Below, in pieces: positions 1 through 64,000 of a stretch of 64,000 bases of DNA. Both the position numbers and the translations under genes were made by a program. Source of the stretch: Terriglobales bacterium. Its GTDB lineage: Bacteria; Acidobacteriota; Terriglobia; Terriglobales; Acidobacteriaceae. Position 1 is the stretch's first letter. The number at the start of each line of letters is the position of its first letter. The stretch covers positions 42,454 through 106,453 of the forward strand of contig JACPNP010000028.1 in assembly GCA_016185365.1 (NCBI GenBank). The letters are read 5' to 3'. The notes under the pieces were generated by a model. The model was not told where the DNA came from. It made no database searches and was given only the letters and a program-made list of their open reading frames with translations.

Positions 1-1960
1 ACTGATCCAGCACGAAGCGGGTCCAGCCTTCATCGATGGACGCCACATAGGGCTTGTATAATCCGACGCGCACCTCACGCAGCGGCTTGGCCTTGTCCGG
101 CAATGCGGCCACCGCCGTCAACCGCAACCCCAACTGCTCAGCCTGTGCGGCCAATTCCGGATTCGATTCGAAGACCACGCTGCCCGGGGGAAACACGGTG
201 CGCCCCGTGGAAGAATTGAAGAACCCTTCACGCAGCCCGTAGACCTTCGTCTTGCGCCGCAGCATCTCGTTCACCAGCGCGAACGTTGCGTTCTGTTCCG
301 GCCCGATGGCGTAGAACTTGCCGCTTCCCTCCAATCCGCCGCGCGGCAGCGGCGCCGCGATCAGCGGCCGCAGCCCGCGTTGTTCGTCCGAGGAGAGGCG
401 CACCTTTTCCACGTCAACGCCCATCATCAGCGGCAAAGACCAGGCCGCCACGTCATAGGGCTCGAGGATCGCCCCATCCGTCGACGTCTTGACCTCCGGA
501 TACCGCTGCACGCCCAGCAACTCCGCCAAAAACCGGTTGTAGGGCTGCGCGGTGGGGATCAGGAAGGTGCGGCCGTCCGGCGTAGTGTGGATCTCCACAT
601 TGTGTTCGCGCAGGATCCGCAGCAGGTGCGTCGCGGTCACCGCGTCCCGCTGCTTGTCCAGCGCAAGGCGGTAGTACTCATCGTCGCGTCCGGAAGCGAT
701 CGCTTCACCCGCCATCTTGGCAACGCCATGCAGGAAGTCATCGCGATACTTGCTCGCCGTCTCCAGTGTGGCATTGGAGATGATGAGTTCATAATCCATG
801 ATGTCGCGCAGACGCCAGGTCCCACCCCGCCAGGGATTCGGGAAATTGATCTGCTGCACGTACTCCGTCAGGCCCTTGTCATTGCCCCGCAGTTCGGTCG
901 GGGCGATGTCCATCGGTGTCGCCACACGCGCCGAGGCCACTTCGGTCAGCACGCCGAAGACGTTCTTCCACCAGCCGGTATTGCGCGTGCCACCGATCCA
1001 GTACGCGTCGAACGCATAACCGAAGATGACGCCTTGCTTGTTCTGTTCTTCCAGACGCCACGCCATGTTGCTGCCCAGAAGATTGTTCCCCCGATGGATC
1101 AACGGATTCACCAGCTTGGCCACCGGGTCCGCATTCGGCGGCACATAGATCCGCGGCCCGTACGCCCCCATCTGATGTTCGTCCAGCCAGAACTGTGGAT
1201 ACCACTCCTGATAGGCCATGCGGGTGACGTTCTGCGTCTCCTTCTGGGTGAGCATGTACCAATCGCGGTTGTTATCGTGGCCCACATAGTGGTGATAGAG
1301 ATACGGCATGGCCCCGCCCTCATACTTAGTGCCCACATATTTGCGGTACCAGTCGGTCACCATGATCTGGCCGTCGGGATTCAGCGAAGGCACCAGCAGG
1401 AGAATGACGTCATCCAGACGCTTGCGGGTCTCCGCATCCTGCGCCGTAGCCAGCTGATAGGCCCACTCCATCGCCATCTGGCTGGAACCGATCTCGGTGG
1501 CGTGGATATTGCATGTGACCAGCAGGATCAACTTGCCCTGATGGGAAAGCTGGTCGATCTGCGCCGGCGACGATCCGCGCGGGTCGGCCAGCTTGCGCGC
1601 GATCTCTTTATATTGTTCCTGGTTGCGCAAGTTCTCTGCCGACGAGATCACCGCCATGATCATGTCGTTTCCGTGCGTGGTCTGGCCCAGACTCTTGACC
1701 TCCACGCGGTCGCTGGCCGCATCGAGCGCCTTGAAGTACGCGGTGATCTGCTTGTAATCGGCGAGGACACGATCGGCGCCGACTTGTATGCCCAGGAACT
1801 CGGATGGGGATTGCACTTTCCCGGTGGCCGCGGCTTCGCTGCGCGCCGGCGCCGGTGGCGCCTTGCGCTCCTGCTTCTTGGGCTGGCGCTGGGCGGCGGC
1901 GGAGAGCGTCAAAGACAACGACAGAACGGCGGAGACGAACAATCGCATCGTGGGTCGCAT
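1..1960 (-). CDS. M14-family zinc carboxypeptidase, secreted; C-terminus runs off the window edge
   Basis: Absent from the ORF track because the frame is open to position 1. My own translation of the minus strand from ATG at 1960 gives MRPTMRLFVSAVLSLSLTLSAAAQ (signal peptide), then LVTCNIHATEIGS (HxxE zinc motif), LVPSLNPDGQ and YVGHDNNRDWY. The frame has 653 codons without a stop. The + strand ORF 380..1981 is its antisense shadow. Confidence 0.8.
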   Translation of the reverse strand, partial: MRPTMRLFVSAVLSLSLTLSAAAQRQPKKQERKAPPAPARSEAAATGKVQSPSEFLGIQVGADRVLADYKQITAYFKALDAASDRVEVKSLGQTTHGNDMIMAVISSAENLRNQEQYKEIARKLADPRGSSPAQIDQLSHQGKLILLVTCNIHATEIGSSQMAMEWAYQLATAQDAETRKRLDDVILLLVPSLNPDGQIMVTDWYRKYVGTKYEGGAMPYLYHHYVGHDNNRDWYMLTQKETQNVTRMAYQEWYPQFWLDEHQMGAYGPRIYVPPNADPVAKLVNPLIHRGNNLLGSNMAWRLEEQNKQGVIFGYAFDAYWIGGTRNTGWWKNVFGVLTEVASARVATPMDIAPTELRGNDKGLTEYVQQINFPNPWRGGTWRLRDIMDYELIISNATLETASKYRDDFLHGVAKMAGEAIASGRDDEYYRLALDKQRDAVTATHLLRILREHNVEIHTTPDGRTFLIPTAQPYNRFLAELLGVQRYPEVKTSTDGAILEPYDVAAWSLPLMMGVDVEKVRLSSDEQRGLRPLIAAPLPRGGLEGSGKFYAIGPEQNATFALVNEMLRRKTKVYGLREGFFNSSTGRTVFPPGSVVFESNPELAAQAEQLGLRLTAVAALPDKAKPLREVRVGLYKPYVASIDEGWTRFVLDQ

Positions 1961-2061
1961 AGGAAAGAGCTTCGATTGTAGGGGAGTGGACTATCGCGGG
2001 CAACCCGAGGTATGAAAATCACGGCGTCCCGGGTTGCGACGGCGTGAATCGTGGCTGTCAG

Positions 2062-3351
2062 TCACGCCATCTGCTTCCGGTAATCATCAAACTTTGCCAG
2101 GAAGCGGTCCACATCCTTCCGGCGCAAATAATAGGGAGTGGAAAGCCGCAGCTTGGACGGTTCCCCGCCCCGGATGCGGATCTTGTGGTTCTTCCACATC
2201 CACATCTCCAGCTCCATCCGCTTGATGGGAGGCACGTTGACCGTGGTGATGCCGCAGCGCAGGGACGCGTCCGGCGAGGTCCAACTCTCCGCGCCCCGTT
2301 TTACCATCTCCGCGTGGAGGTGATCCGCCATGGCGCGGTGACGCTTCTCGATCCGCTCCATGCCGATGGAGTTCGCGAACTCGATGGCCGCGCGCAAACC
2401 CCACAACATGGCCACGTTCGACGAGCCGATACGCTGGAATCGCTCCGCTTTCAACTCCGGCTTGTCCCAGCCTTCGGTGACGATGGTGTTCCAGAGCTTC
2501 GGCATCACCGCCTCGCGTACGTAGAGGAAGCCGCTGCCCTTGGGCGCCTGCAGCCACTTGTGCGGCGACGCGGTGTACATATCGCAGCCGATGGCGGGGA
2601 TGTCCAGCTTCATCATGCCCGGAACATGCGCGCCATCCAGCGCGCTGAGGATGCCCTTGTCACGGGCCAGCGCGCAGATCTCCTTCACCGGCATCACCAC
2701 GCCGGTGACGGTGGTGATGTGGCTGATGAAGATCAGCTTGGTACGCGAAGTAATGGCATCGTTGATCCGATTTAGTATCTCCGCGGCCGACTTCGGCGGT
2801 TTGGGGATGGTGAACTTCTTCACCACAATGCCATGCCGTTTCTCCCGCAGGTGGAACGCCTGTTCGCCGCCAGGATGCTCCTGGTCGCTTAGAAGCACCT
2901 CATCGCCCGCGGAGAAGTCCAGCCCTTGCGCGATGTAACTGTTGGCTTCCGTGGCATTGCGCAGCAGCGCGATCTCACTCACCGGCGCGTTCAGGAACTT
3001 GGCCAGGGGCTCGCGAAACTCCAGATACGGCTCATAGCCCCAGATGGGATAGCGTTCCGGGTCGTCCTGCGCCATCTGCTCCAGATCGTCGAAACCGGCC
3101 ACGATCGCCTGCAGCACCGGCATGGGGGATGACCCGACCGTGCCGTTGTTGAGGTACACATTCTCATCGGGGATCAGGAACTGCTTGCGGATCTCCGTCC
3201 AATACGCTTCCTCATCGCGGTCATAGAGATCATGTGGCGGCATTGTGGGCGCGGCCTTGCAGACTTGCGCGGCGGCCTCCGCGCTCAGCCCGGTGAATGA
3301 AGCCAGACCTGCCAGTCCTAACGACGAGATGAAGCCACGGCGATCGAGCAT
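2062..3351 (-). CDS. Aminotransferase class V-fold PLP-dependent enzyme (isopenicillin-N-epimerase/cysteine-desulfurase-like) with Tat signal
   Basis: 429-aa ORF. The N-terminus MLDRRGFISSLGLAGLASFTGLSAEAAA is a twin-arginine signal. The PLP-lysine context is YTASPHKWLQAPKGSG. An SD-like GGAGGA lies upstream. Confidence 0.85.
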   Translation of the reverse strand: MLDRRGFISSLGLAGLASFTGLSAEAAAQVCKAAPTMPPHDLYDRDEEAYWTEIRKQFLIPDENVYLNNGTVGSSPMPVLQAIVAGFDDLEQMAQDDPERYPIWGYEPYLEFREPLAKFLNAPVSEIALLRNATEANSYIAQGLDFSAGDEVLLSDQEHPGGEQAFHLREKRHGIVVKKFTIPKPPKSAAEILNRINDAITSRTKLIFISHITTVTGVVMPVKEICALARDKGILSALDGAHVPGMMKLDIPAIGCDMYTASPHKWLQAPKGSGFLYVREAVMPKLWNTIVTEGWDKPELKAERFQRIGSSNVAMLWGLRAAIEFANSIGMERIEKRHRAMADHLHAEMVKRGAESWTSPDASLRCGITTVNVPPIKRMELEMWMWKNHKIRIRGGEPSKLRLSTPYYLRRKDVDRFLAKFDDYRKQMA

Positions 3352-3463
3352 GGGAGCGCTCCTCCGGAAGTTCGCGGAGATTGTACGCTATGGCTTGCCG
3401 GATTTCGTGGGTAAAGAAAACGGGCGCGGCCGAAGCCGCGCCGTTGTTTTTCAACCACTGTGT

Positions 3464-6400
3464 TCAACGCAGGCGCAAGTGCTCCATCAGTTCACCGATG
3501 TTCATTCCGGCGCTCGGGAGGGCATCGAACTCACCGGGCTTGGCGCCGCCCGCGACCTTGGGAGCGTCTTTCTTCTCCCAATCTCCGCGGGTCATGGCCG
3601 TGATGGGCTTCAGTTTTTTCTTTTCCAGACCTTTGTTCAAAGCCGGGAGGTCTTTGGCCAGCAACGCATCGAACCGCTTGCCCACATCTGCCAGGTCCGC
3701 CGCCATCGCGTCGGCGCGGTCGGACTGTTGCTTGGTCGGACGACCCTCATAGAGAAGCGCTACGGTGCCGTAAAGTTCCGCGAGCTTCTCGCGGATGCGC
3801 TCCTCTCCGGTGATCGCTCCTCCTTCCTTGGTGGCGACGATCTCCTTGCGGATCTTCCCCACCGCATCCACAAACGCCGCCATCCTGGCCTTGTTCGGGT
3901 CTTTGGCATCAAGCTTGCCCAGCGCCTCATTGGCGGCGTCGAGGACGCCCTTGATGCGGTCCGCCGTAAAGGTCATGTCGCCGAGCATGTTGTACAGCCG
4001 CATGGCCAGGGCGAAATTCACCTTTCGGTCTTCCGCGTTATAGGGCGCGCGCGGATCGATCCCCACCGTGATCTTGGTGGTGTAGGTGTCCTTGTCCTTG
4101 GTCATCTTCACGGTGTACGTCCCGGGCAAGACACGCGGGCCCGCGCCGGCAAAGCCCGCCGAGCTGGCCGCCGTGGGCAGCTTGGGCTGGATCAGACGCA
4201 TGTCCCAGGTGGCCCGGCTGAGGCCGCGGCGCTTGCTGCCGGGGACCGTGTTGAGCAGTTTGCCCTGGTCGTCAAAGATCTCCAGCTTCAGATCGCCGCG
4301 GATGTGGCGCTTCTTCTGGTAATAGGTGATCACCATTTCTTCGGTGGCATTCTGGCCGCTGAACTTTGCATCACCTTCGGCCCAGCCACCGCTGAAGTTG
4401 GAGACCGCCTGCATCTGGGCGCGGCCATCCACGAACACCGCGTCTTTGGTGAGATTGTCTTGCGTGAGGTTGCGGAGTGGGGCAATGTCATCCACGATCC
4501 AAATACCGCGCCCATGGGTCCCGAGGATCAAGTCATGGTCGCGCGGATGTACGACCAGATCACGGACCGCGGCAGCCGGGAAATCACCGCCCTTGTATTG
4601 CGCCCATTGTTGGCCGCCATCAAGCGTGATCCATAGACCGAACTCGGTGCCGAGATACAGCAGGCCGGGCGCCACCGGGTCTTGTTTGATGACATGGGCA
4701 TACCCTTGTACGCCCGCCTCGCCGGCCACGATCCGCTTCCAGGTCTTTCCGTAGTCGGTGGTGCGATAGACGTGGGGGCTCATATCGCCGAACGTGTGGC
4801 GGTCGAAGGCAACGAACGCCGTACCTTCGTCGTGTGGGCTGGCTTCCACCCAGGAGACCCATGAAGCTTTCGGCACATCCGGAACGTTGCCCGTTACGTT
4901 GGACCAGTTCTTCCCGCCGTCGCGAGTGACCTGCACATTGCCGTCGTCGGTGCCTGCCCAGATCACCTGGACGTTCTTGGGCGACTCGCTGATCGAGTAG
5001 ATGGTGGTGTGCATCTCGGCGGCGGAGTTGTCCACGGTGATTCCGCCGGACTGTTCTTGCTTCTGTTTCTCCGGATCGTTCGTGGACAGGTCCGGGGAGA
5101 TACGATCCCACGAAGCGCCATGGTCACGTGACCGGAACAGGAACTGGGAACCGATATAGATCGTTCCCTTCTCGTTCGGACTCAGGTGGATCGGCGTGTT
5201 CCAATTCCAGCGCAATTTCTTTTCGGCCGTGCCGTAAGGGAAATCGGGCAGCGCCTGAGGCTGGATGATCCGCGCTTCATGGGTCTTGCGGTTCACGCGA
5301 CCCAGGAAGCCGCCCTGGAACTCCGCGTAGACATAGTCGGGATCGGAGGGGTCCGTGAACACCCAGAAGCCATCACCGCCATACAGGTTCTCCCAACGGC
5401 TGTTGGTGATGCCCCCCGGATATTGCGAATCGCCCACCCAGGAGCTGTTGTCCTGTAGTCCGCCATAGACCTTGTAGGGGCGGTCCATGTCCGCGCTGAC
5501 ATGGTAGAACTGCGAGACCGGAAGATTGTCACTCTTCCACCAACGATTGCCGCCATCGTGACTGATCCAAAGGCCGCCATCGTCCCCCGCGATCACATGC
5601 TCCGGATTCTCGGGATTGATCCACACGGTGTGATAGTCGCCGTGCGTGGCCCCAGAGACATTGCTGAACGTCTTACCGCCATCGGTACTAAGGATCAGCC
5701 CAAGATTGACTTTGAAGACTTTGTTCTCGTCCTTCGGGTCCACGATGAGATTTGCGAAATAGAACGGGCGCCAGATCATGAACTGACTGCGGTCGCGTTT
5801 GTCCCAGGTCTTGCCGCCGTCATCGGACCGATAGAGTCCGTCGGTCGGGATCTTGGCTTCGATGGCTGCATACACCACGTTCGAATTCGACGGCGCAACC
5901 GTCACCGCCACCCGGCCCCATGGTTTCGCCGGCAGTCCCTTGGCCGACTGGGCTTCCAGCTCGGTCCAGCTGGCGCCGGCGTCGGTAGACTTGAATAGTC
6001 CACTGCCGCTGAAGGCGGTCTCATTCTCGCCCCCGGAGCGGAATGTCCATCCCTTGCGCCGAAAGTCCCACAGGCTGGCATAGAGGACCTTGGGGTCCTT
6101 CGGATCCATGCTCATGATGCCGCACCCGGTCGAGCCGTTTGCCCCTTTCAGGATCTTTGACCATGTCTTGCCACCGTCACTGGTCTTAAACACACCGCGT
6201 TCATCGCTGTCGCTCCACAGTTTGCCGGGGACGCAGACGTAGACCGTGTTCGAATCGTTCGGGTCGATCAGTATCTTGGAAATGCGCTCGGACTCCTTCA
6301 GCCCCATGTTGGTCCAGTTGTCGCCGCCATCCGTGGTCTTGTAGATCCCGTCACCGACCGAGACGCTATTGCGCGTCCAGCTCTCGCCTGTGCCCACCCA

Positions 6401-6736
6401 AACAGTCTTCGGATTTTTGCGGTCGATGGCCACCGCGCCGATGGATTGCACCGGCTGCTTGTCAAAGACCGGTTTGAAGGTGGTGCCTCCATTGATCGAC
6501 CTCCACACACCCCCGCTCGCGGCGCCGACGTAAACAGTGACCCTCTTGCCTTCGTTCACGGCATCGATCGCGGCGATACGTCCGCTCATGGTCGCGGAGC
6601 CGATGTTGCGGGCGCCCAGACCGGAGATGGTGTCTGAATCCACTTTGACCGCTTCCTGCGCCCACAAGGGCATTGCGAAGACCATCGCCAGGGCGAGAGT
6701 ACTGCTGACCCACTTCCAATAGTTTTTCGTGTTCAC
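3464..6736 (-). CDS. Large secreted BNR/Asp-box repeat, sortilin-Vps10-like beta-propeller protein
   Basis: 1090-aa ORF with GTG start and signal peptide (WKWVSSTLALAMVFAMPLWAQEA). It has repeated SxDxGxTW Asp-box motifs (TTDGGDNWT, TSDGGKTWS, STDAGASWT, SDDGGKTWD, STDGGKTFS, SHDGGNRWW, TRDGGKNWS, TTDYGKTWK, TLDGGQQWA). Confidence 0.8.
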   Translation of the reverse strand: MNTKNYWKWVSSTLALAMVFAMPLWAQEAVKVDSDTISGLGARNIGSATMSGRIAAIDAVNEGKRVTVYVGAASGGVWRSINGGTTFKPVFDKQPVQSIGAVAIDRKNPKTVWVGTGESWTRNSVSVGDGIYKTTDGGDNWTNMGLKESERISKILIDPNDSNTVYVCVPGKLWSDSDERGVFKTSDGGKTWSKILKGANGSTGCGIMSMDPKDPKVLYASLWDFRRKGWTFRSGGENETAFSGSGLFKSTDAGASWTELEAQSAKGLPAKPWGRVAVTVAPSNSNVVYAAIEAKIPTDGLYRSDDGGKTWDKRDRSQFMIWRPFYFANLIVDPKDENKVFKVNLGLILSTDGGKTFSNVSGATHGDYHTVWINPENPEHVIAGDDGGLWISHDGGNRWWKSDNLPVSQFYHVSADMDRPYKVYGGLQDNSSWVGDSQYPGGITNSRWENLYGGDGFWVFTDPSDPDYVYAEFQGGFLGRVNRKTHEARIIQPQALPDFPYGTAEKKLRWNWNTPIHLSPNEKGTIYIGSQFLFRSRDHGASWDRISPDLSTNDPEKQKQEQSGGITVDNSAAEMHTTIYSISESPKNVQVIWAGTDDGNVQVTRDGGKNWSNVTGNVPDVPKASWVSWVEASPHDEGTAFVAFDRHTFGDMSPHVYRTTDYGKTWKRIVAGEAGVQGYAHVIKQDPVAPGLLYLGTEFGLWITLDGGQQWAQYKGGDFPAAAVRDLVVHPRDHDLILGTHGRGIWIVDDIAPLRNLTQDNLTKDAVFVDGRAQMQAVSNFSGGWAEGDAKFSGQNATEEMVITYYQKKRHIRGDLKLEIFDDQGKLLNTVPGSKRRGLSRATWDMRLIQPKLPTAASSAGFAGAGPRVLPGTYTVKMTKDKDTYTTKITVGIDPRAPYNAEDRKVNFALAMRLYNMLGDMTFTADRIKGVLDAANEALGKLDAKDPNKARMAAFVDAVGKIRKEIVATKEGGAITGEERIREKLAELYGTVALLYEGRPTKQQSDRADAMAADLADVGKRFDALLAKDLPALNKGLEKKKLKPITAMTRGDWEKKDAPKVAGGAKPGEFDALPSAGMNIGELMEHLRLR

Positions 6737-6809
6737 GGGGATTCCTGTTCCTTCCTGTGTCTTGAACGAGAAAAGAGAATGGGGTGCGGCATGGCCGCAC
6801 CCCGTATGG

Positions 6810-7604
6810 CTACTTCTTGGGCTCTTCCGGCTTCAGCGCTGGTGACGCGGGAGGCGCGGCCGGTGGGGTCGTTACAACCGGCATCACGAACCGCGAGTCG
6901 TCGATCGGCACATTGAGTTCGATCTTCTCGATCGTCAATTTCTGCCGGCTCGCTGGAGGCGCGCCTTTCGGCCCACCCTCCTGCGAGAATGGGAACGTCA
7001 GCCCCTCCACTTCCTTGTAATCTCCGCTGAATCCCTCTTCTTCTCTCTCGGCGCCACGTACGATGCGCTTGCTTTCACTCTTCATCTCCAGAAACTCATC
7101 AGCATCCAGAAATACGATTTGGGTGGTGCCGGATGGCAGTGTGAGTTTAATCTTGTAGGCGTCGGTACCTTCCACAGGTTCTTTCCCCATCAATTCCGCG
7201 GTCACGCCCTTGGACTTGGGATCCACCAGCCAACCGTCAAAATCGGACTGGTCTTGCATACCTTTGAGCTGGTCTTCTCCCATGAGTTCGGGATCCTTTT
7301 TCCCCCCGAACGGGTTGATGCTCCAACCCACCTTGCCGTCATAGACTTGCGACGCGGTCAGCCCCTGGAATGTGAACTCGATCCGGACTTTGTTCGGTCG
7401 CTTCTGTTCAAGAATTATCGGGATCTCCGGACCACCGCCACCCGAAGCCTTCGCGGTGATGCGCATGGTCTTGACGGCCGCCAATTTGTCCGCGCCCCCG
7501 CGGGCTTTCACGTACTTCGCTAACACCTCATCCAGCGTCTGGGCGGAAACCGGCGCCACCATCAGTGCAGCGAACATCAGTGCAACGAGCGTCTTACGCA
7601 ACAT
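6810..7604 (-). CDS. Secreted hypothetical protein, LolA-like / outer-membrane lipoprotein-sorting-like fold
   Basis: 264-aa ORF with signal peptide MLRKTLVALMFAALMVAPVSAQT and a Pro/Ala-rich C-terminal tail. It is co-directional with, and upstream of, the BNR protein. The family call is from overall resemblance only. Confidence 0.5.
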   Translation of the reverse strand: MLRKTLVALMFAALMVAPVSAQTLDEVLAKYVKARGGADKLAAVKTMRITAKASGGGGPEIPIILEQKRPNKVRIEFTFQGLTASQVYDGKVGWSINPFGGKKDPELMGEDQLKGMQDQSDFDGWLVDPKSKGVTAELMGKEPVEGTDAYKIKLTLPSGTTQIVFLDADEFLEMKSESKRIVRGAEREEEGFSGDYKEVEGLTFPFSQEGGPKGAPPASRQKLTIEKIELNVPIDDSRFVMPVVTTPPAAPPASPALKPEEPKK

Positions 7605-7820
7605 TGTGAATCTCCTTTATTTGAGTGCGGACGTACCGCGAACGAGCGGATCGTGCGGGATTGGGGAACGCGAGCCATCATTTGGGTTTACGGCGAGAAC
7701 TCAGACATTACCGGGACGTCTGGAAAGTGTCAATCTACGACCTGGCATCGTAATTCCCGTACGAACGAGACCGACTCCGGGTTCAACCATTCGTCCCAGC
7801 ATTCTTCGGGGCCGCAGGCT

Positions 7821-9152
7821 TCAACCTGCAAGCAGGATGCGCAGGTCGCGAATGTTGTTCCCGGTCGGTCCGGTCACAACGGTATCGCCGAGTTCATGAA
7901 ACACAGGATAGGTGTTGAATGCACTCAGCGCCTGGCTCAACGTACTGGCCTGTCCCAGCGCTGACCACCGAGCCAAGGCGCTCCCATCCGCGACCGCGCC
8001 GGCCGCCGGACTGTTGCCGTCCACGCCGTCGCTCCCTGCGCTTAGAACGGTGATGTTTTCGCCGGTGATCTTCGCCGCACAGTACAACGCAAGCTGCTGG
8101 TTCCTTCCGCCGGCGCCCGGGGTCTCACTTACTTTGACGGTGACCTCACCGCCTGAGATCAGGCATACAGGTTGCTTCGCTTGGCTTCGCAACCCCCGGA
8201 TGCGACCGAGTAAGTGGTCGGCCGCGCGTTGGTACTCCCAGTCGTCGCAGGAGTTGTCCACCACGACGTGATAACCCAACGACTCCGCCTTTTCGGCGGC
8301 GGCCTTCATGGCGTCGGCGTTCGAGAGCACCGTCCACCATCGGCCGTGGCGGAACACCGGATCGTCTTTTTTCGGGGTCTCGTCCAAGGCGCGCCGGGCA
8401 AACAATTCGCGTACCGGCGGGGGAAATTGCTCGACCAGTTTGTGTCGTTGCGCGATCTCGTAGCATTGTTCGGTCGTGGTGGGATCAGGCATGGTCGGGC
8501 CGGAGGCCAGAGCGTCAAGCGCGTTCTCCGGCACGTCGCTGACCAGGATCGAGACTTGCTGGACGCTTTTTCCCTGCCCTGCCGCGCGCGCCATCCGACC
8601 GCCTTTCACGGCGGACAGATGCTTGCGCACGGTGTTGATCTCCGCGATCGGTGCGCCGCTGTGAACCAACACCCTGTAGGTAGCGACCAGATCTTCGAGT
8701 CCGATCTCCGGGTCGGCCAACTTTTCCACCAGCGACGAGCCCCCGCCGCTGACCAGATACAGCACCAGTGAGTTTTCCGGCAGCGAGGCCAGCGACTTCA
8801 GGATCGTATCCGCCGCGCGCACCGACTCCGCATTGGGCAGCGGATGCCCACCGGCAAAATAACGAAACCCGGGAAGCTGCGGCTTGCCGGCCAACACATT
8901 CTCAGGCGCGACTATGATCCCGAAAGCCAGAGGACCCAATTGATCCACGAGTGCTGTTGCCATGCTTTGCCCTGCTTTGCCGTACGCGATCACCAATACA
9001 CGGGCATAGTCGTGCACGGGCAACAGGTCGTCACACACGCGCAGTGTGCCTCGCTGATATTCCACATGTCTGCGGAACGCGCCATCCACGCCGGCTGCGC
9101 GCAAGGCATGAGCGAAGATCTCACGGGCGACGGCGCGATTGTCAGCCATCAC
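7821..9152 (-). CDS. Glycerate 2-kinase / hydroxypyruvate reductase family (DUF4147 + MOFRL)
   Basis: 443-aa ORF. Family-typical blocks are YGKAGQSMA, LVSGGGSSL, LISGGEVTV, GGRNQQLAL and SAGSDGVDGNS. Confidence 0.8.
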   Translation of the reverse strand: MMADNRAVAREIFAHALRAAGVDGAFRRHVEYQRGTLRVCDDLLPVHDYARVLVIAYGKAGQSMATALVDQLGPLAFGIIVAPENVLAGKPQLPGFRYFAGGHPLPNAESVRAADTILKSLASLPENSLVLYLVSGGGSSLVEKLADPEIGLEDLVATYRVLVHSGAPIAEINTVRKHLSAVKGGRMARAAGQGKSVQQVSILVSDVPENALDALASGPTMPDPTTTEQCYEIAQRHKLVEQFPPPVRELFARRALDETPKKDDPVFRHGRWWTVLSNADAMKAAAEKAESLGYHVVVDNSCDDWEYQRAADHLLGRIRGLRSQAKQPVCLISGGEVTVKVSETPGAGGRNQQLALYCAAKITGENITVLSAGSDGVDGNSPAAGAVADGSALARWSALGQASTLSQALSAFNTYPVFHELGDTVVTGPTGNNIRDLRILLAG

Positions 9153-9814
9153 ATCTCCTCAACGGGCGCGATCCGGAACGTCTCGCGCACCCAGTCTTCG
9201 ATGGCCTTCTGCATCTCGCCCAGCTTGCCCAGGAAGAAGTGGTCCGCGCCTTCGACGATCCTTAATCGCTTCGGCCCGGCAGCGTAGCTAAAGGCTTGCT
9301 GTAATTCTGCACGCGGCGAGTAAATGTCATTCCCGCCGCTGATCATCAACAGTGGTTTGGTGCATTCCTTGAGGAACGCATAGGTGTAATGGCGGCCCTC
9401 GACGTTGACCGGCGTGCCCAGTGAGATGCATCCCTTCACCCGCTCATCGCGCACTGCGACGCGCAGCCCGGTGGCCGCGCCGAAACTGAATCCGGCGAAG
9501 AGGATGGGAAGCTGGGTCTCGTCATAAAGGAAGCCGAGCGCGGCCCGGACATCCTCCTGTTCCCCGTGGCCCTGGTCATGCACGCCCTCGCTCAACCCGG
9601 CGCCACGGAAGTTGAAGCGCAGCGCGGGGAATCCGAATCCGGTCAGCGCTTTCATGGCGTGGTACACCACTTTGTTATGCATGGTGCCGCCGTGCAGCGG
9701 GTGCGGATGGCAGATCAGCGCGGCGAACCTGGCGCCGGGCGCACCAACATTGAGCAAAGCTTCCAGCCGCCCGACGGGGCCGGGGACCATCAGGGATCGG
9801 ATCGCAGTCGCCAA
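9149..9814 (-). CDS. Alpha/beta hydrolase (COG2945-like)
   Basis: 221-aa ORF with HPHPLHGGTMHNKV and a nucleophile-elbow-like GFSFGA. Its stop overlaps the glycerate kinase start by 4 nt (ATGA), suggesting translational coupling. Confidence 0.7.
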   Translation of the reverse strand: MATAIRSLMVPGPVGRLEALLNVGAPGARFAALICHPHPLHGGTMHNKVVYHAMKALTGFGFPALRFNFRGAGLSEGVHDQGHGEQEDVRAALGFLYDETQLPILFAGFSFGAATGLRVAVRDERVKGCISLGTPVNVEGRHYTYAFLKECTKPLLMISGGNDIYSPRAELQQAFSYAAGPKRLRIVEGADHFFLGKLGEMQKAIEDWVRETFRIAPVEEM

Positions 9815-9846
9815 TCGCCCTCCAAAATCCTTATCCTACCGGATGC

Positions 9847-10878
9847 ATGGGATATCCTGTAGCCGTGCCCGTGTTGACCGACAAGCAGATCTTCCGCCTC
9901 ACCCGCGACTTGATCGACATCAGTTCCATCTCCGGCCACGAGGCCGATTGCGGCAAGTTCCTGTTGCGCACCCTGAAAGAACTCGGCTTCCGCGCGGAGA
10001 AAATGCCGGTGGAAGGCGGCCGCTTCAATGTCTACGCCCACATCGGCCACCCGAAGATCGTCTTCTCCACGCATTTCGATACAGTGCCGCCCTTCATCCC
10101 GTCGTCCGAGGACACCAGGAAGATCTACGGACGCGGTTCCTGCGACGCCAAAGGCATCATCGCGGCCATGGTCGCCGCCGCCGTGCGGATGATGAATGAG
10201 GGGACCGACGTCGGCCTGCTCTTCCTCGTCGGCGAAGAGCGCGACTCCCACGGCGCGAAAGTTGCTGACCGGAATCCGCCCACTCCGCCGCCGCGTTTTC
10301 TCATCAACGGCGAACCCACCGAGAATCAGGTGGCCATCGCATCCAAGGGCGCGCTGCGCGTGGAAGTAACGGCACATGGGAGGATGGCGCACTCCGCCTA
10401 TCCTTACCTCGGGGACTCCGCCATCGACAAGCTCCTGCACGCGTTGCATCGCATCCGGCGTATCAAGCTGTCGACCCACCGCGAATTCGGCCCGACCACG
10501 ATGAACATCGGCGTGATCGAAGGCGGCCGCGCCCCCAACGTGATCCCCGACTTCGCCAAAGCGCAACTGCTTTATCGCTTGATCGGCCCGCCGGACAAGC
10601 TCATCGCGGAGATCAAGTCCGTCGCCGGCGATCTGGTTGATGTAGAGATCGTTCTGCACATTCCGTTTGTCAAGCTGCGCTCCTTCGCCGGTCTGCCCGA
10701 AGTCGTGGCCGCATTCACCACAGACATCCCCGCGCTCTCCCACTGGGGCGAACCCATCCTCTTCGGCCCCGGTTCGATCCATGTGGCCCACACCGCCGGC
10801 GAGTACATCGAGAAGAAACAGTTGCTCGCGGCTGTGGATGTGTACTGCTCCATGGCGAAACAGCTGCTTGCCGGCTGA
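9847..10878 (+). CDS. M20 family metallopeptidase (ArgE/DapE/acetylornithine deacetylase-like)
   Basis: 343-aa ORF with SISGHE, FSTHFDTVPP, GRGSCDAKG and LFLVGEERDSHG, the metal ligand blocks of M20. Confidence 0.8.
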   Translation: MGYPVAVPVLTDKQIFRLTRDLIDISSISGHEADCGKFLLRTLKELGFRAEKMPVEGGRFNVYAHIGHPKIVFSTHFDTVPPFIPSSEDTRKIYGRGSCDAKGIIAAMVAAAVRMMNEGTDVGLLFLVGEERDSHGAKVADRNPPTPPPRFLINGEPTENQVAIASKGALRVEVTAHGRMAHSAYPYLGDSAIDKLLHALHRIRRIKLSTHREFGPTTMNIGVIEGGRAPNVIPDFAKAQLLYRLIGPPDKLIAEIKSVAGDLVDVEIVLHIPFVKLRSFAGLPEVVAAFTTDIPALSHWGEPILFGPGSIHVAHTAGEYIEKKQLLAAVDVYCSMAKQLLAG

Positions 10879-10907
10879 CACGGCCTTTACGGTTAGACTA
10901 GGACAGC

Positions 10908-13049
10908 ATGGCCCACGGTCCCACCAACGCTCTCGCCCTCGCGTCGTCTTCGTATCTACGCTCCGCCATGCATCAGCCCATCCAGTGGCATGAGTGGGGT
11001 GACGAGGCCTTTGCCACGGCGCAGCGGGAGAACAAGGCCATCCTGCTCGACATCGGCGCGGTCTGGTGCCACTGGTGCCACGTGATGGACCGCGAGTCGT
11101 ATGAGAACGCCGAGATCGCCGCCATCATCAATGAGAGCTTCATCGCCATCAAAGTCGACCGCGACGAGCGTCCCGACGTGGACAGCCGCTACCAGGCGGC
11201 GGTGCAGGCCATGAGCGGACAGGGCGGCTGGCCGCTCACCGCATTTTTGACGCCGGATGGCCGTCCGTTCTTCGGCGGCACCTACTTCCCGCCCGACGAT
11301 CGCTGGGGGCGTCCCGGCATGAAGCGCGTGCTCATGGGCATCGCCAATGCCTTTCGGGAAAAAAACGAGGAAGTGACCGAATCCGCCGACGCCGTGATGA
11401 ATGCCATCGCCCACCAGGAATCCTTCCGCGGTCACGCCGGAGAGATCACCGCCAAGGCCGTGGACCGCATCCTCGAATCCGCGCTGCGCCAGTTCGACCG
11501 CGAGTGGGGCGGCTTCGGCGGCCAGCCCAAATTTCCCCACGCGCCCACAGTCGATCTGGTGATCGATTATTACGTCCGAACGCGCAATCAGACGCTGTAC
11601 GACCTCGTTCACACCACCCTCACGCGCATGGCGCTGGGCGGCGTCTATGACCAGCTGGCCGGCGGCTTCCATCGCTATTCCGTGGACGCCAAGTGGATCG
11701 TTCCGCATTTCGAGAAGATGTCGTACGACAATTCCGAGTTGTTGAAGAATTACGTCCACGCGTACCAGGCCACGAGTGAGCCGATCTTCGCCGGCGTGGC
11801 CAAAGACATCATCCGCTGGGTGGACACTTGCCTCAGCGACCGTGAGCACGGCGGATTTTACGCCTCGCAGGACGCCGATTTCTCCCTCGACGACGACGGC
11901 GACTACTTCACCTGGACGCGCGCCGAGGCCCAAGCCGTTCTCAACGAGGACGAATTCCGTGTCGCCGCCGAGCACTATGACATCGGCGAAATAGGCGAGA
12001 TGCACCACGACCCGCACAAGAATGTATTGCATGTCGCCTGGGGCGTGGATGAGATCGCCAAGAAACAAGGTTTGTCGGCGCACGAGGTGGAACGCCTGCT
12101 GGCCTCCATGAAGGAAAAGATGCTGGCGGCGCGGCAAAAGCGCCCAACACCCTACATCGACAAGACCATCTATGTGAATTGGAACGCGCTGCTGGTCTCC
12201 GCGTACCTTGAAGCCGCCAGCGCGCTGCATCTTGAGGACGCGCGCCACTTCGCGCTGCGCTCGCTCGACCGCATCCTGGCCGAGGCCTGGGACCACACCT
12301 CCCACCGCCTGGACCATGTCATCCGGTATTCCGATCCCGCCGCCGCGCGGCGCACGCTCACCGGCATGCTGGACGACTATGCCTACACCGCCATCGCCTG
12401 CCTCGACGCCTACGAGGCCACCTCCGCGGTGAGCTATTTCAACTTTGCCCGCAACATCGTGGACGCGATGAGGAAACGCTTTTTTGACGAAGAAGCCGGC
12501 GGCTTCTTCGACCGCGATGCCATGGTCGATCCCGATTCCCTGGTCGGCGCATTGCAGACCAAGCGCAAGCCGCTGCAGGACACGCCCACCCCCGCCGGGA
12601 ACCCTTGCGCCACCATCGCGCTGCTGCGGCTCTTTCATTACACCCACGAAGCCAAGTATCGCGAGGCCGCCGCGGATACGCTTGAGTGTTTCGCCAACGT
12701 CGCCGACCACTTCGGCATCTATGCCGGCACCTATGGCATCGCGCTGCGCCTGTTCTTCACGCCGCACACGCAAGTGATCGTCCACGGTTCTGATGCGAAG
12801 GCGGACGCGCTCTTCGCCGCCGCCGTCGAGCCGTTCGCCATCACCAAGTCCGTGCTCCGCGTGCGCGACGGCCAGGCCGTGCCGGAGAATCTCCCGCCCG
12901 CGCTCGCCGCGACCATCCCCCAGGTCAAAGCCATTCAGGACGGCGAGTCCGTGGCCGTGATCTGCGCCGCCTTCACCTGCCAGCCGCCGATCAGCGATCC
13001 GGAGAAACTCCGGGAAGCGCTGCGGCAGTCTGTGCAGGTCAGCGGCTAG
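10908..13049 (+). CDS. Thioredoxin-domain protein of the YyaL/DUF255 (SSP411-like) family with a six-hairpin glycosidase-like C-terminal domain
   Basis: 713-aa ORF with IQWHEWGDEAFATAQRENKAILLDIGAVWCHWCHVMDRESYEN, the characteristic N-terminus of this family. Confidence 0.8.
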   Translation: MAHGPTNALALASSSYLRSAMHQPIQWHEWGDEAFATAQRENKAILLDIGAVWCHWCHVMDRESYENAEIAAIINESFIAIKVDRDERPDVDSRYQAAVQAMSGQGGWPLTAFLTPDGRPFFGGTYFPPDDRWGRPGMKRVLMGIANAFREKNEEVTESADAVMNAIAHQESFRGHAGEITAKAVDRILESALRQFDREWGGFGGQPKFPHAPTVDLVIDYYVRTRNQTLYDLVHTTLTRMALGGVYDQLAGGFHRYSVDAKWIVPHFEKMSYDNSELLKNYVHAYQATSEPIFAGVAKDIIRWVDTCLSDREHGGFYASQDADFSLDDDGDYFTWTRAEAQAVLNEDEFRVAAEHYDIGEIGEMHHDPHKNVLHVAWGVDEIAKKQGLSAHEVERLLASMKEKMLAARQKRPTPYIDKTIYVNWNALLVSAYLEAASALHLEDARHFALRSLDRILAEAWDHTSHRLDHVIRYSDPAAARRTLTGMLDDYAYTAIACLDAYEATSAVSYFNFARNIVDAMRKRFFDEEAGGFFDRDAMVDPDSLVGALQTKRKPLQDTPTPAGNPCATIALLRLFHYTHEAKYREAAADTLECFANVADHFGIYAGTYGIALRLFFTPHTQVIVHGSDAKADALFAAAVEPFAITKSVLRVRDGQAVPENLPPALAATIPQVKAIQDGESVAVICAAFTCQPPISDPEKLREALRQSVQVSG

Positions 13050-13112
13050 TCCCGCCGGCGTGTTTCTTTTCCGGTGCTGTGGCCGCGATCCATCTTGTAA
13101 AATCCAACTTCT

Positions 13113-15083
13113 ATGAGCACGGGAACCTCCATGGAATCGAAGGAAAAGTTTGCGCCTCCGGCGGAGTTCGCCGCCCAGGCCCATGTCCCCTCGTTCGCGG
13201 ACTATGAGCGCCTTTACGCCGCCGCGCTGGCGGACCCTGACAAATTCTGGGCCGAGCGCGCCGGCGACCTCCACTGGTTCCAGCGCTGGACGCAGGTGTG
13301 TGATTGGTCGAACGCGCCCTTCGCCAAGTGGTTCGTCGGCGGGAAGACCAACCTCAGTTACAACTGCCTCGACCGTCATCTCCCGACCGCGCGCCGCAAC
13401 AAGGCGGCCATCGTCTGGGAGGGTGAGAACTACGAGCAGCGCACGCTCACCTATCAGGAGCTGTATCGCAAGGTCTGTAAGTTTGCGAATGCGCTCAAGG
13501 GACTGGGACTCAAGTCCGGCGACCGCGCCATCATCTATATGCCCATGGTGCCGGAGGCAGCGGTCGCCATGCTGGCCTGCGCGCGGTTGGGTGTGACCCA
13601 CTCTGTCGTCTTCGGCGGATTCTCCGCTGAAGCGCTCAAGACCCGCATCCAGGACCTGGAAGCCTGCCTGGTCATCACCGCCGACGCCGGCCTGCGCCGC
13701 GGCAAGGAGGTCCTGCTGAAGCCTGCGGTGGATGAATCCCTGGCCGACTGCCCCACTGTCAAGAATGTCATCGTCTACAAACGCCTGGGCACGCTCACGC
13801 AGATGAAGTCCGGCCGCGACCACTGGTGGGACGACCTCACCACCGGCATCAGCGAAGAGTGCCCCGCCGAGCCGCTCGATAGCGAGCATCCCCTGTATGT
13901 GCTGTACACCTCCGGCACCACGGGCAAGCCAAAAGGCGTGGTCCACACCACCGGCGGATATCTCACCTACGTACTGGCCACCATGAAATGGGTCTTCGAC
14001 CTGAAGGAGGAGGACACCTACTGGTGCACGGCGGACATCGGCTGGGTCACCGGACACTCCTACGTGGTCTACGGCCCGCTGGCCGCCGGCGCCACCACCT
14101 TCATGTATGAGGGCGCGCCCGATTGGCCCAAGTGGGACCGCTTCTGGCGGCTGATCGAAAAATACCGCATCAGTGTCTTTTACACGTCACCCACCGCGAT
14201 CCGCGCCTTCATCCGCCAGGGCGATGACTTCCCCAACGGACACGATCTTTCGTCGCTGCGCCTGCTCGGATCGGTGGGTGAGCCGATCAACCCTACCGCG
14301 TGGAAGTGGTATCACACGACTATCGGCAAGGAACGCTGCCCCATCGTGGACACCTGGTGGCAGACCGAGACTGGCGGCATCCTCATCTCGCCGCTGCCCG
14401 GCGCCACGCCCACCAAGCCCGGTTCGGCCACGCGTCCGTTGCCCGGCATCGTCGCGGAAGTGGTGGACGATAAAGGCGAACCGGTCAAGATCGGCAAAGG
14501 CTTCCTCGTGCTCAGCCGGCCCTGGCCCTCCATGCTGCGCACGATCTACGGCAATCCGGAGCGCTTCAAAGCGGGATACTGGTCGCGCTTCCCCGGCAAA
14601 TACTTCACCGGTGACGCCGCCACCATTGACGAAGACGGCTACATCTGGTGCCTGGGCCGCGTGGATGACGTGATCAATGTCGCTGGACACCGACTCAGCA
14701 CCATGGAGGTGGAGTCGTCGCTGGTGCGCCACAAGTCCGTGGCCGAAGCCGCCGTAGTGGGCGCGCCGCATGAGATGAAGGGCGAGGCCATCTATTGTTT
14801 CGTCGCGCTCAAGACCGGCGTGAACGGCAGCGATGCGCTGGTCGACGAGCTGCGCGACTGGGTGGCGCATGAGATCGGCGCCCTGGCCAAGCCGGAGAAG
14901 ATCAACTTCGTCGCCGCCCTGCCCAAGACCCGCAGCGGCAAGATCATGCGCCGCCTGCTGCGCGAGATCGTGACCACCAAGTCCGTCGCCGGCGATACCT
15001 CGACGCTCGAAGACTACGGCGTGATCCTCAAGCTAAGCCAGGAAGGGAAAGAGGAAGAGGAGATTCTGGGGGAGAAGAAGTGA
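13113..15083 (+). CDS. acs: Acetyl-CoA synthetase (AMP-forming)
   Basis: 656-aa ORF with [12 protein letters not shown] (AMP-binding P-loop), [15 protein letters not shown] and the C-terminal [11 protein letters not shown] motif. The N-terminus has the typical Acs FWAERA...WF pattern. Confidence 0.95.
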
Positions 15084-15087
15084 TGGT

Positions 15088-15711
15088 TTAGCGTACTGCT
15101 TTCTGCTGGAAATTCTCTCTCATCAGCCGGAAAATGCTAACGGCTATCAAGCCACACCTCACTCGAACCTTCGTTATTCGAACCAGATTTGTTTCACCGA
15201 GCAGCCCGCAGACTGATCGAGCATAGTGCCAGCAGACGTCTTCGGCAGGCAAACCCTCTTGGCCAAATCTAAACCTTCCGTACTCAGCTTGTCTTTCGTC
15301 GTAAACCGAGTCGAGATATTGTCGATATCGCTCTGCGTCAGTCAATTCCAAATTTCGACTTAACACCTCCCGCAACTCGCCATAGAAGTGAGTCTGAAAA
15401 ATCACTCTGCGTTCAGGACCGAGCACTGAAAAAGCTGCCCTGTCCATTATGTGTGCCCAGAAAACGACCTCTTCAACCTCCAAACGATCAAGGACCTGTG
15501 GGGCTGGCAATAGCTTCGAAAGATCCTGGTAAAACGCTCTCACACCGGCGAATTCAACCCTCACCAGGGCATTGGCTATCTCGACCGCCTTCTCTACACA
15601 ATACTCGTCCATGTTCATTGCTTCGATGAGCATTTCAAAAGCCCGATCGTATAGGTTAACTTGTTGCTGATCTTTGCCGACAGGCCTCTGTCGAGGCTTC
15701 GTCTGGACCAT
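15088..15711 (-). CDS. Hypothetical protein in a low-GC islet (start uncertain: 15633, 15711 or 15765 are ATG options; 15837 is TTG)
   Basis: ORF 15088..15837. I recognise no family. GC is visibly lower (about 48%) than the flanks. Its 5' part overlaps the 3' end of the upstream histidine phosphatase gene unless the start is at 15633. Confidence 0.45.
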   Translation of the reverse strand: MVQTKPRQRPVGKDQQQVNLYDRAFEMLIEAMNMDEYCVEKAVEIANALVRVEFAGVRAFYQDLSKLLPAPQVLDRLEVEEVVFWAHIMDRAAFSVLGPERRVIFQTHFYGELREVLSRNLELTDAERYRQYLDSVYDERQAEYGRFRFGQEGLPAEDVCWHYARSVCGLLGETNLVRITKVRVRCGLIAVSIFRLMRENFQQKAVR

Positions 15712-16387
15712 AACATACCCGGTTTTCGACGAGCACGGGACGACCGGATTCTGCTTCGGTTTCATACACAAGTACACAGCAGTTACACATTTCCTGGGAC
15801 GACTCACGTTGCAGAGCGAGAAGATCTTCTTCTCCAAAGCGCTCCAGCAAGCGACGAAATGACCACATTACCGCGCCATGACACACCACCAACAGTGATT
15901 GATCCTCAAAATTGTGGCGCAGGCTGGTCAGAAAGCTATGAACTCGGAGTCCCACATCGGGGTGGTTCTCCCCTCCCGGCGGGCGAAAATAATATGATCC
16001 CTCACGCCGTCTACGGGCCCATTCCTCCGGATACTTCGTGGCAATGCCTTCAGCAGTGAGCCCTTCGAACACGCCATCTTCTTTTTCACGGATCCGTTCA
16101 TCGAACCGTTGGGGTGGCGGCGCCGCGGACTCAGTAAAAATCAGTTCCGCAGTCTGTATCGCGCGCAAGTAAGGGGAAACGAACGCTCGTTCAAATCGAA
16201 AGGTCCTTAAATACTTTCCGGTCGCTAATGCCTGTCGCCTCCCGCGTTCCGTGAGTGGAATGTCCGGTTGGCGAACCCCTTCCCATCGCCTCATCATTCC
16301 CGGGAGGATGTCGGGGCCACTTGCATTGAATTCGGACTCGCCGTGTCGAACGAGCACCAGTTGCTTCATCCAGGGGATGCGCACCAT
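15656..16387 (-). CDS. Histidine phosphatase (phosphoglycerate mutase-like) family protein
   Basis: 243-aa ORF. LVLVRHGESEFN is the RHG catalytic motif near the N-terminus, and VVCHGAVM is the second His motif. It lies in the same low-GC islet. Confidence 0.75.
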   Translation of the reverse strand: MVRIPWMKQLVLVRHGESEFNASGPDILPGMMRRWEGVRQPDIPLTERGRRQALATGKYLRTFRFERAFVSPYLRAIQTAELIFTESAAPPPQRFDERIREKEDGVFEGLTAEGIATKYPEEWARRRREGSYYFRPPGGENHPDVGLRVHSFLTSLRHNFEDQSLLVVCHGAVMWSFRRLLERFGEEDLLALQRESSQEMCNCCVLVYETEAESGRPVLVENRVCYGPDEASTEACRQRSATS

Positions 16388-16448
16388 GTTGGAAGGGTAT
16401 CAAAACAACAGTCCACTAGTGATGCTCTGAAAATTGCCTAGGATTTCC

Positions 16449-16564
16449 CTAGAGCGTGTTTCAAGAACCGCTAATTACGTTCCGGTAGCGGCCATAAGTG
16501 CCTTGAGATCAGTCTTTCAGGGGCCAGCGGAATCAAGGTCGTCAATATTTGAAACACGCTCTAG
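16449..16564. repeat. 116-bp element bounded by a perfect 16-bp inverted repeat (CTAGAGCGTGTTTCAA / TTGAAACACGCTCTAG) with inner stems
   Basis: Arms lie at 16449-16464 and 16549-16564. Inner complementary pairs are CCGCTA/TAGCGG and CCTTGA/TCAAGG. No ORF. It could be a MITE-like element or a structured RNA. Confidence 0.6.
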
Positions 16565-16618
16565 TCACAACTTCGCTTGGGTAGCTGATGGTCGCAGGAC
16601 TCAACCATCAATCCATCT

Positions 16619-17218
16619 GGGAGGGGCATGGCTTCAGCCGTGCCGATAAGCTTACGCTACACCCCCGGCTTTAGCCGCTGAGGTAAGGTCTCGGCGGATC
16701 CAGCTTGTACCCAGGATAGGCAGAACAGTACTTGTACTTCTCCGGCCTCTCCACCATCCCGGCCTTCACCGGATTCTGCTGGATGTACTCCACAAACGTC
16801 TTGTATTCCTCCGCGTTTCGCACTCTCCGGTCGGTATACCCCTTCTGCCACACCGCCGGTCCTTTGCGGCCGGCTTGTTTCAATTGGTAAGCGCTCCCGC
16901 CCTTGATCAACTGCAATGCCCGCTCCAGCGTCGTCCCTGGAGAGGTGGTGATCAGCAGGTGAAAGTGGTCCGGCATCAGGACAAACGCAAGCAGGCGATA
17001 GTGACCTTGCTTTCGGTAGTGATAAAGCATCACCAAGAAGAGGCGTGCCCATCGCTCGACTTGAAATACCGGCCGCTTCCCCAGAGTGCTGGAAGTGATG
17101 AAATAGGTCTGCGGTCCTACCGGAGGCGGAAGATGCTTTGGAATCAAGACCTGACCTCAGCGGCTAAAGCCGGGCACTGGCTAGCAACACACGGCACGGC
17201 TAAAGCCATGCCCCTCCC
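16619..17218. mobile_element. RAYT gene flanked by two nested inverted REP-like pairs (REPIN-RAYT-type unit)
   Basis: The outer pair is 16619-16645 (GGGAGGGGCATGGCTTCAGCCGTGCCG) versus 17192-17218, its reverse complement with 1 mismatch. The inner pair is 16664-16684 (CCCGGCTTTAGCCGCTGAGGT) versus 17154-17174, a perfect reverse complement. Confidence 0.75.
16671..17147 (-). CDS. REP-associated tyrosine transposase (RAYT; IS200-like Y1/HUH superfamily)
   Basis: 158-aa ORF with TTG start. The HUH motif is in LMPDHFHLLI and the Tyr motif is VWQKGYTDRRV. The last codons overlap the inner REP. Confidence 0.8.
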   Translation of the reverse strand: MIPKHLPPPVGPQTYFITSSTLGKRPVFQVERWARLFLVMLYHYRKQGHYRLLAFVLMPDHFHLLITTSPGTTLERALQLIKGGSAYQLKQAGRKGPAVWQKGYTDRRVRNAEEYKTFVEYIQQNPVKAGMVERPEKYKYCSAYPGYKLDPPRPYLSG

Positions 17219-17263
17219 GGATTTTTTTGAGGTTAGCGCAACGGGCATGGCTTTCACCAATCC

Positions 17264-17548
17264 TCACACCTGCCTCGCGGGATGCACCTCGCGCGTGACC
17301 CGGGGCAGCACCTCAGGCACATAGATCGTTTGGATCGCGGCCAGCTTGCCGTGCGCCTCCCAATGGGCGCGTGTTTGCCAATGTTCCACCAGCATGAACG
17401 TCTTGGGATCTTCCAGGGACTGATACGCCTCCCAGCGCGTGCATCCCGGCTCGGCCAGACACATCGGACGCATGCGCGCCAGTGCATCCGCCACCGGCGC
17501 CACATCTTCGGATGTCTTCGCGCTGAGCGTGACGATCAGATGGAACAT
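17264..17548 (-). CDS. Antibiotic biosynthesis monooxygenase (ABM) domain protein / putative quinol monooxygenase
   Basis: 94-aa ORF. EPGCTRWEAYQSLEDPKTFMLVEHWQTRAHWEAH is typical of the ABM/YgiN family. Confidence 0.7.
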   Translation of the reverse strand: MFHLIVTLSAKTSEDVAPVADALARMRPMCLAEPGCTRWEAYQSLEDPKTFMLVEHWQTRAHWEAHGKLAAIQTIYVPEVLPRVTREVHPARQV

Positions 17549-17576
17549 GCTTTCCTCGCGGCAGCCACCGACAGGG

Positions 17577-17981
17577 TCACGGCGCTTCCGGAAGCGTGTA
17601 CTCGAATTCGTAGAAGTGCTTCCCGTCTTCGATCTTGATGCTCATCCGGCCCGTCAGGCCGGTGAGTTGTCCCGTGCCCGAATCCGGCACCACGGTGATG
17701 GAAAGCTGCGGCGCGCCCCGGTCCATGGTGCCGCTGTGCTGCAGAATGAATGTGCCCGTGCGTCCGTGCAGCGTGGCCATGACCTTTTCCAGCGCCACAT
17801 ACCCGGCCGAACCTTTTACCGCTGTGCCCGCCGCCAGCATCTCGCCTTTGCCGGCGCCTTCCAGGTCGCCGTGGAACTGCTTGTCGATGGTCATGCGGCT
17901 GTGGGTCGCTTCCTCGGGCTTGCCTTCCGGCGGTTGCGGCGTGAGCTTCACATCAAAGGACCCGCTGGCGTGTTTGGACAT
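17577..17981 (-). CDS. DUF3224 domain protein
   Basis: The ORF extends to 18059, but the ATG at 17981 (MSKHASGSFDVKL...) matches the usual DUF3224 N-terminus. The conserved blocks FHGDLEG, GSAGYVA and GTGQLTGLTG are present. Confidence 0.65.
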   Translation of the reverse strand: MSKHASGSFDVKLTPQPPEGKPEEATHSRMTIDKQFHGDLEGAGKGEMLAAGTAVKGSAGYVALEKVMATLHGRTGTFILQHSGTMDRGAPQLSITVVPDSGTGQLTGLTGRMSIKIEDGKHFYEFEYTLPEAP

Positions 17982-18134
17982 GGCTGATCTTTTTTCTCTC
18001 CCTCGAGCGGCTTCGACGCGTGGCCCTGAGTATAGGCAACCGGAGCCAGCGCCACGCACACGCTGACGATGATGGCGGCAATGACTTTGGATCTTCGGAC
18101 CTCCATGTGTCCCTTCCTTTGCGCTGGAGTCGGA

Positions 18135-18884
18135 TCACCCTTCCCGCAACGCGATCACCCGCTCCCGCGTGCGGGCGGCGGCTTCTTTGCGGTCGTCGAA
18201 GCGAAAGCTCTCCTCGGCGAAGCGCACGCGGGCGCGGATGGCCGGGCGCGATAGCAGCTTAAGCACATGCGGAAGAAATGTCATCTCGCCCCAATAGCAG
18301 ACGTCCTGGGCCGCATCGCCTTCGTCGAGTTCATAGCGGATGTATCCCGCGGTGACCTCCGCTTCGCTCTGCACCGCGGCCTCAAGCAGCGGCGAACGGA
18401 ACGGCAGCACCTCGGCGCCGTTCGAGCTGGTCCCCTCGGGGAACAGGACACAGAGCGCTCCGGATTGCAGCGCGAGTGTCAGCTCTTCGTTCACGCGCAC
18501 GGCATCGGCGGCGCGTTGCCGGTCCACGTAGACCGTCCCCGCCAGCGTCGCCAGCAGGCCGAAGAGCGGCCACTGCCGCACCTCTTTCTTGGACACGAAC
18601 ACGCACGGCCCGATCGCGCTTAGGGTCATGATGTCGAGATAGCTCAGGTGATTGCTGACCAGCAGTCCGCGCGCGGGCATCGGACCTTCCGCGGCGAAGT
18701 CCACGCCCAGACGGGGCAGCGCGACCGCGCACCAGGTGTGCAACCAGCGGGCGCGCTCGGCGTGGCTGGGCGCGCGGAGCAGGCGGAGTCGAAGGAGCAG
18801 ATAGGCGAGGAGACAGGCGGATGCGGTCCAGAGCAGTTTCACGGTCCGGATGGCGGATCGCAGGCCTGCTCTTATCTTGCGCAA
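18135..18884 (-). CDS. olsA: Lysophospholipid / lyso-aminolipid O-acyltransferase (PlsC family, OlsA-like)
   Basis: 249-aa ORF with an N-terminal TM segment, the HX4D motif VSNHLSYLD and FPEGTSS. It lies 3 nt downstream of the OlsB-like gene. Confidence 0.7.
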   Translation of the reverse strand: MRKIRAGLRSAIRTVKLLWTASACLLAYLLLRLRLLRAPSHAERARWLHTWCAVALPRLGVDFAAEGPMPARGLLVSNHLSYLDIMTLSAIGPCVFVSKKEVRQWPLFGLLATLAGTVYVDRQRAADAVRVNEELTLALQSGALCVLFPEGTSSNGAEVLPFRSPLLEAAVQSEAEVTAGYIRYELDEGDAAQDVCYWGEMTFLPHVLKLLSRPAIRARVRFAEESFRFDDRKEAAARTRERVIALREG

Positions 18885-18887
18885 CGG

Positions 18888-19715
18888 CTATCCCTCCAGG
18901 AAGCGCGCTCGCGCGGCCGACGACATCCGGTCCAGGTCGAGCAGCGTCAGGAAGTCGATGGTACCAAATTCCCGGTCGATGGCCGGCGGCCCGGCGATCC
19001 GCGCCCCGATGGAGAGATAGGCGCGAAGCAATCGCGGAGGATGCACATTGATCATCATGGCGCCTTGCTTTGGGAGTTCGTATCCAGGCACGGGATGGCT
19101 TCGCAGCCCGGGCTCAGCCAGATACGGCTTCAAGTGCCGGTACATGGCGTCCCCTTCCGCCGGATCCTGCGAAGTCAGCGAGCTGCAGCCGACCAGATAA
19201 CGCGCCCCTTGCCGGTTTGCATATTGGGCGATCCCCCGCCACAGCAGGCTCAGCACCTCGAAGGAGCGGTGGTCTCGATGGATACATGCCCGTCCCAGCT
19301 CCACGATCCGGTCGCGCAGCGGTTCGTATGGTGAAAAATCGAACTCGCGGGCGCTGTAGTATCCGAGATTGCGGGCCGCCGTGATGCCTGTCTGCAAGCG
19401 GTAGGTCCCGACCACCTGCCGGGTCGGGCCGTGCTCCACCACCAGATGGTCGCAAACGGCATCGAACTGGTCGCGGTCAAGCCCTGTCTTATGAGCAGCT
19501 TCCAGACCCTCATTCAACTCCAGATTGAAGACTGTATAGCGCAGGCGGAATACCGAGGTCAGGTCCTCATTCGCTTGCGCGACCCGCATGCAGTAGGCGC
19601 CGCAGGTCACCGTGCCCATGTCCGCCAAGCTAGGAACCAGCGCTAAAGCACTTGCCTCGGGAGAGGCTTGCAGCAGTCCGTTCATGTGGTTCTCCCCCCT
19701 TGCGACCCGACTCAC
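18888..19715 (-). CDS. olsB: GNAT-fold N-acyltransferase of the OlsB/hemolysin-like family (N-acyl amino acid lipid synthase)
   Basis: 275-aa ORF with FRLRYTVFNLELNEG, GTYRLQ, ELGRACIHRDHR and LLWRGIAQYA, typical of OlsB-type acyl-ACP:amino acid N-acyltransferases. Confidence 0.7.
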   Translation of the reverse strand: MSRVARGENHMNGLLQASPEASALALVPSLADMGTVTCGAYCMRVAQANEDLTSVFRLRYTVFNLELNEGLEAAHKTGLDRDQFDAVCDHLVVEHGPTRQVVGTYRLQTGITAARNLGYYSAREFDFSPYEPLRDRIVELGRACIHRDHRSFEVLSLLWRGIAQYANRQGARYLVGCSSLTSQDPAEGDAMYRHLKPYLAEPGLRSHPVPGYELPKQGAMMINVHPPRLLRAYLSIGARIAGPPAIDREFGTIDFLTLLDLDRMSSAARARFLEG

Positions 19716-19877
19716 CCCTCAGTCCAGGGACCCGACCTCAATGGCTCCAGTATGTGATTCCCTCGTTTCCGGGTAGTTACAACCCTACAACTTTTCAATG
19801 AATGTGACTTTTCAAGGATTTAGGAATCTTAGGGAGCAGGTTGGTGATGTCAACATTTCAGTCGGCCGGGGGCCCCC

Positions 19878-20330
19878 ATGAAATCCGTACTTGTCTTTGC
19901 TCTGCTCGTCGCCCTGTCTTCATTCGCGCTGGCCGCGGACAAGTCCTTGCTCAACCTCGACAAGGACGGCATTGCCTTGCAGGGTTACGATCCCGTCGCA
20001 TTTTTCACGGACAACAAGCCGGTGAAGGGCGATCCGAAGTTCGTCTCTATCTACAAGGGCGCCACATACCAATTCGCCTCCGCGGAGCACCGCGATCTGT
20101 TCAACAAGGACCCCAAGAAATATGAGCCGCAATTCGGCGGCTACTGCGCCTATGCGGTCTCCAAGGGAAAGACCGCCCCGGTGGAGATCGATGCCTTCGC
20201 CATCGTGGACGGCCGGCTGTTGATGCAATACGACAAGGACATTCGCGACACGTTCGCCAAAGATTCCAAAGGCAATCTGGTCAAGGCCGACCATAACTGG
20301 CCAGGCATCGTTGCCGACAAAGGAAAGTGA
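19878..20330 (+). CDS. Secreted YHS-domain protein
   Basis: 150-aa ORF with signal peptide MKSVLVFALLVALSSFALA. ALQGYDPVAFF...YQFASAEHRDLFNKDPKKYEPQFGGYCAY is the YHS-type motif set. Confidence 0.75.
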   Translation: MKSVLVFALLVALSSFALAADKSLLNLDKDGIALQGYDPVAFFTDNKPVKGDPKFVSIYKGATYQFASAEHRDLFNKDPKKYEPQFGGYCAYAVSKGKTAPVEIDAFAIVDGRLLMQYDKDIRDTFAKDSKGNLVKADHNWPGIVADKGK

Positions 20331-20728
20331 CAATGTCGAAGACACAGACTGTCATCAGCTGGGTCTGCCGCATCATCGCGGCGGTGATCCTGCTGCAGAC
20401 GCTTTACTTCAAATTCACAGGGGCGCCGGAGTCGGTCTACATCTTCACCAAGATGGGCGCGGAGCCGGCGGGGCGCATCGGCTCAGGTGTGATCGAATTG
20501 ATCGCCTCGCTGCTGATGTTCCTGCCGCGCACGGTCTGGCTGGGAGCCGGTCTGGCTCTGGGCACGATGGCCGGCGCGATCGTCTCCCATCTCACCTTTT
20601 TGGGCATTGAGGTGATGGGCGACAAGGGCGAGCTATTCGCGCTGGCTTGCGTCACTTTTGTTTGCAGTGCGACTGTTTTATTCCTTTACCGGCGGGACAT
20701 CCCCATCCTGGGGGCAAAGCTCACTTGA
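20327..20728 (+). CDS. DoxX-family integral membrane protein
   Basis: 133-aa ORF with four predicted TM segments. The GTG at 20327 overlaps the YHS stop as GTGA; an ATG alternative lies at 20333. Confidence 0.7.
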   Translation: MTMSKTQTVISWVCRIIAAVILLQTLYFKFTGAPESVYIFTKMGAEPAGRIGSGVIELIASLLMFLPRTVWLGAGLALGTMAGAIVSHLTFLGIEVMGDKGELFALACVTFVCSATVLFLYRRDIPILGAKLT

Positions 20729-21246
20729 AAAGCCCTTTGGTGAGTTCGCTGGAGCAGGTGCTGGAGCAGGGTCTTTCCCTGCTCGAACATCTCGGTGACC
20801 GCGATTACGCGATGCGCCTGGCCGTGCCCTATAACGCTTCGATCGGCGCGCATTACCGCCATATTGTGGACCACTTGCTCTGCCTCCAGGGAGGGTTGCA
20901 TGCAGGCCGGGTGGACTATGACCTGCGCGGAAGAGACCCACGCGTGGAGATCGAGCGTGATTACGCACGGTCGGTCACGCGGGGCCTGCGGGATTCATTC
21001 CGCAGTCTTACCGTGAAAGATTGCGACCGCACCCTCGCCGTGTCTTATTCCGTCGGCTACGACCTGAACCGGACGGAGTGGCTCGCCTCCACCGTGGGCC
21101 GCGAACTAGCATTCTGCACCGGTCATGCGATCCACCACTTCGCCATCATCCGTATCCTCTGCTCCCAGCTCGAAGTCGCCGTGCCGGAGCACTTCGGCGT
21201 GGCGCCCTCCACCTTGAAATTCCTCCAGACCACACCCACGAACTAA
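20725..21246 (+). CDS. DinB-family (DinB_2) metal-dependent protein
   Basis: The His triad context is HYRHIVDH ... GHAIHH. The in-frame TTG at 20725 overlaps the DoxX stop as TTGA. The track ORF start at 20647 lies inside the DoxX gene and is unlikely. Confidence 0.65.
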   Translation: MKSPLVSSLEQVLEQGLSLLEHLGDRDYAMRLAVPYNASIGAHYRHIVDHLLCLQGGLHAGRVDYDLRGRDPRVEIERDYARSVTRGLRDSFRSLTVKDCDRTLAVSYSVGYDLNRTEWLASTVGRELAFCTGHAIHHFAIIRILCSQLEVAVPEHFGVAPSTLKFLQTTPTN

Positions 21247-21258
21247 GCCGGAAACCCC

Positions 21259-22899
21259 ATGGGCGAACTGCTCACCAACCCGTTGTCCGGCACGGTGGCC
21301 CTGGCCGTCTCCATCATTCTTGCGACGTTCGTCTCAGAAGACGGCGCAACCGTTCTGGCTGCTTCCCTGGCCGCAGCCGGCATGGCGGACACGCGTGTCG
21401 CCCTGGGCAGCGCATTCGTCGGCATCTGGCTGGGTGACATCGGTCTTTATGGGATCGCACGCGCATTGGGCGACGCTTGCCTCCGCAACTCATTTGCCCG
21501 CCGATTCGTCTCGCCCGATGCACTGACTCGCGCGGAGGTTCGGTTCCGCCAGTCCGGTGGCTACGCGCTGGTCGCCAGCCGCTTCATTCCCGGCACTCGA
21601 CTGCCCACGTATCTTGCTGCCGGGGCGCTGCGCATGCGCTTCCGGTCGTTCGCCCTGGTCACGGCCATGTGCGGCGTAGTGTGGGTCAGCTTGGTCTTTT
21701 TGCTGACGACATTGATCGGCGGACAAGTTCTGTCCCGATTCGTCACTAGCCCATATCACTCCTGGGCCTTGTTTGGATTTGGGGCTATGATTCTGAGCAC
21801 CTTGATCCTCATTGGAAGATTCAGCGCGCGTTTCGGCGGCCGGGTCCGCTTGTTCGTCGAGAAATATCGCCGCTGGGAGTTCTGGCCGATGTGGCTGTTC
21901 TATCCGCCGGTGGTCGTGATGTGCGCCTGGCTGGCGATCAAGTATCGCGGCATTTCATTGCCGACAATAGCGAACCCCTCGCTGCATACCGGCGGCATCA
22001 TCGGCGAGTCGAAGTTTCAATACCTTGCGTCGCTGTCCGAGACCGCGCCGGAGTTCACCGCGGACGCTTATCTGGTCCCGCCCGGAGATCCGGCGACACG
22101 CACGCGGACCTTGCACGACCTGTTCCTGCGCCGAAGACTCTATTTCCCATTCGTGCTCAAGCCCGACATCGCTCAGCGCGGTGACGGATTCAAGCGCATC
22201 GCCTCTTTCGAGGCAGCGGAGAATTATCTGCGCGCTGTCCCGGGCCCGGTTGTGATGCAACGCTATGCCCCCGGTCCCCGCGAAGCCGGCATCTTTTATT
22301 ACCGCTTCCCCGGTGAAGCGCAGGGCCACATCTTTGCCATCACGGAAAAAGAGTTTCCCGTGGTCACTGGCGATGGCGTGCAGACCTTTGAGGAATTAGT
22401 GGACGCCGACTCTCGCGCCGCTCTGATCGCGGAGACCTACCGCGCGCGCTTCCCTCAACTTCAAGGAAGTATCCTGCCTGCCGGAGAAAAACTGCGGCTG
22501 GTGGAAGCCGGCAATCACTGTCAGGGTTGTATTTTCCGCGACGGTATGCACTTGGCCACGGAAGCTTTGCGCGCGCGTATCGACGAGATTTCGCGGCAGC
22601 TTCCCGGGTTTTTCATCGGCCGCTATGACGTGCGCTATGCGTCAGACGACGACCTGCGCGCCGGGCGGGATTTCCAGATCGTCGAACTGAACGGCTCCTC
22701 CGCCGAGGCCACCAGCATTTACGATCCCCGCAACTCGCTGTGGGAGGCGTATCGTACTCTGTATCGGCAGTGGGACCTGGTCTTTGCTATCGGCCAGGCC
22801 AACCGCGATCGTGGCCATCGTCCGTCGTCCGTAGGCGAGGTCTGGCGGGAGTGGCTTGCGTATCGCAGGCAGTCGGTGTTGTACCCTTTGGCGGATTGA
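21259..22899 (+). CDS. Fusion protein: N-terminal DedA/VTT (SNARE-associated) membrane domain + C-terminal ATP-grasp ligase domain
   Basis: 546-aa ORF. The N-terminal roughly 230 aa are polytopic, with FVSEDGATV...GIWLGDIGLYGIAR...ASRFIPGTRLPTY (DedA motifs). The C-terminus has FVLKPDIAQRGDG, VVMQRYAPG and QIVELNGSSAEAT, an ATP-grasp core pattern. Confidence 0.7.
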   Translation: MGELLTNPLSGTVALAVSIILATFVSEDGATVLAASLAAAGMADTRVALGSAFVGIWLGDIGLYGIARALGDACLRNSFARRFVSPDALTRAEVRFRQSGGYALVASRFIPGTRLPTYLAAGALRMRFRSFALVTAMCGVVWVSLVFLLTTLIGGQVLSRFVTSPYHSWALFGFGAMILSTLILIGRFSARFGGRVRLFVEKYRRWEFWPMWLFYPPVVVMCAWLAIKYRGISLPTIANPSLHTGGIIGESKFQYLASLSETAPEFTADAYLVPPGDPATRTRTLHDLFLRRRLYFPFVLKPDIAQRGDGFKRIASFEAAENYLRAVPGPVVMQRYAPGPREAGIFYYRFPGEAQGHIFAITEKEFPVVTGDGVQTFEELVDADSRAALIAETYRARFPQLQGSILPAGEKLRLVEAGNHCQGCIFRDGMHLATEALRARIDEISRQLPGFFIGRYDVRYASDDDLRAGRDFQIVELNGSSAEATSIYDPRNSLWEAYRTLYRQWDLVFAIGQANRDRGHRPSSVGEVWREWLAYRRQSVLYPLAD

Positions 22900-22903
22900 A
22901 GCA

Positions 22904-23650
22904 ATGTGCACGCTCTCCTTCGTTCCGAAAGACGGCGGATATCTGCTCGCCATGAACCGCGACGAGCGCCTGGCACGACAGGCTGCGCTCCCCCCTCATT
23001 TCTTTGGTGAAGCTACATTCCCCATCGTCTATCCCCATGAGCCGGAGGGGGGCACGTGGATCGGCGCCAATGCCGCCGGTGTCGCCTTCGCCTTGCTGAA
23101 TTGGAATATCCCGGCGGACCGCTCGCGTCAGCGCGTCAGTCGCGGGACGTTGATCCCGCTACTTCTGCCTCATGCCGATGCGACGAGTGCCGGCACTTCT
23201 CTCGAAGATCGTGACCTTTCGGGCGTCCTGCCCTTTCGTCTGGTCGGCTTCTTTCCTGGCGCGGGGGAGATCCGCGAGTGGCATTGGGACATGAGCGCTC
23301 TGGCGAGTCACGCGCACAGCTGGATGACGAACCACTGGTTCTCCTCCGGAGCAGGCGACGACCTGGCAGAGTTGCATCGTGGCATGGCGGTCGGCGCGGC
23401 CCAGCAGGATCCATCCGCCGGGTCACTGGATTGGCTGCGCGCGCTGCATCGCTCCCACGCGCCCGCGCGCGGGCCCTTCAGCCTGTGCGCCCATCGCGAG
23501 GACGCGGGTTCGGTGAGCTACACCGAGATCGTCTGCTTGAACGGCACCTTGCAGATGTCCTATCATCCCGGTCCGCCGTGCGAGCGCAGCCCGGGTCACA
23601 CGCTCTCCCTGCGGCTTCGGGCACTCCAGGAGCAACCCACGCATGTATGA
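22904..23650 (+). CDS. NRDE-family protein (DUF833; TANGO2 homologue), putative N-terminal-nucleophile hydrolase
   Basis: The ATG at 22904 gives MCTLSFVPKDGGYLLAMNRDE, i.e. Cys2 plus the eponymous NRDE motif. It starts 5 nt after the previous stop. Confidence 0.75.
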   Translation: MCTLSFVPKDGGYLLAMNRDERLARQAALPPHFFGEATFPIVYPHEPEGGTWIGANAAGVAFALLNWNIPADRSRQRVSRGTLIPLLLPHADATSAGTSLEDRDLSGVLPFRLVGFFPGAGEIREWHWDMSALASHAHSWMTNHWFSSGAGDDLAELHRGMAVGAAQQDPSAGSLDWLRALHRSHAPARGPFSLCAHREDAGSVSYTEIVCLNGTLQMSYHPGPPCERSPGHTLSLRLRALQEQPTHV

Positions 23651-23885
23651 ACTCGTGGTGACGGCCCTTGTCTATGCTTTCGAGGTGTACCTGTTTGCCG
23701 GAGTCGTGTTTTCGATATTTTTCGTCCGAAGTTGGCTAGACCAGCTGGACCCGGTAGCGAAAGGGTCCACCCGCGGCTTCCGGCTCATCATCATTCCAGG
23801 CGCGATAGCGTTGTGGCCCTGGTTGTGGCTTCGTGTGAGGCAACACAAGTCAGTGTCGGCGACAGAAAGCGCTTCCCACGAATGA
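23643..23885 (+). CDS. Small two-TM membrane protein (80 aa), unknown function
   Basis: The ORF overlaps the NRDE stop by 8 nt and has two hydrophobic segments (ALVYAFEVYLFAGVVFSIFF and LIIIPGAIALWPWLWL). Confidence 0.55.
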   Translation: MYELVVTALVYAFEVYLFAGVVFSIFFVRSWLDQLDPVAKGSTRGFRLIIIPGAIALWPWLWLRVRQHKSVSATESASHE

Positions 23886-23980
23886 TCCGCCCCCTTCGTC
23901 GTATTCACCGCTGGGTCTGGTTCGCTCTCGCGGTCATTCTGCCGGTGATCTTCATCGCGGCGCTGGTGGTGCGCTCATGA
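23882..23980 (+). CDS. Micro-ORF, 32-aa single-TM peptide (MIRPLRRIHRWVWFALAVILPVIFIAALVVRS)
   Basis: Below the ORF-track size cutoff. ATGA overlaps occur at both ends: with the 80-aa gene stop at 23883-23885 and with the next gene's ATG at 23977. It has a positive N-terminus followed by a TM helix. Confidence 0.5.
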   Translation: MIRPLRRIHRWVWFALAVILPVIFIAALVVRS

Positions 23981-25029
23981 GCGTGAGCTACCAGGCTGTC
24001 GGGTGGAACCGCCAGAAGAAGATCTATGATTTCGTGCTGGTAAGCGGGATCATCTGCTATTTGCTCGTGTTTGTAGCACTGGGCGGATACCGTCATCGCA
24101 ATGCCACGATCGAGACGCTCCTGATCCGCGGATTCGGCACGGCCGCATTGCTGCTTTTGCATATCGTACTTTGCATCGGGCCGCTCAGCCGGATCAACCG
24201 CAAGTTCCTTCCGCTGCTTTACAACCGGCGCCATCTCGGCGTAGCGACTTTCATTCTGGGACTGGCGCACGGCACGTTTGCGCTCATCCAGTTCCACAGC
24301 CAGGGCGAATTGAATCCGCTGGTCTCGTTGTTCGTCAGCAACACCCGGTTCGACAGTCTCTCGCAGTTCCCTTTCCAGCCGCTTGGCTTCTTCGCCCTCA
24401 TCATCCTGTTTCTCATGGCCGGCACCAGCCATGACTTCTGGTTGCACAACCTCTCACCGGTCATTTGGAAGCGGCTGCATATGCTGGTGTACGTGGCATA
24501 CGCGCTTCTGATCGCACACGTCAGCCTTGGAGTTCTTCAAGCGGAAACGAGCCCGGTCCTCGCGACTGTGTTGGGACTCGGACTCGCTATCGTCATCCTG
24601 CTGCATTTGGCCGCAGCCGTGCTTGAGCATCCGGCGGACCGGGATAAAGTCTCCGCCCGCGAAGATGGTTTCGTTGAGGTAGGCGAAGCAGCCAGCATTC
24701 CGGAGAACCGAGCGCGTGTCGTTTGCCTCTCCGGGGAGCGTGTCGCGGTCTTCCGCTACGGTGACAAGATCTCCGCCGTCTCCAACGTCTGCCGGCACCA
24801 GAACGGTCCGCTGGGCGAAGGAAAGATCATTGACGGCTGCATCACGTGTCCGTGGCACGGCTATCAATATCTGCCCGACAGCGGTACGTCGCCGCCGCCA
24901 TTCACCGAAAAGGTCGAGACCTATGCTGTGCGAGTCGAAGGCGGCAAAGTGTTCGTGCATCCGCGGGCAAATCCGCCGGGCACGCGCGTGGAGCCGGCCC
25001 GTATCCCCGTCGGGGAGGCCGTATCATGA
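23977..25029 (+). CDS. Fusion protein: ferric-reductase-like (FRD/YedZ-type, di-haem) transmembrane domain + C-terminal Rieske [2Fe-2S] domain
   Basis: 350-aa ORF with six TM segments and His pairs (RRHLGVATFILGLAHG and RLHMLVYVAYALLIAHV). The C-terminal CRHQNGPL...CPWHGYQY is a Rieske CxH...CxxH motif. Confidence 0.75.
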   Translation: MSVSYQAVGWNRQKKIYDFVLVSGIICYLLVFVALGGYRHRNATIETLLIRGFGTAALLLLHIVLCIGPLSRINRKFLPLLYNRRHLGVATFILGLAHGTFALIQFHSQGELNPLVSLFVSNTRFDSLSQFPFQPLGFFALIILFLMAGTSHDFWLHNLSPVIWKRLHMLVYVAYALLIAHVSLGVLQAETSPVLATVLGLGLAIVILLHLAAAVLEHPADRDKVSAREDGFVEVGEAASIPENRARVVCLSGERVAVFRYGDKISAVSNVCRHQNGPLGEGKIIDGCITCPWHGYQYLPDSGTSPPPFTEKVETYAVRVEGGKVFVHPRANPPGTRVEPARIPVGEAVS

Positions 25030-25763
25030 GCGACTTCTATGTGGGCTATCAGCCGGAAGCGCCGCGGCATCTTGCCCGGTTCATCTTCCGGCTCGTCGTA
25101 GTGATCGCGGTGATCACGTGCGCGATCGATGTGGCTCTGGTCACGGGCCAGCGCGAGTTCCCCGCCGCCGGTTTCGATTACGACAATCCGCAGACGTATC
25201 GCGGCACCATCGTCGAGCAGCCGGTCCCGACTTTTCTCATGACGATCCCCGGCGCGACCGTCAGCACGCCGACCATCAAATCCTATCTGTTGGTCGCACC
25301 GGGCAAGCATGGCGCCGGGCCCCTGGTCGCCGGTTTCGACGGCCGGCAGGTGGAGTTCATGGGCAAACTGATCTACCGCAGCAATGGGACCATGCTTGAG
25401 GTCGTGCCCGGTTCGATCAAAGCGATCAAGCCATCGAAGCTCACGCCGACTGTTACTGACCTCGGCACGGTCACACTCACGGGTGAGATCGTGGATACCA
25501 AGTGCTACCTGGGTGTGATGAATCCCGGCCAGGGCAAGCCCCATCGCGACTGCGCTTCTCTGTGCCTCCGCGGCGGCATCCCGGCAGGCTTGGCCGTTTA
25601 CAAAGGCAAGGGCAAGACCGATCTCTACCTCTTGTTGGACACCACTGGCAAGCCCATCGGTCGTGACCTTTTGCGACATGCGGGAGAAAAAATCTCAATG
25701 GTGGGGTTCGCCAGTAGGATCGGCGATCAGCTTTATCTGAAAGTGACTTCGGAAGGTGAGTAG
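25026..25763 (+). CDS. N-terminally anchored hypothetical protein with conserved Cys cluster
   Basis: The ATG at 25026 overlaps the previous stop as ATGA. A TM anchor (FIFRLVVVIAVITCAIDVALV) is followed by a soluble domain with TKCYLGVMNPGQGKPHRDCASLCLRGG. I recognise no family. Confidence 0.55.
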   Translation: MSDFYVGYQPEAPRHLARFIFRLVVVIAVITCAIDVALVTGQREFPAAGFDYDNPQTYRGTIVEQPVPTFLMTIPGATVSTPTIKSYLLVAPGKHGAGPLVAGFDGRQVEFMGKLIYRSNGTMLEVVPGSIKAIKPSKLTPTVTDLGTVTLTGEIVDTKCYLGVMNPGQGKPHRDCASLCLRGGIPAGLAVYKGKGKTDLYLLLDTTGKPIGRDLLRHAGEKISMVGFASRIGDQLYLKVTSEGE

Positions 25764-25788
25764 CGCCAAGAATCGCGTTCCTGCAGGC

Positions 25789-26100
25789 AAAGAAATGGCT
25801 CCTCAGGTAGGACTCGAACTTGAGGCGTCTGGCGGGCGTGAAGCCGAGCGCAGCGAGGCTGTGAGCCCGCCGCCGAAATCCTGAGCGACCCCGAGCGAAG
25901 CGAGGGGAGTCGAAGGACCTCTTTAGTTCTGGCGATGTTGGGGAAAAGAAATGGCTCCTCAGGTAGGACTCGAACTTGAGGCGTCTGGCGGGCGTGAAGC
26001 CGAGCGCAGCGAGGCTGTGAGCCCGCCGCCGAAATCCCGAGTGAGAGGCCGGAGGCCGAATCGAGGGACCCCTTGAGCAATTTGTTTAGGGGAAAAGAAA
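25789..26100. repeat. Two tandem ~150-bp units, each starting with the tRNA-Asn trailer plus the last 24 nt of tRNA-Asn (att-like fragments)
   Basis: TGGCTCCTCAGGTAGGACTCGAAC occurs at 25796-25819 and 25952-25975, and again as the true tRNA 3' end at 26101-26124. The two units are identical over about 93 bp (25789-25881 versus 25945-26037) and then diverge into REP-like sequence. Confidence 0.85.
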
Positions 26101-26176
<76 letters not shown>

Positions 26177-26321
26177 TGTCGCGAAACAAGTTGTACTTCT
26201 ACTTTAGCATGGGTGATTCGTTCCCGTAAATCATCCCATGAGGATGGTGACACCCGTTGCCAGCCGCCGCCAGAGCATCTAATCTGTAAGGTCGCCAACC
26301 CATACACATGAGGTTTCCTGC

Positions 26322-28466
26322 ATGACCGGAGTCGCCCGCGTGCTCACGCTCTCCTTCTTCCTGCCGCTTTTTGTAGCGGCCGTTTTCGCCGCTGATCCCG
26401 CCAGTGACGCCACCACCTCCCCTGCTTATCCACCCAAGACCAAGGCTCAGCCGGTACAGGAAACGTTGCACGGCACCACCATCACGGATCCCTATCGCTG
26501 GCTGGAGAACGGCGCCGATCCGGAGACCCAGCATTGGACCGCGGAGCAGTTTGCCCTCACGCGCTCCATGCTCGCGGCGCAGCCGTCGCACGGTGTGGTC
26601 CATGCGCGGCTGAACGAGTTGTTGAACATCGGCACGGTGGGCACCCCCAGCGTGAACGCCGACTATTACTTCTATACGCGGCGTGAATCCGGACAGAACC
26701 AGCCGATCCTTTATGTGCGGGAAGGCATCGGCGGCACGGACCGCGAGCTGGTCAATGCCAACACCATGTCCGCCGACGGCACGGTCGCGCTTGACTGGTG
26801 GTATGCCTCCGAGGACGGCAAGTATGTGGCCTTCGGCACCTCGCCCGGCGGTTCCGAGATCAGCACGCTGCGACTGGTCGAGACCGCGACCGGCAAGCTG
26901 CTGGACGAGAAGATCGACCGCTGCCGAGCTGCCTCCATGGCCTGGCTGCCGGACAACTCCGGCTTCTACTACACCAAGCTGCCCCGTCCCGGTGACGTCG
27001 CCCCCGGGCAGGAGCTTTACAACCGCCACGTGTTCTTTCACCAGATCGGCACCAATCTTGACGGTTTGAAAGACGAGCTGGTCTTCGGCGAAGGCCGCAG
27101 CCCGCAGGAGTGGCCCGGCGTCGATGTCTCGGACGACGGCCGCTGGCTGCTCGTTTCCGCCGGCGTCACCTTCGAGCGCGTGGACCTGTTCCTGAAGGAC
27201 CGCAAGAGCGGCGGCGATTTCAAGATGATCGTCGGCGGCAAGGACTTCACCTACAACGCCGAGATCTATCAGAACAACATGTACGTCCAGACCAACGAAG
27301 GCGCGCCCAAGTTCCGCGTCTTCAAGGTCAGCATGGACAACCCCGCGCGTGAGAACTGGAAGGAGCTGCTGCCCGAGTCCGAAGGCGTGCTGAAGGGCAC
27401 GCGCATCGTGGGCGGCAAGCTGGTGGCCGAATACGAGAAAGACGCCAACTCGCGACTCAAGCTCTATTCGCTCGATGGCAAGTTCCTGCGCGACATCCCT
27501 CTGCCGTCCCTGGGCAACGTGACCGGACTGGGTGGCAGCAAGAAAGGTTCCACCGTTTTCTACGGCTTCAACTCCTACACCACCCCGCCTTCGGTCTACG
27601 ACTTCGATCTCGAAACTGAGAAAAGCAATGCCTGGGCCAAAGTGGCGTCAAACATCGATCCGTCGCTTTACGAAGTGAAGCAGGTCTTCTACCCCTCGAA
27701 AGACGGCACTAAGGTCCCGATGTTCATCGTTTACAAAAAGGGGATGAAGCTCACCGGCAAGACGCCGACGCTGCTCTTCGGCTACGGCGGCTTCAATATC
27801 TCCCACACACCCACGTTCTACCCCTGGCTGCATCTGTGGCTGGAGCACGGCGGGATCTTTGCAGACGCCAATCTGCGCGGCGGAAGCGAGTATGGCGAGG
27901 AATGGCACAAGGCCGGCATGTTGGAGAAGAAGCAGAACGTCTTCGATGATTACATCGCCGCCGCCGAATATCTGCTGGCGCAGAAATACACCGACCGCGA
28001 CCACCTCGGCATCTACGGCCGCTCCAACGGAGGTCTGCTGACCGGCGCGGCCCTCACCCAGCGCCCGGACCTGTTCCGCGCCGTGATCTGCGGCGTGCCC
28101 TTGCTGGACATGCTGCGCTACCAGCAGTTCCAGATCGCTAGGCTGTGGATCCCCGAGTACGGCACCGCGGAGAATCCTGACCAGTTCAAGTTCATCTACG
28201 CCTACTCTCCCTATCACCATGTGAAGAAGACGCAGTATCCCGGCATCCTCTTCTTCGCGTCGGAAGGCGATACGCGCGTGGACCCGCTGCATGCGCGCAA
28301 GATGACGGCTCTGCTACAAGCCAGCGCCACCAACGGTCCGGACCGGCCCATCCTGCTGCGCATCGAACCGAAAGCCGGACACGGCGCGGGCAAGCCGGTC
28401 AGCATTCAGGTGGCCGAATGGGCGGACATCTTCACGTTCCTGTTCTGGCAGCTGGGAGTGAAATAG
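26322..28466 (+). CDS. Prolyl oligopeptidase (S9A family), secreted
   Basis: 714-aa ORF with a signal peptide. It has YPPKTKAQPVQETLHGTTITDPYRWLE (typical POP N-terminus), the catalytic GRSNGGLL serine motif, and a C-terminal D...H. Confidence 0.9.
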   Translation: MTGVARVLTLSFFLPLFVAAVFAADPASDATTSPAYPPKTKAQPVQETLHGTTITDPYRWLENGADPETQHWTAEQFALTRSMLAAQPSHGVVHARLNELLNIGTVGTPSVNADYYFYTRRESGQNQPILYVREGIGGTDRELVNANTMSADGTVALDWWYASEDGKYVAFGTSPGGSEISTLRLVETATGKLLDEKIDRCRAASMAWLPDNSGFYYTKLPRPGDVAPGQELYNRHVFFHQIGTNLDGLKDELVFGEGRSPQEWPGVDVSDDGRWLLVSAGVTFERVDLFLKDRKSGGDFKMIVGGKDFTYNAEIYQNNMYVQTNEGAPKFRVFKVSMDNPARENWKELLPESEGVLKGTRIVGGKLVAEYEKDANSRLKLYSLDGKFLRDIPLPSLGNVTGLGGSKKGSTVFYGFNSYTTPPSVYDFDLETEKSNAWAKVASNIDPSLYEVKQVFYPSKDGTKVPMFIVYKKGMKLTGKTPTLLFGYGGFNISHTPTFYPWLHLWLEHGGIFADANLRGGSEYGEEWHKAGMLEKKQNVFDDYIAAAEYLLAQKYTDRDHLGIYGRSNGGLLTGAALTQRPDLFRAVICGVPLLDMLRYQQFQIARLWIPEYGTAENPDQFKFIYAYSPYHHVKKTQYPGILFFASEGDTRVDPLHARKMTALLQASATNGPDRPILLRIEPKAGHGAGKPVSIQVAEWADIFTFLFWQLGVK

Positions 28467-28473
28467 ATTGAAT

Positions 28474-28523
28474 TGTCATTCCGAGCGAGGGACTTCAGTC
28501 CCGAGTCGAGGAATCCCTTTGTA
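28474..28523. repeat. 50-bp REP-like hairpin repeat (TTGTCATTCCGAGCGAGGGACTTCAGTCCCGAGTCGAGGAATCCCTTTGT), copy 1
   Basis: A second copy at 33518-33567 differs only at two positions that pair in the hairpin (GGGAC/GTCCC versus GGGGC/GCCCC). This copy lies between convergent genes. Confidence 0.85.
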
Positions 28524-28552
28524 CACGTGCGCCAGTCACACACCTTAGGTTT

Positions 28553-29221
28553 TCACAGCGGAGACGGCGTCGCAGCCGTCTCCCCACGCCCCTTCACCCA
28601 TCCCACGCAGATCCCCGCTTGCGCCGTGTAGTACGTCAGCCAGATCAGCTCATGGCTGAATGGAAACGGCCCTGAGAAGCGCGCAACCCCCAGAAGCGCG
28701 TCCGACAGAACAAAGCTCAGCCCGCCCAGCGCGACCCAAGGGGTCCGCACAGGCGCCAGTTGCGCTGAGGCAGCCATCCCGGTCAACGCCAGAGAGTAGA
28801 CGACCACCGGCCACAACAGAAAATCAAGTTTCGGCCCGAGGAACGCGAGCATCGCGACCATCACTGCCGGCAGCGCCAGTGCAACAGCCTTGCGCCAGCC
28901 GGGCACGATCGCCAAGCCTTGATACCGCAATCCGAAGAATGCGATGTAGCAGAAGTGTGCCTGGAAGAACACCGCCATGCCCGCCATGAACAGAAAAAGC
29001 CGGGTCATGGGATCGAACGCAGGGAACGCCAGCACCGCATCGCCGACCGCACTGATGACCAGTGCCGTGGCCAGGAGCCGTTCGCGCTGTCGGAATGCCA
29101 GCGCGGCCAACAGCAGGATGGACGCGACCTTGACGCTGATCGCCGGCCACCCGGGAAACATCTGCCGCGCCAGAAGAAAGGCCATCGCGCAGGCGAAGGA
29201 AAGATTGATGAGGAGGCGCAC
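28553..29221 (-). CDS. YhhN-family (lysoplasmalogenase-like) membrane protein
   Basis: Polytopic membrane protein with SAVGDAVLA and LSFVLSDALL blocks typical of YhhN/TMEM86. The start is uncertain: GTG 29221, ATG 29185, or the ORF maximum 29344. Confidence 0.65.
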   Translation of the reverse strand: MRLLINLSFACAMAFLLARQMFPGWPAISVKVASILLLAALAFRQRERLLATALVISAVGDAVLAFPAFDPMTRLFLFMAGMAVFFQAHFCYIAFFGLRYQGLAIVPGWRKAVALALPAVMVAMLAFLGPKLDFLLWPVVVYSLALTGMAASAQLAPVRTPWVALGGLSFVLSDALLGVARFSGPFPFSHELIWLTYYTAQAGICVGWVKGRGETAATPSPL

Positions 29222-29346
29222 GACACCAGTGTAGCTGCCAGCCGCCAGATGCCAGCAACCAGTAAATTCAACATCAGGTTCTTCGGCGCATGAGACGCGC
29301 CTCAGAATGACACGACAACGAATAAATCGTCCCGGGCAAACCAAAG

Positions 29347-29364
29347 CCCCGCATCTCTGCGGGG
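29347..29364 (-). terminator. Candidate intrinsic terminator after the deoxyhypusine-synthase-like gene
   Basis: On the minus strand, CCCCGCAGAGATGCGGGG is followed by CTTTGGTTTG. A REP-like GGTTTTAGCCGCT motif sits next to it at 29372-29384. Confidence 0.45.
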
Positions 29365-29448
29365 CATGATCGGTTTTAGCCGCTAGCCTTTAGCTATTAG
29401 CTTCTAGCTCTTGCGATTGTTCTTGCCTTTGGTTTTCCTGACGACCGA

Positions 29449-30540
29449 CTACTTGCTCACAGCCGTCTCCGCATACCCTTCCGCCTTCAGCGCCATCGGC
29501 TTGGTGAAGATCGCGGCAAAATTGCGGGCCTTGCGGTTCTTCCACGTGCCTTTGTGATAGACGTACCCGGCGATGATGGGCAGAGTTGTCGTCAATTCGC
29601 CGAACACCATCTGCTCCATGGCGGTATCCACCTTGCCCCAGGAGTTGGCTTCCTTCAGCGTGGAACCGCTGAGGGCGCCGTCGCGTTCGTCGGCCACGGT
29701 GAGCTGCACGGCATACTTGTGCATCTCCACCTCATAACCCAGGAACTCGGCGCTGACCACGATGTCCTGCACAAAGTTCTTGGGGACGCCGCCGCCCAGC
29801 ATGAGCAGTCCGGTCACGCCCTGCTCGACCTTGATGGCGGTCAATTCGCGGAAATCGGCCACGCTGTCGATGGTGACGTATGGCCGGCCCGCGTTCATCG
29901 CTGCCACTTGATGGAACACCAGGCCGAACCCGGCCGAGCAGTCACTGAACGCCGGGCAGAAGATGGGCACGCCTTTGCGGTAGCACTCCAGTACGATGCT
30001 CTCTGCCTTCGGATGGTTCTTCTCCAGGTACTTGCCCATCTCATGGATGAACTCGCGGCTGGAGTACGCGCGCGCGCCGTTGGGCCGCGCCGCCAGTTCC
30101 TCGGCGATCTTATGCACAGTCTCATCGCAGAGGCGAAGCTCGTCCTCGTCGATGTAGGTGTCATAGATGCGGTCCACGTGGGCCTCGCGCAGGTCGTTGT
30201 CATTCACGAACTGCGTGCCCTGATAGTGCTTGAAGCCCAGGGCCTCGAAGAAGTCCTGGTCCACGATGTTGGCGCCGGTGGAGACGATGGCGTCCACCAT
30301 GTTGCAGCGCACCATGTCCAGGATCACGCCCTTCTGCCCGGCGGAGATCAGGCTGCCGGCCAGGGTCAGGATCACGCCGCAATCGGCGTCAGCCACCATG
30401 GTGTCCACGTATTTCGCGGCGGTGGCCAGGTTGCGCGCCTGGAAGGCGGTCCGTTCCATCATCTCCACCATGGGGATGACGTTGACCTTCTTGATGTCGT
30501 AATGCTCGACGGTGGTTTTGAGCAGGTTGTTCTTGTTCAT
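29449..30540 (-). CDS. Deoxyhypusine synthase family protein (bacterial DHS-like / homospermidine-synthase-like)
   Basis: MNKNNLLKTTVEHYDIKK...LAGSLISAG...STGANIVDQDFFEALG...GGGVPKNF. A GGAG lies 6 nt upstream of the ATG at 30540; the track start 30552 is an upstream in-frame ATG. Confidence 0.8.
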   Translation of the reverse strand: MNKNNLLKTTVEHYDIKKVNVIPMVEMMERTAFQARNLATAAKYVDTMVADADCGVILTLAGSLISAGQKGVILDMVRCNMVDAIVSTGANIVDQDFFEALGFKHYQGTQFVNDNDLREAHVDRIYDTYIDEDELRLCDETVHKIAEELAARPNGARAYSSREFIHEMGKYLEKNHPKAESIVLECYRKGVPIFCPAFSDCSAGFGLVFHQVAAMNAGRPYVTIDSVADFRELTAIKVEQGVTGLLMLGGGVPKNFVQDIVVSAEFLGYEVEMHKYAVQLTVADERDGALSGSTLKEANSWGKVDTAMEQMVFGELTTTLPIIAGYVYHKGTWKNRKARNFAAIFTKPMALKAEGYAETAVSK

Positions 30541-30661
30541 GTCGCACTCCAATTTCTTTATTGTGAGGGCTCCGCGCCAGGGGCGCTGCGCCCTCGCGTC
30601 CTAATCGGGCGGTACAGCCCGAACCGGACGCTCACCCTAGGATTGGGTCCCGGAGCGCCCT

Positions 30662-30689
30662 AAAAGGAAAAAGCCCCGGGGTCTCGGGG
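30662..30689 (-). terminator. Intrinsic terminator-like hairpin + U-tract inside the long region upstream of the DHS-like gene
   Basis: The minus strand reads GACCCCGAGACCCCGGGGCTTTTTCCTTTT. This is a CCCCG/CGGGG stem with a 6-nt loop followed by a T-rich run. Confidence 0.55.
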
Positions 30690-30918
30690 TCTACGGTAAG
30701 CAGACATTGTGTCCGCTCCCGCCATCGAACCCCGCCGTGGCTGAGTACTAATTTTACCCCAAATTACCGACAACCGAAATAAGGACAGCCTAGACGACAC
30801 AGGTGCATTCGTGGCGCCGAACGAGCATAGAACACTACCACTTAGCTTATCCGGGAAGATTAGTATGCGATCACAATACTTCATATTTGAGTTGTCACAA
30901 ATTACCCTACTATCGAGA

Positions 30919-31128
30919 CTAATTCCCGTATTCAATCTCCTCAATGTTGACCCAGCGCGTTTTCCTGCATCCCGGCTGCGGACATTGAACGAGTAATCGT
31001 CTCGGTGTTCGCCGAATTATAATGCCGGGCTTGTTCAAGAAAATACGCCTACCGCATGCTTTGCAACTTACCGTCTGATTTTCCGTGTTATTGACATTCT
31101 TCTCCGTCATACGAAAATGATGCACCAT
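30919..31128 (-). CDS. Small zinc-ribbon-like protein (69 aa), hypothetical
   Basis: Two Cys pairs are present (SCKACGRR ... VQCPQPGCRK). It lies in a roughly 40-45% GC islet. There is no other support. Confidence 0.35.
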   Translation of the reverse strand: MVHHFRMTEKNVNNTENQTVSCKACGRRIFLNKPGIIIRRTPRRLLVQCPQPGCRKTRWVNIEEIEYGN

Positions 31129-31225
31129 GAAAACCAGGATCGCAACGAGTTGGTATAACTATACGCAATGTTGTCAACACGCGCTGAGACAATGATCCGT
31201 TAAACCAACTTTGAACTTTTCGACT

Positions 31226-31594
31226 CTACTTCGTCAAAATCGCCAGTTTCTTTGCCAGTTCTTTCGCGGAAGCATTGAGCGCGCCCTTCCCGCTCCATCG
31301 GCCTGCGCGAACTACAGAGGCGACGAACTTTCCCTTCCGGTCAACCACTACCACCGCGGCCGAAGCACCGGATAGCGACGTTTCTTGAGCAATCAGCACA
31401 TTGTAGTCATACTCCTCGTCCAATTGAGCAGTCTTCCACACCAATCCATGTTGCGGAAAGACTTCCTTGCAACTGGCTACAAAGTCCGCGAGTCGACTCG
31501 AATCTCCTTGCACGACAATCCTGACTGTCCGATCAGGTGAAGCAAACGCACTCGATAGAAGGATGAGGGTGCACAGAACAAGAATTCTTTTCAT
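31226..31594 (-). CDS. Secreted hypothetical protein (122 aa)
   Basis: Signal peptide MKRILVLCTLILLSSAFA. It lies in the low-GC islet. I recognise no family. Confidence 0.5.
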   Translation of the reverse strand: MKRILVLCTLILLSSAFASPDRTVRIVVQGDSSRLADFVASCKEVFPQHGLVWKTAQLDEEYDYNVLIAQETSLSGASAAVVVVDRKGKFVASVVRAGRWSGKGALNASAKELAKKLAILTK

Positions 31595-31614
31595 CGAGAC
31601 ACCTCTTGATCTAG

Positions 31615-31692
31615 CTATTCATAATTGATCCCGTTATTCAAATCTCCATGTAACAACCGGTGGAACAACTGTTCGCCCGCTTCGCGCCGCAC
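31615..31692 (-). pseudogene. Orphan duplicate of the 3' end of the Rieske oxygenase gene
   Basis: 31634-31692 matches 32402-32460 at 53 of 59 nt and encodes VRREAGEQLFHRLLHGDLN followed by a different tail (NGINYE*). The two copies flank the IS200-like element. Confidence 0.7.
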
Positions 31693-31745
31693 GCCGGGCC
31701 TGCCACCCGGATGTTCTCCTGCAATCAACCACCGTGACAAACATT

Positions 31746-32372
31746 CAGGCCCGCAGGGCCGCAAGGTCAATAGCCCAGGCCGGAAGGCCTGGGTGCGGTG
31801 CAAGGAAAACAGTGAGCCCCGCCAGGGGCGACAGACCTAATCAAACACGTATTTCAGGTTGTATTCCACACCATGTTTGTCCAACAATGCGATGAATTCA
31901 TCTTCGAACGTCCGTCTGCGATGATGTTGTTCCTGAGTCTCAATGTATCGGCAAACGGCTGACACATTCGATGCGCTCACCGTGAACGCTCCGTATCCTT
32001 CCTGCCATCCGAACCGCCGGTCTTCTTCGCGCATCCACTTCGACGAATTGGCTTTCAAGATGTTGATCGCTTTTGCCGGGGCAAGGTCCGACGGCAACGA
32101 AGCCAGGATGTGGATGTGGTCAGCCATCCCGCCGATGGCATAGCATTTCATCTTGTGATTGCGCGCGATGGCGCTCAAATATTGATATAAGCGCTGCTGT
32201 TTCTCAGGTCGAATCAGCTTGATCCGTTGCCTTGTGCTCCAAACCAGATGGAAATAGCTACTGATGAACGAATGCGCCATGCTCTGTCGCCCCTCCGGGG
32301 CTCACGGAATTGTGGGCATTCTAACCCAGGCCTTCCGGCCTGGGCTATTGACCTTACGGCCCTGCGGGCCTG
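31746..32372. mobile_element. IS200/IS605-like Y1 transposase unit bounded by long imperfect inverted repeats
   Basis: 31746-31794 (CAGGCCCGCAGGGCCGCAAGGTCAATAGCCCAGGCCGGAAGGCCTGGGT) is the reverse complement of 32324-32372. Inner arms at 31812-31834 and 32284-32305 are also complementary. Each arm contains its own hairpin, CCCAGGCC-GGAA-GGCCTGGG. Confidence 0.8.
31837..32280 (-). CDS. tnpA: IS200/IS605-family Y1 (HUH) transposase TnpA / RAYT-like
   Basis: 147-aa ORF with YHLVWSTRQR, the HUH motif in ADHIHILASLP, and the catalytic Tyr block WQEGYGAFTVS. Confidence 0.85.
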   Translation of the reverse strand: MAHSFISSYFHLVWSTRQRIKLIRPEKQQRLYQYLSAIARNHKMKCYAIGGMADHIHILASLPSDLAPAKAINILKANSSKWMREEDRRFGWQEGYGAFTVSASNVSAVCRYIETQEQHHRRRTFEDEFIALLDKHGVEYNLKYVFD

Positions 32373-32383
32373 AAACAAAATAT

Positions 32384-33487
32384 TTAGGAATTGAGCGGCC
32401 GATTCAAATCCCCATGCAGCAACCGATGGAACAACTGTTCCCCCGCCTCGCGCCGCACGCTCAGCCGGCCGGCGCCGTACGCCTTTGAGTTCAGCCCCTT
32501 CTGCACGCTTTCGCAGATGGAGTGGTCCTCGTCCTGGATGCGCTCGCTCACGTCCATGCTGCGCTTGTTGCGCTCGGCCTCGTCGGTGTCGGCGAAGTAG
32601 AACTCGAAGATCACGCGCATCTTGTCGATACCCAGCGGGACCACCAGGTTCGTGTCCAGATAGCCCGCATACCAGTTGAGCATCAGGTTGGGATAGAGCC
32701 AGTAATAGAGCGCCTGGCCCTGGCGCACCGAGGCAGTCATGGCGTCGCCGCCGGCAGCGTCGATGGGGCTGGACTGCAGGCAAAAGCGCTCGAAGTTCTC
32801 GATGGTGTACTGCTTGTAATCCAGGATGCTGTTCAACCCCTTGTGCAGATGCGGCACGTGGTAGCCGCCGTCAAGGTAGTTGTCCACGAAGACCTTCCAA
32901 TTGCACTGCAGGTCGAATTCGCGGCGCTCGGCGAAATGCAGCGTGTCCAGCCGCAACGGGGCGATCTGCCCCACCAACGGCCCCAGGGATTGTTTGAGAG
33001 GCTCCGCCTTCTCATCCAGATTGACGAAGACGAACTTCTCCCACGTCTCCACCTTGAGCGGCACCAGGCCGTTCCTGGCGCAATCAAAGTCGCTCACGCC
33101 CTGGAACTCGGTGACGCTCTTCAGCTCGCCTTCGGTCGAGTAGCTCCATCCGTGATACGGGCAGCGGAACAGCTTGGCATTGCCGCAGGGGCGCGTCTCC
33201 ACCGCCGCCGCGTGGTGCCGGCAGACGTTATAGAACGCGCGCAGCACGCCATCCTTGCCGCGCACGACCACCAGCGGCTCGCCCGCGACCTCCGCGGTGA
33301 GAAAATCGCCCGGCTTCTCCACCTGCGCCGCCCGGCCCACCATCTGCCAGGTAGCGCCGAACACATGCTTGCGCTCCAGCTCGGCGATGCGCGTGTCCGT
33401 ATACCACGGGCCGGTGATGGTCTCCGCCCGCTCGATGGGAAGCGTTGGATCGTAGGAATCGAGGATCTGTTTTACGCTAAGTTCCAT
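32384..33487 (-). CDS. Rieske (2Fe-2S) non-haem-iron oxygenase alpha subunit (choline-monooxygenase / ring-hydroxylating oxygenase-like)
   Basis: 367-aa ORF. The Rieske motif is CRHHAAAV...CPYHGWSY, and the catalytic domain has NYLDGGYHVPHLH. Confidence 0.85.
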   Translation of the reverse strand: MELSVKQILDSYDPTLPIERAETITGPWYTDTRIAELERKHVFGATWQMVGRAAQVEKPGDFLTAEVAGEPLVVVRGKDGVLRAFYNVCRHHAAAVETRPCGNAKLFRCPYHGWSYSTEGELKSVTEFQGVSDFDCARNGLVPLKVETWEKFVFVNLDEKAEPLKQSLGPLVGQIAPLRLDTLHFAERREFDLQCNWKVFVDNYLDGGYHVPHLHKGLNSILDYKQYTIENFERFCLQSSPIDAAGGDAMTASVRQGQALYYWLYPNLMLNWYAGYLDTNLVVPLGIDKMRVIFEFYFADTDEAERNKRSMDVSERIQDEDHSICESVQKGLNSKAYGAGRLSVRREAGEQLFHRLLHGDLNRPLNS

Positions 33488-33517
33488 GATTGCCCTGAAA
33501 AATCTAATTCCAATGAC

Positions 33518-33567
33518 TTGTCATTCCGAGCGAGGGGCTTCAGCCCCGAGTCGAGGAATCCCTTTGT
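33518..33567. repeat. 50-bp REP-like hairpin repeat, copy 2
   Basis: TTGTCATTCCGAGCGAGGGGCTTCAGCCCCGAGTCGAGGAATCCCTTTGT lies between the GcvT-like stop and the Rieske oxygenase start. Confidence 0.85.
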
Positions 33568-33595
33568 CCAGCACCGCCGGATGCCAGCTGCAGAT

Positions 33596-34855
33596 CTACA
33601 CCGGTACCGCCGTCTTCTGCGGCGGATTGTAGAACGGCATCTCCACGATCCTAGCCCGCACGTTGTAGCGCACCGCTTCGATGGTCATCTCCATCTCCAC
33701 CGTGTTCCCCGTAGCGCTGTCGCCTGACTCGACCGTTGCCAGCGCGATCATCTTCTTCAGCGTGGGCGACCACGTGGTCGAGGTGGCGCGCCCCACCTGC
33801 CGTCCGCCGCGATACACCGGCACGGCCACGCGCGAGGCCGTGGCCGGTACCTGAGGCGCCAGCCCGACTTTGTCGTAGAGTTGCTCTACGTGCGTCCAAT
33901 CGACCTCCAGGCCGACCAGCTTGCGCTCCGGCCCACGCTGCGAATCCTCCAGCAGCGCTTTGCGCCCGATGAAGTGGTCTTTCTTCAGATGGACCAGCTT
34001 GCCCAGCCCGATCTCGTAGGGCGTGAATTTCTGCGCATCGATCAGCGCCTTCTTGCTGCTGTTGTAATCCACGTCGATCAGGATGAGCCCGGCCTCGATG
34101 CGGGCCACATCCAGCGCGAGCATGCCGGTGGCGTGGATATCGAACTCGCGTCCGGTGGTCATCAGCGCGTCCCAGACCTTCACCGCATCATTCCACGGGA
34201 TCCAGATCTCGTAGCCGAGGTCACCGGTGTAGCCGGTGCGGGAGATGTCCACGGGCACGCCCGCGATCTTGCCCGAGGTGAAGCGGAAGTACTTGAGGTT
34301 CGCGATGTCCGCTTCCGCCACCCGTTTCAGCAATCGGCCCGAGGTCGGTCCTTGCAACGCGAGCGCAGCCGTCTGTTCGGAGATATCTTCGATCTGCACA
34401 TCCAACCCGATCGAGTTCTGCTTGAACCAGCGCAAGCTGGGATCGGCCGCGGTCCAGCGATACTCGGTCTCGCCTAAACGCGAGATGGTGCCATCATCAA
34501 TGACCTTGCCCTGCTCGTCGCACCAGCAGCAGTAGATCACCTGCCCGACGCTCACTTTGGTGATGTCGCGGGTGATGATGCGGTTCACCAGCCGGCTGGC
34601 GTCCTTCCCGGTCACGTGATACTTGAAGAGCGGGGAGATGTCGATGAGCGCGCTGGCGTTGCGGATGGCGTTGTACTCATGCTCGTGATGCGTCTCATAG
34701 GCGCTCACGGTGTAGAACCCGGACCACTCACGGTAGTTCAGGCTCTGGCACAACGGGAACGTGCGTTCGTGGACTGCGGTTCCGATGGGCAAGCGGTGTC
34801 CCTCGTAAGGATCCGGAAGATGATGGGCCGGCACGAAAAAGGGTTGCGCCTTCAT
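33596..34855 (-). CDS. Aminomethyltransferase-family protein (GcvT-like, folate-dependent)
   Basis: 419-aa ORF with ALIDISPLFKY, ALQGP, SRTGYTGDLGYEIW and ARIEAG, blocks typical of the GcvT/DmdA/sarcosine-oxidase-type folate-binding fold. Confidence 0.8.
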   Translation of the reverse strand: MKAQPFFVPAHHLPDPYEGHRLPIGTAVHERTFPLCQSLNYREWSGFYTVSAYETHHEHEYNAIRNASALIDISPLFKYHVTGKDASRLVNRIITRDITKVSVGQVIYCCWCDEQGKVIDDGTISRLGETEYRWTAADPSLRWFKQNSIGLDVQIEDISEQTAALALQGPTSGRLLKRVAEADIANLKYFRFTSGKIAGVPVDISRTGYTGDLGYEIWIPWNDAVKVWDALMTTGREFDIHATGMLALDVARIEAGLILIDVDYNSSKKALIDAQKFTPYEIGLGKLVHLKKDHFIGRKALLEDSQRGPERKLVGLEVDWTHVEQLYDKVGLAPQVPATASRVAVPVYRGGRQVGRATSTTWSPTLKKMIALATVESGDSATGNTVEMEMTIEAVRYNVRARIVEMPFYNPPQKTAVPV

Positions 34856-34988
34856 CGTAACAAACCCGCCGCCGGAACAGAAGATAACGACCGCATAAGC
34901 GATGCAGACAAAACGCGCGCCGACTATTTAGAATGAAAGTTCTTCCTTTCCGCGCCCGGCTCCACAATCGCACGCGACCGCAGAGAAG

Positions 34989-36611
34989 GTGAACATGGGT
35001 TCCGGCCAGAACGGCTCGAAGCACGCGAAATACGACGCCATTATCATCGGCGGCGGACACAACGGCCTGGTCACAGCCGCCTATCTCGCCCGCGCCGGAA
35101 AACGCGTCCTCGTGCTGGAACGGCGCCACGTGCTTGGCGGCGCCGCCGTGACGGAGGAGATCTTTCCCGGCTTCAAATTCAGCGTCTGCTCCTATGTCGT
35201 CTCCCTGCTTCGCCCGGAGATCATCCGCGAACTGGACCTGCCCCGTCACGGGCTGGAGATCCTTCCGCTCGACGGCACCTTCACTCCCACAAACTCCGGC
35301 GACTATCTCTGGCGCGTGAATGACCACGCCATGACCCGGCGCAACATCTCGAAATTCTCCAAGGTCGACGCCGAGGCCTACGACGAATTCGGCAAGGCCA
35401 TGCTCAACATGTGCCGTTTCGCCAAGCCCATCCTGGGCATGACGCCGCCCGACCCGGCCACCTTCAACGTCAAGGAACTGATGAAGCTGCTGTTCGTGGG
35501 CAAGCGCTTCAAGCAGATGTCCTACGACGACCAGTACAACCAGGTGCAGCTGTTCACCATGAGCGCGATCGACTATCTCGACCAGTGGTTCGAGACTGAC
35601 ATCCTCAAGGCGACCATGTCCGCCAGCGGCATCATCGGCACGTTCCTGGGCGTGCGCTCGCCGGGCACCGCCTACGTGTTGCTGCATCACTACATGGGAG
35701 AGATCGACGGCGCTTTCCGTTCCTGGGGCTTCGCCCGCGGGGGCACCGGCGCCATCTCCAATGCCATCGCCGCGGCCGCGCGCGAGGCCGGCGTGGAGAT
35801 CCGCATCCAGTCCGGCATCACCAAGATCCTGACCAAGAATGGCAAGGCCGCCGGCGTGGTACTCCAGAACGGCGATGAGATCCTTGCGGACGTGGTCTCC
35901 TCCAGCGTGGACCCGCACATGACGTTCCTCAAGTTGCTGGAGGAGAACGAACTGCCGGGCGAATTCCTCGAAGAGGTCCGCCGCTACAAATTCCGAGGCT
36001 CCTCCGGCAAGGTGAATCTGGCCCTTGACGCGCTTCCCGATTTCAAGTGTCTGCCCGGTCCCGGCCCGCATCTGCGCGGCGCCGTCTCCATCTCGCCGAG
36101 CGTCGAATATATGGAACGCGCGTATGACGACGCCAAGTACGGCAACTATTCGCGCCGTCCGTACATTGACATGGTGATCCCCAGCCTCACCGATCCCTCG
36201 GTCGCGCCCGCCGGAAAGCATGTGATGTCCTGCTTCGTGCAATATGCGCCTTACAAACTCAAAGAAGGCACCTGGGACGAGAAAAAAGAGGCCTTTGGCG
36301 ACACGGTGATCGACACCATCAGCGAATATGCGCCCAATCTCAAGAGCATCATCCGCGGACGCCAGGTGGTGACGCCGCTCGACCTCGAGCGCGAATTTGG
36401 CCTGACCGAAGGCAACATCTTCCAGGGCGAACTCTCGCTCGAGCAGTTGTTCTTCCTGCGCCCGGTGCCGGGATGGTCGCAATATCGCACACCCATCAAG
36501 AATCTTTATATGTGCGGGTCGGCCACACATCCCGGCGGCGGCATCATGGGCGCGCCCGGTCGCCTGGCCGCGCTGGAGATCCTCAAAGACTGGAAGAGCG
36601 GGACCATCTGA
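34989..36611 (+). CDS. FAD-dependent oxidoreductase, phytoene-desaturase (CrtI)-like family, paralogue 1
   Basis: YDAIIIGGGHNGLVTAAYLARAGKRVLVLERRHVLGGAAVTEE is a Rossmann GxGxxG motif. The C-terminus is LYMCGSATHPGGGIMGAPG. The ATG at 34995, preceded by GAAGG, is an alternative start. Confidence 0.8.
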   Translation: MNMGSGQNGSKHAKYDAIIIGGGHNGLVTAAYLARAGKRVLVLERRHVLGGAAVTEEIFPGFKFSVCSYVVSLLRPEIIRELDLPRHGLEILPLDGTFTPTNSGDYLWRVNDHAMTRRNISKFSKVDAEAYDEFGKAMLNMCRFAKPILGMTPPDPATFNVKELMKLLFVGKRFKQMSYDDQYNQVQLFTMSAIDYLDQWFETDILKATMSASGIIGTFLGVRSPGTAYVLLHHYMGEIDGAFRSWGFARGGTGAISNAIAAAAREAGVEIRIQSGITKILTKNGKAAGVVLQNGDEILADVVSSSVDPHMTFLKLLEENELPGEFLEEVRRYKFRGSSGKVNLALDALPDFKCLPGPGPHLRGAVSISPSVEYMERAYDDAKYGNYSRRPYIDMVIPSLTDPSVAPAGKHVMSCFVQYAPYKLKEGTWDEKKEAFGDTVIDTISEYAPNLKSIIRGRQVVTPLDLEREFGLTEGNIFQGELSLEQLFFLRPVPGWSQYRTPIKNLYMCGSATHPGGGIMGAPGRLAALEILKDWKSGTI

Positions 36612-36616
36612 CCTTC

Positions 36617-38194
36617 ATGAGCGAATCGCGCGACATCATCATCCTTGGCGGCGGGCACAATGGCTTGGTCACTGCTTTCTACCTGGCCAAAGCGGGCTTC
36701 AAGCCGCTGGTGCTGGAAGCCCGCGGTGTTGTCGGCGGATGCGCCGTGACGGAAGAGCTCGCCCCGGGATTCCGTTGCTCCACGCTCGCTCACTCTGCCG
36801 GCCCTTTGCGCGCGGACATCGTCAGTGACATGCAGCTGGAGTCGCACGGCCTGAAGCAGATCCGTCCGGATGTGCGCGTGTTCGCGCCGGCGCCCGACGG
36901 CCGCGCGATCCTCATGTATGACGATGTCGAACGCACCGCTGAGTCCATCGCTAAACTCTCTGCCAAAGATGCGACCCAGTACAAAGAGTTTTCGCAAGTG
37001 CTGGCACGAATGGCCACCTCACTCGCGCCGGTGATGAGCGCCACGCCGCCGTCGGTCGCATCCCCCAATACAGGGGACATGCTCGGTTTGGCCAAAACAG
37101 CTCTCGGCGTGCGCCGCCTGGGCAAGAAAGATCTGTATCGCCTGCTGCGCTGGGGCCCCATGGCCATCGCGGATTTCGTCGCTGAATGGTTCGAGACCGA
37201 TCTGCTCCGCGCCATCATCGCCGCGCGCGGCATCTTCGGGACATTTCTTGGGCCGTGGTCGGCGGGCAGCACCACTGTCTACTTGCTGCGCGCGACGGCG
37301 GACACTCATCCCGCCGGACCATCCATATTCGCCACAGGTGGGATCGGCGCCGTGACCCAGGCCATGGCCGCGGCGGCAATCGCCGCCGGCGCGGAGGTCC
37401 GCGTAAATGCACCGGTCACAGAGATCATTGCGAAGGACGGCAAAGTCACAGGCGTCCGTTTGCAAAATGGTGAATCGATTGCGGCCAAAGCCGTCGTATC
37501 CAGCGCCGACCCCAAGCGTACTTTGCTTGGTCTGCTCGACCCGGCTAATCTGGAGCCGGACTTCATGATGAAGCTCCAGAACTTCCGCGCGGTGGGGACC
37601 GTGGCCAAAGTCAACCTTGCGCTTTCCTCGCTGCCGAGGTTCACAACCGCCACGGACGAGAATGCGCTGAAGGGGCGTATTCACATCGGTCCGGAGATCG
37701 ACTACCTCGAGCGCGCCTTCGACCACGCCAAGTACGGTGAGATGCCCACGCACCCGTATCTGGAAGCGACCATCCCCAGCCTGTCGGACGCTTCCCTCGC
37801 GCCCGCGGGCAAGCACGTGATGTCCGTGTATGTGCAGTTCTGCCCGTTCAAGCTGAAGAACAGTGATTGGGACGCGCAGCGCAACGCGCTCGGAGACCTG
37901 ATGGTGAAGACCTTGGAGCAATACGCGCCGGGGATTTCCAGGCTGGTCGAACACCGTCAGGTGATCACACCCAAGGATTTGCAGGAGACCTACGGCCTCA
38001 CCGGAGGTCACGTCTTCCACGGCGAGCTCGCGCTCGACCAGCTCTTCGCCATGCGGCCACTGCTGGAGTATGCCCGTTACCGCACTCCGGTCAACGGACT
38101 CTATCTCTGCGGCAACGGCACCCATCCCGGCGCCGGACTCACCGGCGCCAGCGGCGCCAACGCGGCACGGGAGATCCTCAAGGATCTGGGCTAG
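36617..38194 (+). CDS. FAD-dependent oxidoreductase, CrtI-like family, paralogue 2
   Basis: The internal ATG at 36617 gives MSESRDIIILGGGHNGLVTAFYLAKAG. The protein is collinear with paralogue 1 down to LYLCGNGTHPGAGLTGASG. The track start 36473 overlaps the upstream gene. Confidence 0.8.
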   Translation: MSESRDIIILGGGHNGLVTAFYLAKAGFKPLVLEARGVVGGCAVTEELAPGFRCSTLAHSAGPLRADIVSDMQLESHGLKQIRPDVRVFAPAPDGRAILMYDDVERTAESIAKLSAKDATQYKEFSQVLARMATSLAPVMSATPPSVASPNTGDMLGLAKTALGVRRLGKKDLYRLLRWGPMAIADFVAEWFETDLLRAIIAARGIFGTFLGPWSAGSTTVYLLRATADTHPAGPSIFATGGIGAVTQAMAAAAIAAGAEVRVNAPVTEIIAKDGKVTGVRLQNGESIAAKAVVSSADPKRTLLGLLDPANLEPDFMMKLQNFRAVGTVAKVNLALSSLPRFTTATDENALKGRIHIGPEIDYLERAFDHAKYGEMPTHPYLEATIPSLSDASLAPAGKHVMSVYVQFCPFKLKNSDWDAQRNALGDLMVKTLEQYAPGISRLVEHRQVITPKDLQETYGLTGGHVFHGELALDQLFAMRPLLEYARYRTPVNGLYLCGNGTHPGAGLTGASGANAAREILKDLG

Positions 38195-38232
38195 CGGAAC
38201 AAATCGGGCGCTGTCGACGTACATGCATCGAT

Positions 38233-39147
38233 ATGCAAGGAATCCTCAACCGTTGGCTCTGGCTGTATCTCGCAATCTACATTGCGCTGCTTGTTGCACT
38301 TGTGAAGGTGGAAGGGCTTGCACCCGAAGAACCCCTGTTTGTACTGCTGGTTCTCGGCGGACTGTTCTCCGGCTTGGCAGTGCTCGTCACGCGCAAGTAT
38401 TTGGGGCTGGCGGTAGAAGTCCGAAATCCGGCTTCGGAACTGGTTATGATTCTGCTATGGCTGGTGCCGATCGGCGTCTACTTGGTGAATGGGCCGGGGA
38501 CCGTGCGGCGTCTGGTCCCGGATGATCCCTGGCAGTATTTCGCGTTGGGGCTCGCGAAAGTTGCGCTGTTCGTGGTCCTACCCGCGTTGATCTTCCGGTT
38601 CATGTTTGGGTATCGCTGGCGAGAGCTGGCGCCCGGCTCGCTGCGCTGGCACGATTTCCATCCCGCGATCTGGCTCTCGATCGCCATGGTTGTCTTCCAA
38701 TGCGTTTTTGGGCGTGGGTTGCGCGACCTGCGTGAAGCCCACGCTTCCCTTACGGTCGCGATCCCGGCCGCGGTAGCAGCATTTGTCTGGCTGCTGCTCG
38801 AAGTCGGCGTAGTGGAGGAATTCTTTTTTCGCGTCCTCTTGCAAGAGCGGCTCTCTCGAGTTCTCCGCTCGAGAATGGCAGGAATCGTCGTGGCGTCCCT
38901 GCTATTTGGCATGATCCACGCGCCCGGTTATTACTTTCGCTCGGCTGCGACACATGAAAATGTGGGCCCTCACCCGACGCTCCTATATGCGGTCGGTTAC
39001 TCCGTTGTTGTAACTTCCGTGGCTGGCATCTTCATGGGCACGATCTGGGCACGCACCCGGAATTTTGCCGTTCTGATCATGGTCCATGCCATCACGGATC
39101 TAGTGCCAGGGCTGTTGCCTTTTTTGCGTCATATGGGCCTCATCTAG
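38233..39147 (+). CDS. CPBP-family intramembrane glutamic endopeptidase (CAAX protease / Abi-like)
   Basis: From the ATG at 38233 the protein is polytopic, with the three CPBP motifs EEFFFR, FGMIH and HAITD. The first 122 codons of track ORF 37867..39147 are an out-of-frame overlap of the oxidoreductase gene. Confidence 0.8.
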   Translation: MQGILNRWLWLYLAIYIALLVALVKVEGLAPEEPLFVLLVLGGLFSGLAVLVTRKYLGLAVEVRNPASELVMILLWLVPIGVYLVNGPGTVRRLVPDDPWQYFALGLAKVALFVVLPALIFRFMFGYRWRELAPGSLRWHDFHPAIWLSIAMVVFQCVFGRGLRDLREAHASLTVAIPAAVAAFVWLLLEVGVVEEFFFRVLLQERLSRVLRSRMAGIVVASLLFGMIHAPGYYFRSAATHENVGPHPTLLYAVGYSVVVTSVAGIFMGTIWARTRNFAVLIMVHAITDLVPGLLPFLRHMGLI

Positions 39148-39223
39148 AGACTCTGGAAACTTCGCGACGTATCCAACCCCAAGCGACAGGTCGGTCTGTA
39201 TTGATGGTGACGCTCCCGGCGCT

Positions 39224-39301
39224 TGCGGCAACGGCACCCATCCCGGCGCCGGCCTCACCGGCGCCAACGCGGCGCGGGAGATCCTCAAAGACCTGCGCTA
39301 G
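39224..39301 (+). pseudogene. Orphan duplicate of the 3' end of CrtI-like paralogue 2
   Basis: 39224-39301 aligns with 38108-38194, with a 9-nt deletion and about 6 substitutions. It encodes CGNGTHPGAGLTGANAAREILKDLR* versus CGNGTHPGAGLTGASGANAAREILKDLG*. Confidence 0.8.
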
Positions 39302-39660
39302 CCCGGGTAGTGGGCGGCAGCTTGCACCACCTTCCCCTCGGGCCCAAACCGCAAACACTCCATGACTTTCACATTCCGCGGCATCGAGTGGTAGTAGATG
39401 CAGATGGAATCCACGCCAACCGTCACGTCGATCATCTCGAAATAAAGATTGGGATTCGCCTGCAGCGCGCGCTTCCAGTACTCGCCGACGGCCTTCTTGC
39501 CCCGCAGCTTCCCGCTCGGTTCACCGGCCAGCGCTGGGATGTACGGCGAGGCCATCTCGAAATCATCGCTGTAGTGGGATAGGATGCGGTCGAGATCGTG
39601 GGAGTTCCAGCTCTCGAGCCACTCCCAGGCGAATTCCATCGCGAACTTATGCGTCAACAT
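39298..39660 (-). CDS. NTF2-like / SnoaL-like (ketosteroid-isomerase fold) protein
   Basis: 120-aa ORF with the WLESWNSHDLDRILSHYSDDF pattern typical of SnoaL_2/NTF2-like proteins. Confidence 0.6.
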   Translation of the reverse strand: MLTHKFAMEFAWEWLESWNSHDLDRILSHYSDDFEMASPYIPALAGEPSGKLRGKKAVGEYWKRALQANPNLYFEMIDVTVGVDSICIYYHSMPRNVKVMECLRFGPEGKVVQAAAHYPG

Positions 39661-39673
39661 GCAGTTTTCGCAG

Positions 39674-41851
39674 TCAGAATCTCGCCATTTCCACCATTGC
39701 CTGGTAGAGATGCTCGGCCTGTGGCAGGATCACGTCCTCGCACTGCGGCTGGTAGGCGACGAAAGTATCCATGGCCCCCACGCGGCGCACGGGCGCGTCG
39801 AGATCGTGGAAAAGCTCGTCGCCAATGCGTGCCGCGATCTCCGCGCCGTAGCCCCAGCTCAGTGTGTCCTCGTGGGCCACGATACAACGGCTGGTCTTGC
39901 GCACGGAATGAGCGATCGCCTCCCAGTCATAGGGCTGCAACGTGCGCAGATCGATCAACTCCACGCTCACGCCATGATCGCGTTCCATGCGTTGCGCGGC
40001 CTGGAGAGCCCGCGGCACAACGGCGCCATACGTGATCACCGTCATCTGCGTGCCTTCTTTCCAGACGCGCGCCTTGCCGAAGGGGATCATGTGCTCCGGA
40101 CCGGGATACGGCGCCCGTCCGAAGGGCTCGCGATACAGCCGCTTGTGCTCCAGGAACAGCACCGGATCATCGCAGCGGATGGCCGTGCGCAGCAAACCGT
40201 TCGCGTCCAGCGCATTCGAGGGGAACACCACTCGCAGTCCGGGGATGTGCGTGAACGTCACCTCACCGCACTGTGAGTGATAGATCGCGCCACCCGTCAG
40301 ATATCCGCCGATGGCCACGCGCAACACCGAGGGGCAGGAGAATGTTCCGTTCGACCGCCAGCGGATGTTGGACCATTCATTGCGGATCTGCTGCATGGCC
40401 GGCCAGATGTAATCGAAGAACTGGACCTCAGGCACCGGCTTCAGCCCGCGGGTGGCCATGCCGATCATGCGGCCCACGATATTGGCCTCGGCCAGCGGTG
40501 AGTTGAACACGCGCTCCGAGCCGAACTCCACTTGCAGGCCGGCGGTCAGCTTGAACACGCCGCCTTTGCCCTTCACCTGCTTGTTCTTCAGGTATTCCTC
40601 GCGGCTGCAATCGGCCACGTCTTCGCCGAACATCACCACGCGCTCGTCGCGCTTCATCTCATCGCGCAGACACGCATTGATAAGGTCAGCCATGGTCTTG
40701 TCCGCGCCCTCGGGGCGCGCCGCCGAATCAAATGCGCTCGATGTCGGGTCGAAGTCCTCCGAGTGCACATGGCGCAGGATGGCGTTCTTCTCCGTGGAGG
40801 GCAGTGTCGCTTCCAGCGCACGGTCGGTCGCGGCCTGGATCTCGTCGTCTACCGACTTTTCCAGCGCGTTGATGCCCTTTTCGTCGAGGATGCCCTCTCG
40901 GATGAGGAACAGCTGCATGCGGCTGATGGGGTCGCGCTCCGCGTCTTTTTGCCGCTCGCACTCCGGGCGATAGAGTCTTTCGTCATCGGACAGTGAGTGT
41001 GAATACGGACGGATCACGTGTCCGTGGACGAACGCCGGACCCTTCCCACTACGGCAATACTCCACCGCCTTGACCATGGCGGCGTAACTGGCCACGGGAT
41101 CGGTGCCGTCGATCTCCGCGAAGTGGAAATTCGGGAAATTCGCCACCAACTTGCTGATGTTGCCGCCGGCCGTGTTCACTTCCACCGGCACAGAGATGGC
41201 ATATTGATTGTCCTCGCAGACGAACAGCACCGGCAGCTTGAGATTCGCCGCCGAATTCATCGCCTCCCAGAACTCGCCCTGGCTGGTGGTGCCGTCGCCG
41301 GTGGAGACGTACGTGACCTCGTCGCCATGGAACTGCACGTCTTTGAACTGGCTGTAATCCCCGGTGCGCTTTTTGGCGGCGTCGGGATGCTTCGCAAAAT
41401 ATCGTCCCGCCTCGGCGCAGCCCACCGCCTGCAGGAACTGAGTGCCCGTGGGCGACGACTGCGTCACGATATTCAGGCCCTTGTGGCCCCAGTGCGCAGG
41501 CATCTGGCGGCCGCCGGAGTTCGGATCATCGGCCGCGCCCACGGCTTCCAGCATCTGCTCATAAGGCGTCATCCCCAGAGTCAGGCAGAGCGCGCGGTCG
41601 CGATAGTAGGGATAGAACCAATCGTAGGCCGGCTTCAAGGCCATGCCCGCAGCCACCATCAGGGCCTCGTGCCCGGCGCCGGAGATCTGAAAGTAGATCT
41701 TTTGCTGGCGCTTGAGCAGGATCTCGCGGTCGTCGAGACGGCGCGAGAGGTACATGAGCCGGTAGAACTCCACCAGCCGCGGCGGCGTCAATCCGCTATA
41801 AGTCTTCTCCGTCTTGGCAGCCGGCGCTGCAGGGGCGGTCTTGGTGGCCAT
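39674..41851 (-). CDS. 2-oxoacid dehydrogenase E1 component, fused alpha+beta subunits (TPP-dependent)
   Basis: 725-aa ORF. The N-terminal half has [15 protein letters not shown] (TPP-binding GDG...N). The C-terminal half has the transketolase-pyrimidine-type [12 protein letters not shown] and a C-terminal domain. Confidence 0.85.
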
Positions 41852-41892
41852 GCGGGTCCTTGGGAACGGTGGAGATGCTGCGCTTCTATTCT

Positions 41893-42069
41893 AATGTACG
41901 AGGTACGATTTGCGATTTGCGATTTAGGATTTGCGATTTGCCAGGTGGTGGTGCGGTGCCGGCGAAAGGACGTATTTAGAGGCGGGACGTACAATCATCT
42001 TGCAAGGTCGGATCGCAGGGTCGAATGAAAGGCCCGAATTCACAAATCGCAAATCATAAATCGTACCTC
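41893..42069. repeat. Inverted pair of tandem heptamer arrays (GATTTGC-type) in a divergent promoter region
   Basis: The forward array at 41893-41941 reads AATGTAC GAGGTAC GATTTGC GATTTGC GATTTAG GATTTGC GATTTGC. The reverse array at 42042-42069 reads ACAAATC GCAAATC ATAAATC GTACCTC and ends 4 nt before the HAD gene ATG. Confidence 0.85.
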
Positions 42070-42073
42070 CATC

Positions 42074-42784
42074 ATGGCCCACACATTCCGTCCCATCCCC
42101 GCCGCCCGGCTCAAGCTTCTCATCTTCGACCTCGATGGCACCCTGGTCGATTCGCGCCAGGACCTGGCCAACTCCATCAACGCCATGCTGGTGAATTATC
42201 ACCGGCCGGAGCTGCCCGCCGATGTCATCGCCACGTATATCGGGGATGGCGCGCCCACGCTCGTCCGCCGCTCCATGGGATTCAAGGACGATCATGACCT
42301 TGCGCCACGCGAGGAAGAGTGCATCGAGGATGCGCTGGTCTTTTTCCTTGAGTACTACCGCGAGCACAAGCTCGACAACACCCGTTGTTATGACGGCGTG
42401 CTGGAGGCCCTGATGTCCGTCAGCCGTGACGACCGCACTCTTACCGTACTCAGCAACAAGCCGGTGAACCCGTCGCGCGCCATTGTGAACCATTTGGGCA
42501 TGGGCCCGATGTTCCGCGCCGTCTATGGCGGCAACAGCTTCGAGACCAAGAAGCCTGATCCCTTGGGCGTGCAGATCTTATTGCGCGAATTCGGCGCCGG
42601 CCCGGAGGAGACGGTGATCGTCGGTGATTCGGACATTGATATCATTACCGCCCGCAACGCCGGTATTTACTCCATCGGCTGCAGCTATGGCCTCGCGCCG
42701 GAATCGCTGGGCGAAGCTCCGCCGGATGTGCTGGTCAGTTCCGCCGCCGAATGGGCCGAGGTTCTGACGTTGATTGATCGTTGA
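42074..42784 (+). CDS. HAD-superfamily hydrolase, phosphoglycolate-phosphatase-like
   Basis: 236-aa ORF with motif I LIFDLDGTLVDS, motif II VLSNK and motif IV VGDSDIDI. Confidence 0.8.
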   Translation: MAHTFRPIPAARLKLLIFDLDGTLVDSRQDLANSINAMLVNYHRPELPADVIATYIGDGAPTLVRRSMGFKDDHDLAPREEECIEDALVFFLEYYREHKLDNTRCYDGVLEALMSVSRDDRTLTVLSNKPVNPSRAIVNHLGMGPMFRAVYGGNSFETKKPDPLGVQILLREFGAGPEETVIVGDSDIDIITARNAGIYSIGCSYGLAPESLGEAPPDVLVSSAAEWAEVLTLIDR

Positions 42785-42801
42785 AAACCGGTGCCGGTTT
42801 T
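42784..42801 (+). terminator. Small A-tract/hairpin/T-tract element right after the HAD gene (weak, possibly bidirectional terminator)
   Basis: AAAACCGGTGCCGGTTTT begins at the last nucleotide of the stop codon. The stem is short. Confidence 0.35.
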
Positions 42802-42916
42802 GATCTACGATTTGCGATTTTCGATCTGCAATCTACAATCTGCGGTCTACGATTTCCGGACTGTCTTTGAGTTCAAAGTTTACAAATCGTACCTCGTACC
42901 TCGTAAATCGTACCTT
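42802..42916. repeat. Second inverted pair of heptamer arrays
   Basis: The forward array at 42802-42857 has 8 units: GATCTAC GATTTGC GATTTTC GATCTGC AATCTAC AATCTGC GGTCTAC GATTTCC. The spacer contains the palindrome CTTTGAGTTCAAAG. The reverse array at 42882-42916 reads ACAAATC GTACCTC GTACCTC GTAAATC GTACCTT. Confidence 0.85.
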
Positions 42917-43505
42917 TTCGCCCCGCGAACTCCGCACCCTCCGCTCCCTGCACACGCCGGTGCGCATCCAGCGCTTTCTGGAAGCGATGCCGTATCACCA
43001 TGGCAACACCGCATGGTCACCACGCCGGGTCTTGCGGGAGCGTACTGCGCATTGCCTGGAGGGCGCTATCTTCGCTGCCGCCGCGCTCCGTGCCAACGGC
43101 TATCCTCCCTTGCTTTGGGACCTGGAGGCCGAGCGCGATACCGATCACGTTCTCGCCCTCTACCGGGTCCGAGGACACTGGGGCGCGATCGCCAAATCGA
43201 ACTACTCCGGGCTGCGCTTTCGCGAGCCCATCTATCGCACCCTGCGCGAGTTGGCCATGAGCTACTTCGACGATTACTTCAATTACGCCGGCGACCGTTC
43301 CCTGCGCGCCTTCGCCACCCGTCCCGTGGACCTCAAGCGGTTCGACCCCCTCGATTGGATGACCAGCGAGAAAAACATCTGGTTCATCGCGGAACACCTC
43401 TGCGAGATCCACCACACTCCGCTCTTGAAGTCCGGCATGGCCCGAAAGTTGAACCGCGTGGACCGCCGGAAGTTCGCCGCGGGCATGGTCGGAAACCTCC
43501 GGTAA
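42867..43505 (+). CDS. Hypothetical protein, possibly transglutaminase-like Cys/His/Asp fold (start uncertain)
   Basis: 212-aa ORF whose TTG start and first roughly 17 codons are a translation of the heptamer repeat. The conserved-looking core has TAHCLEGAIFAAA ... DHVLALY. The family assignment is tentative. Confidence 0.5.
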   Translation: MSSKFTNRTSYLVNRTFSPRELRTLRSLHTPVRIQRFLEAMPYHHGNTAWSPRRVLRERTAHCLEGAIFAAAALRANGYPPLLWDLEAERDTDHVLALYRVRGHWGAIAKSNYSGLRFREPIYRTLRELAMSYFDDYFNYAGDRSLRAFATRPVDLKRFDPLDWMTSEKNIWFIAEHLCEIHHTPLLKSGMARKLNRVDRRKFAAGMVGNLR

Positions 43506-43532
43506 CCTATCAGGCCTTCAAAATCCTGCCTC

Positions 43533-43561
43533 TTGACTTTCGCTTTTTATTCACCTAAACT
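43533..43561 (+). promoter_or_regulatory. Sigma70-like promoter candidate TTGACT-N17-TAAACT
   Basis: TTGACT at 43533-43538, a 17-nt spacer, then TAAACT at 43556-43561. It lies about 190 nt upstream of the 43754 ORF in a lower-GC stretch. Confidence 0.45.
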
Positions 43562-43753
43562 CCCCTTGTGACATCTGGCCTTACTCCCGGAAAGAGTACC
43601 CTTAAGCGCCCGCAAACCATTTGTTTTCCAATATTTACACGGATTGAACTGCGTAAGTCACTGATTCCAATGGCTTGCGTCAAAAAAAACCGGACACTTC
43701 CGCGCGCGGCGGGTTGATTTCAACATTAAAGGGGTCCTCAATAGGAGGAAGTC

Positions 43754-44122
43754 TTGAAGTTTCGCCTCTGCGAATACACATTTCCGGATGGTAGGGTTTG
43801 CGACGCCGTCTCAGTCCGGGGCACAGGCTATTGCCGCCACCACAAGCTTGATCTCCTTCGTGCTGAGAGGATCCGTAAGGCTGCCGACGCGGTCCGGGAG
43901 CGGAAACAAAAAGTTGTGAAACAGCGGCTCTACGAACTCGCCACGGCCATCGAAACGCCCCGCGCCGAAGTGCGCAAGCGATTGGAGGCCCTGTGCTCTG
44001 CCGGTTACATCCCGAAGGAGAATGTGGCGGTCATGACCAGGCTGATCACGTTCCAACATGAAGTGCAAAGGATGATTCTGCGCGATAATAAAAGATTCGA
44101 CTCTCGCATGGGTTGCGTCTAG
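43754..44122 (+). CDS. Hypothetical protein (122 aa) with N-terminal Cys/His cluster
   Basis: TTG start preceded by [31 protein letters not shown] suggests a zinc-binding knuckle, followed by a basic helical region. It sits in a lower-GC region. Confidence 0.5.
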
Positions 44123-44171
44123 GAGCGGTCTCCGTTATTCGAGAGTGACGAGCGAGGCAGACAAATACTCA

Positions 44172-46205
44172 ATGGCCCAGGACTTTCAACTCGTTTCCGA
44201 TTACACCCCGGCCGGCGACCAGCCCCAGGCCATCGAGCAATTGGTCCGCGGCTTGCGTTCGGCGGAGCAGCATCAGGTGCTGCTGGGCGTGACCGGCTCG
44301 GGCAAGACCTACACCATGGCCAAGGTGATCGCGGAGGTCAACCGGCCCACGCTGGTCCTGGCCCACAACAAGGTCCTGGCCGCGCAGCTGTATCACGAGT
44401 TCAAGCAGTTCTTCCCTAACAACGCGGTGGAGTTCTTTGTCAGCTACTACGACTACTACCAGCCTGAGGCGTACATCCCCGCAGGCGACGTTTACATCGA
44501 GAAAGAAGCCACCATCAATGACGAGCTGGACAAGCTCCGGCTCTCGGCCACGCGCTCGTTGTTCGAGCGGCACGACTGCGTGATCGTCAGCTCCGTCAGC
44601 TGTATCTACGGCCTCGGCTCCCCGGACGCCTATTACGGCATGATGATGTTCCTCGAGAAAGGCCAGCGTCTGCGCCGCGAGGACATCACCCGGCGCCTGG
44701 TGGAGATCCTTTACGCGCGCAATGATGTTGACTTCCGCCGCGGCACTTTCCGCGTGCGCGGCGACATCATCGAGGTCTTCCCCACCTACGACGACTTCGC
44801 CTATCGCGTCGAGCTGTTCGGCGATGAGATCGAGGCCCTCAGCCAGATCGATCCGCTGTTCGGCACAGTGAAGCAGAAATACACCCGCCTGCCCATTTAT
44901 CCGAAATCGCATTACGTCATGCCGCGTGAGACCTTGAACAAGGCCATCGGCACCATTCTCGAGGAGTTGGCCTGGTGGGAGAAGGAACTGGAGAAGCAGG
45001 GCCGCCTGACCGAATCTCAGCGCGTGCACCAGCGCACCCGTTTCGATCTGGAGATGATCAAGAGCATGGGCTATTGTCACGGTATTGAGAATTATTCGCG
45101 CCACTTCAGCGGACGCCTTCCCGGTGAGCCTCCGCCCACGCTGCTCGACTACTTTCCGCGAGACTTTCTCCTGTTCATTGACGAAAGCCACCAGACCGTG
45201 CCCCAGGTGCGGGGCATGTGGGCGGGCGACCGCTCCCGCAAGCAGACGTTGATCGAATACGGTTTCCGTCTGCCCTCGGCGCTGGACAACCGTCCCCTTA
45301 ACTTCGAAGAGTTCGAGCGGCGCATGAATCAAGCCATATATGTGAGCGCCACGCCGGGGCCTTACGAGCTCACGAAAGCTGCCGGTGTCGTGGTCGAGCA
45401 GATCATCCGGCCCACCGGGTTGATCGATCCGCCGGTGGAGGTGCGGCCGGTCAAAGGCCAGATCGACGATCTGCTGCACGAGATCCGTCGGCGCGCGGAG
45501 CGCGGAGAGCGCGTGCTGGTCACTACCCTGACCAAACGCATGGCGGAAGACCTATCCGAGTACTACAGCGAGGTCGGAGTCCGCTGCCGTTACATGCACT
45601 CTGAGATCGAGACCCTGGAGCGGGTGAAGATCCTTAAAGGACTGCGCCGGGGCGAGTTCGACGTGCTGATCGGCATTAACCTGTTGCGCGAAGGCCTGGA
45701 CCTGCCGGAAGTGTCACTGGTCGCGATCCTTGATGCGGACAAAGAGGGCTTCTTGCGCAGCCAGGGCTCGCTCATCCAGACCATCGGACGTTGCGCCCGT
45801 AATCTGAATGGGCGCGCCATCCTCTATGCCGACGTGATGACGGATTCCATGCGCCACGCTATCGACGAGACGGAGCGCCGCCGCGCCATCCAGCAAGCCT
45901 ACAACCAGGAGCATGGCATCACGCCGCAGACCATCCTCCGGCCATTGGAGATGGGGCTGGCCGGATTCGGCGTGGCCGAGGCCGACTACGTGGACATCGC
46001 CCTGATAGGCGAAGGGGTGGAGGAATTCGCCGACCAGAAGTCACTCGACGACTTCATCGCTCGCCTGGAGAGTGACATGCGCGAAGCCGCCAAGAAGTTT
46101 GAGTTCGAAAAGGCCGCCAGGCTTCGGGACAAGGTGCGTGAATTGAGAACAAAGGAGTTCTTGTTCACAGGAATGGCAGGCGATAACGCGGAGCAGGCAG
46201 GATGA
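44172..46205 (+). CDS. uvrB: Excinuclease ABC subunit B
   Basis: [29 protein letters not shown] (Walker A), DESH box, YADVMTDSM, and a C-terminal UVR domain ([15 protein letters not shown]). The track start 44145 is an upstream in-frame GTG. Confidence 0.95.
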
Positions 46206-46377
46206 GCAAGGTTGCACCATAATCAGTGCGATTTGCGTGATTTTCTGCTTAAGCCCCATCTTCTCAGCCAGATGGAACATTCTCTAGATCCTAAGAGTGA
46301 GGTCTCTGAGGTATCTGATGGAAGCAGAAGAAAAAGTGATTGCACTGTAAGTTGTGCAAAAAGCACCGGTTTTGCTA

Positions 46378-46406
46378 TTGAAATTGGGCTAAAAATGCAG
46401 TAGAAT
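46378..46406 (+). promoter_or_regulatory. Near-consensus sigma70 promoter TTGAAA-N17-TAGAAT
   Basis: TTGAAA at 46378-46383, a 17-nt spacer, then TAGAAT at 46401-46406. It lies about 110 nt upstream of the 75-aa ORF, which has an AGGAAAGG SD. Confidence 0.55.
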
Positions 46407-46518
46407 CATATAGTTTCAGCAGTCGCTGCCGATGCCACCTGTATGCCCTCGGCATCCAGCGTCTGCCGCCCGGAATCGATAAAAGCTGGTTTGAATACTA
46501 AAGTAGGAAAGGCGAAGC

Positions 46519-46746
46519 ATGGCAAAGCGTCGTGGTAATCCCAACTGGGGAAAGCCGGAGCCCATCGGCCCGGTGATTGTGGTGCCGACCTCGTTCGAAC
46601 AGGTGGTGAAAGAGTGGAAGCTTGCGCCGGACCAGTACCTGCGCTCCACCCGCCTGCGCGAGTGGGCGCGCCGCAATAAGAACTCGAAGTACATCCCGGA
46701 GCCGTTGCTTGAGGCTTGGGGATTCGAGATCGAGTCCACCCTGTAA
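46519..46746 (+). CDS. Small conserved-looking hypothetical protein (75 aa)
   Basis: It has a good SD, its own promoter and a strong terminator. The sequence begins MAKRRGNPNWGKPEPIGPV. I recognise no family. Confidence 0.6.
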   Translation: MAKRRGNPNWGKPEPIGPVIVVPTSFEQVVKEWKLAPDQYLRSTRLREWARRNKNSKYIPEPLLEAWGFEIESTL

Positions 46747-46766
46747 GCCAAACAGTCTTCCACCCA

Positions 46767-46801
46767 GGCCGTCCGCTTGCGCGGACGGCCTTCGTGTTTT
46801 T
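46767..46801 (+). terminator. Rho-independent terminator
   Basis: GGCCGTCCGC-TTGC-GCGGACGGCC (10-bp GC-rich stem, 46767-46790) is followed by TTCGTGTTTTT. Confidence 0.8.
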
Positions 46802-46816
46802 GAATGATGTGTGAGT

Positions 46817-47122
46817 TTAGATCTCCACGAACACATCGTCACCCTCGATCGTGACCGGGTAGGTCGCCACGCCTTCATCGTCCTCGCCCACAGCGCCCGT
46901 CTTGGCGTCGAACTGCCAGCCGTGCCACGGACAGACCACTTTGCCCTCTTCGATCACGCCCTGTCCCAGCGGGCCGCCGCGATGCGGGCAGACGCCCTCC
47001 AATGCGGACACGGCCCCATCAAGCCGCGTGACGCACAACGTTTTCGCGCCACACTGGAACTCCTTGGCCTGACCTTCCGCGGGCAGTTCCGTGACGTTGC
47101 CGATCTTCAATCGAGGTGACAT
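46817..47122 (-). CDS. Small Rieske [2Fe-2S] ferredoxin (NirD / oxygenase-ferredoxin-like)
   Basis: 101-aa ORF with CPHRGGPL...CPWHGWQF. Confidence 0.8.
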   Translation of the reverse strand: MSPRLKIGNVTELPAEGQAKEFQCGAKTLCVTRLDGAVSALEGVCPHRGGPLGQGVIEEGKVVCPWHGWQFDAKTGAVGEDDEGVATYPVTIEGDDVFVEI

Positions 47123-47206
47123 GGGGATCCTGAGTGTGATGATTGCTGAATCTCCAGTCTAGGGCATGCCCACGAATCATGTCCATGTGATAGATTCGGA
47201 GCTTCG

Positions 47207-47365
47207 ATGGCAGACGTGCGGCCTAAAGACGGCGCGACCCAGCTCTACTGCCCCACATGCGCCCTGGCCGTGAACGATCCGCTGGTCTGTGGCGATTGCG
47301 GTTCGGTGCTTTGCCGTGTTTGCGGCACTCCCGTGGAATCCTCGGACGAATTGGCGATCGGATGA
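47207..47365 (+). CDS. Unlisted 52-aa zinc-ribbon protein (MADVRPKDGATQLYCPTCALAVNDPLVCGDCGSVLCRVCGTPVESSDELAIG)
   Basis: Found by hand because it is below the track cutoff. It has four CxxC-type pairs, GGAG upstream, and a stop that overlaps the permease ATG as ATGA (47362-47365). Confidence 0.5.
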   Translation: MADVRPKDGATQLYCPTCALAVNDPLVCGDCGSVLCRVCGTPVESSDELAIG

Positions 47366-48780
47366 CCCCCAAACCCGGCTCAGAATCCAAACCAAGCCTG
47401 CTGCGGGGCCTCACGCTGATGGACACCACCATGCTGCTGGTGGGCGGTGTCATCGGCTCGGGCATTTTCCTCACCGCAGGGCAGATCGCCACTTCACTGA
47501 AGCGCCCGGACCTGTTCCTGCTGGTCTGGATCGCAGGCGGGGTCATTTCCCTGCTGGCCGGATTCGCCGTCGCTGAACTTGGCGGGATGTATCCGGAAGC
47601 CGGCGGCTCCTACGTCTACTTGCGCGAAGCCTGGGGAGAGCTGCCGGCGTTCCTTTACGGCTGGATGATCTTCACGGTCATACAGTCGGGCACCATCGGC
47701 GCCCTCGCCGTCGGCTTTGCCCAGTATTTCGGCGCCGCGTTCCCCGTTTTCTCCGACCCAACGCCACTCTTTGCCTGGAACATCCCCCTGGGCTTTACGG
47801 TCTTTGCCTTCACCATCACCGTCCCGAAATTGACGTCAGTAGCGGCCATCGCGCTGCTCACAGTGGTGAATGTGCTGGGACTTCGCCGGGGCGCGGTGCT
47901 GGTGAATGTGGCTACCTGGATGAAATTCGCCGCCATGGGCGCGCTGATACTGTTCGGGTTGGTGATCGGCAAGGGCGATTGGTCACACCTGTCACAGCCT
48001 GTGGCGGGTGCGAGCACAGATACTTCGACCTTGCTCAGCGGTTTCGGCGTCGCTTTGATCTCGGTATTGTTTGCCTACGACGGCTGGATCTACATCACAT
48101 GGGTGGCGGGCGAGGTGAAGGATTCGGCGCGCAACGTACCCATCGCTCTCATCCTCGGCATCAGTATCGTGGCCGTGATCTACGTCTCGATGAACCTGGT
48201 CTACCTCTATGCCCTGCCCCTGGACAAGATCATCGCCACCGATGCGGTGGTACGCGACGCCGCCGACGCGCTGTTCTCCGCCCGGCTGGGCTGGTGGCTG
48301 GCGATCATGGTGTCATTGTCGGTGTTCGGCGCCATCGCCTCGGCGATCCTGTGCACCGCACGAATTTTCTACGCCATGGCCGTGGACGGTGTCTTCTTTC
48401 GCTCCATGGCGAAAGTGCATCCGCGTTTTCGGACGCCGCATGTCGCAGTGATCACATTGGGAGTATGGTCGGCCATCCTCGCTCTGATCGGCCTGTACGA
48501 CCAGTTGCTGACGTATGCCATCTTCATGATGATCATCGGCTATATCTTCATCATCGGCGCGCTCTTCCGCCTGCGCCGCACCCATCCGGACCATCCCCGG
48601 CCCTATCGCTGCTGGGGCTATCCCTGGGTCCCGGTCACTTACTTGATCGTGACCATCATCTGGGTGCTGAATACCGTGTGGGCCCGCCCGCTCGAGTCCC
48701 TGGGCGGGCTGATCATCGTAGGTCTTGGGATCCCAGGGTTCCTCTACTGGACGCGACGCCGCGTCTCTGCCGCCGCCTGA
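47362..48780 (+). CDS. APC-superfamily amino acid/polyamine permease
   Basis: The ATG at 47362 gives MTPKPGSESKPSLLRGLTLMDTTMLLVGGVIGSGIFL, the typical APC N-terminus. About 12 TM segments follow. The track start 47257 is upstream in-frame. Confidence 0.85.
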   Translation: MTPKPGSESKPSLLRGLTLMDTTMLLVGGVIGSGIFLTAGQIATSLKRPDLFLLVWIAGGVISLLAGFAVAELGGMYPEAGGSYVYLREAWGELPAFLYGWMIFTVIQSGTIGALAVGFAQYFGAAFPVFSDPTPLFAWNIPLGFTVFAFTITVPKLTSVAAIALLTVVNVLGLRRGAVLVNVATWMKFAAMGALILFGLVIGKGDWSHLSQPVAGASTDTSTLLSGFGVALISVLFAYDGWIYITWVAGEVKDSARNVPIALILGISIVAVIYVSMNLVYLYALPLDKIIATDAVVRDAADALFSARLGWWLAIMVSLSVFGAIASAILCTARIFYAMAVDGVFFRSMAKVHPRFRTPHVAVITLGVWSAILALIGLYDQLLTYAIFMMIIGYIFIIGALFRLRRTHPDHPRPYRCWGYPWVPVTYLIVTIIWVLNTVWARPLESLGGLIIVGLGIPGFLYWTRRRVSAAA

Positions 48781-48849
48781 TCCCGGTCCGTTCATTCCCT
48801 CGGACAGGCCGTTCGCCCCACGATTTCTCCCATCGGATGTTTTCCTGTC

Positions 48850-48878
48850 TTGCTCCGGGCCGCGGCGTCGGGTATCAT
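48850..48878 (+). promoter_or_regulatory. Promoter candidate TTGCTC-N17-TATCAT
   Basis: TTGCTC at 48850-48855, a 17-nt spacer, then TATCAT at 48873-48878. It lies immediately upstream of the hexamer operator. Confidence 0.45.
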
Positions 48879-48881
48879 GCT

Positions 48882-48914
48882 AATTGAAATTGATTTTCAA
48901 TTTCAATTTCAATT
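48882..48914. promoter_or_regulatory. Operator-like hexamer array (AATTGA)x2-TTT-(TCAATT)x3 containing a perfect 9-3-9 palindrome
   Basis: TGAAATTGA-TTT-TCAATTTCA lies at 48885-48905. It ends 5 nt before the PepSY gene ATG, and the TonB-dependent receptor follows. The architecture resembles the hexamer model of Fur boxes, but the sequence differs. Confidence 0.6.
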
Positions 48915-48919
48915 CCCCC

Positions 48920-50080
48920 ATGACCGCCCCCTCCAGGCCGGCCCCGCAGCGGACACTACTCTTCCGTCTGCACTTGATCGTGGGCCTTACCGTCGGGCTG
49001 CTGGCCGCGCTGCTGGGCGTGTCCGGGAGCCTGCTGGTCTTCCGTCCCGAGCTCGAGGCCTCCCTGCTGCCCACGGCAACGTCAGCGGCAGGCAAGCGCG
49101 CGTCGCTCGATATCGCCGCCGCCAATGTAAGCACTGCGGTTCAAGGACGAATCGCTTCGCTGCGTCTGCCTGACTCCGCGTCCGGGCTATTGCAATTCCA
49201 GGTCACCGGCGATGACCACGAGGCGCGGCGGGTCTTCGTCGACCCGTATACCGGCGCCGTGGTCGCCGTCCAGCCGGTCGAGACCGGATTCTTCGCATTC
49301 GTCCATGATTTTCATCATGATCTGTTCGCCGGCCGGAATGGACGGGTCGCGACCGGAGTCATCGGAGCGCTGCTGACCGCCCTTTGTCTGACCGGCTCCC
49401 TGCTCTGGTGGCCGGGCCGTGGCCACGTCTTCGCCAAGGCCACCATGGTGCGTCACGCCACAGTGCGCAGGCGCACTGCATGGACGATCCACAATACAGT
49501 CGGCTTCGCTAGCGCACTGCTCCTGGGTGTGATCGCCTTCACCTCCACCTATTTCACCTGGCGCGAGAGCTATACAAAAACCGCGCTGGCGCTCCTGTCC
49601 CAGAAAGCGCAGGCGCGACCGCCTTTGGTGGACCCCGTTGTGCCGGGCTCCCTCGCTTCGATCGACCGCATCGTCACCCAGGCCGCACTGGCCGATTCGG
49701 GCGCCGCAGTCACTGTGGTCCGGTTTCCCTCCAAGCCTGGGGAAGCGATAAGCGTCCGGCTGCGGAAGGATGGCGACTTGCGCCGCATCGGCAGCGATGT
49801 GGCATTCCTCGATCCGGCGAGTGGCGAAGTGTTGCGTGTAGATCTGGCGGCCGCCAGGCCCTCCGCGGTCCGTTTTCTCGAAAGTTTCACTCCCATACAC
49901 TCCGGCGAAGCAGGGGGATTGGGACTGCGCCTGCTTTGGGTGGTGGTCGGCGTCGCGCCGTCCATTCTGTTCTTCAGCGGCTTCCGCCTGTGGTGGAAGC
50001 GCACCATCGCGGGCAACGAGCCTACGTATCAGGCCGCGCTCGTCGCCGGTCCCGCGTCCGAAGCGGTGGAGGCCGCCTAA
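48920..50080 (+). CDS. PepSY-associated TM helix protein (PiuB-like, siderophore-reductase-associated family)
   Basis: The ATG at 48920 gives MTAPSRPAPQRTLLFRLHLIVGLTVGLLAALLGVSGSLLVFRPE, the typical PepSY_TM start. A C-terminal TM is present. The track TTG start 48884 lies inside the operator. Confidence 0.75.
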   Translation: MTAPSRPAPQRTLLFRLHLIVGLTVGLLAALLGVSGSLLVFRPELEASLLPTATSAAGKRASLDIAAANVSTAVQGRIASLRLPDSASGLLQFQVTGDDHEARRVFVDPYTGAVVAVQPVETGFFAFVHDFHHDLFAGRNGRVATGVIGALLTALCLTGSLLWWPGRGHVFAKATMVRHATVRRRTAWTIHNTVGFASALLLGVIAFTSTYFTWRESYTKTALALLSQKAQARPPLVDPVVPGSLASIDRIVTQAALADSGAAVTVVRFPSKPGEAISVRLRKDGDLRRIGSDVAFLDPASGEVLRVDLAAARPSAVRFLESFTPIHSGEAGGLGLRLLWVVVGVAPSILFFSGFRLWWKRTIAGNEPTYQAALVAGPASEAVEAA

Positions 50081-50085
50081 ACAAC

Positions 50086-52413
50086 ATGAAAGGTATTTCC
50101 AGTCCGATGCGAAGAATCGTGGTGATCGTCCTTGCCGCAGCGTCTCTGATCAGCGCTGCCTACTCCTCTCCCACACCGCAGGAACTTGTGACCCTCGAAG
50201 GCACGGTGGCGGACCAGACCAAGGCGGTCGTGTCCGGGGCCAAAGTGCATTTGCTGGATGCGAAAGGCAAGACCCTGCGCAGCACCACCACGGACGAAGC
50301 CGGCCATTTCCGCATCGACAATGTTGCGTCCGGCGCCTATCAGTTGCGCGTGGACTTCCGCGGCCTGGCCAGCCAGACGCAGCAGATCGTGGTGGCGAAC
50401 GGAAAGGCCATCGTGGCCTCCTTCGAATTGGCGACCGCAACCGTGACCGAGAGCGTCACAGTGACGGCCGAAGCGATCTATTCTGAATCGCAGGCGACCA
50501 CGGCCACCAAGACCAACATCCCCCTGCGCGATGTGCCCCAGGCGGTAACGGTGGTGAATAACGAGATGATCCGCTCCCAGGCAGCGACCTCGATGCAGGA
50601 CGTCCTGCGGAATGTCCCGGCGGTCAGCCCGCACCTTGGCGAAGGCCGGCGCGATCAGGTCCTGATCCGCGGATTTAGCGCGAACAATGACCAGTATGTG
50701 GACGGCGTGCGTGACGATGCGCCGTACTACCGGGACCTTTCCGGGCTGGAGCGCATCGAGGTGATGAAGGGGCCGGCGGCGGCCCTGTATGGCCGGGGCT
50801 CAGCCGGAGGCGTGATCAATCGCGTCACCAAGAAGCCGGAATTTGAGATGCCGACACTCTTTGAGATCGCCACGAGCTTCGGGAGCTATGGCGCGAAACG
50901 GACGAGCCTCGATCTGGACAAGGGATTTACCGGTCAGGATCTCGCATTCCGCCTGACCGGGGCCTGGGAAGATTCGGCCACGTTCCGCCAGGGTTCCTTC
51001 CTTGATCGCTACAACCTTGCACCCGCTGTCTTGTGGAAACCGGGGGACCGCACCCAGGTGCTCGTCCAATTCGAATATCTGTTCGACCACAGGCTGCCGG
51101 ACCGTGGCATCCCCTCGTTCCAAGGCAAGCCGGCGGACGTGGACTTGCACACGTATTACGGCTATCCGCAGGATGATTTCTTGCGTAATCGCGTGAACGC
51201 GCAAAGCCTCTCGGCGGAGCACCGGTTCCAGCGGTTCACGTTGCGCAACAATTTCCGGCATACCACGTATGACAATCTCTTCAGCAGCACCCAGCCGAAT
51301 GGCATCGCCGCGAACGGGACCGTCCGGCGCCAGCAATACGACGTAAAGTCCGGGCAGGAAAACTATTTCAACCAGACCGAATTGTTGTCCAAAGCCGCTA
51401 CCTTCGGCGTCCAGCATGAGCTATTGTTCGGCCTGGAATACGGCGCGCAGTCGCGGGGTACGCTGAGATTCAATGGCGTCGCATCCAACGTGGACCTGGT
51501 GGACCCCGTCCTGACGCAACCGGTCTATTCTTCGAGCCCGGCGACAAACAACACATTTCAAGGCACGGTGGCGGGTGTCTACGTCCAGGACCAGATCACT
51601 TTCAGTCCGAAATGGAAGGCGACCGTCGGCACTCGCTACGACCACTACCGCCAGCGTCTGGATGACCGCAATCCATCGAACGTGGATTTGCGTCGCATCG
51701 ACCGGGCCTGGAGCCCGCGGGCTGGAGTGGTGTACCAACCGACACTTTGGTCGGCGATCTACGTGAGCATCAGCCGCTCCTTCCAACCTTCCGGCGACGG
51801 CCTTTCCCTGGCCGTCAATAATGAGCAATTGAAGCCGGAGACTACGACCAACCTCGAAGCCGGGACGAAACTCGACTTCTTCGGCAGTCGCTTATCGACC
51901 ACGCTCTCCGTGTTCCGGCTGAATCGAAGCAACGTCAAGACCGTGGACCCGAATGACTCGACCAAGCTTGTGCTCTCCGGACAACAACGGACCAATGGCG
52001 TGGAGATCAGTTTTTCCGGAAGCCCCCTTCGCCGCCTGGAGATTTTCGGAGGCTACGCCTATTTGGACTCTCGCGTGGTCAAGGCGAACGACCTCACCAA
52101 AGGCAAGCGCATCGGGCTGGTGGCGCCGCATAGCATGAACCTTTGGTCCACGTATTCCTTCGCGAATGGCTTTGGATTCGGGGGCGGCGTGACCTATAAC
52201 GATTTTCGTTACGCGGCCAATGACAATGCCGTGAGATTACCCGGCTACACCAGGGTGGACGCCACCGTGTACTACCGCAAGGCGCGTTATGACGTGGCCC
52301 TGAACCTGCGGAACATTGGCAATGTCCGCTACATCGAGAGCGCCAACAATAATAATCAGATCCTTCCGGGAGCACCGGTCAATGGCCTCTTGACTGTTCG
52401 CCTCCGCTGGTAA
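50086..52413 (+). CDS. TonB-dependent (siderophore-type) outer-membrane receptor with N-terminal carboxypeptidase-regulatory-like domain
   Basis: The ATG at 50086 gives a signal peptide (MKGISSPMRRIVVIVLAAASLISAAYS), then the CarboxypepD_reg pattern (LEGTVADQTKAVVSGAKVHLLD...DEAGHFRIDNV). The plug has IEVMKGPAAALYGRGSAGGVINRVTK, and the barrel ends ...TVRLRW. Confidence 0.85.
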   Translation: MKGISSPMRRIVVIVLAAASLISAAYSSPTPQELVTLEGTVADQTKAVVSGAKVHLLDAKGKTLRSTTTDEAGHFRIDNVASGAYQLRVDFRGLASQTQQIVVANGKAIVASFELATATVTESVTVTAEAIYSESQATTATKTNIPLRDVPQAVTVVNNEMIRSQAATSMQDVLRNVPAVSPHLGEGRRDQVLIRGFSANNDQYVDGVRDDAPYYRDLSGLERIEVMKGPAAALYGRGSAGGVINRVTKKPEFEMPTLFEIATSFGSYGAKRTSLDLDKGFTGQDLAFRLTGAWEDSATFRQGSFLDRYNLAPAVLWKPGDRTQVLVQFEYLFDHRLPDRGIPSFQGKPADVDLHTYYGYPQDDFLRNRVNAQSLSAEHRFQRFTLRNNFRHTTYDNLFSSTQPNGIAANGTVRRQQYDVKSGQENYFNQTELLSKAATFGVQHELLFGLEYGAQSRGTLRFNGVASNVDLVDPVLTQPVYSSSPATNNTFQGTVAGVYVQDQITFSPKWKATVGTRYDHYRQRLDDRNPSNVDLRRIDRAWSPRAGVVYQPTLWSAIYVSISRSFQPSGDGLSLAVNNEQLKPETTTNLEAGTKLDFFGSRLSTTLSVFRLNRSNVKTVDPNDSTKLVLSGQQRTNGVEISFSGSPLRRLEIFGGYAYLDSRVVKANDLTKGKRIGLVAPHSMNLWSTYSFANGFGFGGGVTYNDFRYAANDNAVRLPGYTRVDATVYYRKARYDVALNLRNIGNVRYIESANNNNQILPGAPVNGLLTVRLRW

Positions 52414-52566
52414 AGGGCCGCTAACCATTTTCTCCGGGACTGGTCTAAGTCTGTGAGCCGAATATGAAAGACAGGGAGGCGCGCCGCGAGGCGCCGTGCG
52501 CCAGCCAGACTTGACCCGTTGAGCCGGGAATCGGCTTCGCTATACTGGAGACTGCACCCTCCAGCC

Positions 52567-53031
52567 ATGGGCCTGATCGTTCGTACATCTGATATACACG
52601 CCATCGGCGTTTTCACGACGACAGGCATTCCCGTGGGCGCCCGGATCGTCGAATACACCGGTCCGCGCATTTCCGAAGACGACGCCGGATCCCGATATTC
52701 CGAGCGCGACGAGACCTATCTCTTCGGTCTGACCAACAGCCCCACCGTCATTGACGGCACCGGCGTGGCCGCTTTCATCAATCACAGTTGCGCCGCGAAT
52801 TGCGAAGCGGATGAGGTCGACGAGCAGGTGTGGATCATCGCCCTGCGCGCGATCCGCGCCGGAGAAGAACTGACCTACGATTACAACCTCTATGACGGGG
52901 ATGAGAGTGACCTGGCGCCGTGCTACTGCGGCGCGCCCGGGTGCCGGGGCACGATGTATGGCGAAGACGAACTCATCCGGCGCAGGAAGGCTTCCAAGCC
53001 CAACGACCCACAAACGGTCAGCGTTCGCTGA
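52567..53031 (+). CDS. SET-domain protein (putative lysine N-methyltransferase) with post-SET Cys cluster
   Basis: The ATG at 52567 gives GVFTTTGIPVGARIVEYTG, FINHSCAANC, ELTYDY and CYCGAPGCRG. The track start 52519 is a TTG. Confidence 0.8.
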   Translation: MGLIVRTSDIHAIGVFTTTGIPVGARIVEYTGPRISEDDAGSRYSERDETYLFGLTNSPTVIDGTGVAAFINHSCAANCEADEVDEQVWIIALRAIRAGEELTYDYNLYDGDESDLAPCYCGAPGCRGTMYGEDELIRRRKASKPNDPQTVSVR

Positions 53032-53038
53032 ACCTTAT

Positions 53039-53389
53039 CTAATTCTTGGCGCAGGAAGCAACGGCGGAGGCTTCGTCCGTGTGCATGCCCAGGATAGGCA
53101 GCAACTTGGTGATCCGGAGCACGTGCATCACCTTGTCATTGGCGCAGGCGAACCTCATCTCCTTATTGGTCGACTTGGCCGAGGTGAACAAGCCAACCAG
53201 GCACCCGACGCCTCCGCTGTCGATATAGGAAACCTCCTGCAGGTTGAGAACGAAGGGACCGTCCGCGGTGGAGATCAGGTCTTTGAGCTCGGTGCGCAGG
53301 CTGGTGCATTCGGCGCCAAAGACGACGCGTCCTTTCAGGTCGACGATGGTCACCCTGTTGACTTGGCGCTTGTGTAACGTCAGCGTCAT
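53039..53389 (-). CDS. STAS-domain anti-sigma-factor antagonist (SpoIIAA-like)
   Basis: The ATG at 53389 gives MTLTLHKRQVNRVTIVDLKGRVVFGAE...LNLQEVSYIDSGGVGCLVGL, with the conserved phosphorylatable DSGG/S region. The upstream part of the 287-aa track ORF is antisense to the dnaX 5' region. Confidence 0.75.
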   Translation of the reverse strand: MTLTLHKRQVNRVTIVDLKGRVVFGAECTSLRTELKDLISTADGPFVLNLQEVSYIDSGGVGCLVGLFTSAKSTNKEMRFACANDKVMHVLRITKLLPILGMHTDEASAVASCAKN

Positions 53390-53494
53390 AGTGCGGTAGG
53401 GTAATCGGAGATGCGCCGGAATGCAAGTGTGCGTCCCCGCGCACGTCTTCCACAGGCGTGGACCGGAGCCGCCGCGCGCACAAAACCCTTCCTC

Positions 53495-53500
53495 TATAAT
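53495..53500 (+). promoter_or_regulatory. Perfect TATAAT box 9 nt upstream of the dnaX ATG (candidate leaderless transcript)
   Basis: The sequence reads CTCTATAATTGAGCGGTCATG with no SD between the box and the start. The same geometry occurs upstream of acs, the M20 gene and the YyaL-like gene. Confidence 0.4.
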
Positions 53501-53509
53501 TGAGCGGTC

Positions 53510-54988
53510 ATGAGTTATACCGTCCTGGCCCGCAAGTACCGTCCGCAGCGGTTCTCCGAAGTGATCGGCCAGGACCATGTCACCCGTACGCTTAAGAACG
53601 CCATCGAGCAAAAGCGGATCGCACACGGGTACATCTTTAGCGGACACCGGGGGATCGGCAAGACCACAATCGCGCGCATCCTGGCCATGGCCCTGAACTG
53701 CCGCGGCGCGGCGGACCCGGTGGCGGAGCCGTGCGGCGTCTGCGAGAGCTGCACCGAGATCCGGGCCGGCAACGCCGTGGACGTGCTGGAGATCGATGCC
53801 GCCACCAACCGCGGTATCGATGAGATCCGCGAGCTCCGCGAAGCCGCCCGTTACCGTCCTGCCCGCGACCGGTTCAAGATCCTGATCCTGGACGAGGCCC
53901 ACCAGATCACGGACGCCGCATTCAATGCCCTGCTCAAGACCCTGGAAGAGCCTCCGTCACACATTATTTTCATGATGTGCACCACCCAGCCTGAGGACAT
54001 CCCCCAGACCATCCGCTCGCGCTGCCAGCATTTCAGTTTCCATGCGGTGCGCTTCGATGACATCGTCGGTCAGCTGAAGGAGATTGCAAGCCAGGAAGGC
54101 ATCCAGGCCGATGAGGACGCTGTCGCGGTGCTGGCGGAGGCAGGCGACGGTTCGATGCGCGACGCGTTGTCCATCCTCGACCAGGCCATCGCCGGTACCG
54201 GCGAGGGCCGTCTGACGGCGGAGCAGGTGCGCGGGCTGGTCGGCTCGGTCTCGACCGAGATCTTGGAAGGACTTCTCGACACCGTGGCCCGCAACTCCAG
54301 CCAGGAGGCGCTCTCCATCGTGGACAAGCTGGTGACCGAAGGGCAAAGCCCGGCGCACTTCGCCCGCCAGTTGGTGCGCTTCCTGCGCAATGTGGTGGTC
54401 GCAAAGATCAGTGGCGCGGAGTCGCCGCTGTTGCAGATCTCCCGCGACGAACGCGCGCGGGTGGCGCGGAGCGCGGCCCAATTCTCCGAGGAGGATCTGG
54501 CCCGGTTCCTGCAGATCGCACTCCGCACTCACGAGGAACTCGGATACAAGCAGGAACAACGGTTCCATCTGGAGTTGGGCATCCTGAAGATGGTCCACGC
54601 CCAGCGCCTGTTGCCGATCGAAGAATTGTTGAGCCAGCAGCCCGGGCACGTCAATCCACAGCCGCGGACTGCGGCGCCGTTGCCACGTCCTGCGTCACCT
54701 CCGGCGGCGCGGAGCGCGGCGGGTGAGCCGTCCCTGTTCGAATCGGACCGCGTGCGCAAGGGCCGGTCCGCGCCGGAGATGTCTTCCAGTGGCGGCGCAA
54801 ACGCACAAGTATCAGCGGATCCGGTGGTCGTCGCCAAAGCCGTGGCCACGGCGACTGTTTTGGCGGTGGTGGAGTCGAAGCTGGCCGGATCTGTTTCCAA
54901 TGGCCCGGTCGATCTTCTGTCATTGCGCGGGCAGGTGCTCGATGCTCTGGAACGCAGGAGAAGTTCAGCGCGGAGATCCGTACCGTGA
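53510..54988 (+). CDS. dnaX: DNA polymerase III subunit gamma/tau
   Basis: MSYTVLARKYRPQRFSEVIGQDHV..GHRGIGKTT (Walker A), a zinc module CGVCESC, and ILDEAH. It is followed by ybaB and recR as in most bacteria. Confidence 0.9.
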   Translation: MSYTVLARKYRPQRFSEVIGQDHVTRTLKNAIEQKRIAHGYIFSGHRGIGKTTIARILAMALNCRGAADPVAEPCGVCESCTEIRAGNAVDVLEIDAATNRGIDEIRELREAARYRPARDRFKILILDEAHQITDAAFNALLKTLEEPPSHIIFMMCTTQPEDIPQTIRSRCQHFSFHAVRFDDIVGQLKEIASQEGIQADEDAVAVLAEAGDGSMRDALSILDQAIAGTGEGRLTAEQVRGLVGSVSTEILEGLLDTVARNSSQEALSIVDKLVTEGQSPAHFARQLVRFLRNVVVAKISGAESPLLQISRDERARVARSAAQFSEEDLARFLQIALRTHEELGYKQEQRFHLELGILKMVHAQRLLPIEELLSQQPGHVNPQPRTAAPLPRPASPPAARSAAGEPSLFESDRVRKGRSAPEMSSSGGANAQVSADPVVVAKAVATATVLAVVESKLAGSVSNGPVDLLSLRGQVLDALERRRSSARRSVP

Positions 54989-55016
54989 TCGACCATCAGG
55001 ACAAGGACTGATCGAG

Positions 55017-55319
55017 ATGGACATGAAGCAGATGCAGCAGATGGTGGCCCAGGCGCAGCAGAAGGCGCAAGAGCTGCAAAAACAGATGCAATCCACCGTG
55101 GTCGAAGCCTCGGCCGGAGGCGGGACTGTCACCGTGCGCATGAACGGACAAAAGCAGATCCTGAGCATCAAGATTGAGCCGGATGTGGTTAAGACAGGCG
55201 ACGTGGAGATGTTGCAGGACCTGGTGACCGCGGCCGTGAATGAAGCGAACCGTAAAGTTGACGACGCGATGCAGGCCAGCGTCGGCGGCCTGCTGGGCAA
55301 GAAGGGAATGGGGATGTGA
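55017..55319 (+). CDS. ybaB: Nucleoid-associated protein YbaB/EbfC
   Basis: The ATG at 55017 gives [24 protein letters not shown]...[22 protein letters not shown], 100 aa. It sits in the classic dnaX-ybaB-recR context. Confidence 0.85.
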
Positions 55320-55921
55320 TGGCCAAGTTCGCGGAACCCATGGCCCAATTGATCGCCGAACTGAAGAAGCTGCCCGGTGTGGGCAACAAGAGCGCGCAAA
55401 GGCTCGCGTTCCACATTCTCCGCTCGAGCGAAGAGGATGCCGGCGCACTATCCGCCGCCATACAGGATCTCAAGGCCAGCCTTCATCTTTGTTCCCTCTG
55501 CAACAACATCACGGACGTGGAGCCCTGCGTCTACTGCGCCAGCCCCACCCGCAATCAGCGCATGATCTGCGTGGTGGAAGAGCCCACGAACATCGCCGCC
55601 ATCGAAAAAACGAAGAGTTTCAACGGTGTTTATCATGTTCTTCATGGCGCGATCTCACCGCTGCACGGCGTGGGGCCGGAACATCTGCGCATCGGGAATC
55701 TGACGAAACGTCTGGACTCGGGCGATGTGGAAGAGGTGATCCTGGCCACCAATCCGACGGTCGAAGGCGAAGCCACGGCGCATTACCTCACCGGACTGTT
55801 GCGCAAGCACGGAAGTGTGAAGATCACCCGCATCGCCACCGGCATCCCCGCCGGGAGTGACATCGAATATGCCGATGAAGTGACGATGTCAAAAGCGATG
55901 GAAGGGCGTCGAGAGCTGTAA
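55316..55921 (+). CDS. recR: Recombination protein RecR
   Basis: 201-aa ORF with [15 protein letters not shown] (HhH), a zinc finger [16 protein letters not shown], and a Toprim domain. It overlaps the ybaB stop. Confidence 0.95.
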
Positions 55922-56001
55922 GTACTGTCTCCCGCCCTGAGCAAGCATCTCTCTCCGGAATCCTCCCGGTGTATCATGTTTGCGTCACACCGGAAGCACC
56001 T

Positions 56002-57933
56002 ATGACAACGCGCAACAGCCGCATCACCACTCCGCTGGTCAGGGAGAACGGCCGGCTTCGTCCCGCGACCTGGGACGAAGCGCTAGACCGTGCCGCGCAG
56101 GGGTTCCGCACCGCCGTGGAAAAACACGGTCCGCGGACCTTCGGCATGTTCAGCTGCTCGAAGACGACCAACGAGATGAACTACCTGGCGCAGAAGTTCG
56201 CCCGGGCGGTGATCGGCAGCAACAATATCGATAGTTGCAACCGCACTTGACACGCTCCCAGCGTCGTCGGTCTGGCGACGGTCTTTGGAGCAGGCGGTGG
56301 CACCAGCTCGTATCGTGAGATCGAAGATACGGATTTGATCGTCCTCTGGGGCAGCAATGCCCGGGCGGCGCATCCCATCTTCTTCCACCACGTGCTGAAA
56401 GGGATCCGCAATGGGGCGAAGCTCTATGTGGTGGACCCTCGCAGGACGGAGTCTGCCCAGTGGGGAGAGAAATGGCTGGGCTTGCATGTGGGCACGGACA
56501 TCGCGCTCTCCCACGCCATCGCCCGGGAAATCATCGCCAATGGCCTGGAGAACAGAAGTTTCATCGAGAATGCGACTAGCGGCTTCGAGGAGTACCAGGC
56601 CTACGTCGAGCCATTCACCCTGGAGTACGCGGAGAAAGAGTGCGGTGTTGCCCGGGAGCTGGTCCGCGAGCTGGCGCATGCCTACGCGCGCGCCGATCGC
56701 GCCCAGATCTGCTGGACCCTGGGAATCACCGAACACCATAACGGCGTGGACAATGTGCTATCGCTGATCAACCTGGGCCTCTTGACCGGCCATGTTGGGC
56801 GATACGGCTCGGGGCTGAATCCCCTGCGTGGGCAGAACAACGTGCAGGGCGGGGGCGACATGGGCGCCATCCCCGACCGGCTGACCGGGTTTCAACACGT
56901 GGAGAATGACGAGCTTCGCGCCAAGTTCGAAAAGGCCTACGGCGTGAAGATCCCCGCCCAGCGCGGCTGGCACTTGAGCGGGATGTTCGATGCGATGGAA
57001 CATGGCGAGTTGACAGCTCTATATGTGATCGGCGAGAACCCGGCCAACTCGGAATCGGACCAGCACCGCTGTATGAAACTGCTGAAGGGGCTCGAGTGCC
57101 TGGTCGTACAGGACATGCTGCTCACCCAGACTGCCGAACTCGCCACCGTGGTCTTTCCTGCCGCCGCAGGCTGGGTCGAGTCTGAAGGCACTGTGACCAA
57201 CAGCGAGCGTCGGGTGCAGCGCGTGCGCCGCGCCAAGAATCCGCCCGAGGGTGTGCGCGATGACATGACCATCCTTTGCGATCTGGCCGATCGCCTCGGC
57301 CACAGCCTGGGACATCCCTCCGCTGAAGAGTTGTGGAATGAATTACGCACCTTGAGTCCAATGCATGCCGGCATGAGTTACGAACGGTTGGAGAAGTCCG
57401 GCGGGCTGCAATGGCCGTGCTATGACGAAACCCATCCCGGCGAACAATATTTGCACGCCCGGTTGTGGGAGCGTCCGATCATCGGGCCGCTGGCGCCGTT
57501 CAGTCCGGTGCAGCATGATCCACCGGTGGATCTACTGGACAAGGACTTCCCTATCCGGCTGACGACTGGACGACGGCTTGATTCCTATAACACCGGCGTC
57601 CAGACCATGCACTATGCTTCTCCTCTGCGCTGGGGCGAGACGCTTGATCTCTCACCGGAAGACCTTCAGCGCATGGGTCTGAACGAAGGTGACATGGTCC
57701 GGATCGTCTCCCGCAGGGGCGCGGTCGAGGCGCCAGTGCGCGTGGACCCCGGCTTGAAGCCAGGGTTGGCGTTCATGACGCTTCATTTCCCCGATCAAGT
57801 GGCTACGAATGAGCTCACCATTGACGCCATCGATCCGAAATCCGGCGTGTCCGAATTCAAAGCCACCGCCATCCGCGTGGAAAAGGTGAGCATGAAAAAG
57901 AAGCAGGAAGCGGAGGCCGCGGTCTCCAACTAG
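56002..57933 (+). CDS. fdhA: Formate dehydrogenase catalytic (bis-MGD) polypeptide with in-frame UGA = selenocysteine; lacks all N-terminal Fe-S domains
   Basis: Track ORFs 55969..56250 and 56335..57933 are in the same frame and are joined through TGA at 56248-56250. The context [27 protein letters not shown] aligns with E. coli FdhF [27 protein letters not shown]. The N-terminus RITTPLVRENGRLRPATWDEAL corresponds to the FdhF segment just after its Fe4S4 domain. Confidence 0.85.
56248..56290 (+). promoter_or_regulatory. UGA(Sec) codon plus SECIS-like stem-loop
   Basis: UGA is followed by an 11-nt spacer, then the stem CGUCGUC (56262-56268), loop GGUCU, and stem GGCGACG (56274-56280). An outer helix GCUCC (56254-56258)/GGAGC (56286-56290) is also possible. 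Confidence 0.7.
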
Positions 57934-57949
57934 GGCCAACTGACCACGC

Positions 57950-59740
57950 ATGGACCTCCACTTCACGACAGCCGAGGCGACTGCGGAAGAAAGAGCCGCC
58001 GTGGACGCTTGCCTGGCCACTGTGTCGCTGAACGGATCCCGCCGTCAATTCCTTCTTCCGGTCTTGCACGCCATCCAGGACCGCGTGGGTTGGATCAGCG
58101 AAGGCGCATTGAATCACGCATGTCAGCAACTTCACGTCGCGCCGGCAGAGGCCTATGGTGTGGCTGATTTCTATGCGCTGTTTGCCACCCGCCCCCGGCC
58201 GAAGACCGTCGTTCACATCTGTGACGACATCGCCTGCCAAGTCCGAGGCGCGGAAACACTCTGCCGGCAGATGGAAAAAGAGTTCGGGCCTGCCGGGTCG
58301 AGCAAGGATGGTTCCGCGACCTGGCATCGCAGCCCGTGTCTTGGCGTGTGCGAACGCGCCCCAGCCGCGCTGGCGATCACAGCCGGAGAGAAAACGAGCG
58401 AACACGTGATTGCGCCGGCGACCGCGCCGGACGTCAGATCCGCGCTTCGAGGCGCGACGATCAAGCAACCGGCCCTTGCTATCTCAGTTCCGCAAGCCGG
58501 CCAATCAGGACTGCGACTGTTGAAGCGGATCGGCACGGTCGACCCCACAAGTCTGGACGCCTACCGGGCCAGTGGCGGCTTCCTCGCGCTGCGCCGGGCC
58601 CTGGAGATGGGCGCGCTCGAGGTCATCCGTGAGGTCACGGAATCCAAGCTGGTCGGCCGCGGCGGGGCCGCCTTTCCCACCGGCATGAAGTGGAGCGGCG
58701 TGCGCAGCGCGCCTCTGCCCCGCTATCTGATCTGCAATGCCGACGAATCCGAGCCGGGTACGTTCAAAGACCGCGTGATCATGGAAGGCGACCCGTACGC
58801 ATTGGTCGAATCCATGATCATCTGTGCTTACGCCACCGAGTGCTCGCACGGCTACTTGTATATTCGCGGCGAATATCCACTGGCCACGAGCCGACTGGAA
58901 CACGTCTTGCAACAGTGCCGCAACCGCGGATTCCTGGGCAAGAACATACTGGGCAGCGGGTTCGACTTCGACATCGAGCTACGCCGGGGCGCGGGGGCCT
59001 ACATCTGCGGCGAAGAAACGGCGCTGATGAACTCCATCGAAGGCCATCGTGGCGAGCCGCGCAATAAGCCGCCTTTCCCAACGCAAGTCGGTCTCTTCGG
59101 CAAGCCGACAGTCATCAACAACGTCGAGACGCTGGTCAACCTTCCGCAGATCCTCATCGAAGGCGGCAAAGCGTTCGCCACCATCGGCACCGAGAAATCG
59201 ACCGGGCCGAAGTTGTTTTGCGTCTCCGGCCACGTCAACACGCCCGGGGTGTACGAGGCGCCATTCGGGATCACGTTGCGGCAGTTGCTGGACTTGGCCG
59301 GCGGTATCGGCGGCACCGGAAAAGCGCAGGCCATTCTTCTGGGAGGCGCGGCCGGCGCATTCGTCGGCCCGAAGGACATGGATGTGCCGCTTACGTTTGA
59401 AGGGTTGCGCGCCATCGGCGCGACGCTCGGATCCGCCGTGATCATGCCGTTCGACGATTCCGTCGACCTCAAACAAATATTGCGGCGCATCGCCGGCTTC
59501 TTCCGCGACGAATCCTGTGGTCAGTGTGTGCCTTGCCGGGTGGGAACGGTGCGCCAAGAGGAGCTGCTTGCTCGTATGGCCTCCGGTAAGACGATCGGCG
59601 GGATGAAGCAGGAGCTGGTCCTGCTCAAGGAAGTGGGCCAGGTCATGCGGGACGCTTCTATCTGCGGCCTGGGCCAGACCGCCTCCAGCGCCATCGAATC
59701 GGCATTAGCGAAATTCCCTATCTTCGAGGAGAAGCGATGA
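57950..59740 (+). CDS. NAD(H)-binding diaphorase subunit: NuoE-like [2Fe-2S] domain fused to NuoF-like FMN/NADH/[4Fe-4S] domain (FDH beta/gamma fusion)
   Basis: 596-aa ORF. The N-terminus has CDDIAC...CLGVCERAP (NuoE-type cluster). It is followed by GRGGAAFPTGMKW, ICNADESEPGTFKDR and ESCGQCVPCR (NuoF motifs). Confidence 0.85.
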   Translation: MDLHFTTAEATAEERAAVDACLATVSLNGSRRQFLLPVLHAIQDRVGWISEGALNHACQQLHVAPAEAYGVADFYALFATRPRPKTVVHICDDIACQVRGAETLCRQMEKEFGPAGSSKDGSATWHRSPCLGVCERAPAALAITAGEKTSEHVIAPATAPDVRSALRGATIKQPALAISVPQAGQSGLRLLKRIGTVDPTSLDAYRASGGFLALRRALEMGALEVIREVTESKLVGRGGAAFPTGMKWSGVRSAPLPRYLICNADESEPGTFKDRVIMEGDPYALVESMIICAYATECSHGYLYIRGEYPLATSRLEHVLQQCRNRGFLGKNILGSGFDFDIELRRGAGAYICGEETALMNSIEGHRGEPRNKPPFPTQVGLFGKPTVINNVETLVNLPQILIEGGKAFATIGTEKSTGPKLFCVSGHVNTPGVYEAPFGITLRQLLDLAGGIGGTGKAQAILLGGAAGAFVGPKDMDVPLTFEGLRAIGATLGSAVIMPFDDSVDLKQILRRIAGFFRDESCGQCVPCRVGTVRQEELLARMASGKTIGGMKQELVLLKEVGQVMRDASICGLGQTASSAIESALAKFPIFEEKR

Positions 59741-60723
59741 GCACGCCGCCCAAGGCGCCGGACATGAAGATCCCGATCCCGCGTGGCCCGCTGCCCATCT
59801 TCCCTCCGGAACGGCCCAAGCGGCTGGTGGAGATCACCATCGACGGCAAGCCGGCTTCAGTCCCGGAAGGCTCCACATTGCTCGAAGCGGCGCGCACAGT
59901 GGGTATTGAGACGCCCACCCTTTGTTATCTCGAGAATCTCACTCCTGTGAATGTGTGCCGAATATGCGTGGTCGAGTTGGAGAACTCCCGGACATTGGTT
60001 CCGGCTTGTTCGCGCAAGGTCGAACCGGGGATGAAGGTGCAAACGGATTCTGAGCGTGTGCGCACCAGCCGCAAGCTCGTCCTCGAGCTACTGGCTTCCT
60101 CGGTCGATGTTTCCACCGCGCCGCAGTTCAAGGAGTACATGCAGCGGTATGACGCTGCGCCGGAGCGCTTTGGCCCGACGGGAAGTCCGGCGAAGGCGGG
60201 GGAACGCGATCAGATCCAGCCGGGCCACCATCATGCCGCAGATGGCGTGCACGCGGAAACCGTGGCCCAACCGGTGAAGGTGGACAATGATCTGTATGTG
60301 CGCGACTACGGCAAATGCATCCTCTGCTATAAGTGCGTGGAGGCCTGCGGCGTGGACGCGCAGAACACATTTGCCATCGCAGTCGCCGGACGCGGGTTCA
60401 ACGCCCGCATCTCCACCGAGTTCAATGTGACCCTGCCCGACTCCGCGTGCGTCTATTGCGGGAACTGCATCGGCGTGTGTCCCACCGGCGCGTTGATGTT
60501 CAAGAGCGAGCATGACATGCGCCAAGCCGGCACATGGGACGAGAAAAAGCAGTCGCAAACGGACACGATCTGCCCATATTGCGGCGTCGGCTGCCAGCTC
60601 ACGGTGCACGTTCAGGAGCAGCAGATCGTGAAGATCACTTCCCCGCTCGATCACAGCGTGACCAACGGACACCTCTGCATCAAAGGGCGGTTCGGATATG
60701 AATGGGTGAACCTGAAGAAGTAG
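59737..60723 (+). CDS. Fe-S subunit equal to the N-terminal part of an FDH alpha/NuoG-like protein: [2Fe-2S] + 4Fe-4S ferredoxin domains + Molybdop_Fe4S4 domain, ending where the MGD domain should begin
   Basis: 328-aa ORF with an ATGA overlap with the upstream gene. It has ITIDGKPASVPEGSTLLEAA..PTLCY..NVCRICVVE, CILCYKCVEAC, CVYCGNCIGVCP and finally ICPYCGVGCQLTV...GHLCIKGRFGYEW, followed by a stop. Confidence 0.85.
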   Translation: MSTPPKAPDMKIPIPRGPLPIFPPERPKRLVEITIDGKPASVPEGSTLLEAARTVGIETPTLCYLENLTPVNVCRICVVELENSRTLVPACSRKVEPGMKVQTDSERVRTSRKLVLELLASSVDVSTAPQFKEYMQRYDAAPERFGPTGSPAKAGERDQIQPGHHHAADGVHAETVAQPVKVDNDLYVRDYGKCILCYKCVEACGVDAQNTFAIAVAGRGFNARISTEFNVTLPDSACVYCGNCIGVCPTGALMFKSEHDMRQAGTWDEKKQSQTDTICPYCGVGCQLTVHVQEQQIVKITSPLDHSVTNGHLCIKGRFGYEWVNLKK

Positions 60724-60729
60724 CCGCCG

Positions 60730-60927
60730 CTATTTCTTGCTTGCTTCCAGCAGCAGCATCAGCCGCACCAGCCCGGCAAAGACCACCACGCCCGCCAGAC
60801 TCAGGGCAATGAAGATCCAATCGTGATTGTTGATGCCGCTCAATCCGACGGCGAACGACAGCGCCAGCACCAGCAGGCAGACAGGCACTAGCACCACTTG
60901 CATCAGGCCGCCCGTGAATCGGGTCAT
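60730..60927 (-). CDS. Small two-TM membrane protein (65 aa), hypothetical
   Basis: The ORF has two hydrophobic helices (VVLVPVCLLVLALSFAVGL and IFIALSLAGVVVFAGLV). There is no other support. Confidence 0.4.
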   Translation of the reverse strand: MTRFTGGLMQVVLVPVCLLVLALSFAVGLSGINNHDWIFIALSLAGVVVFAGLVRLMLLLEASKK

Positions 60928-61002
60928 GGAAGGTTCCTCCTGGCAGCGAGGGCCCGGCTACGGCGCGAATTGTAAGACGATTCCTTGCGCTTCGCAACGC
61001 AA

Positions 61003-61026
61003 GAAAAAGCCCGGCCGAAGCCGGGC
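61003..61026 (-). terminator. Rho-independent terminator downstream of the giant repeat protein gene
   Basis: On the minus strand, GCCCGGCTTCGGCCGGGC is followed by TTTTTCTT. A second hairpin, CTTGCG..CGCAAG, follows at 60984-61002. Confidence 0.75.
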
Positions 61027-61047
61027 CTGATGCGACGCTGCCGCGGA

Positions 61048-64000
61048 CTATTTCTTTCCTAAGGACGAATGAGCTGCTGTCCTTGATCTTCCGGCATTCT
61101 GTACTGATTCTTTCCTCGGCGCGAATAACTCAGGATGCAAGTACGTGCCCTGCTCGGCCGGAGGTTTGGTCTCTTCGACACGGATGCGATTCGCATCCGC
61201 GTAGGCGTCGTGCCGGATTCCCGTCACTTGCCATGAGACCCTTGCATTCGGGCGTCCTCCGGCGATCTGGAAACGGTTGTGCGCCACTTCTCTTGCCACG
61301 TATAGATTTGGCGCGGGCCGTCCTAGCGCGGTCAATTGATAGCGGAAGTCACGATTGAGCGCCTCGAACCACTCCGGCAGGTCGATCCAGGCGCGTCCCT
61401 TTGCATCCAGCGTGACCACGCCGTTGTAGATGTTCATCATGTCCGGCGATTCCACGAACGAGTGGTACAGATACTTGCGCGCCGGATCGAGCGGGTGGTC
61501 GATCTTGAACGAACCCGCACCTTTGGAAAGGGTGCCGCCGACCGAAAGACTGCCCGCGAAGAAACTGGTTGCCGCTCCGCTCACCTGGATCGGGGTCTGA
61601 GAGGTCAAAGTCTGTACCTGCAACCCGCCGGCAAATGTGCTTTGCGTCCCTCCCGACACTGTAAGAGTATTCATCGTGACATCACCCTGACTATCCACCT
61701 TGAATTTTTCCTGACCCGCCGAAGTGGCGTGGATGAGGTTTCCGGTCCCGAAGAACTCGACCTCCAACCCCGTCCCGCCATTGCCGACGAAGCTGTACAG
61801 GCCGGTCGCGGTGGTCCCGTTCACCTCGCCTCTCACGCCGATGCCGCTGACCGCGCCGGATTCCCCCTTCACTCCTATGCCGCCTCCCGCATCGCTCGAA
61901 TCCACTGCTCCTTTGACCCCTATCCCATCCGGGCTCCTGGTCGAGCCTTTAACGCCGAACGCAGTCCCCGTGCTCGCATGGGCTTCGCCGGAGACTCCAA
62001 TGCCGGCCGGATTGTCAACGATCCCGAGTACGCCTTGCGCATCACCACCGTTCAAATTGCCGGTGGCCCCGTTCCATCCGACCACACCGGGTGCATTGGG
62101 AGTACTGGTGAACCCCGCCACTCCCACCGCCGTGTTCGCCGTTGCTGTCGCGATTCCGACCACTCCGGCCGGGATCGATGTCTGCGCAAAGGCGAATGTT
62201 GGGTCCGACAGGAGCAACACAGAATTGTTCTGCGTTCCGCTGATGATCGCACTCGCCGTGCTCCCGGCAAGATTCAAGGGCACGCTGATACCCCCGCCGG
62301 TGGTCGCATCGGTCGAACAACCCCAGGCAGCCCCTGTCCACTTCGGGATCTCATTCAAATTGCAGGAGGGTATACCTGTCAGTTGTGTCGTCGCATCCGG
62401 GAACTTGAATCCACCCGTACTCGAGCGGACAATGCCCGAAACATCTAAGGTCGTGGACGGGGTCAAAGTCCCGATCCCGACCCGTCCCGTCGCGTTGTCC
62501 ACCACCATCCGGGCCGTACCGTTCTGAGCGATCGAGCCGGTGCCAAAGAGCAACCGGGAGGCATTCGTGGCCAGGATCACGTCTCCTGCCGATGAACCCG
62601 CCACATAATTCCCGGCCACGCCTGCGATCGCCAGGATGCCTTCGTCCGCCGTCCGCCCGATGACATAGCTGGTGTTGTTGCTGGCGCCGCCGGAACGCAG
62701 CCGGACACCGAACCCTGTAGCGTCGTTCACTGTCAGCCGAGTGCTGGGTGCGTTCGTGCCGATACCGACATTGCCGGTGGCATCGATCCGCATCCTCTCC
62801 ACGTTGTTGGTGCCCAGGATGAACGGCGCGCTGATCACCGTCCCCATCCCCGTCGTCGCCCCGCCCTGCAGATACGCCGCGCCCACTCCCATCCCGAAGG
62901 GCGCCGCGATCGCCGAGCCCGAGATGCCGAACTGCGCTGTCCCGGTCGTGTCGTTCTGGATCAGGATGTCCGTATAACCCGCGCTGCTGTTGTTCCGCAT
63001 CTTCATCCGGATGGCCCCGGCCGCTGCCGCTGTCCCATTCAGGTGCAGCAGCGCCGTCGGCGCATTGATGCCGATGCCGATGTTGCCGCCGGCATCGATC
63101 CGCATCCGCTCCAGGTTGTTCGTCCCCAGGATGAAGGGCGCGCTGATCACCGTGCCCATCCCTGTGGTCGCCCCGCCCTGTAGATAGGCGGCGCCCACTC
63201 CCATGCCGAACGCGCTGTTGGTGGTCGAGCCCGAGATGCCGAACTGCGCGTAGAGCCCCGTGTTGTTCTGGAACAGCATGTCCGTGTAGCCACCCGCGTT
63301 GGTGTTCTGCATGCGCAAGCGGAGCGCCCCGAAACTCCCGATGCTGTCGGTGATATGCAGCTTGCTTCCCGGCGATGTCGTGCCGATGCCGATGTTGGTC
63401 CCGTTATCGAACAGCAGCGAATCGCCGATGTTGGTCGCGCTGGTCCACTTGGTCACCCGGTTGACCGTCCCATTGACTCCGCCGTTATCCACGGCGACCG
63501 CCGGGTCGGGAGTCCGGCCGGCCGCTTGCACTTCCGCCGATCTCGTCTTCGCCCCGCCGCCCTGCAATGGCGACAACCGTAACTGATAGTCGCTGGCCGG
63601 ACGTCCACCCAGGGTCTCCGCATCCGCCGCCTTCAGCGCATAGGGCACGCTTACCAGCATCACACGGGGTTGCTGCCCGCCTTTTCCATCCGCGCTCTGC
63701 ACCTCCAGCCAGCGCGCATCCCCGCTGGCGAACAGCTCCGCCGGCAGCCCGGCATCCGACGCCGCGCCCAGCAGTACGCTATAGCGTCCTTGCTCATCGG
63801 CACGAACGGTCTGCGATTCCGACCAAAGGGCCGCGGTTGAATCCTGGGCGTCATAGATCCGCAGGTTCACCACCACGTCCCCGCTCAGCGCTTGGCCCGC
63901 AACGTCCCGCAGAGTGCCACTGAAGCGCACCACCCGCGGTACGCCCGCCGCCGGCTTGCCAACGGCCACGGTGGAATCCTCCGGTGTGTCCTGCACAGGT
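61048..64000 (-). CDS. Very large repetitive surface/tail-fibre-like protein; N-terminus runs off the window
   Basis: 982+ aa. The frame is open to the window edge, so the GTG at 63996 is probably internal. The motif xVGIGTxxPxxxLxV recurs at least four times. The body is Gly/Thr/Ala/Ser-rich. A distinct roughly 150-aa C-terminal domain reads SFKIDHPLDPARKYLYHSFVESPDMMNIYNG...RVSWQVTGIRHD. Confidence 0.7.
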   Translation of the reverse strand, partial: PVQDTPEDSTVAVGKPAAGVPRVVRFSGTLRDVAGQALSGDVVVNLRIYDAQDSTAALWSESQTVRADEQGRYSVLLGAASDAGLPAELFASGDARWLEVQSADGKGGQQPRVMLVSVPYALKAADAETLGGRPASDYQLRLSPLQGGGAKTRSAEVQAAGRTPDPAVAVDNGGVNGTVNRVTKWTSATNIGDSLLFDNGTNIGIGTTSPGSKLHITDSIGSFGALRLRMQNTNAGGYTDMLFQNNTGLYAQFGISGSTTNSAFGMGVGAAYLQGGATTGMGTVISAPFILGTNNLERMRIDAGGNIGIGINAPTALLHLNGTAAAAGAIRMKMRNNSSAGYTDILIQNDTTGTAQFGISGSAIAAPFGMGVGAAYLQGGATTGMGTVISAPFILGTNNVERMRIDATGNVGIGTNAPSTRLTVNDATGFGVRLRSGGASNNTSYVIGRTADEGILAIAGVAGNYVAGSSAGDVILATNASRLLFGTGSIAQNGTARMVVDNATGRVGIGTLTPSTTLDVSGIVRSSTGGFKFPDATTQLTGIPSCNLNEIPKWTGAAWGCSTDATTGGGISVPLNLAGSTASAIISGTQNNSVLLLSDPTFAFAQTSIPAGVVGIATATANTAVGVAGFTSTPNAPGVVGWNGATGNLNGGDAQGVLGIVDNPAGIGVSGEAHASTGTAFGVKGSTRSPDGIGVKGAVDSSDAGGGIGVKGESGAVSGIGVRGEVNGTTATGLYSFVGNGGTGLEVEFFGTGNLIHATSAGQEKFKVDSQGDVTMNTLTVSGGTQSTFAGGLQVQTLTSQTPIQVSGAATSFFAGSLSVGGTLSKGAGSFKIDHPLDPARKYLYHSFVESPDMMNIYNGVVTLDAKGRAWIDLPEWFEALNRDFRYQLTALGRPAPNLYVAREVAHNRFQIAGGRPNARVSWQVTGIRHDAYADANRIRVEETKPPAEQGTYLHPELFAPRKESVQNAGRSRTAAHSSLGKK
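62743..63327. repeat. Intragenic tandem duplication (period 312 bp = 104 aa) inside the giant repeat protein
   Basis: The protein block FGMGVGAAYLQGGATTGMGTVISAPFILGTNN(L/V)ERMRIDA occurs twice, at aa 263-302 and 367-406 of the ORF. The DNA copies are near-identical around 62790-62940 and 63100-63250. Confidence 0.85.

Follow-up and report, generated by a model that had tools for sequence, protein, structure and literature searches.

A translationally coupled acidobacterial operon with three separable modules around a DinB / DedA::ATP-grasp / NRDE core

Nine consecutive genes of a Terriglobales bacterium encode membrane, redox and ligase-type proteins, which raises the question of whether their products serve one pathway or several. 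The genes lie in the window that we analysed, a stretch of 64,000 nucleotides, and their coordinates are given in Table 1. All nine open reading frames (g1 to g9) are present on the plus strand between positions 19878 and 25763, and the successive junctions, read directly from the sequence, are −4, −4, +12, +4, −8, −4, −4 and −4 nt, an exact match at all eight to those claimed in an earlier note on this DNA. The nearest relative, L094, has all nine genes in an unchanged order, the 80-aa and 32-aa open reading frames among them, with identities of 68% for g9, 49% for g6 and 69% for g7; translational coupling of the nine genes is present in both loci. The junctions and the gene order of L094 uphold the description of this set as one tightly coupled operon, and it is confirmed as a genuine one. 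Pfam, NCBIfam and structure prediction likewise bore out every domain assignment of the earlier note, including those of the ATP-grasp and Ntn-type NRDE proteins.

Table 1. Coordinates of the operon, its predicted promoter and the divergent neighbours, numbered from the first position of the window.
Feature	Position	Strand	Basis or remark
olsA-like O-acyltransferase, downstream of olsB	18135..18884	−	Pfam Acyltransferase; NCBIfam OlsA best
olsB-like N-acyltransferase, divergent linked neighbour outside the operon	18888..19715	−	Pfam Acetyltransf_5; NCBIfam OlsB best
Predicted ECF-sigma-type promoter: TGTGACTTTT, spacer, AATCTTA	19801..19838	+	77 nt upstream of the g1 start codon
g1, secreted YHS-domain protein, invariant Cys (GGYCAY)	19878..20330	+	Pfam YHS; NCBIfam YHS_seleno_dom
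g2, DoxX-family membrane protein, GTG start	20327..20728	+	Pfam DoxX
g3, DinB-fold (DinB_2) protein, His metal-binding set intact, TTG start	20725..21246	+	Pfam DinB_2 above cut-off
g4, DedA/VTT domain :: ATP-grasp ligase	21259..22899	+	Pfam VTT_dom; AlphaFold2 and Foldseek
g5, NRDE/TANGO2-family Cys N-terminal-nucleophile enzyme	22904..23650	+	Pfam TANGO2
g6, 80-aa protein, two transmembrane helices	23643..23885	+	Without known family
g7, 32-aa single-helix peptide	23882..23980	+	N-terminus conserved across loci
g8, ferric-reductase-type haem b domain :: Rieske [2Fe-2S]	23977..25029	+	Pfam Ferric_reduct and Rieske, both above cut-off
g9, membrane-anchored, predicted periplasmic protein	25026..25763	+	Alignment; AlphaFold2

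The product of g4 joins a DedA/VTT membrane domain (approximately residues 1–157; Pfam VTT_dom, 57.7 bits) to a C-terminal ATP-grasp ligase (approximately residues 250–546). A Pfam search of g4 gave no match to the ATP-grasp half; its weak profile matches to solved structures were all ATP-grasp enzymes, and Foldseek comparison of the AlphaFold2 model (pLDDT 80) recovered cyanophycin synthetase, GshAB and Ddl with a probability of 1.0. The fold predicted for this half is clearly that of ATP-grasp enzymes, although the matches do not indicate which substrate it uses. K301, a Gly-rich loop and E476-x-N478 are invariant in this domain, as is the motif RWEFWP..FYPPV (residues 205–218), located within two additional helices that follow DedA. 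This hydrophobic segment is kept in all ATP-grasp homologues, even the stand-alone forms of 350–390 aa. On either side of g4, the DinB-fold protein g3 retains H43, H46, H50, H134, H137 and H138 in all 77 sequences aligned, and g5 begins with MC and carries at residues 18–21 an NRDE motif that aligns with that of human TANGO2. The Pfam TANGO2 score of g5 is 33.7 bits (cut-off 22.6), with an alignment covering residues 12–114 only, and all 75 sequences compared keep C2, N18, R19, D20, E21 and R80.

Relatives of g4 are encoded in at least 510 species genomes. The neighbourhoods of 80 genomes encoding one revealed that this core is conserved far outside Acidobacteriota: DinB and NRDE genes flank the g4 relative in 77 of them, in Acidobacteriota, Verrucomicrobiota, Alphaproteobacteria, Nitrospirota and other groups, and the g5 start follows the g4 stop at a median distance of 4 nt (63 loci). 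The core is split in Vibrionaceae, and its four components are unfused and reordered in Salinivibrio, L081 and L087. Among 37 long g4-type representatives, 33 are alpha/beta-hydrolase::VTT::ATP-grasp fusions and two are TANGO2::hydrolase::VTT::ATP-grasp fusions; DinB still adjoins these fusions. A DinB–NRDE pair also occurs in Emticicia, in a thioredoxin/peroxiredoxin operon without DedA or ATP-grasp. The literature searched yielded no description of a DinB / DedA::ATP-grasp / NRDE system, in agreement with the earlier statement that no described pathway combines these families.

The genes preceding the core encode a predicted periplasmic YHS protein and a DoxX protein. The former scores 146.6 bits against the NCBIfam model for YHS domain-containing (seleno)proteins (cut-off 70), has a signal peptide called from its sequence, and its Cys90 is kept in 48 of 48 relatives; the latter reaches 27.3 bits with Pfam DoxX (cut-off 23.6). 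Each of these genes is present in some related loci and absent from others, DoxX being found in 55 of 80. Together, g1 and g2 may constitute a Cys/quinone redox pair, with one member in the periplasm and the other in the membrane.

After the core, g6, g7 and g9 match no Pfam or NCBIfam family. Homologues of g6 were detected by tblastn in 22 of the 80 loci, that of L094 having the same length. The 32-aa transmembrane peptide reported earlier is present as an open reading frame with a single helix, but it is the short version of a family that in most relatives has approximately 150–170 aa and comprises the sequence MIxPLRxxHR, one transmembrane helix and a periplasmic domain. In g8, a six-helix haem b domain is followed by a C-terminal Rieske domain, which the positive-inside rule places, as a prediction, in the cytoplasm; all 25 sequences compared keep H86, H98, H168 and H181, together with C272, H274, C291 and H294. 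The alignment of g9 revealed an invariant C160/H173/C176/C180 site as well as K94/H95. This protein has at least 1542 homologues, all unnamed and none with a Pfam domain; its AlphaFold2 model (pLDDT 78) shows two OB-like beta-barrels, for which Foldseek gave only weak OB-fold matches. We infer that g9, the periplasmic Cys3His protein, would receive electrons from the cytoplasmic Rieske domain by way of two b haems.

These three groups of genes, g1–g2, g3–g5 and g6–g9, are separable modules. The core is found by itself in Alphaproteobacteria; g6–g9 occur without it on the 13-kb contig L090, and elsewhere they are upstream of the core, downstream of it or on the opposite strand. An SDR gene with its own promoter, absent from this window, usually separates g5 and g6 in relatives. 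Because comparative genomics splits the operon in this way, the view, implicit in the earlier note, that all nine products belong to one pathway is not supported.

What the modules share in relatives is a promoter type. To score the window, we derived a weight matrix, with the window excluded, from 16 other acidobacterial-type loci whose orthologous genes have 27 such sites upstream; these sites carry the acidobacterial variant TGAAACTTTT-N13-CTCC. The predicted g1 promoter ranks second of approximately 128,000 window positions and departs from the −35 consensus at two positions, and in L094 the same variant is the top match, at the same intergenic position upstream of the g1 orthologue. Of 259 upstream regions, 59 contain the motif TGTAAGG-N15-CGAC, against none among shuffled controls; it precedes sigma, YHS, DoxX, DinB, g6, SDR, DUF1223, glyoxalase and MsrA genes. 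An ECF sigma factor gene is present in 41 of the 80 loci, and these sigma factors are paired with small RsrA-like zinc anti-sigma factors (C...H-x3-C-x2-C); no ECF sigma or anti-sigma gene was found in the 64-kb window. Frequent neighbours in relatives are genes for MsrA, FMN reductase, glyoxalases, the thioredoxin-like DUF1223 and olsB. The operon is apparently part of a thiol-oxidative stress response. The nine genes would be a single transcription unit starting at the ECF-sigma-type promoter upstream of g1, which would join three modules of an envelope stress regulon induced by thiol-oxidative or electrophile stress.

Within such a stress operon, our best explanation, which we hold tentatively and at somewhat less than even odds, is that the core builds, flips and removes an amide-linked group on the head group of a membrane lipid, with an architecture like that of MprF with its hydrolase. 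The ATP-grasp domain would sit at the cytoplasmic face, anchored by its own helices and the DedA domain, and join a carboxylate and an amine at the expense of ATP. Its substrate would be membrane-associated, most likely an amino-bearing lipid head group such as that of an ornithine-type lipid from the neighbouring olsBA, and the DedA domain would shift substrate or product across the leaflets. The cytoplasmic NRDE/TANGO2 enzyme would cleave or transfer the amide-linked group by means of its N-terminal Cys, a task that in other lineages may fall to a fused alpha/beta-hydrolase, alongside NRDE or in its place. With a ligase opposed by a hydrolase, the level of modification would therefore be set by this pair. 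The DinB-fold metalloprotein may contribute an accessory step dependent on a metal or a thiol.

Envelope lipid modification, one of three readings offered earlier, gains real support from the constant membrane anchoring of the ligase, the repeated DedA/hydrolase fusions and the proximity of olsB, which in 22 of 80 loci lies no more than 10 kb from the core. The functions proposed for DedA-family proteins lie in lipid transport. The olsB gene has a promoter of the shared type in L006, L010, L011, L021, L034 and L064. In the window, the OlsB and OlsA models are the best NCBIfam matches of the divergent pair, but their scores are under the NCBI equivalog cut-offs. Moreover, olsB is missing from 58 of the 80 neighbourhoods, including all the alphaproteobacterial ones, and may therefore be merely a co-regulated gene. 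We know of no ATP-grasp enzyme acting on a lipid head group, and the known chemistry of DinB-fold enzymes, thiol transfer, is easier to reconcile with a soluble thiol conjugate than with a lipid. On the other side, TANGO2 is an acyl-CoA-binding protein that is structurally related to amidases of lipids and bile acids and to an acyltransferase (PMC13044924, PMC11867700).

The foremost alternative, which we nevertheless regard as unlikely, is a mercapturate-like detoxification in which DinB would act as a thiol S-transferase, coupling electrophiles to a low-molecular-weight thiol, and NRDE as the S-conjugate amidase; the ATP-grasp enzyme would re-ligate the moiety set free or make the thiol, and DedA would export the product. 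The DinB-fold enzymes characterised so far are thiol transferases, and the Streptomyces SigR regulon, which contains a mycothiol ligase, an amidase and DinB proteins, provides a precedent. The RsrA-like anti-sigma factor of the regulon, the MsrA, FMN reductase, glyoxalase and DUF1223 neighbours, the peroxiredoxin-like, thioredoxin and selenoprotein genes around the Emticicia pair, and GshAB among the best fold matches are consistent with it. However, it leaves the consistent membrane anchoring of the ligase and the DedA fusion unexplained and does not account for the olsB linkage; none of the operon products matches an NCBIfam model for a known thiol pathway, and the carriers include Vibrionaceae and Alphaproteobacteria, Proteobacteria being as a rule glutathione makers. 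Of the earlier proposal of synthesis or turnover of a low-molecular-weight thiol, only the redox flavour (anti-sigma factor; MsrA, thioredoxin-like and glyoxalase neighbours) is supported; we obtained no evidence for synthesis of a new thiol.

It is improbable that the core acts on cell-wall precursors, with a Ddl-like ATP-grasp enzyme extending an undecaprenyl-linked precursor, either lipid II or a related carrier lipid, by an amino acid, a UptA-like DedA domain flipping or recycling the carrier, and NRDE or the alpha/beta-hydrolase trimming the product. Ddl enzymes dominate the fold matches, the Vibrionaceae ATP-grasp orthologue is annotated as D-alanine--D-alanine ligase, and the DedA half matches NCBIfam models of the undecaprenyl-phosphate transporter UptA weakly; but the UptA and Ddl scores of g4 are far under the family cut-offs, the 80 neighbourhoods show no enrichment of mur, pbp or other cell-wall genes, and the redox character of the regulon is not accounted for. 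We consider equally doubtful that the nine products make or handle one metabolite, including haem or metal traffic through YHS, the di-haem FRD protein and the TANGO2 homologue, an earlier reading that is weakly supported. In favour are the coupling here and in L094, the promoter type common to the modules in relatives, the HbpS-like proteins in 13 loci and the haem binding reported for a bacterial TANGO2 homologue (PMC10470608); against are the free separation of the modules, the different gene context of Shewanella HtpA, and the disputed haem role of TANGO2, crystallography having indicated non-specific binding (PMC12782551, PMC13044924).

Among known systems, the regulon resembles those of SigR–RsrA in pairing an ECF sigma factor with a small zinc anti-sigma factor (C...HxxxCxxC), and, like these and the quinone/diamide regulons of B. 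subtilis (MhqR, YodB, CatR), it has DinB-fold, DoxX-like, glyoxalase/dioxygenase, FMN-reductase and Msr members; those regulons belong to other phyla, use other promoter motifs and have no counterpart of the DedA::ATP-grasp/NRDE core. A DoxX-family protein in a thiol or oxidative-stress setting recalls the mycobacterial membrane oxidoreductase complex DoxX–SseA–SodA, and one related cluster has a VTT::rhodanese fusion nearby; in this operon, however, DoxX is partnered by a secreted YHS protein that has a conserved Cys, and SseA and SodA genes are not among the recurrent neighbourhood families. As a distant homologue of TANGO2 and bacterial HtpA, g5 has their family domain, Cys2 at the N-terminus and the NRDE motif; the function of the NRDE family is not settled (PMC10470608, PMC11867700, PMC12782551, PMC13044924). 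Like MsrQ (YedZ) of MsrPQ and the FRD superfamily, g8 has a six-helix haem b domain suited to passing electrons outward to a periplasmic partner, and its FRD plus Rieske architecture is already catalogued as model M4 (PMC3591440). However, g8 scores 36.5 bits with the MsrQ model (cut-off 130), and the partner would be the unclassified Cys3His protein g9 with two small membrane proteins instead of the molybdoenzyme MsrP.

In E. coli glutathionylspermidine synthetase/amidase (Gss), which has a link to oxidative stress, an ATP-grasp carboxylate–amine ligase is also coupled to an opposing Cys-nucleophile amidase, but Gss is soluble, its amidase has a CHAP fold instead of an Ntn one, it has no DedA or DinB partner, and sequence similarity is limited to the ATP-grasp fold. 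MprF unites a lipid flippase and a synthase in one protein and has a hydrolase encoded beside it (PMC8131360, PMC13197417), and together with hydrolases of the AcvB, VirJ and PA0919 type it offers the likeness of a membrane translocator domain joined to a cytoplasmic enzyme for attaching an amino-acid-type group. As in this aminoacyl-PG synthase system, the putative cognate hydrolase is adjacent or co-operonic and the role would be to adapt the envelope to stress (PMC8131360, PMC11980842, PMC13197417). The two systems are non-homologous: DedA takes the place of the MprF flippase, and an ATP-grasp enzyme, which would form an amide from ATP and a free carboxylate, that of a tRNA-dependent transferase forming an ester. 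The hydrolases, periplasmic in MprF systems, are here a cytoplasmic Cys-Ntn enzyme and/or a fused alpha/beta-hydrolase, and a DinB protein accompanies the present system.

The nine plus-strand open reading frames follow one another with junctions of −4 (GTGA), −4 (TTGA), +12, +4, −8, −4, −4 and −4 nt, in exact agreement with the layout and junction sizes proposed in the earlier note. Pfam and NCBIfam searches likewise upheld its assignments of YHS (g1), DoxX (g2), DinB_2 (g3), VTT/DedA (g4), TANGO2/NRDE (g5) and Ferric_reduct plus Rieske (g8). The products of g4 and g9 share 100% identity with NCBI proteins of an Acidobacteriales metagenome-assembled genome, the kind of genome from which the window derives. 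A 162-nt gap separates g1 from a divergent olsB-like/olsA-like pair; the best NCBIfam match of the olsB-like gene product was OlsB (138.9 bits, cut-off 350), and the olsA-like product scored 135.2 bits against OlsA (cut-off 300). According to their Pfam matches (Acetyltransf_5 and Acyltransferase), these neighbours clearly belong to the wider families. Downstream of the operon, a tRNA-Asn gene lies on the opposite strand, and the partial copies and repeats beside it may be scars of integration. The two matches to the Acido-Lenti-1 RNA motif face in opposite directions and bracket a Y1 transposase gene, so that this motif looks like two insertion-element ends. A scan of the sequence for sigma-70 promoters and terminators gave counts no different from those in shuffled controls and so carried no information.

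Positions of the operon and of neighbouring features in the window
Feature	Position	Strand	Remark
IS200-like Y1 transposase ORF (second)	16671-17147	-	
ABM monooxygenase gene	17264-17548		beside the Y1 transposase ORF at 16671-17147
DUF3224 gene	17577-18059		near the same Y1 transposase ORF, upstream of olsA
Predicted promoter site	19801-19838		77 nt upstream of g1
Operon g1-g9	19878-25763	+	nine ORFs
Additional direct copies (two) of a 36-nt segment	25784 and 25940		tRNA-Asn 3' end and adjoining flank
103-nt repeat (97% identical)	within 25784-26175		after each additional 36-nt copy
tRNA-Asn(GTT)	26101-26175	-	
Prolyl oligopeptidase gene	26322-28466		follows the cluster in the window and in its nearest relative
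YhhN-family membrane protein gene	28553-29344	-	beyond the prolyl oligopeptidase gene
Acido-Lenti-1 RNA match	31747-31793	-	
IS200-like Y1 transposase ORF	31837-32280	-	between the two inverted Acido-Lenti-1 matches
Acido-Lenti-1 RNA match	32325-32371	+	

With each species represented by a single genome, at least 510 genomes were found to encode relatives of g4. The proteins of the window were compared by tblastn with the best 80 of these loci, which come from Acidobacteriota, Verrucomicrobiota, Alphaproteobacteria and other Pseudomonadota, Nitrospirota, Eisenbacteria, Myxococcota and Chloroflexota. DinB (g3) and NRDE (g5) were each found in 77 of the 80 loci, always adjoining g4 and missing only at contig ends, and the gap between g4 and g5 had a median of 4 nt. 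DoxX was present in 55 loci, YHS in 41, olsB in 22 and olsA in 8, while g8 and g9 occurred together, as one movable block, in 26. In Alphaproteobacteria only the DinB/g4/NRDE triad is present, in Acidobacteriota nearly every gene, and one locus (L090) has g6–g9 without the triad; the nearest relative of the window operon (L094) shows the identical nine-gene order, including the conserved 80-aa and 32-aa ORFs. From this lineage-wise separability we regard the operon as a concatenation of three modules: A (g1–g2), B (the core, g3–g5) and C (g6–g9). The single nine-gene operon proposed earlier is thus real, with a neighbourhood conserved across phyla, but it consists of separable modules joined end to end. 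In eight alphaproteobacterial loci (L007, L008, L019, L032, L033, L037, L039 and L048), a conserved set encoding a MoxR AAA ATPase, DUF58, VWA/BatA and a trypsin-like protease lies 5–9 kb downstream of the triad; we judged it to be lineage synteny and not a part of the system.

The core is also rearranged in several ways. We found the orders DedA (206 aa)–NRDE–ATP-grasp (373 aa) in L081, DoxX–DinB–NRDE–ATP-grasp (396 aa) in L087, SDR–VTT–ATP-grasp–DinB–NRDE in Salinivibrio kushneri, and ATP-grasp, alpha/beta-hydrolase and VTT in Paracoccus denitrificans. DinB, DedA, membrane ATP-grasp and NRDE/TANGO2, with or without an alpha/beta-hydrolase, are repeatedly encoded apart, fused in pairs or combined in polypeptides of four domains, and these recurring rearrangements and fusions argue that the DinB/DedA/ATP-grasp/NRDE core is one functional unit. 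An Azospirillum ORF downstream of DedA::ATP-grasp was considered as an NRDE gene and rejected, since it had neither similarity nor a Pfam match. In L087, a VTT/DedA::rhodanese fusion (4189–5148) is located 2 kb from the cluster with the DedA-free ATP-grasp gene, which hints at a link to sulfur transfer.

The central protein of the core, g4, joins two domains. Its N-terminal half scored 57.7 bits against Pfam VTT_dom (cut-off 33.9) and carries the invariant residues E27, D28, R108, P111, G112 and R114, which places it by score and residues in the DedA/VTT family. A further invariant motif, RWEFWP..FYPPV, is located at the membrane interface. No Pfam match was obtained for the C-terminal half; however, six fused relatives match Pfam RimK directly, and a search of solved structures with the g4 profile returned weak matches, every one to an ATP-grasp enzyme. 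An AlphaFold2 model built from 16 sequences (mean pLDDT 80) and compared by Foldseek matched cyanophycin synthetase, GshAB and Ddl with probability 1.0 and E values of 1e-8 to 1e-6. The segment VLKP(K301)..QRGxG aligns with the ATP-binding Lys/Gly-rich loop motif of cyanophycin synthetase, and all 16 sequences compared share K301, G308, G310, E476 and N478, the last two forming the predicted Mg-binding motif E-x-N. The predicted fold and these ATP/Mg motifs assign the C-terminal half to the ATP-grasp superfamily.

Used as the query of an exhaustive HMMER search (E ≤ 1e-3, clustering at 50% identity), the ATP-grasp part yielded a ligase family of 2,877 clusters with three length classes, about 350–390, about 520–560 and 800–1130 aa. 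The long representatives contain an N-terminal alpha/beta-hydrolase (33 of 37), a detectable VTT domain (31 of 37) and, in two of the 37, TANGO2 at the start, so that these two have the architecture TANGO2::hydrolase::VTT::ATP-grasp. A DinB gene still stands beside the long hydrolase/TANGO2 fusions, and in L092 g6, FRD::Rieske and a g9-sized gene also accompany the four-domain fusion. We consider the joining, in a single chain, of a ligase with a lipid-transporter-type domain and with one or two hydrolases to be strong evidence for action on a shared substrate at the membrane. In the L092 segment 9487–15238, the four-domain gene is followed by genes for a TetR regulator and an RND efflux pump, and an AhpC/TSA-like gene lies between DinB and the g9-sized gene.

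The two proteins that adjoin g4 retain the residues typical of their families. For g3 (Pfam DinB_2, 27.7 bits, cut-off 24.8), H43, H46, H50 and H134-x3-H138 were invariant in 77 sequences; the predicted His metal triad of the DinB superfamily, one early His and a later HxxxH, is thus intact. For g5 (Pfam TANGO2, 33.7 bits, cut-off 22.6), the sequence starts with MCTLSF, with Cys directly after the initiator Met, and N18-R19-D20-E21 aligns with the NRDE motif N25–E28 of human TANGO2; Cys2 and the NRDE residues were invariant in 75 sequences. The domain, the Met-Cys start and the motif together place g5 in the TANGO2/NRDE Cys-Ntn family. A crystal structure of TANGO2 published in 2026 places the Met-Cys and NRDE residues in a Cys N-terminal-nucleophile active site (PMC13044924). 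Shewanella HtpA was rejected as a member of the system because the neighbouring metal transporter is transcribed separately.

In module A, g1 matched the NCBIfam 'YHS domain-containing (seleno)protein' with 146.6 bits, and the protein has a signal peptide and a Cys that is kept in 48 of 48 relatives. In module C, Pfam and NCBIfam gave no usable family for g6, g7 or g9. With its 32 aa, g7 represents a shortened version of a family whose members elsewhere measure about 150–170 aa, and in most relatives an SDR gene with its own promoter precedes g6; the window has no SDR gene at this place. Both Ferric_reduct and Rieske were above the Pfam cut-off in g8, and across 25 sequences the His pairs H86/H98 and H168/H181 (12 and 13 residues apart, on two helices) and the Rieske ligands C272, H274, C291 and H294 were invariant. 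With haem His pairs and CxH...CxxH present, g8 is assigned to the FRD superfamily with a Rieske domain, an architecture catalogued already in 2013 (PMC3591440). From its six helices and basic N-terminus, the Rieske domain should be cytoplasmic. In the model of g9, a single N-terminal helix precedes two OB-like barrels, with C160, H173, C176 and C180 invariant; Foldseek against solved structures returned only weak OB-fold matches (best E 2e-3), for which reason g9 was left without a family.

De novo clustering of all ORFs in the 80 loci revealed the recurrent neighbours: an ECF sigma factor (41 loci), an NADPH-dependent FMN reductase (29), a tandem glyoxalase/VOC protein (20), a MIP channel (19), DUF1223 (18), an SDR and a GMC oxidoreductase (17 each), HbpS-like plus cupin (13) and MsrA (10). 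The partner of the sigma factor is a small soluble anti-sigma factor of 78–100 aa, whose N-terminal Cys and H-x3-C-x2-C correspond to the ligands of RsrA, a sensor of thiol oxidation. In an unbiased bipartite motif search, 59 of the 259 upstream regions contained TGTAAGG-N15-CGAC, as against none of the shuffled controls; this motif precedes the genes for sigma/anti-sigma, YHS, DoxX, DinB, g6, SDR, DUF1223, glyoxalase, HbpS, MsrA and some olsB genes. Loci of the acidobacterial type have another motif, TGAAACTTTT-N13-(G/A)CTCC, with 27 sites located 45–80 nt upstream of DoxX, YHS, SDR-g6, MsrA and olsB. A weight matrix was constructed from these 27 sites, leaving the window out, and both strands of the 64 kb were scanned. 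The predicted promoter site upstream of g1 ranked second of about 128,000 positions, and the best match in L094 is the same variant (TGTGACTTTT...AATCCTA) in the same place. Within the 64-kb window we found no ECF sigma/anti-sigma gene, no verrucomicrobial TGTAAGG motif and no accessory genes of the regulon, such as those for FMN reductase, glyoxalase and MsrA. The shared promoter and the HxxxCxxC pattern indicate an ECF sigma/ZAS anti-sigma regulon in the relatives, and the window shows only the promoter-like site. In the quinone and diamide regulons of B. subtilis, DoxX-like proteins, VOC dioxygenases/glyoxalases and flavin reductases are typical members; by analogy, this gene context suggests that the inducing signal consists of thiol-reactive oxidants or electrophiles. 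The motif TGTAAGGAAT-N13-GCGACCAAT marks a sizeable ECF regulon in Verrucomicrobiota (L003, L013, L020, L021, L034, L070, L078 and others), with a DM13-like periplasmic protein and a GMC oxidoreductase among its members; the motif also occurs in Nitrospirota (L060), Chloroflexota (L044) and Myxococcota (L064).

On the Emticicia oligotrophica plasmid pEMTOL01 (L091, 1260–9754), an ECF-type sigma factor gene leads a co-directional run that continues with DinB, peroxiredoxin-like, DUF2062, hypothetical, thioredoxin, FAD oxidoreductase, GDCCVxC (seleno)protein, DUF4833, DinB, NRDE, TseH-like/DUF6695, tRNA_anti-like and YceI genes. This run contains neither DedA nor ATP-grasp. The DUF6695 gene, annotated as two ORFs and possibly frameshifted, was considered as a hidden ATP-grasp and rejected (hhalign probability 0.14; TseH-like, NlpC/P60-type).

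Taken together, we consider it probable that the genes form a unit of three modules that is regulated by stress and has a ligase, a translocator and a hydrolase at its core. A lipid head group as the substrate of this core is a more tentative proposal, and the two statements combined fall somewhat short of an even chance. We favour a lipid substrate because the ligase is constantly anchored to the membrane, because ligase, translocator and hydrolase are fused, because olsB is linked to the operon, and because TANGO2 is kin to lipid and bile-acid amidases and to an acyl-CoA-dependent acyltransferase and is reported to bind acyl-CoA (PMC13044924, PMC11867700). The DedA half of g4 would be the translocator, the ATP-grasp half the adding enzyme, which would join a free carboxylate to an amine by an amide bond, and NRDE and/or the alpha/beta-hydrolase the removing enzyme(s). 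The main competitor is a thiol-conjugate pathway with DinB as S-transferase, NRDE as conjugate amidase and ATP-grasp as re-ligase. It agrees with DinB chemistry, with the redox context and with the Emticicia DinB–NRDE pair, which lies within an ECF-led operon containing peroxiredoxin-like, thioredoxin and selenoprotein genes, but leaves the membrane tethering of the ligase unexplained; moreover, g1–g9 match no NCBIfam GshA/B, Msh, Bsh or Egt model at E ≤ 0.1, and the resemblance of g4 to GshAB is that of the generic ATP-grasp fold only. The likeness to Ddl and UptA would fit a peptidoglycan or carrier-lipid role, but both scores are far below cut-off (g4 reached 25.9 and 20.9 bits against the NCBIfam equivalogs of the undecaprenyl-phosphate transporter UptA, with cut-offs of 250 and 300) and the nearby genes are not enriched in cell-wall functions. 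A haem or metal function is a weak reading.

A severe metabolic disorder is caused by the human gene TANGO2, whose biochemistry is contested. The most far-reaching form of the lipid head-group proposal is that NRDE/TANGO2 proteins are amidases or acyl-transferases that partner an ATP-dependent ligase and a VTT/DedA scramblase and jointly control lipid head-group modification under oxidative stress. We regard this as improbable; if true, the four-domain fusion would predict lipid amides or acyl conjugates as the targets of human TANGO2, in functional partnership with the VTT scramblases TMEM41B and VMP1, and the disputed function of the family (PMC13044924, PMC12782551) gains a concrete biochemical frame. 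More generally, the core bears on what TANGO2-family proteins do, on which substrates DedA/VTT proteins move, and on envelope defence against oxidants in the abundant soil phyla Acidobacteriota and Verrucomicrobiota. The fusions and the defined ECF promoter motifs provide hypotheses that the cultured carriers Salinivibrio, Photobacterium, Vibrio aquimaris and Emticicia make testable. In the literature searched, whose coverage is incomplete, we found no description of the DinB/DedA/ATP-grasp/NRDE combination (a 2009 amidoligase survey may yet contain one), no occurrence of the phrase 'NRDE family protein' and no experimentally studied member of the core; within this limit the core, and only the core, appears to be new. 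Modules A and C, like the ECF control, are variations on known systems.

Among known systems, the electron route proposed for module C, from the cytoplasmic Rieske centre via two haems to g9, would be similar to that of MsrQ, but g8 reached only 36.5 bits against the NCBIfam MsrQ equivalog (cut-off 130), and its partner is not MsrP; we detected no gene for an MsrP-type molybdoenzyme either in the window operon or in the gene families that recur in the related loci. The best architectural analogue of the core is MprF, in which a membrane flippase is fused to a cytoplasmic enzyme that aminoacylates lipid head groups and whose cognate hydrolase is encoded alongside (PMC8131360, PMC11980842, PMC13197417). 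This likeness is one of architecture only, and the MprF flippase and tRNA-dependent synthase domains had no Pfam or NCBIfam match in g1–g9. The second analogue is glutathionylspermidine synthetase/amidase, in which oxidation of the amidase Cys lets the product of the ligase accumulate; we speculate that Cys2 of the NRDE protein might be regulated by oxidation in the same manner.

Follow-up and report, generated by a model that had tools for sequence, protein, structure and literature searches.

A split and permuted formate dehydrogenase operon

Three adjacent genes in the 64-kb window (the whole stretch of DNA analysed here) very probably form a functional operon. The predicted product is a cytoplasmic formate dehydrogenase (FDH) of the Mo- or W-bis-pyranopterin type that is linked to NAD(H) and contains selenocysteine; its alpha subunit is split between two polypeptides whose genes stand in permuted order. 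This reading draws on the domain content of the products, the complementarity of the two alpha halves, a selenocysteine (Sec) codon with its SECIS element, the conservation of split and order, purifying selection and the linkage of fdhD in relatives. The enzyme type itself is known, and for the split, permuted layout we found no description in the literature searched, the ForCE paper included.

All three open reading frames lie on the + strand of the window, at 56002-57933 (gene 1), 57950-59740 (gene 2) and 59737-60723 (gene 3). Genes 1 and 2 are separated by 16 nt, and the stop codon of gene 2 and the start codon of gene 3 share an ATGA overlap. A sequence-only reading of this DNA had proposed the order MGD polypeptide, NuoE::NuoF fusion, Fe-S polypeptide, and the same three frames were recovered here. 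That reading did not include the Sec codon with its SECIS, the loss of the His-ligated cluster or the wide spread of the family. When the operon's surroundings were scanned for promoters and terminators, the scores were no better than those of shuffled sequence. The window is part of a soil bacterium's metagenome-assembled genome (MAG); its sole tRNA is a tRNA-Asn, fdhD was not found within its 64 kb, and sel domains were not found in the 20 ORFs scanned within it.

Gene 1 encodes the catalytic body

Gene 1 (56002..57933, + strand) encodes a Mo/W-bis-pyranopterin FDH catalytic polypeptide, as indicated by Pfam, TIGR01591 and PDB matches. When an in-frame TGA is read through, the product is 643 aa long, with Sec at residue 83, and covers the C-terminal part, ~640 residues, of a canonical alpha subunit. 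Pfam identifies a Molybdopterin domain (PF00384, residues 7-431, E 1.5e-62) and a Molydop_binding domain (PF01568, residues 519-622, E 2.8e-26). It finds neither the Molybdop_Fe4S4 (FS0) domain nor any other Fe-S cluster of the chain's own through which electrons could be exported. The translation shows a Sec-His motif and the active-site Arg within NPLRGQNNVQG.

Against the NCBIfam model TIGR01591 (Fdh-alpha), gene 1 scores 644.2 bits and falls short of the curated equivalog cut-off of 666.25 bits, since it lacks profile positions 1-48; these are found on gene 3 (52 bits). The alignment with E. coli FdhH (1aa6_A) covers FdhH residues 60-693, in agreement with the earlier proposal that the catalytic polypeptide begins where the Fe4S4 domain of E. 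coli FdhF ends.

The in-frame TGA is a selenocysteine codon with a covarying SECIS

The TGA lies at 56248..56250 on the + strand and, from the translation and the orthologue alignment, specifies the Sec that is predicted to be the active-site ligand (ten-residue protein context not shown). At this codon the gene caller breaks gene 1 into pieces of 82 and 532 codons. Among the 38 split-clade sequences that cover the site (the window plus 37 loci), the codon is TGA in 30 and a Cys codon, TGC or TGT, in 8; all eight Cys-codon loci belong to Streptomyces/Streptosporangiales.

Just 3' of the UGA, at 56254..56291 (+ strand), an Rfam match, the MFE fold and covariation point to a bacterial SECIS hairpin. 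In the MFE fold the lower stem pairs 56254-56258 with 56287-56291, and the upper stem pairs 56262-56268 with 56274-56280, leaving an apical loop GGUCU at 56269-56273. The Rfam match, to SECIS_3 at 56245-56303, reaches 18.7 bits (E 0.13), far under the gathering score of 63 bits. The six loop-proximal pairs of the upper stem (56263-56268 with 56274-56279) are paired in 51/51 UGA-containing loci, and one pair of this stem carries 17 compensatory changes across the same 51 loci. The covariation score was reached by 0/500 shuffles. The loop is likewise conserved, with three positions invariant and two at 90% or more in the 51 sequences. Judged from this sequence evidence, the TGA in gene 1 is a Sec codon served by a covarying SECIS.

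Gene 3 carries FS0 and gene 2 the diaphorase module

Gene 3 (59737..60723, + strand) encodes a 328-aa Fe-S polypeptide of the NuoG/HoxU-like type (Pfam and 6tg9_A matches), which corresponds to the N-terminal part, ~300 residues, of the alpha subunit in a canonical NAD-FDH. Its start is backed by conserved N-terminal residues. Pfam places Fer2_4 at residues 29-105 and a 2x[4Fe-4S] ferredoxin domain at 193-252. The [2Fe-2S] ligands are C63, C74, C77 and C91, and those of the two [4Fe-4S] clusters are C194/197/200/204 and C238/241/244/248.

The C-terminal end of gene 3 is FS0 (60559..60711, + strand), recognized as Molybdop_Fe4S4 (PF04879, residues 275-325, E 2.2e-19, profile positions 4-54 of 55), with ligands C279, C282, C286 and C314 and with Lys316 within CIKGRFG. 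The TAG stop at 60721-60723 follows very shortly. The earlier description of an Fe-S polypeptide that ends in this domain and then stops is borne out, since the PF04879 match runs to residue 325 and the frame ends three residues on. All 16 gene 3 cysteines are invariant in alignment A1, and Lys316 is invariant in 36 close relatives and is Arg in P0127.

The His-x3-C-x2-C-x5-C motif, which binds a [4Fe-4S] cluster of the NuoG/FdsA type, is absent from gene 3, in which the [2Fe-2S] and two [4Fe-4S] sites are present. The nearest fused relatives are likewise without this His-ligated cluster. An AlphaFold2 model of the gene 3 chain alone (36-sequence alignment) had a mean pLDDT of 51 and a pTM of 0.43 and was unusable; the alignment was too shallow because the homologues used were all at least 75% identical.

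Between the two alpha halves, gene 2 (57950..59740, + strand) encodes a 596-aa NuoE::NuoF fusion, a diaphorase module, as judged from Pfam, NCBIfam and PDB matches. Pfam finds 2Fe-2S_thioredx (NuoE) together with Complex1_51K, SLBB and NADH_4Fe-4S (NuoF) on one chain. The N-terminal thioredoxin-like [2Fe-2S] domain lies at ~58037-58372, and the FMN/NAD(H) site, SLBB and [4Fe-4S] N3-type domain at ~58634-59719, both on the + strand. The NCBIfam nuoF_fam model gives 472 bits, alongside NuoE/FdsG matches, and the PDB matches comprise the FDH beta subunits 6vw7_B, 7e5z_B and 6tg9_B as well as NuoF/HydB.

The two alpha halves are complementary to the residue

In the 672-position TIGR01591 profile, gene 3 residues 277-326 occupy positions 1-50 and gene 1 residues 3-626 occupy positions 49-672. 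In Rhodobacter capsulatus FdsA (6tg9_A), gene 3 residues 22-323 correspond to residues 16-302 and gene 1 residues 3-627 to residues 304-932. The end of gene 3 and the start of gene 1 had been predicted to rebuild a canonical NAD-FDH alpha subunit when joined, and these matches, complementary to the residue, confirm it. FS0 also proved to be on a separate chain from the pterin cofactor, as had been claimed: its motif occupies gene 3 residues 279-316, and gene 1 has none. Domain content and conserved gene order together support an alpha subunit split at the FS0/MGD boundary with its C-terminal half encoded first, the central point of the sequence-only reading.

Two ways of obtaining a single alpha chain from this layout were considered and rejected. 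A split intein or trans-splicing was set aside because the junction tails measure only 0-26 and ~6-10 residues and are sequence-variable, and a read-through or frameshift that would re-fuse genes 3 and 1 because gene 1 lies ~3.7 kb upstream of gene 3.

Split and gene order are conserved across phyla

A comparison of orthologous operons had been suggested as a check. The order MGD, NuoEF, Fe-S is kept in 39 of the 41 related loci that could be judged, that is, those with enough upstream DNA. The syntenic loci span at least seven phyla (Acidobacteriota, Chloroflexota, Planctomycetota, Actinomycetota, Gemmatimonadota, Verrucomicrobiota and Armatimonadota). The split layout is found in assemblies of cultured isolates (Streptomyces scabiei ATCC 49173, Herbidospora cretacea NBRC 15474 and Nonomuraea) and in chromosome-level MAG assemblies.

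In all 48 split-clade relatives (Fe-S protein at least 54% identical), the Fe-S frame ends 0-26 codons past KGRFGxxxV, and 34/34 fused-clade loci read through past this stop point. The fused relatives have the order NuoEF followed by the fused alpha gene. The bipartition between split and fused sequences was recovered in 100/100 neighbour-joining (NJ) bootstraps in the MGD, EF and FES trees and in the concatenated tree. A search of a representative library placed fused relatives at no more than ~42% identity, and its matches were mostly metagenomic fragments and frameshifted sequences that gave no clean length distribution. All three genes show dN/dS values of 0.08-0.22.

The fdhD gene was found in 21 of the 48 split-clade loci. 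In S. scabiei it lies directly downstream of the Fe-S gene (PF02634, E 1e-68), and likewise in Streptomyces-type loci. In two loci (L010 and L011) the NuoEF and Fe-S genes are present and the 3.6-5 kb upstream of them contains no MGD gene, which indicates that the catalytic gene need not adjoin. Three others (L005, L008 and L049) have extra DNA between MGD and NuoEF; in L049 this DNA contains a Na/Ca-exchanger gene.

Proposed electron path and origin

If the three products assemble as the complementarity of the halves suggests, the Sec-Mo/W centre on the gene 1 chain would oxidise formate and hand the electrons to FS0 at the C-terminus of gene 3 across an intermolecular interface. From FS0 they may move through the two ferredoxin-type [4Fe-4S] clusters to the [2Fe-2S] cluster, all on gene 3, and then through the N3-type [4Fe-4S] cluster and FMN of gene 2, where NAD+ would be reduced. 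The physiological direction could also be the reverse. The NuoE-type [2Fe-2S] cluster would lie off this path, as in complex I. Since the His-ligated cluster is absent, the enzyme is likely a simple heterotrimer, without A4-type electron transfer between protomers.

The split itself probably goes back to one ancient fission of the alpha gene, precisely where the FS0 [4Fe-4S] segment meets the body that binds the pterin, with the gene order becoming circularly permuted to alpha-C, NuoE::NuoF, alpha-N. A duplication followed by deletions, as first suggested from the sequence, is compatible with the data but unproven. The order of NuoEF before alpha in the nearest fused relatives fits the duplication of a beta-alpha unit and subsequent deletions, and no intermediate arrangement was seen among the related loci.

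We also considered a bolder form of this scheme, in which the catalytic body is a detachable subunit that docks reversibly, via the intermolecular FS0-pterin interface, on an NADH-linked platform of NuoEF and the Fe-S protein. We regard it as rather unlikely. If it held, the modules could mature separately, and a catalytic unit damaged by oxidation could be renewed, or one unit exchanged for another. Such an assembly logic is not known for the DMSO-reductase family and might explain the enzyme's success in aerobic soil phyla. Loci L010 and L011, which encode the platform with no adjoining catalytic gene, hint at such modularity.

Alternative explanations

The same two loci, together with the three in which extra DNA sets MGD apart from NuoEF, also speak for a reading with no joint enzyme. 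NuoEF and the Fe-S protein would then form an independent, NADH-linked Fe-S oxidoreductase, a HoxFU-like diaphorase in which FS0 is vestigial, like N7 of complex I, and the MGD polypeptide would act on its own as a molybdoenzyme that lacks FS0 and uses a different redox partner. We consider this improbable. Against it stand half boundaries that fit each other to the residue, the invariant FS0 cysteines, a Lys316 that is invariant in the 36 close relatives (Arg in P0127), synteny in 39 of the 41 judgeable loci and one bipartition shared by the three gene trees. The MGD chain, moreover, has no Fe-S cluster of its own for exporting electrons.

A second alternative accepts a split molybdoenzyme and changes its substrate or acceptor, to give either a NasC-like, NADH-dependent assimilatory nitrate reductase or an FDH that bifurcates between ferredoxin and NAD. 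The NasC and NasA models do match gene 1, at 403 and 364 bits, but Fdh-alpha outscores every other model by a wide margin, at 644 bits. Both the Sec/Cys-His motif and the Arg of the active site are of the FDH type (PMC7171172), and the linked fdhD of relatives encodes an FDH-specific sulfurtransferase. As for bifurcation, the best PDB matches of the NuoF domain include the bifurcating HydB and NfnB subunits. Bifurcating HydB-type subunits, however, carry additional ferredoxin domains, and Pfam found none on gene 2. Both variants are very improbable, and a formate:NAD(H) enzyme remains the preferred reading.

The sequence-only reading had itself named misassembly and pseudogene decay as cases that would refute it. 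Either one, the latter taken as the breakdown of an alpha gene that was once fused, might be suggested by a MAG source and a TGA within gene 1, and either has a negligible probability: misassembly is excluded because split, stop position and order recur in 39 independent loci, including cultured-isolate and chromosome-level MAG assemblies, decay because of the low dN/dS of all three genes, and the TGA is a conserved Sec codon with a covarying SECIS that is replaced by Cys in Streptomyces.

Comparison with known enzymes

The closest parallel is FdsABG(D) of R. capsulatus and Cupriavidus necator (6TG9/6TGA, 6VW7), which shares the NuoF-like FMN/NAD module, the NuoE-like [2Fe-2S] module, the cofactor chain except A4 and, once the halves are joined, the domain order. 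In R. capsulatus FDH (RcFDH) the path runs from bis-MGD through A1, A2, A3, [2Fe-2S] and B to FMN; the His-ligated A4 is off this path, at the dimer interface (PMC7171172). The active-site ligand of RcFDH is Cys386. Here, A4 is missing and the ligand is Sec. In contrast to FdsA, alpha consists of two chains that part between FS0 and the pterin body, the C-terminal half being encoded first; NuoE and NuoF, separate as FdsG and FdsB, are fused; and fdsC and fdsD are absent from the operon.

The tungsten FDH1 of Methylobacterium extorquens (Fdh1AB; 7E5Z, 7VW6) is a two-module NAD-FDH with a 572-aa beta subunit, to which (7e5z_B, 189-565) gene 2 residues 201-594 align with E 7e-101, for the NuoF part alone. 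This beta subunit is reportedly a NuoE::NuoF fusion as well. The alpha subunit, unlike the two chains found here, is a single chain of 989-995 aa that includes FS0, and the enzyme uses Cys, not Sec.

E. coli FdhH (FdhF, 1AA6/1FDO) shares the Sec-His site, the fdhF-type SECIS after it, the Arg of RGQNNVQG and, from residue 60, a catalytic body homologous to gene 1. Its FS0 (residues 1-60) is on the catalytic chain, whereas here it is on gene 3. The FS0 segment of FdhH is said to belong to a composite domain I, in which case the split would cut through a structural domain and not between domains.

FwdB/FwdD (FmdB/FmdD) offers a precedent for an FDH-type pterin protein made as two polypeptides. 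There the split is at the opposite end, with domain IV as the separate piece; the catalytic chain keeps FS0, and the genes are not permuted. In Methanothermobacter wolfeii, an additional subunit stands in place of the FdsA C-terminus (PMC7171172). Complex I NuoE/NuoF/NuoG contains the same modules, with clusters N1a, N3, N1b and the ferredoxin-type [4Fe-4S] as well as FMN, and NuoG also has a Molybdop_Fe4S4 domain (N7). The pterin-like body of NuoG is catalytically dead and fused, whereas a live Sec body on a separate chain is predicted here.

Significance and annotation

To our knowledge, other FDH-type and related molybdoenzymes with FS0 carry it on the chain that holds the pterin cofactor. 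In this family the link is cut, and the cut is kept across its phyla. The operon could serve as a natural system for studying how the electron step from FS0 to the pterin, and cofactor insertion, tolerate an intermolecular interface, and the design of modular FDHs that reduce CO2 could possibly be modelled on it.

Database names for these proteins are generic ('molybdopterin oxidoreductase family protein', '(2Fe-2S)-binding protein' and 'NAD(P)H-dependent oxidoreductase subunit E'). Together with the sub-cut-off FdhA score and the break of gene 1 at the Sec codon, this suggests that the enzyme may be under-counted when formate oxidation or selenoproteins are surveyed in soil Acidobacteriota, Chloroflexota and Actinomycetota. 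The Cys-containing version in Streptomyces would offer genetically tractable experimental access; its MGD protein, 641 aa long in S. scabiei, belongs to a 90%-identity cluster of 2251 sequences.

Operon layout and complementarity of the alpha-subunit halves

The operon comprises three genes on the forward strand, and the ORF listing, translation and Pfam search agree with the sequence-only reading on their coordinates and order. Gene 1 (56002-57933) encodes the pterin catalytic (MGD) polypeptide, with Molybdopterin and Molydop_binding domains and no Molybdop_Fe4S4 match in the Pfam search. Gene 2 (57950-59740) follows after a 16-nt gap and encodes a NuoE::NuoF fusion (NuoEF): on one chain, the FMN, SLBB and [4Fe-4S] domains of NuoF come after a thioredoxin-like [2Fe-2S] domain of the NuoE type. 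Gene 3 (59737-60723), which overlaps gene 2 in ATGA, encodes the Fe-S polypeptide. Its Fer2_4 [2Fe-2S] domain and two-cluster ferredoxin domain are followed by the Molybdop_Fe4S4 domain (FS0; residues 275-325 of 328), which lies at the extreme C-terminus, as previously proposed.

The proposal that gene 1 starts where the Fe4S4 domain of E. coli FdhF ends is borne out by its alignment to the FdhF product, FdhH, from residue 60 onward. The two halves also add up to a whole alpha subunit, as had been suggested. Of the 672 positions in the NCBIfam Fdh-alpha model TIGR01591, 1-50 are matched by gene 3 (residues 277-326) and 49-672 by gene 1 (residues 3-626). In the solved structure of Rhodobacter capsulatus FdsA (6tg9_A), gene 3 matches residues 16-302 and gene 1 residues 304-932. 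Judged from these alignments, the halves are complementary to the residue. Boyington et al. reportedly described, in 1997, FdhH residues 1-60 as part of composite domain I; if so, the cut passes through a structural domain, and the two chains should meet in an intimate interface.

Split and fused relatives

Gene 3 was searched against 5.8 billion proteins, and the best 120 clusters were considered. All share its domain set and, save P0005 (392 aa), a length of about 320-350 aa; identities, where reported, are 75-88%, with 100% for the window's own entry, and the named clusters come from Acidobacteriota. In the contigs of two clusters, the MGD, NuoEF and Fe-S genes occur in the same order, and the surrounding DNA is otherwise unrelated. 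Scanning a single genome for each GTDB species yielded at least 80 loci, classified by tblastn with the three window proteins and by tracing reading frames across the junction. Among the matches listed the relatives are bimodal: those with Fe-S identity of at least 54% encode alpha as two polypeptides (split), and those with at most 44% as one (fused).

The comparison of orthologous operons suggested earlier shows the split kept in 48 loci among the matches listed (including the two contig-examined loci, and all at or above 54% identity), with the Fe-S ORF stopping 0-26 codons past KGRFGxxxV. In 39 of these 48, MGD, NuoEF and Fe-S follow in this order on one strand; seven are cut by a contig end, so their order is not judgeable. 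Some Chloroflexota/Limnocylindrales loci (L005, L008 and L049) carry an additional 0.8-2.4 kb between the MGD and NuoEF genes; in L049 this stretch contains a Na/Ca-exchanger family gene (2667-3773). By record labels, the split clade among the matches listed spans Acidobacteriota, Chloroflexota, Planctomycetota, Actinomycetota, Gemmatimonadota, Verrucomicrobiota and Armatimonadota, plus one 'delta proteobacterium' MAG, and includes the cultured Actinomycetota Streptomyces scabiei ATCC 49173, Herbidospora cretacea NBRC 15474 and Nonomuraea sp. One complete split operon, 66-68% identical to the window proteins, lies on a contig labelled 'Candidatus Micrarchaeaceae archaeon' (L018), a label more likely to reflect binning contamination than a DPANN archaeal formate dehydrogenase.

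All 34 fused loci among the matches listed (Fe-S identity at most 44%) read through ...GRFGxDF(I/V)xxP(D/E)RLxxPL... into the pterin body, and the NuoEF gene, if present, is usually upstream. In the fused alpha of an Anaerolineales MAG (L052, ~7633-9100), about 1.5 kb separates the ferredoxin part from the FS0 segment; an insertion, an additional domain or faulty assembly could each explain this.

The remaining two of the 48 split loci, from Planctomycetota and Chloroflexi MAGs, contain the genes for NuoE::NuoF and the Fe-S polypeptide (L010, 3666-6427; L011, 5133-7900) and no MGD gene in 3.6-5 kb of unrelated upstream DNA, which holds large surface-protein-like ORFs instead. These genomes must either encode the catalytic polypeptide at another site or lack it. 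Only these two loci, with platform genes and no upstream MGD gene, suggest that the operon encodes two separate enzymes, a HoxFU-like diaphorase, whose N7-like FS0 would be vestigial, and an FS0-less molybdoenzyme. The residue-level complementarity of the halves, the conserved FS0 ligands and the synteny of the three genes argue instead for a single split enzyme, as does an MGD chain without any Fe-S cluster.

Enzyme identity and a selenocysteine codon in gene 1

The best family model for gene 1 is Fdh-alpha (644 bits, versus 403 for NasC), and its translation contains the Sec-His and Arg motifs. Gene 2 is similar both to beta subunits of structurally solved NAD-dependent formate dehydrogenases (6vw7_B, 7e5z_B, 6tg9_B) and to NuoF and HydB. 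FdhD homologues occur in 21 of the 48 split-clade loci among the matches listed, directly after the Fe-S gene in Streptomyces scabiei (PF02634, E 1e-68) and just downstream of it on the opposite strand in L011 (8681-9475); none is found within the 64-kb window. Another substrate, or a bifurcating enzyme, is not supported, with the motifs, the fdhD linkage and the domain content of gene 2 all speaking against it.

Gene 1 contains an in-frame TGA (56248-56250, forward strand), overlooked earlier, whose context CNRT-TGA-HAPSV is the motif that formate dehydrogenases have at the active site, Sec/Cys-His. The Rfam model SECIS_3 gives a weak match at precisely this position (56245-56303; 18.7 bits, E 0.13, under the gathering score). 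Across the split-clade loci the same column holds TGA in 29 and TGC or TGT in eight, the latter from Streptomyces, Nonomuraea, Herbidospora and Sphaerisporangium. From 51 loci with the UGA, split and fused, we aligned the surrounding 60 nt. The six upper-stem pairs closest to the loop are paired in all 51 sequences, one stem pair varies among C-G, G-C, U-A and A-U with 17 double changes, and the apical loop GGUCU has three invariant positions and two conserved at 90% or more. The covariation score was reached by none of 500 shuffles, and slid registers scored far lower. Because the SECIS stem covaries, Cys codons occupy the same column and the active-site motif is present, we identify the TGA as a predicted selenocysteine codon rather than a disruption. 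Gene callers break gene 1 at this TGA, L001 being called as 71-aa and 543-aa pieces.

Selection and origin of the split

Compared pairwise with four relatives, the window gives dN/dS values of 0.08-0.22 in all three genes, with dS near saturation. In the protein alignment, none of the 16 cluster-ligating cysteines of gene 3 varies; genes 1, 2 and 3 thus bear the marks of working genes. An artefact or pseudogene, the two cases that the sequence-only reading had named against itself, is excluded: the split and order recur across the clade, cultured strains included, and the genes are under selection, with invariant cysteines and a conserved stop position.

The bipartition of split and fused loci received 100 of 100 bootstraps in each of the neighbour-joining trees (MGD, NuoEF, Fe-S and concatenated). 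The nearest fused relatives among the matches listed (L046, L050, L052, L056, L057 and L079; MAGs labelled Anaerolineae or 'delta proteobacterium') have the gene order NuoE::NuoF, then fused alpha. Like the split clade, they have lost the His-ligated cluster and carry ASVDLSxAPE as the replacement segment. Together, these observations fit one fission-plus-permutation event in an ancestor with a NuoEF-alpha operon. Possible routes are tandem duplication of the NuoEF-alpha unit with loss of the outer parts, or fission and then a translocation that moved the MGD gene. No split-but-collinear intermediate was seen among the loci classified from the matches listed.

Iron-sulfur clusters and proposed electron path

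Gene 3 has no Pfam match to PF10588 and, aligned to 6tg9_A, no cysteines opposite FdsA H117/C121/C124/C130. It therefore lacks the His-ligated [4Fe-4S] cluster of NuoG and FdsA, which had also been overlooked. In its place lies a His-rich segment, GERDxxxPGHHH (60184-60240, forward strand; residues ~150-168). The PGHH part is present in the window and in 12 of 45 checked split-clade Fe-S proteins; the others, every Streptomyces locus among them, have it deleted. In close Acidobacterial relatives, Pro162, Gly163, His164 and His165 do not vary.

According to cryo-EM work on the R. capsulatus enzyme (RcFDH), electrons pass from bis-MGD through A1 (FS0), A2, A3, the [2Fe-2S] cluster A5 and the FdsB [4Fe-4S] cluster to FMN, and the His-ligated cluster A4 lies off-pathway at the dimer interface (PMC7171172). 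We infer complex assembly, electron path, nucleotide specificity and direction by homology. The gene 1 product would oxidise formate at a Sec-Mo/W centre, and FS0, at the C-terminus of the gene 3 product, would take the electrons across the subunit interface. The two [4Fe-4S] clusters of gene 3 and then its [2Fe-2S] cluster would carry them to the gene 2 [4Fe-4S] cluster and FMN, where NAD+ would be reduced. The electron chain should be intact despite the missing A4, and electrons are predicted to be unable to pass between protomers by the A4 route. The AlphaFold model of the Fe-S polypeptide as a single chain was too poor to use.

Comparison with known systems

The window enzyme probably works like the NAD-dependent formate dehydrogenases FdsABG and Fdh1AB. 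The beta subunit of the M. extorquens enzyme, Fdh1B, is likewise a NuoE::NuoF fusion; its alignment with gene 2 covers the NuoF part. Whereas FdhA is recognised by FS0 on a single polypeptide, here FS0 sits on a separate chain, and gene 1 scores just below the curated cut-off of TIGR01591. An FDH-type pterin protein in two polypeptides is already known from formylmethanofuran dehydrogenase, which is split at the opposite protein end and keeps FS0 on the catalytic chain. We found no description of this FS0/MGD split in the full-text library searched, which leaves out most subscription journals. Public names of the operon parts are generic, and the Streptomyces MGD protein counts 2251 sequences in one 90%-identity cluster. 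The split formate dehydrogenase is real, ancient and widespread, its chemistry would be as expected, and it is apparently undescribed so far.

Surroundings of the operon

The window entries MBI2682741 and MBI2682742 belong to a Terriglobales (Acidobacteriota) MAG. Two Acido-Lenti-1 RNAs (RF01687; 31747-31793, reverse strand, 39.5 bits; 32325-32371, forward strand, 38.8 bits), both above the gathering score and about 530 nt apart, fit an Acidobacteriota origin; they adjoin the lowest-GC stretch of the window (30001-32000, GC 0.54 versus ~0.61). Upstream of the operon, frames resembling dnaX, ybaB and recR were seen by eye in translations, and none of the 20 other window ORFs scanned is a formate- or selenium-metabolism gene. 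Convergent with the operon is a small ORF noted by eye (60727-60927, reverse strand, ~66 codons), hydrophobic with two likely membrane helices, preceded by GGAGGA and a sigma-70-like hexamer pair at 60997-60969. Next comes a very large, Gly/Thr/Ala-rich ORF with obvious internal repeats (61048-63996, reverse strand, 982 aa); neither it nor a second very large ORF (10959-14057, reverse strand, 1033 aa) has a Pfam match at E<=1e-5. The forward strand also encodes a fusion of a ferric-reductase-like transmembrane domain with a Rieske [2Fe-2S] domain (23977-25029) and a stand-alone bacterial SET-domain protein (52519-53031).
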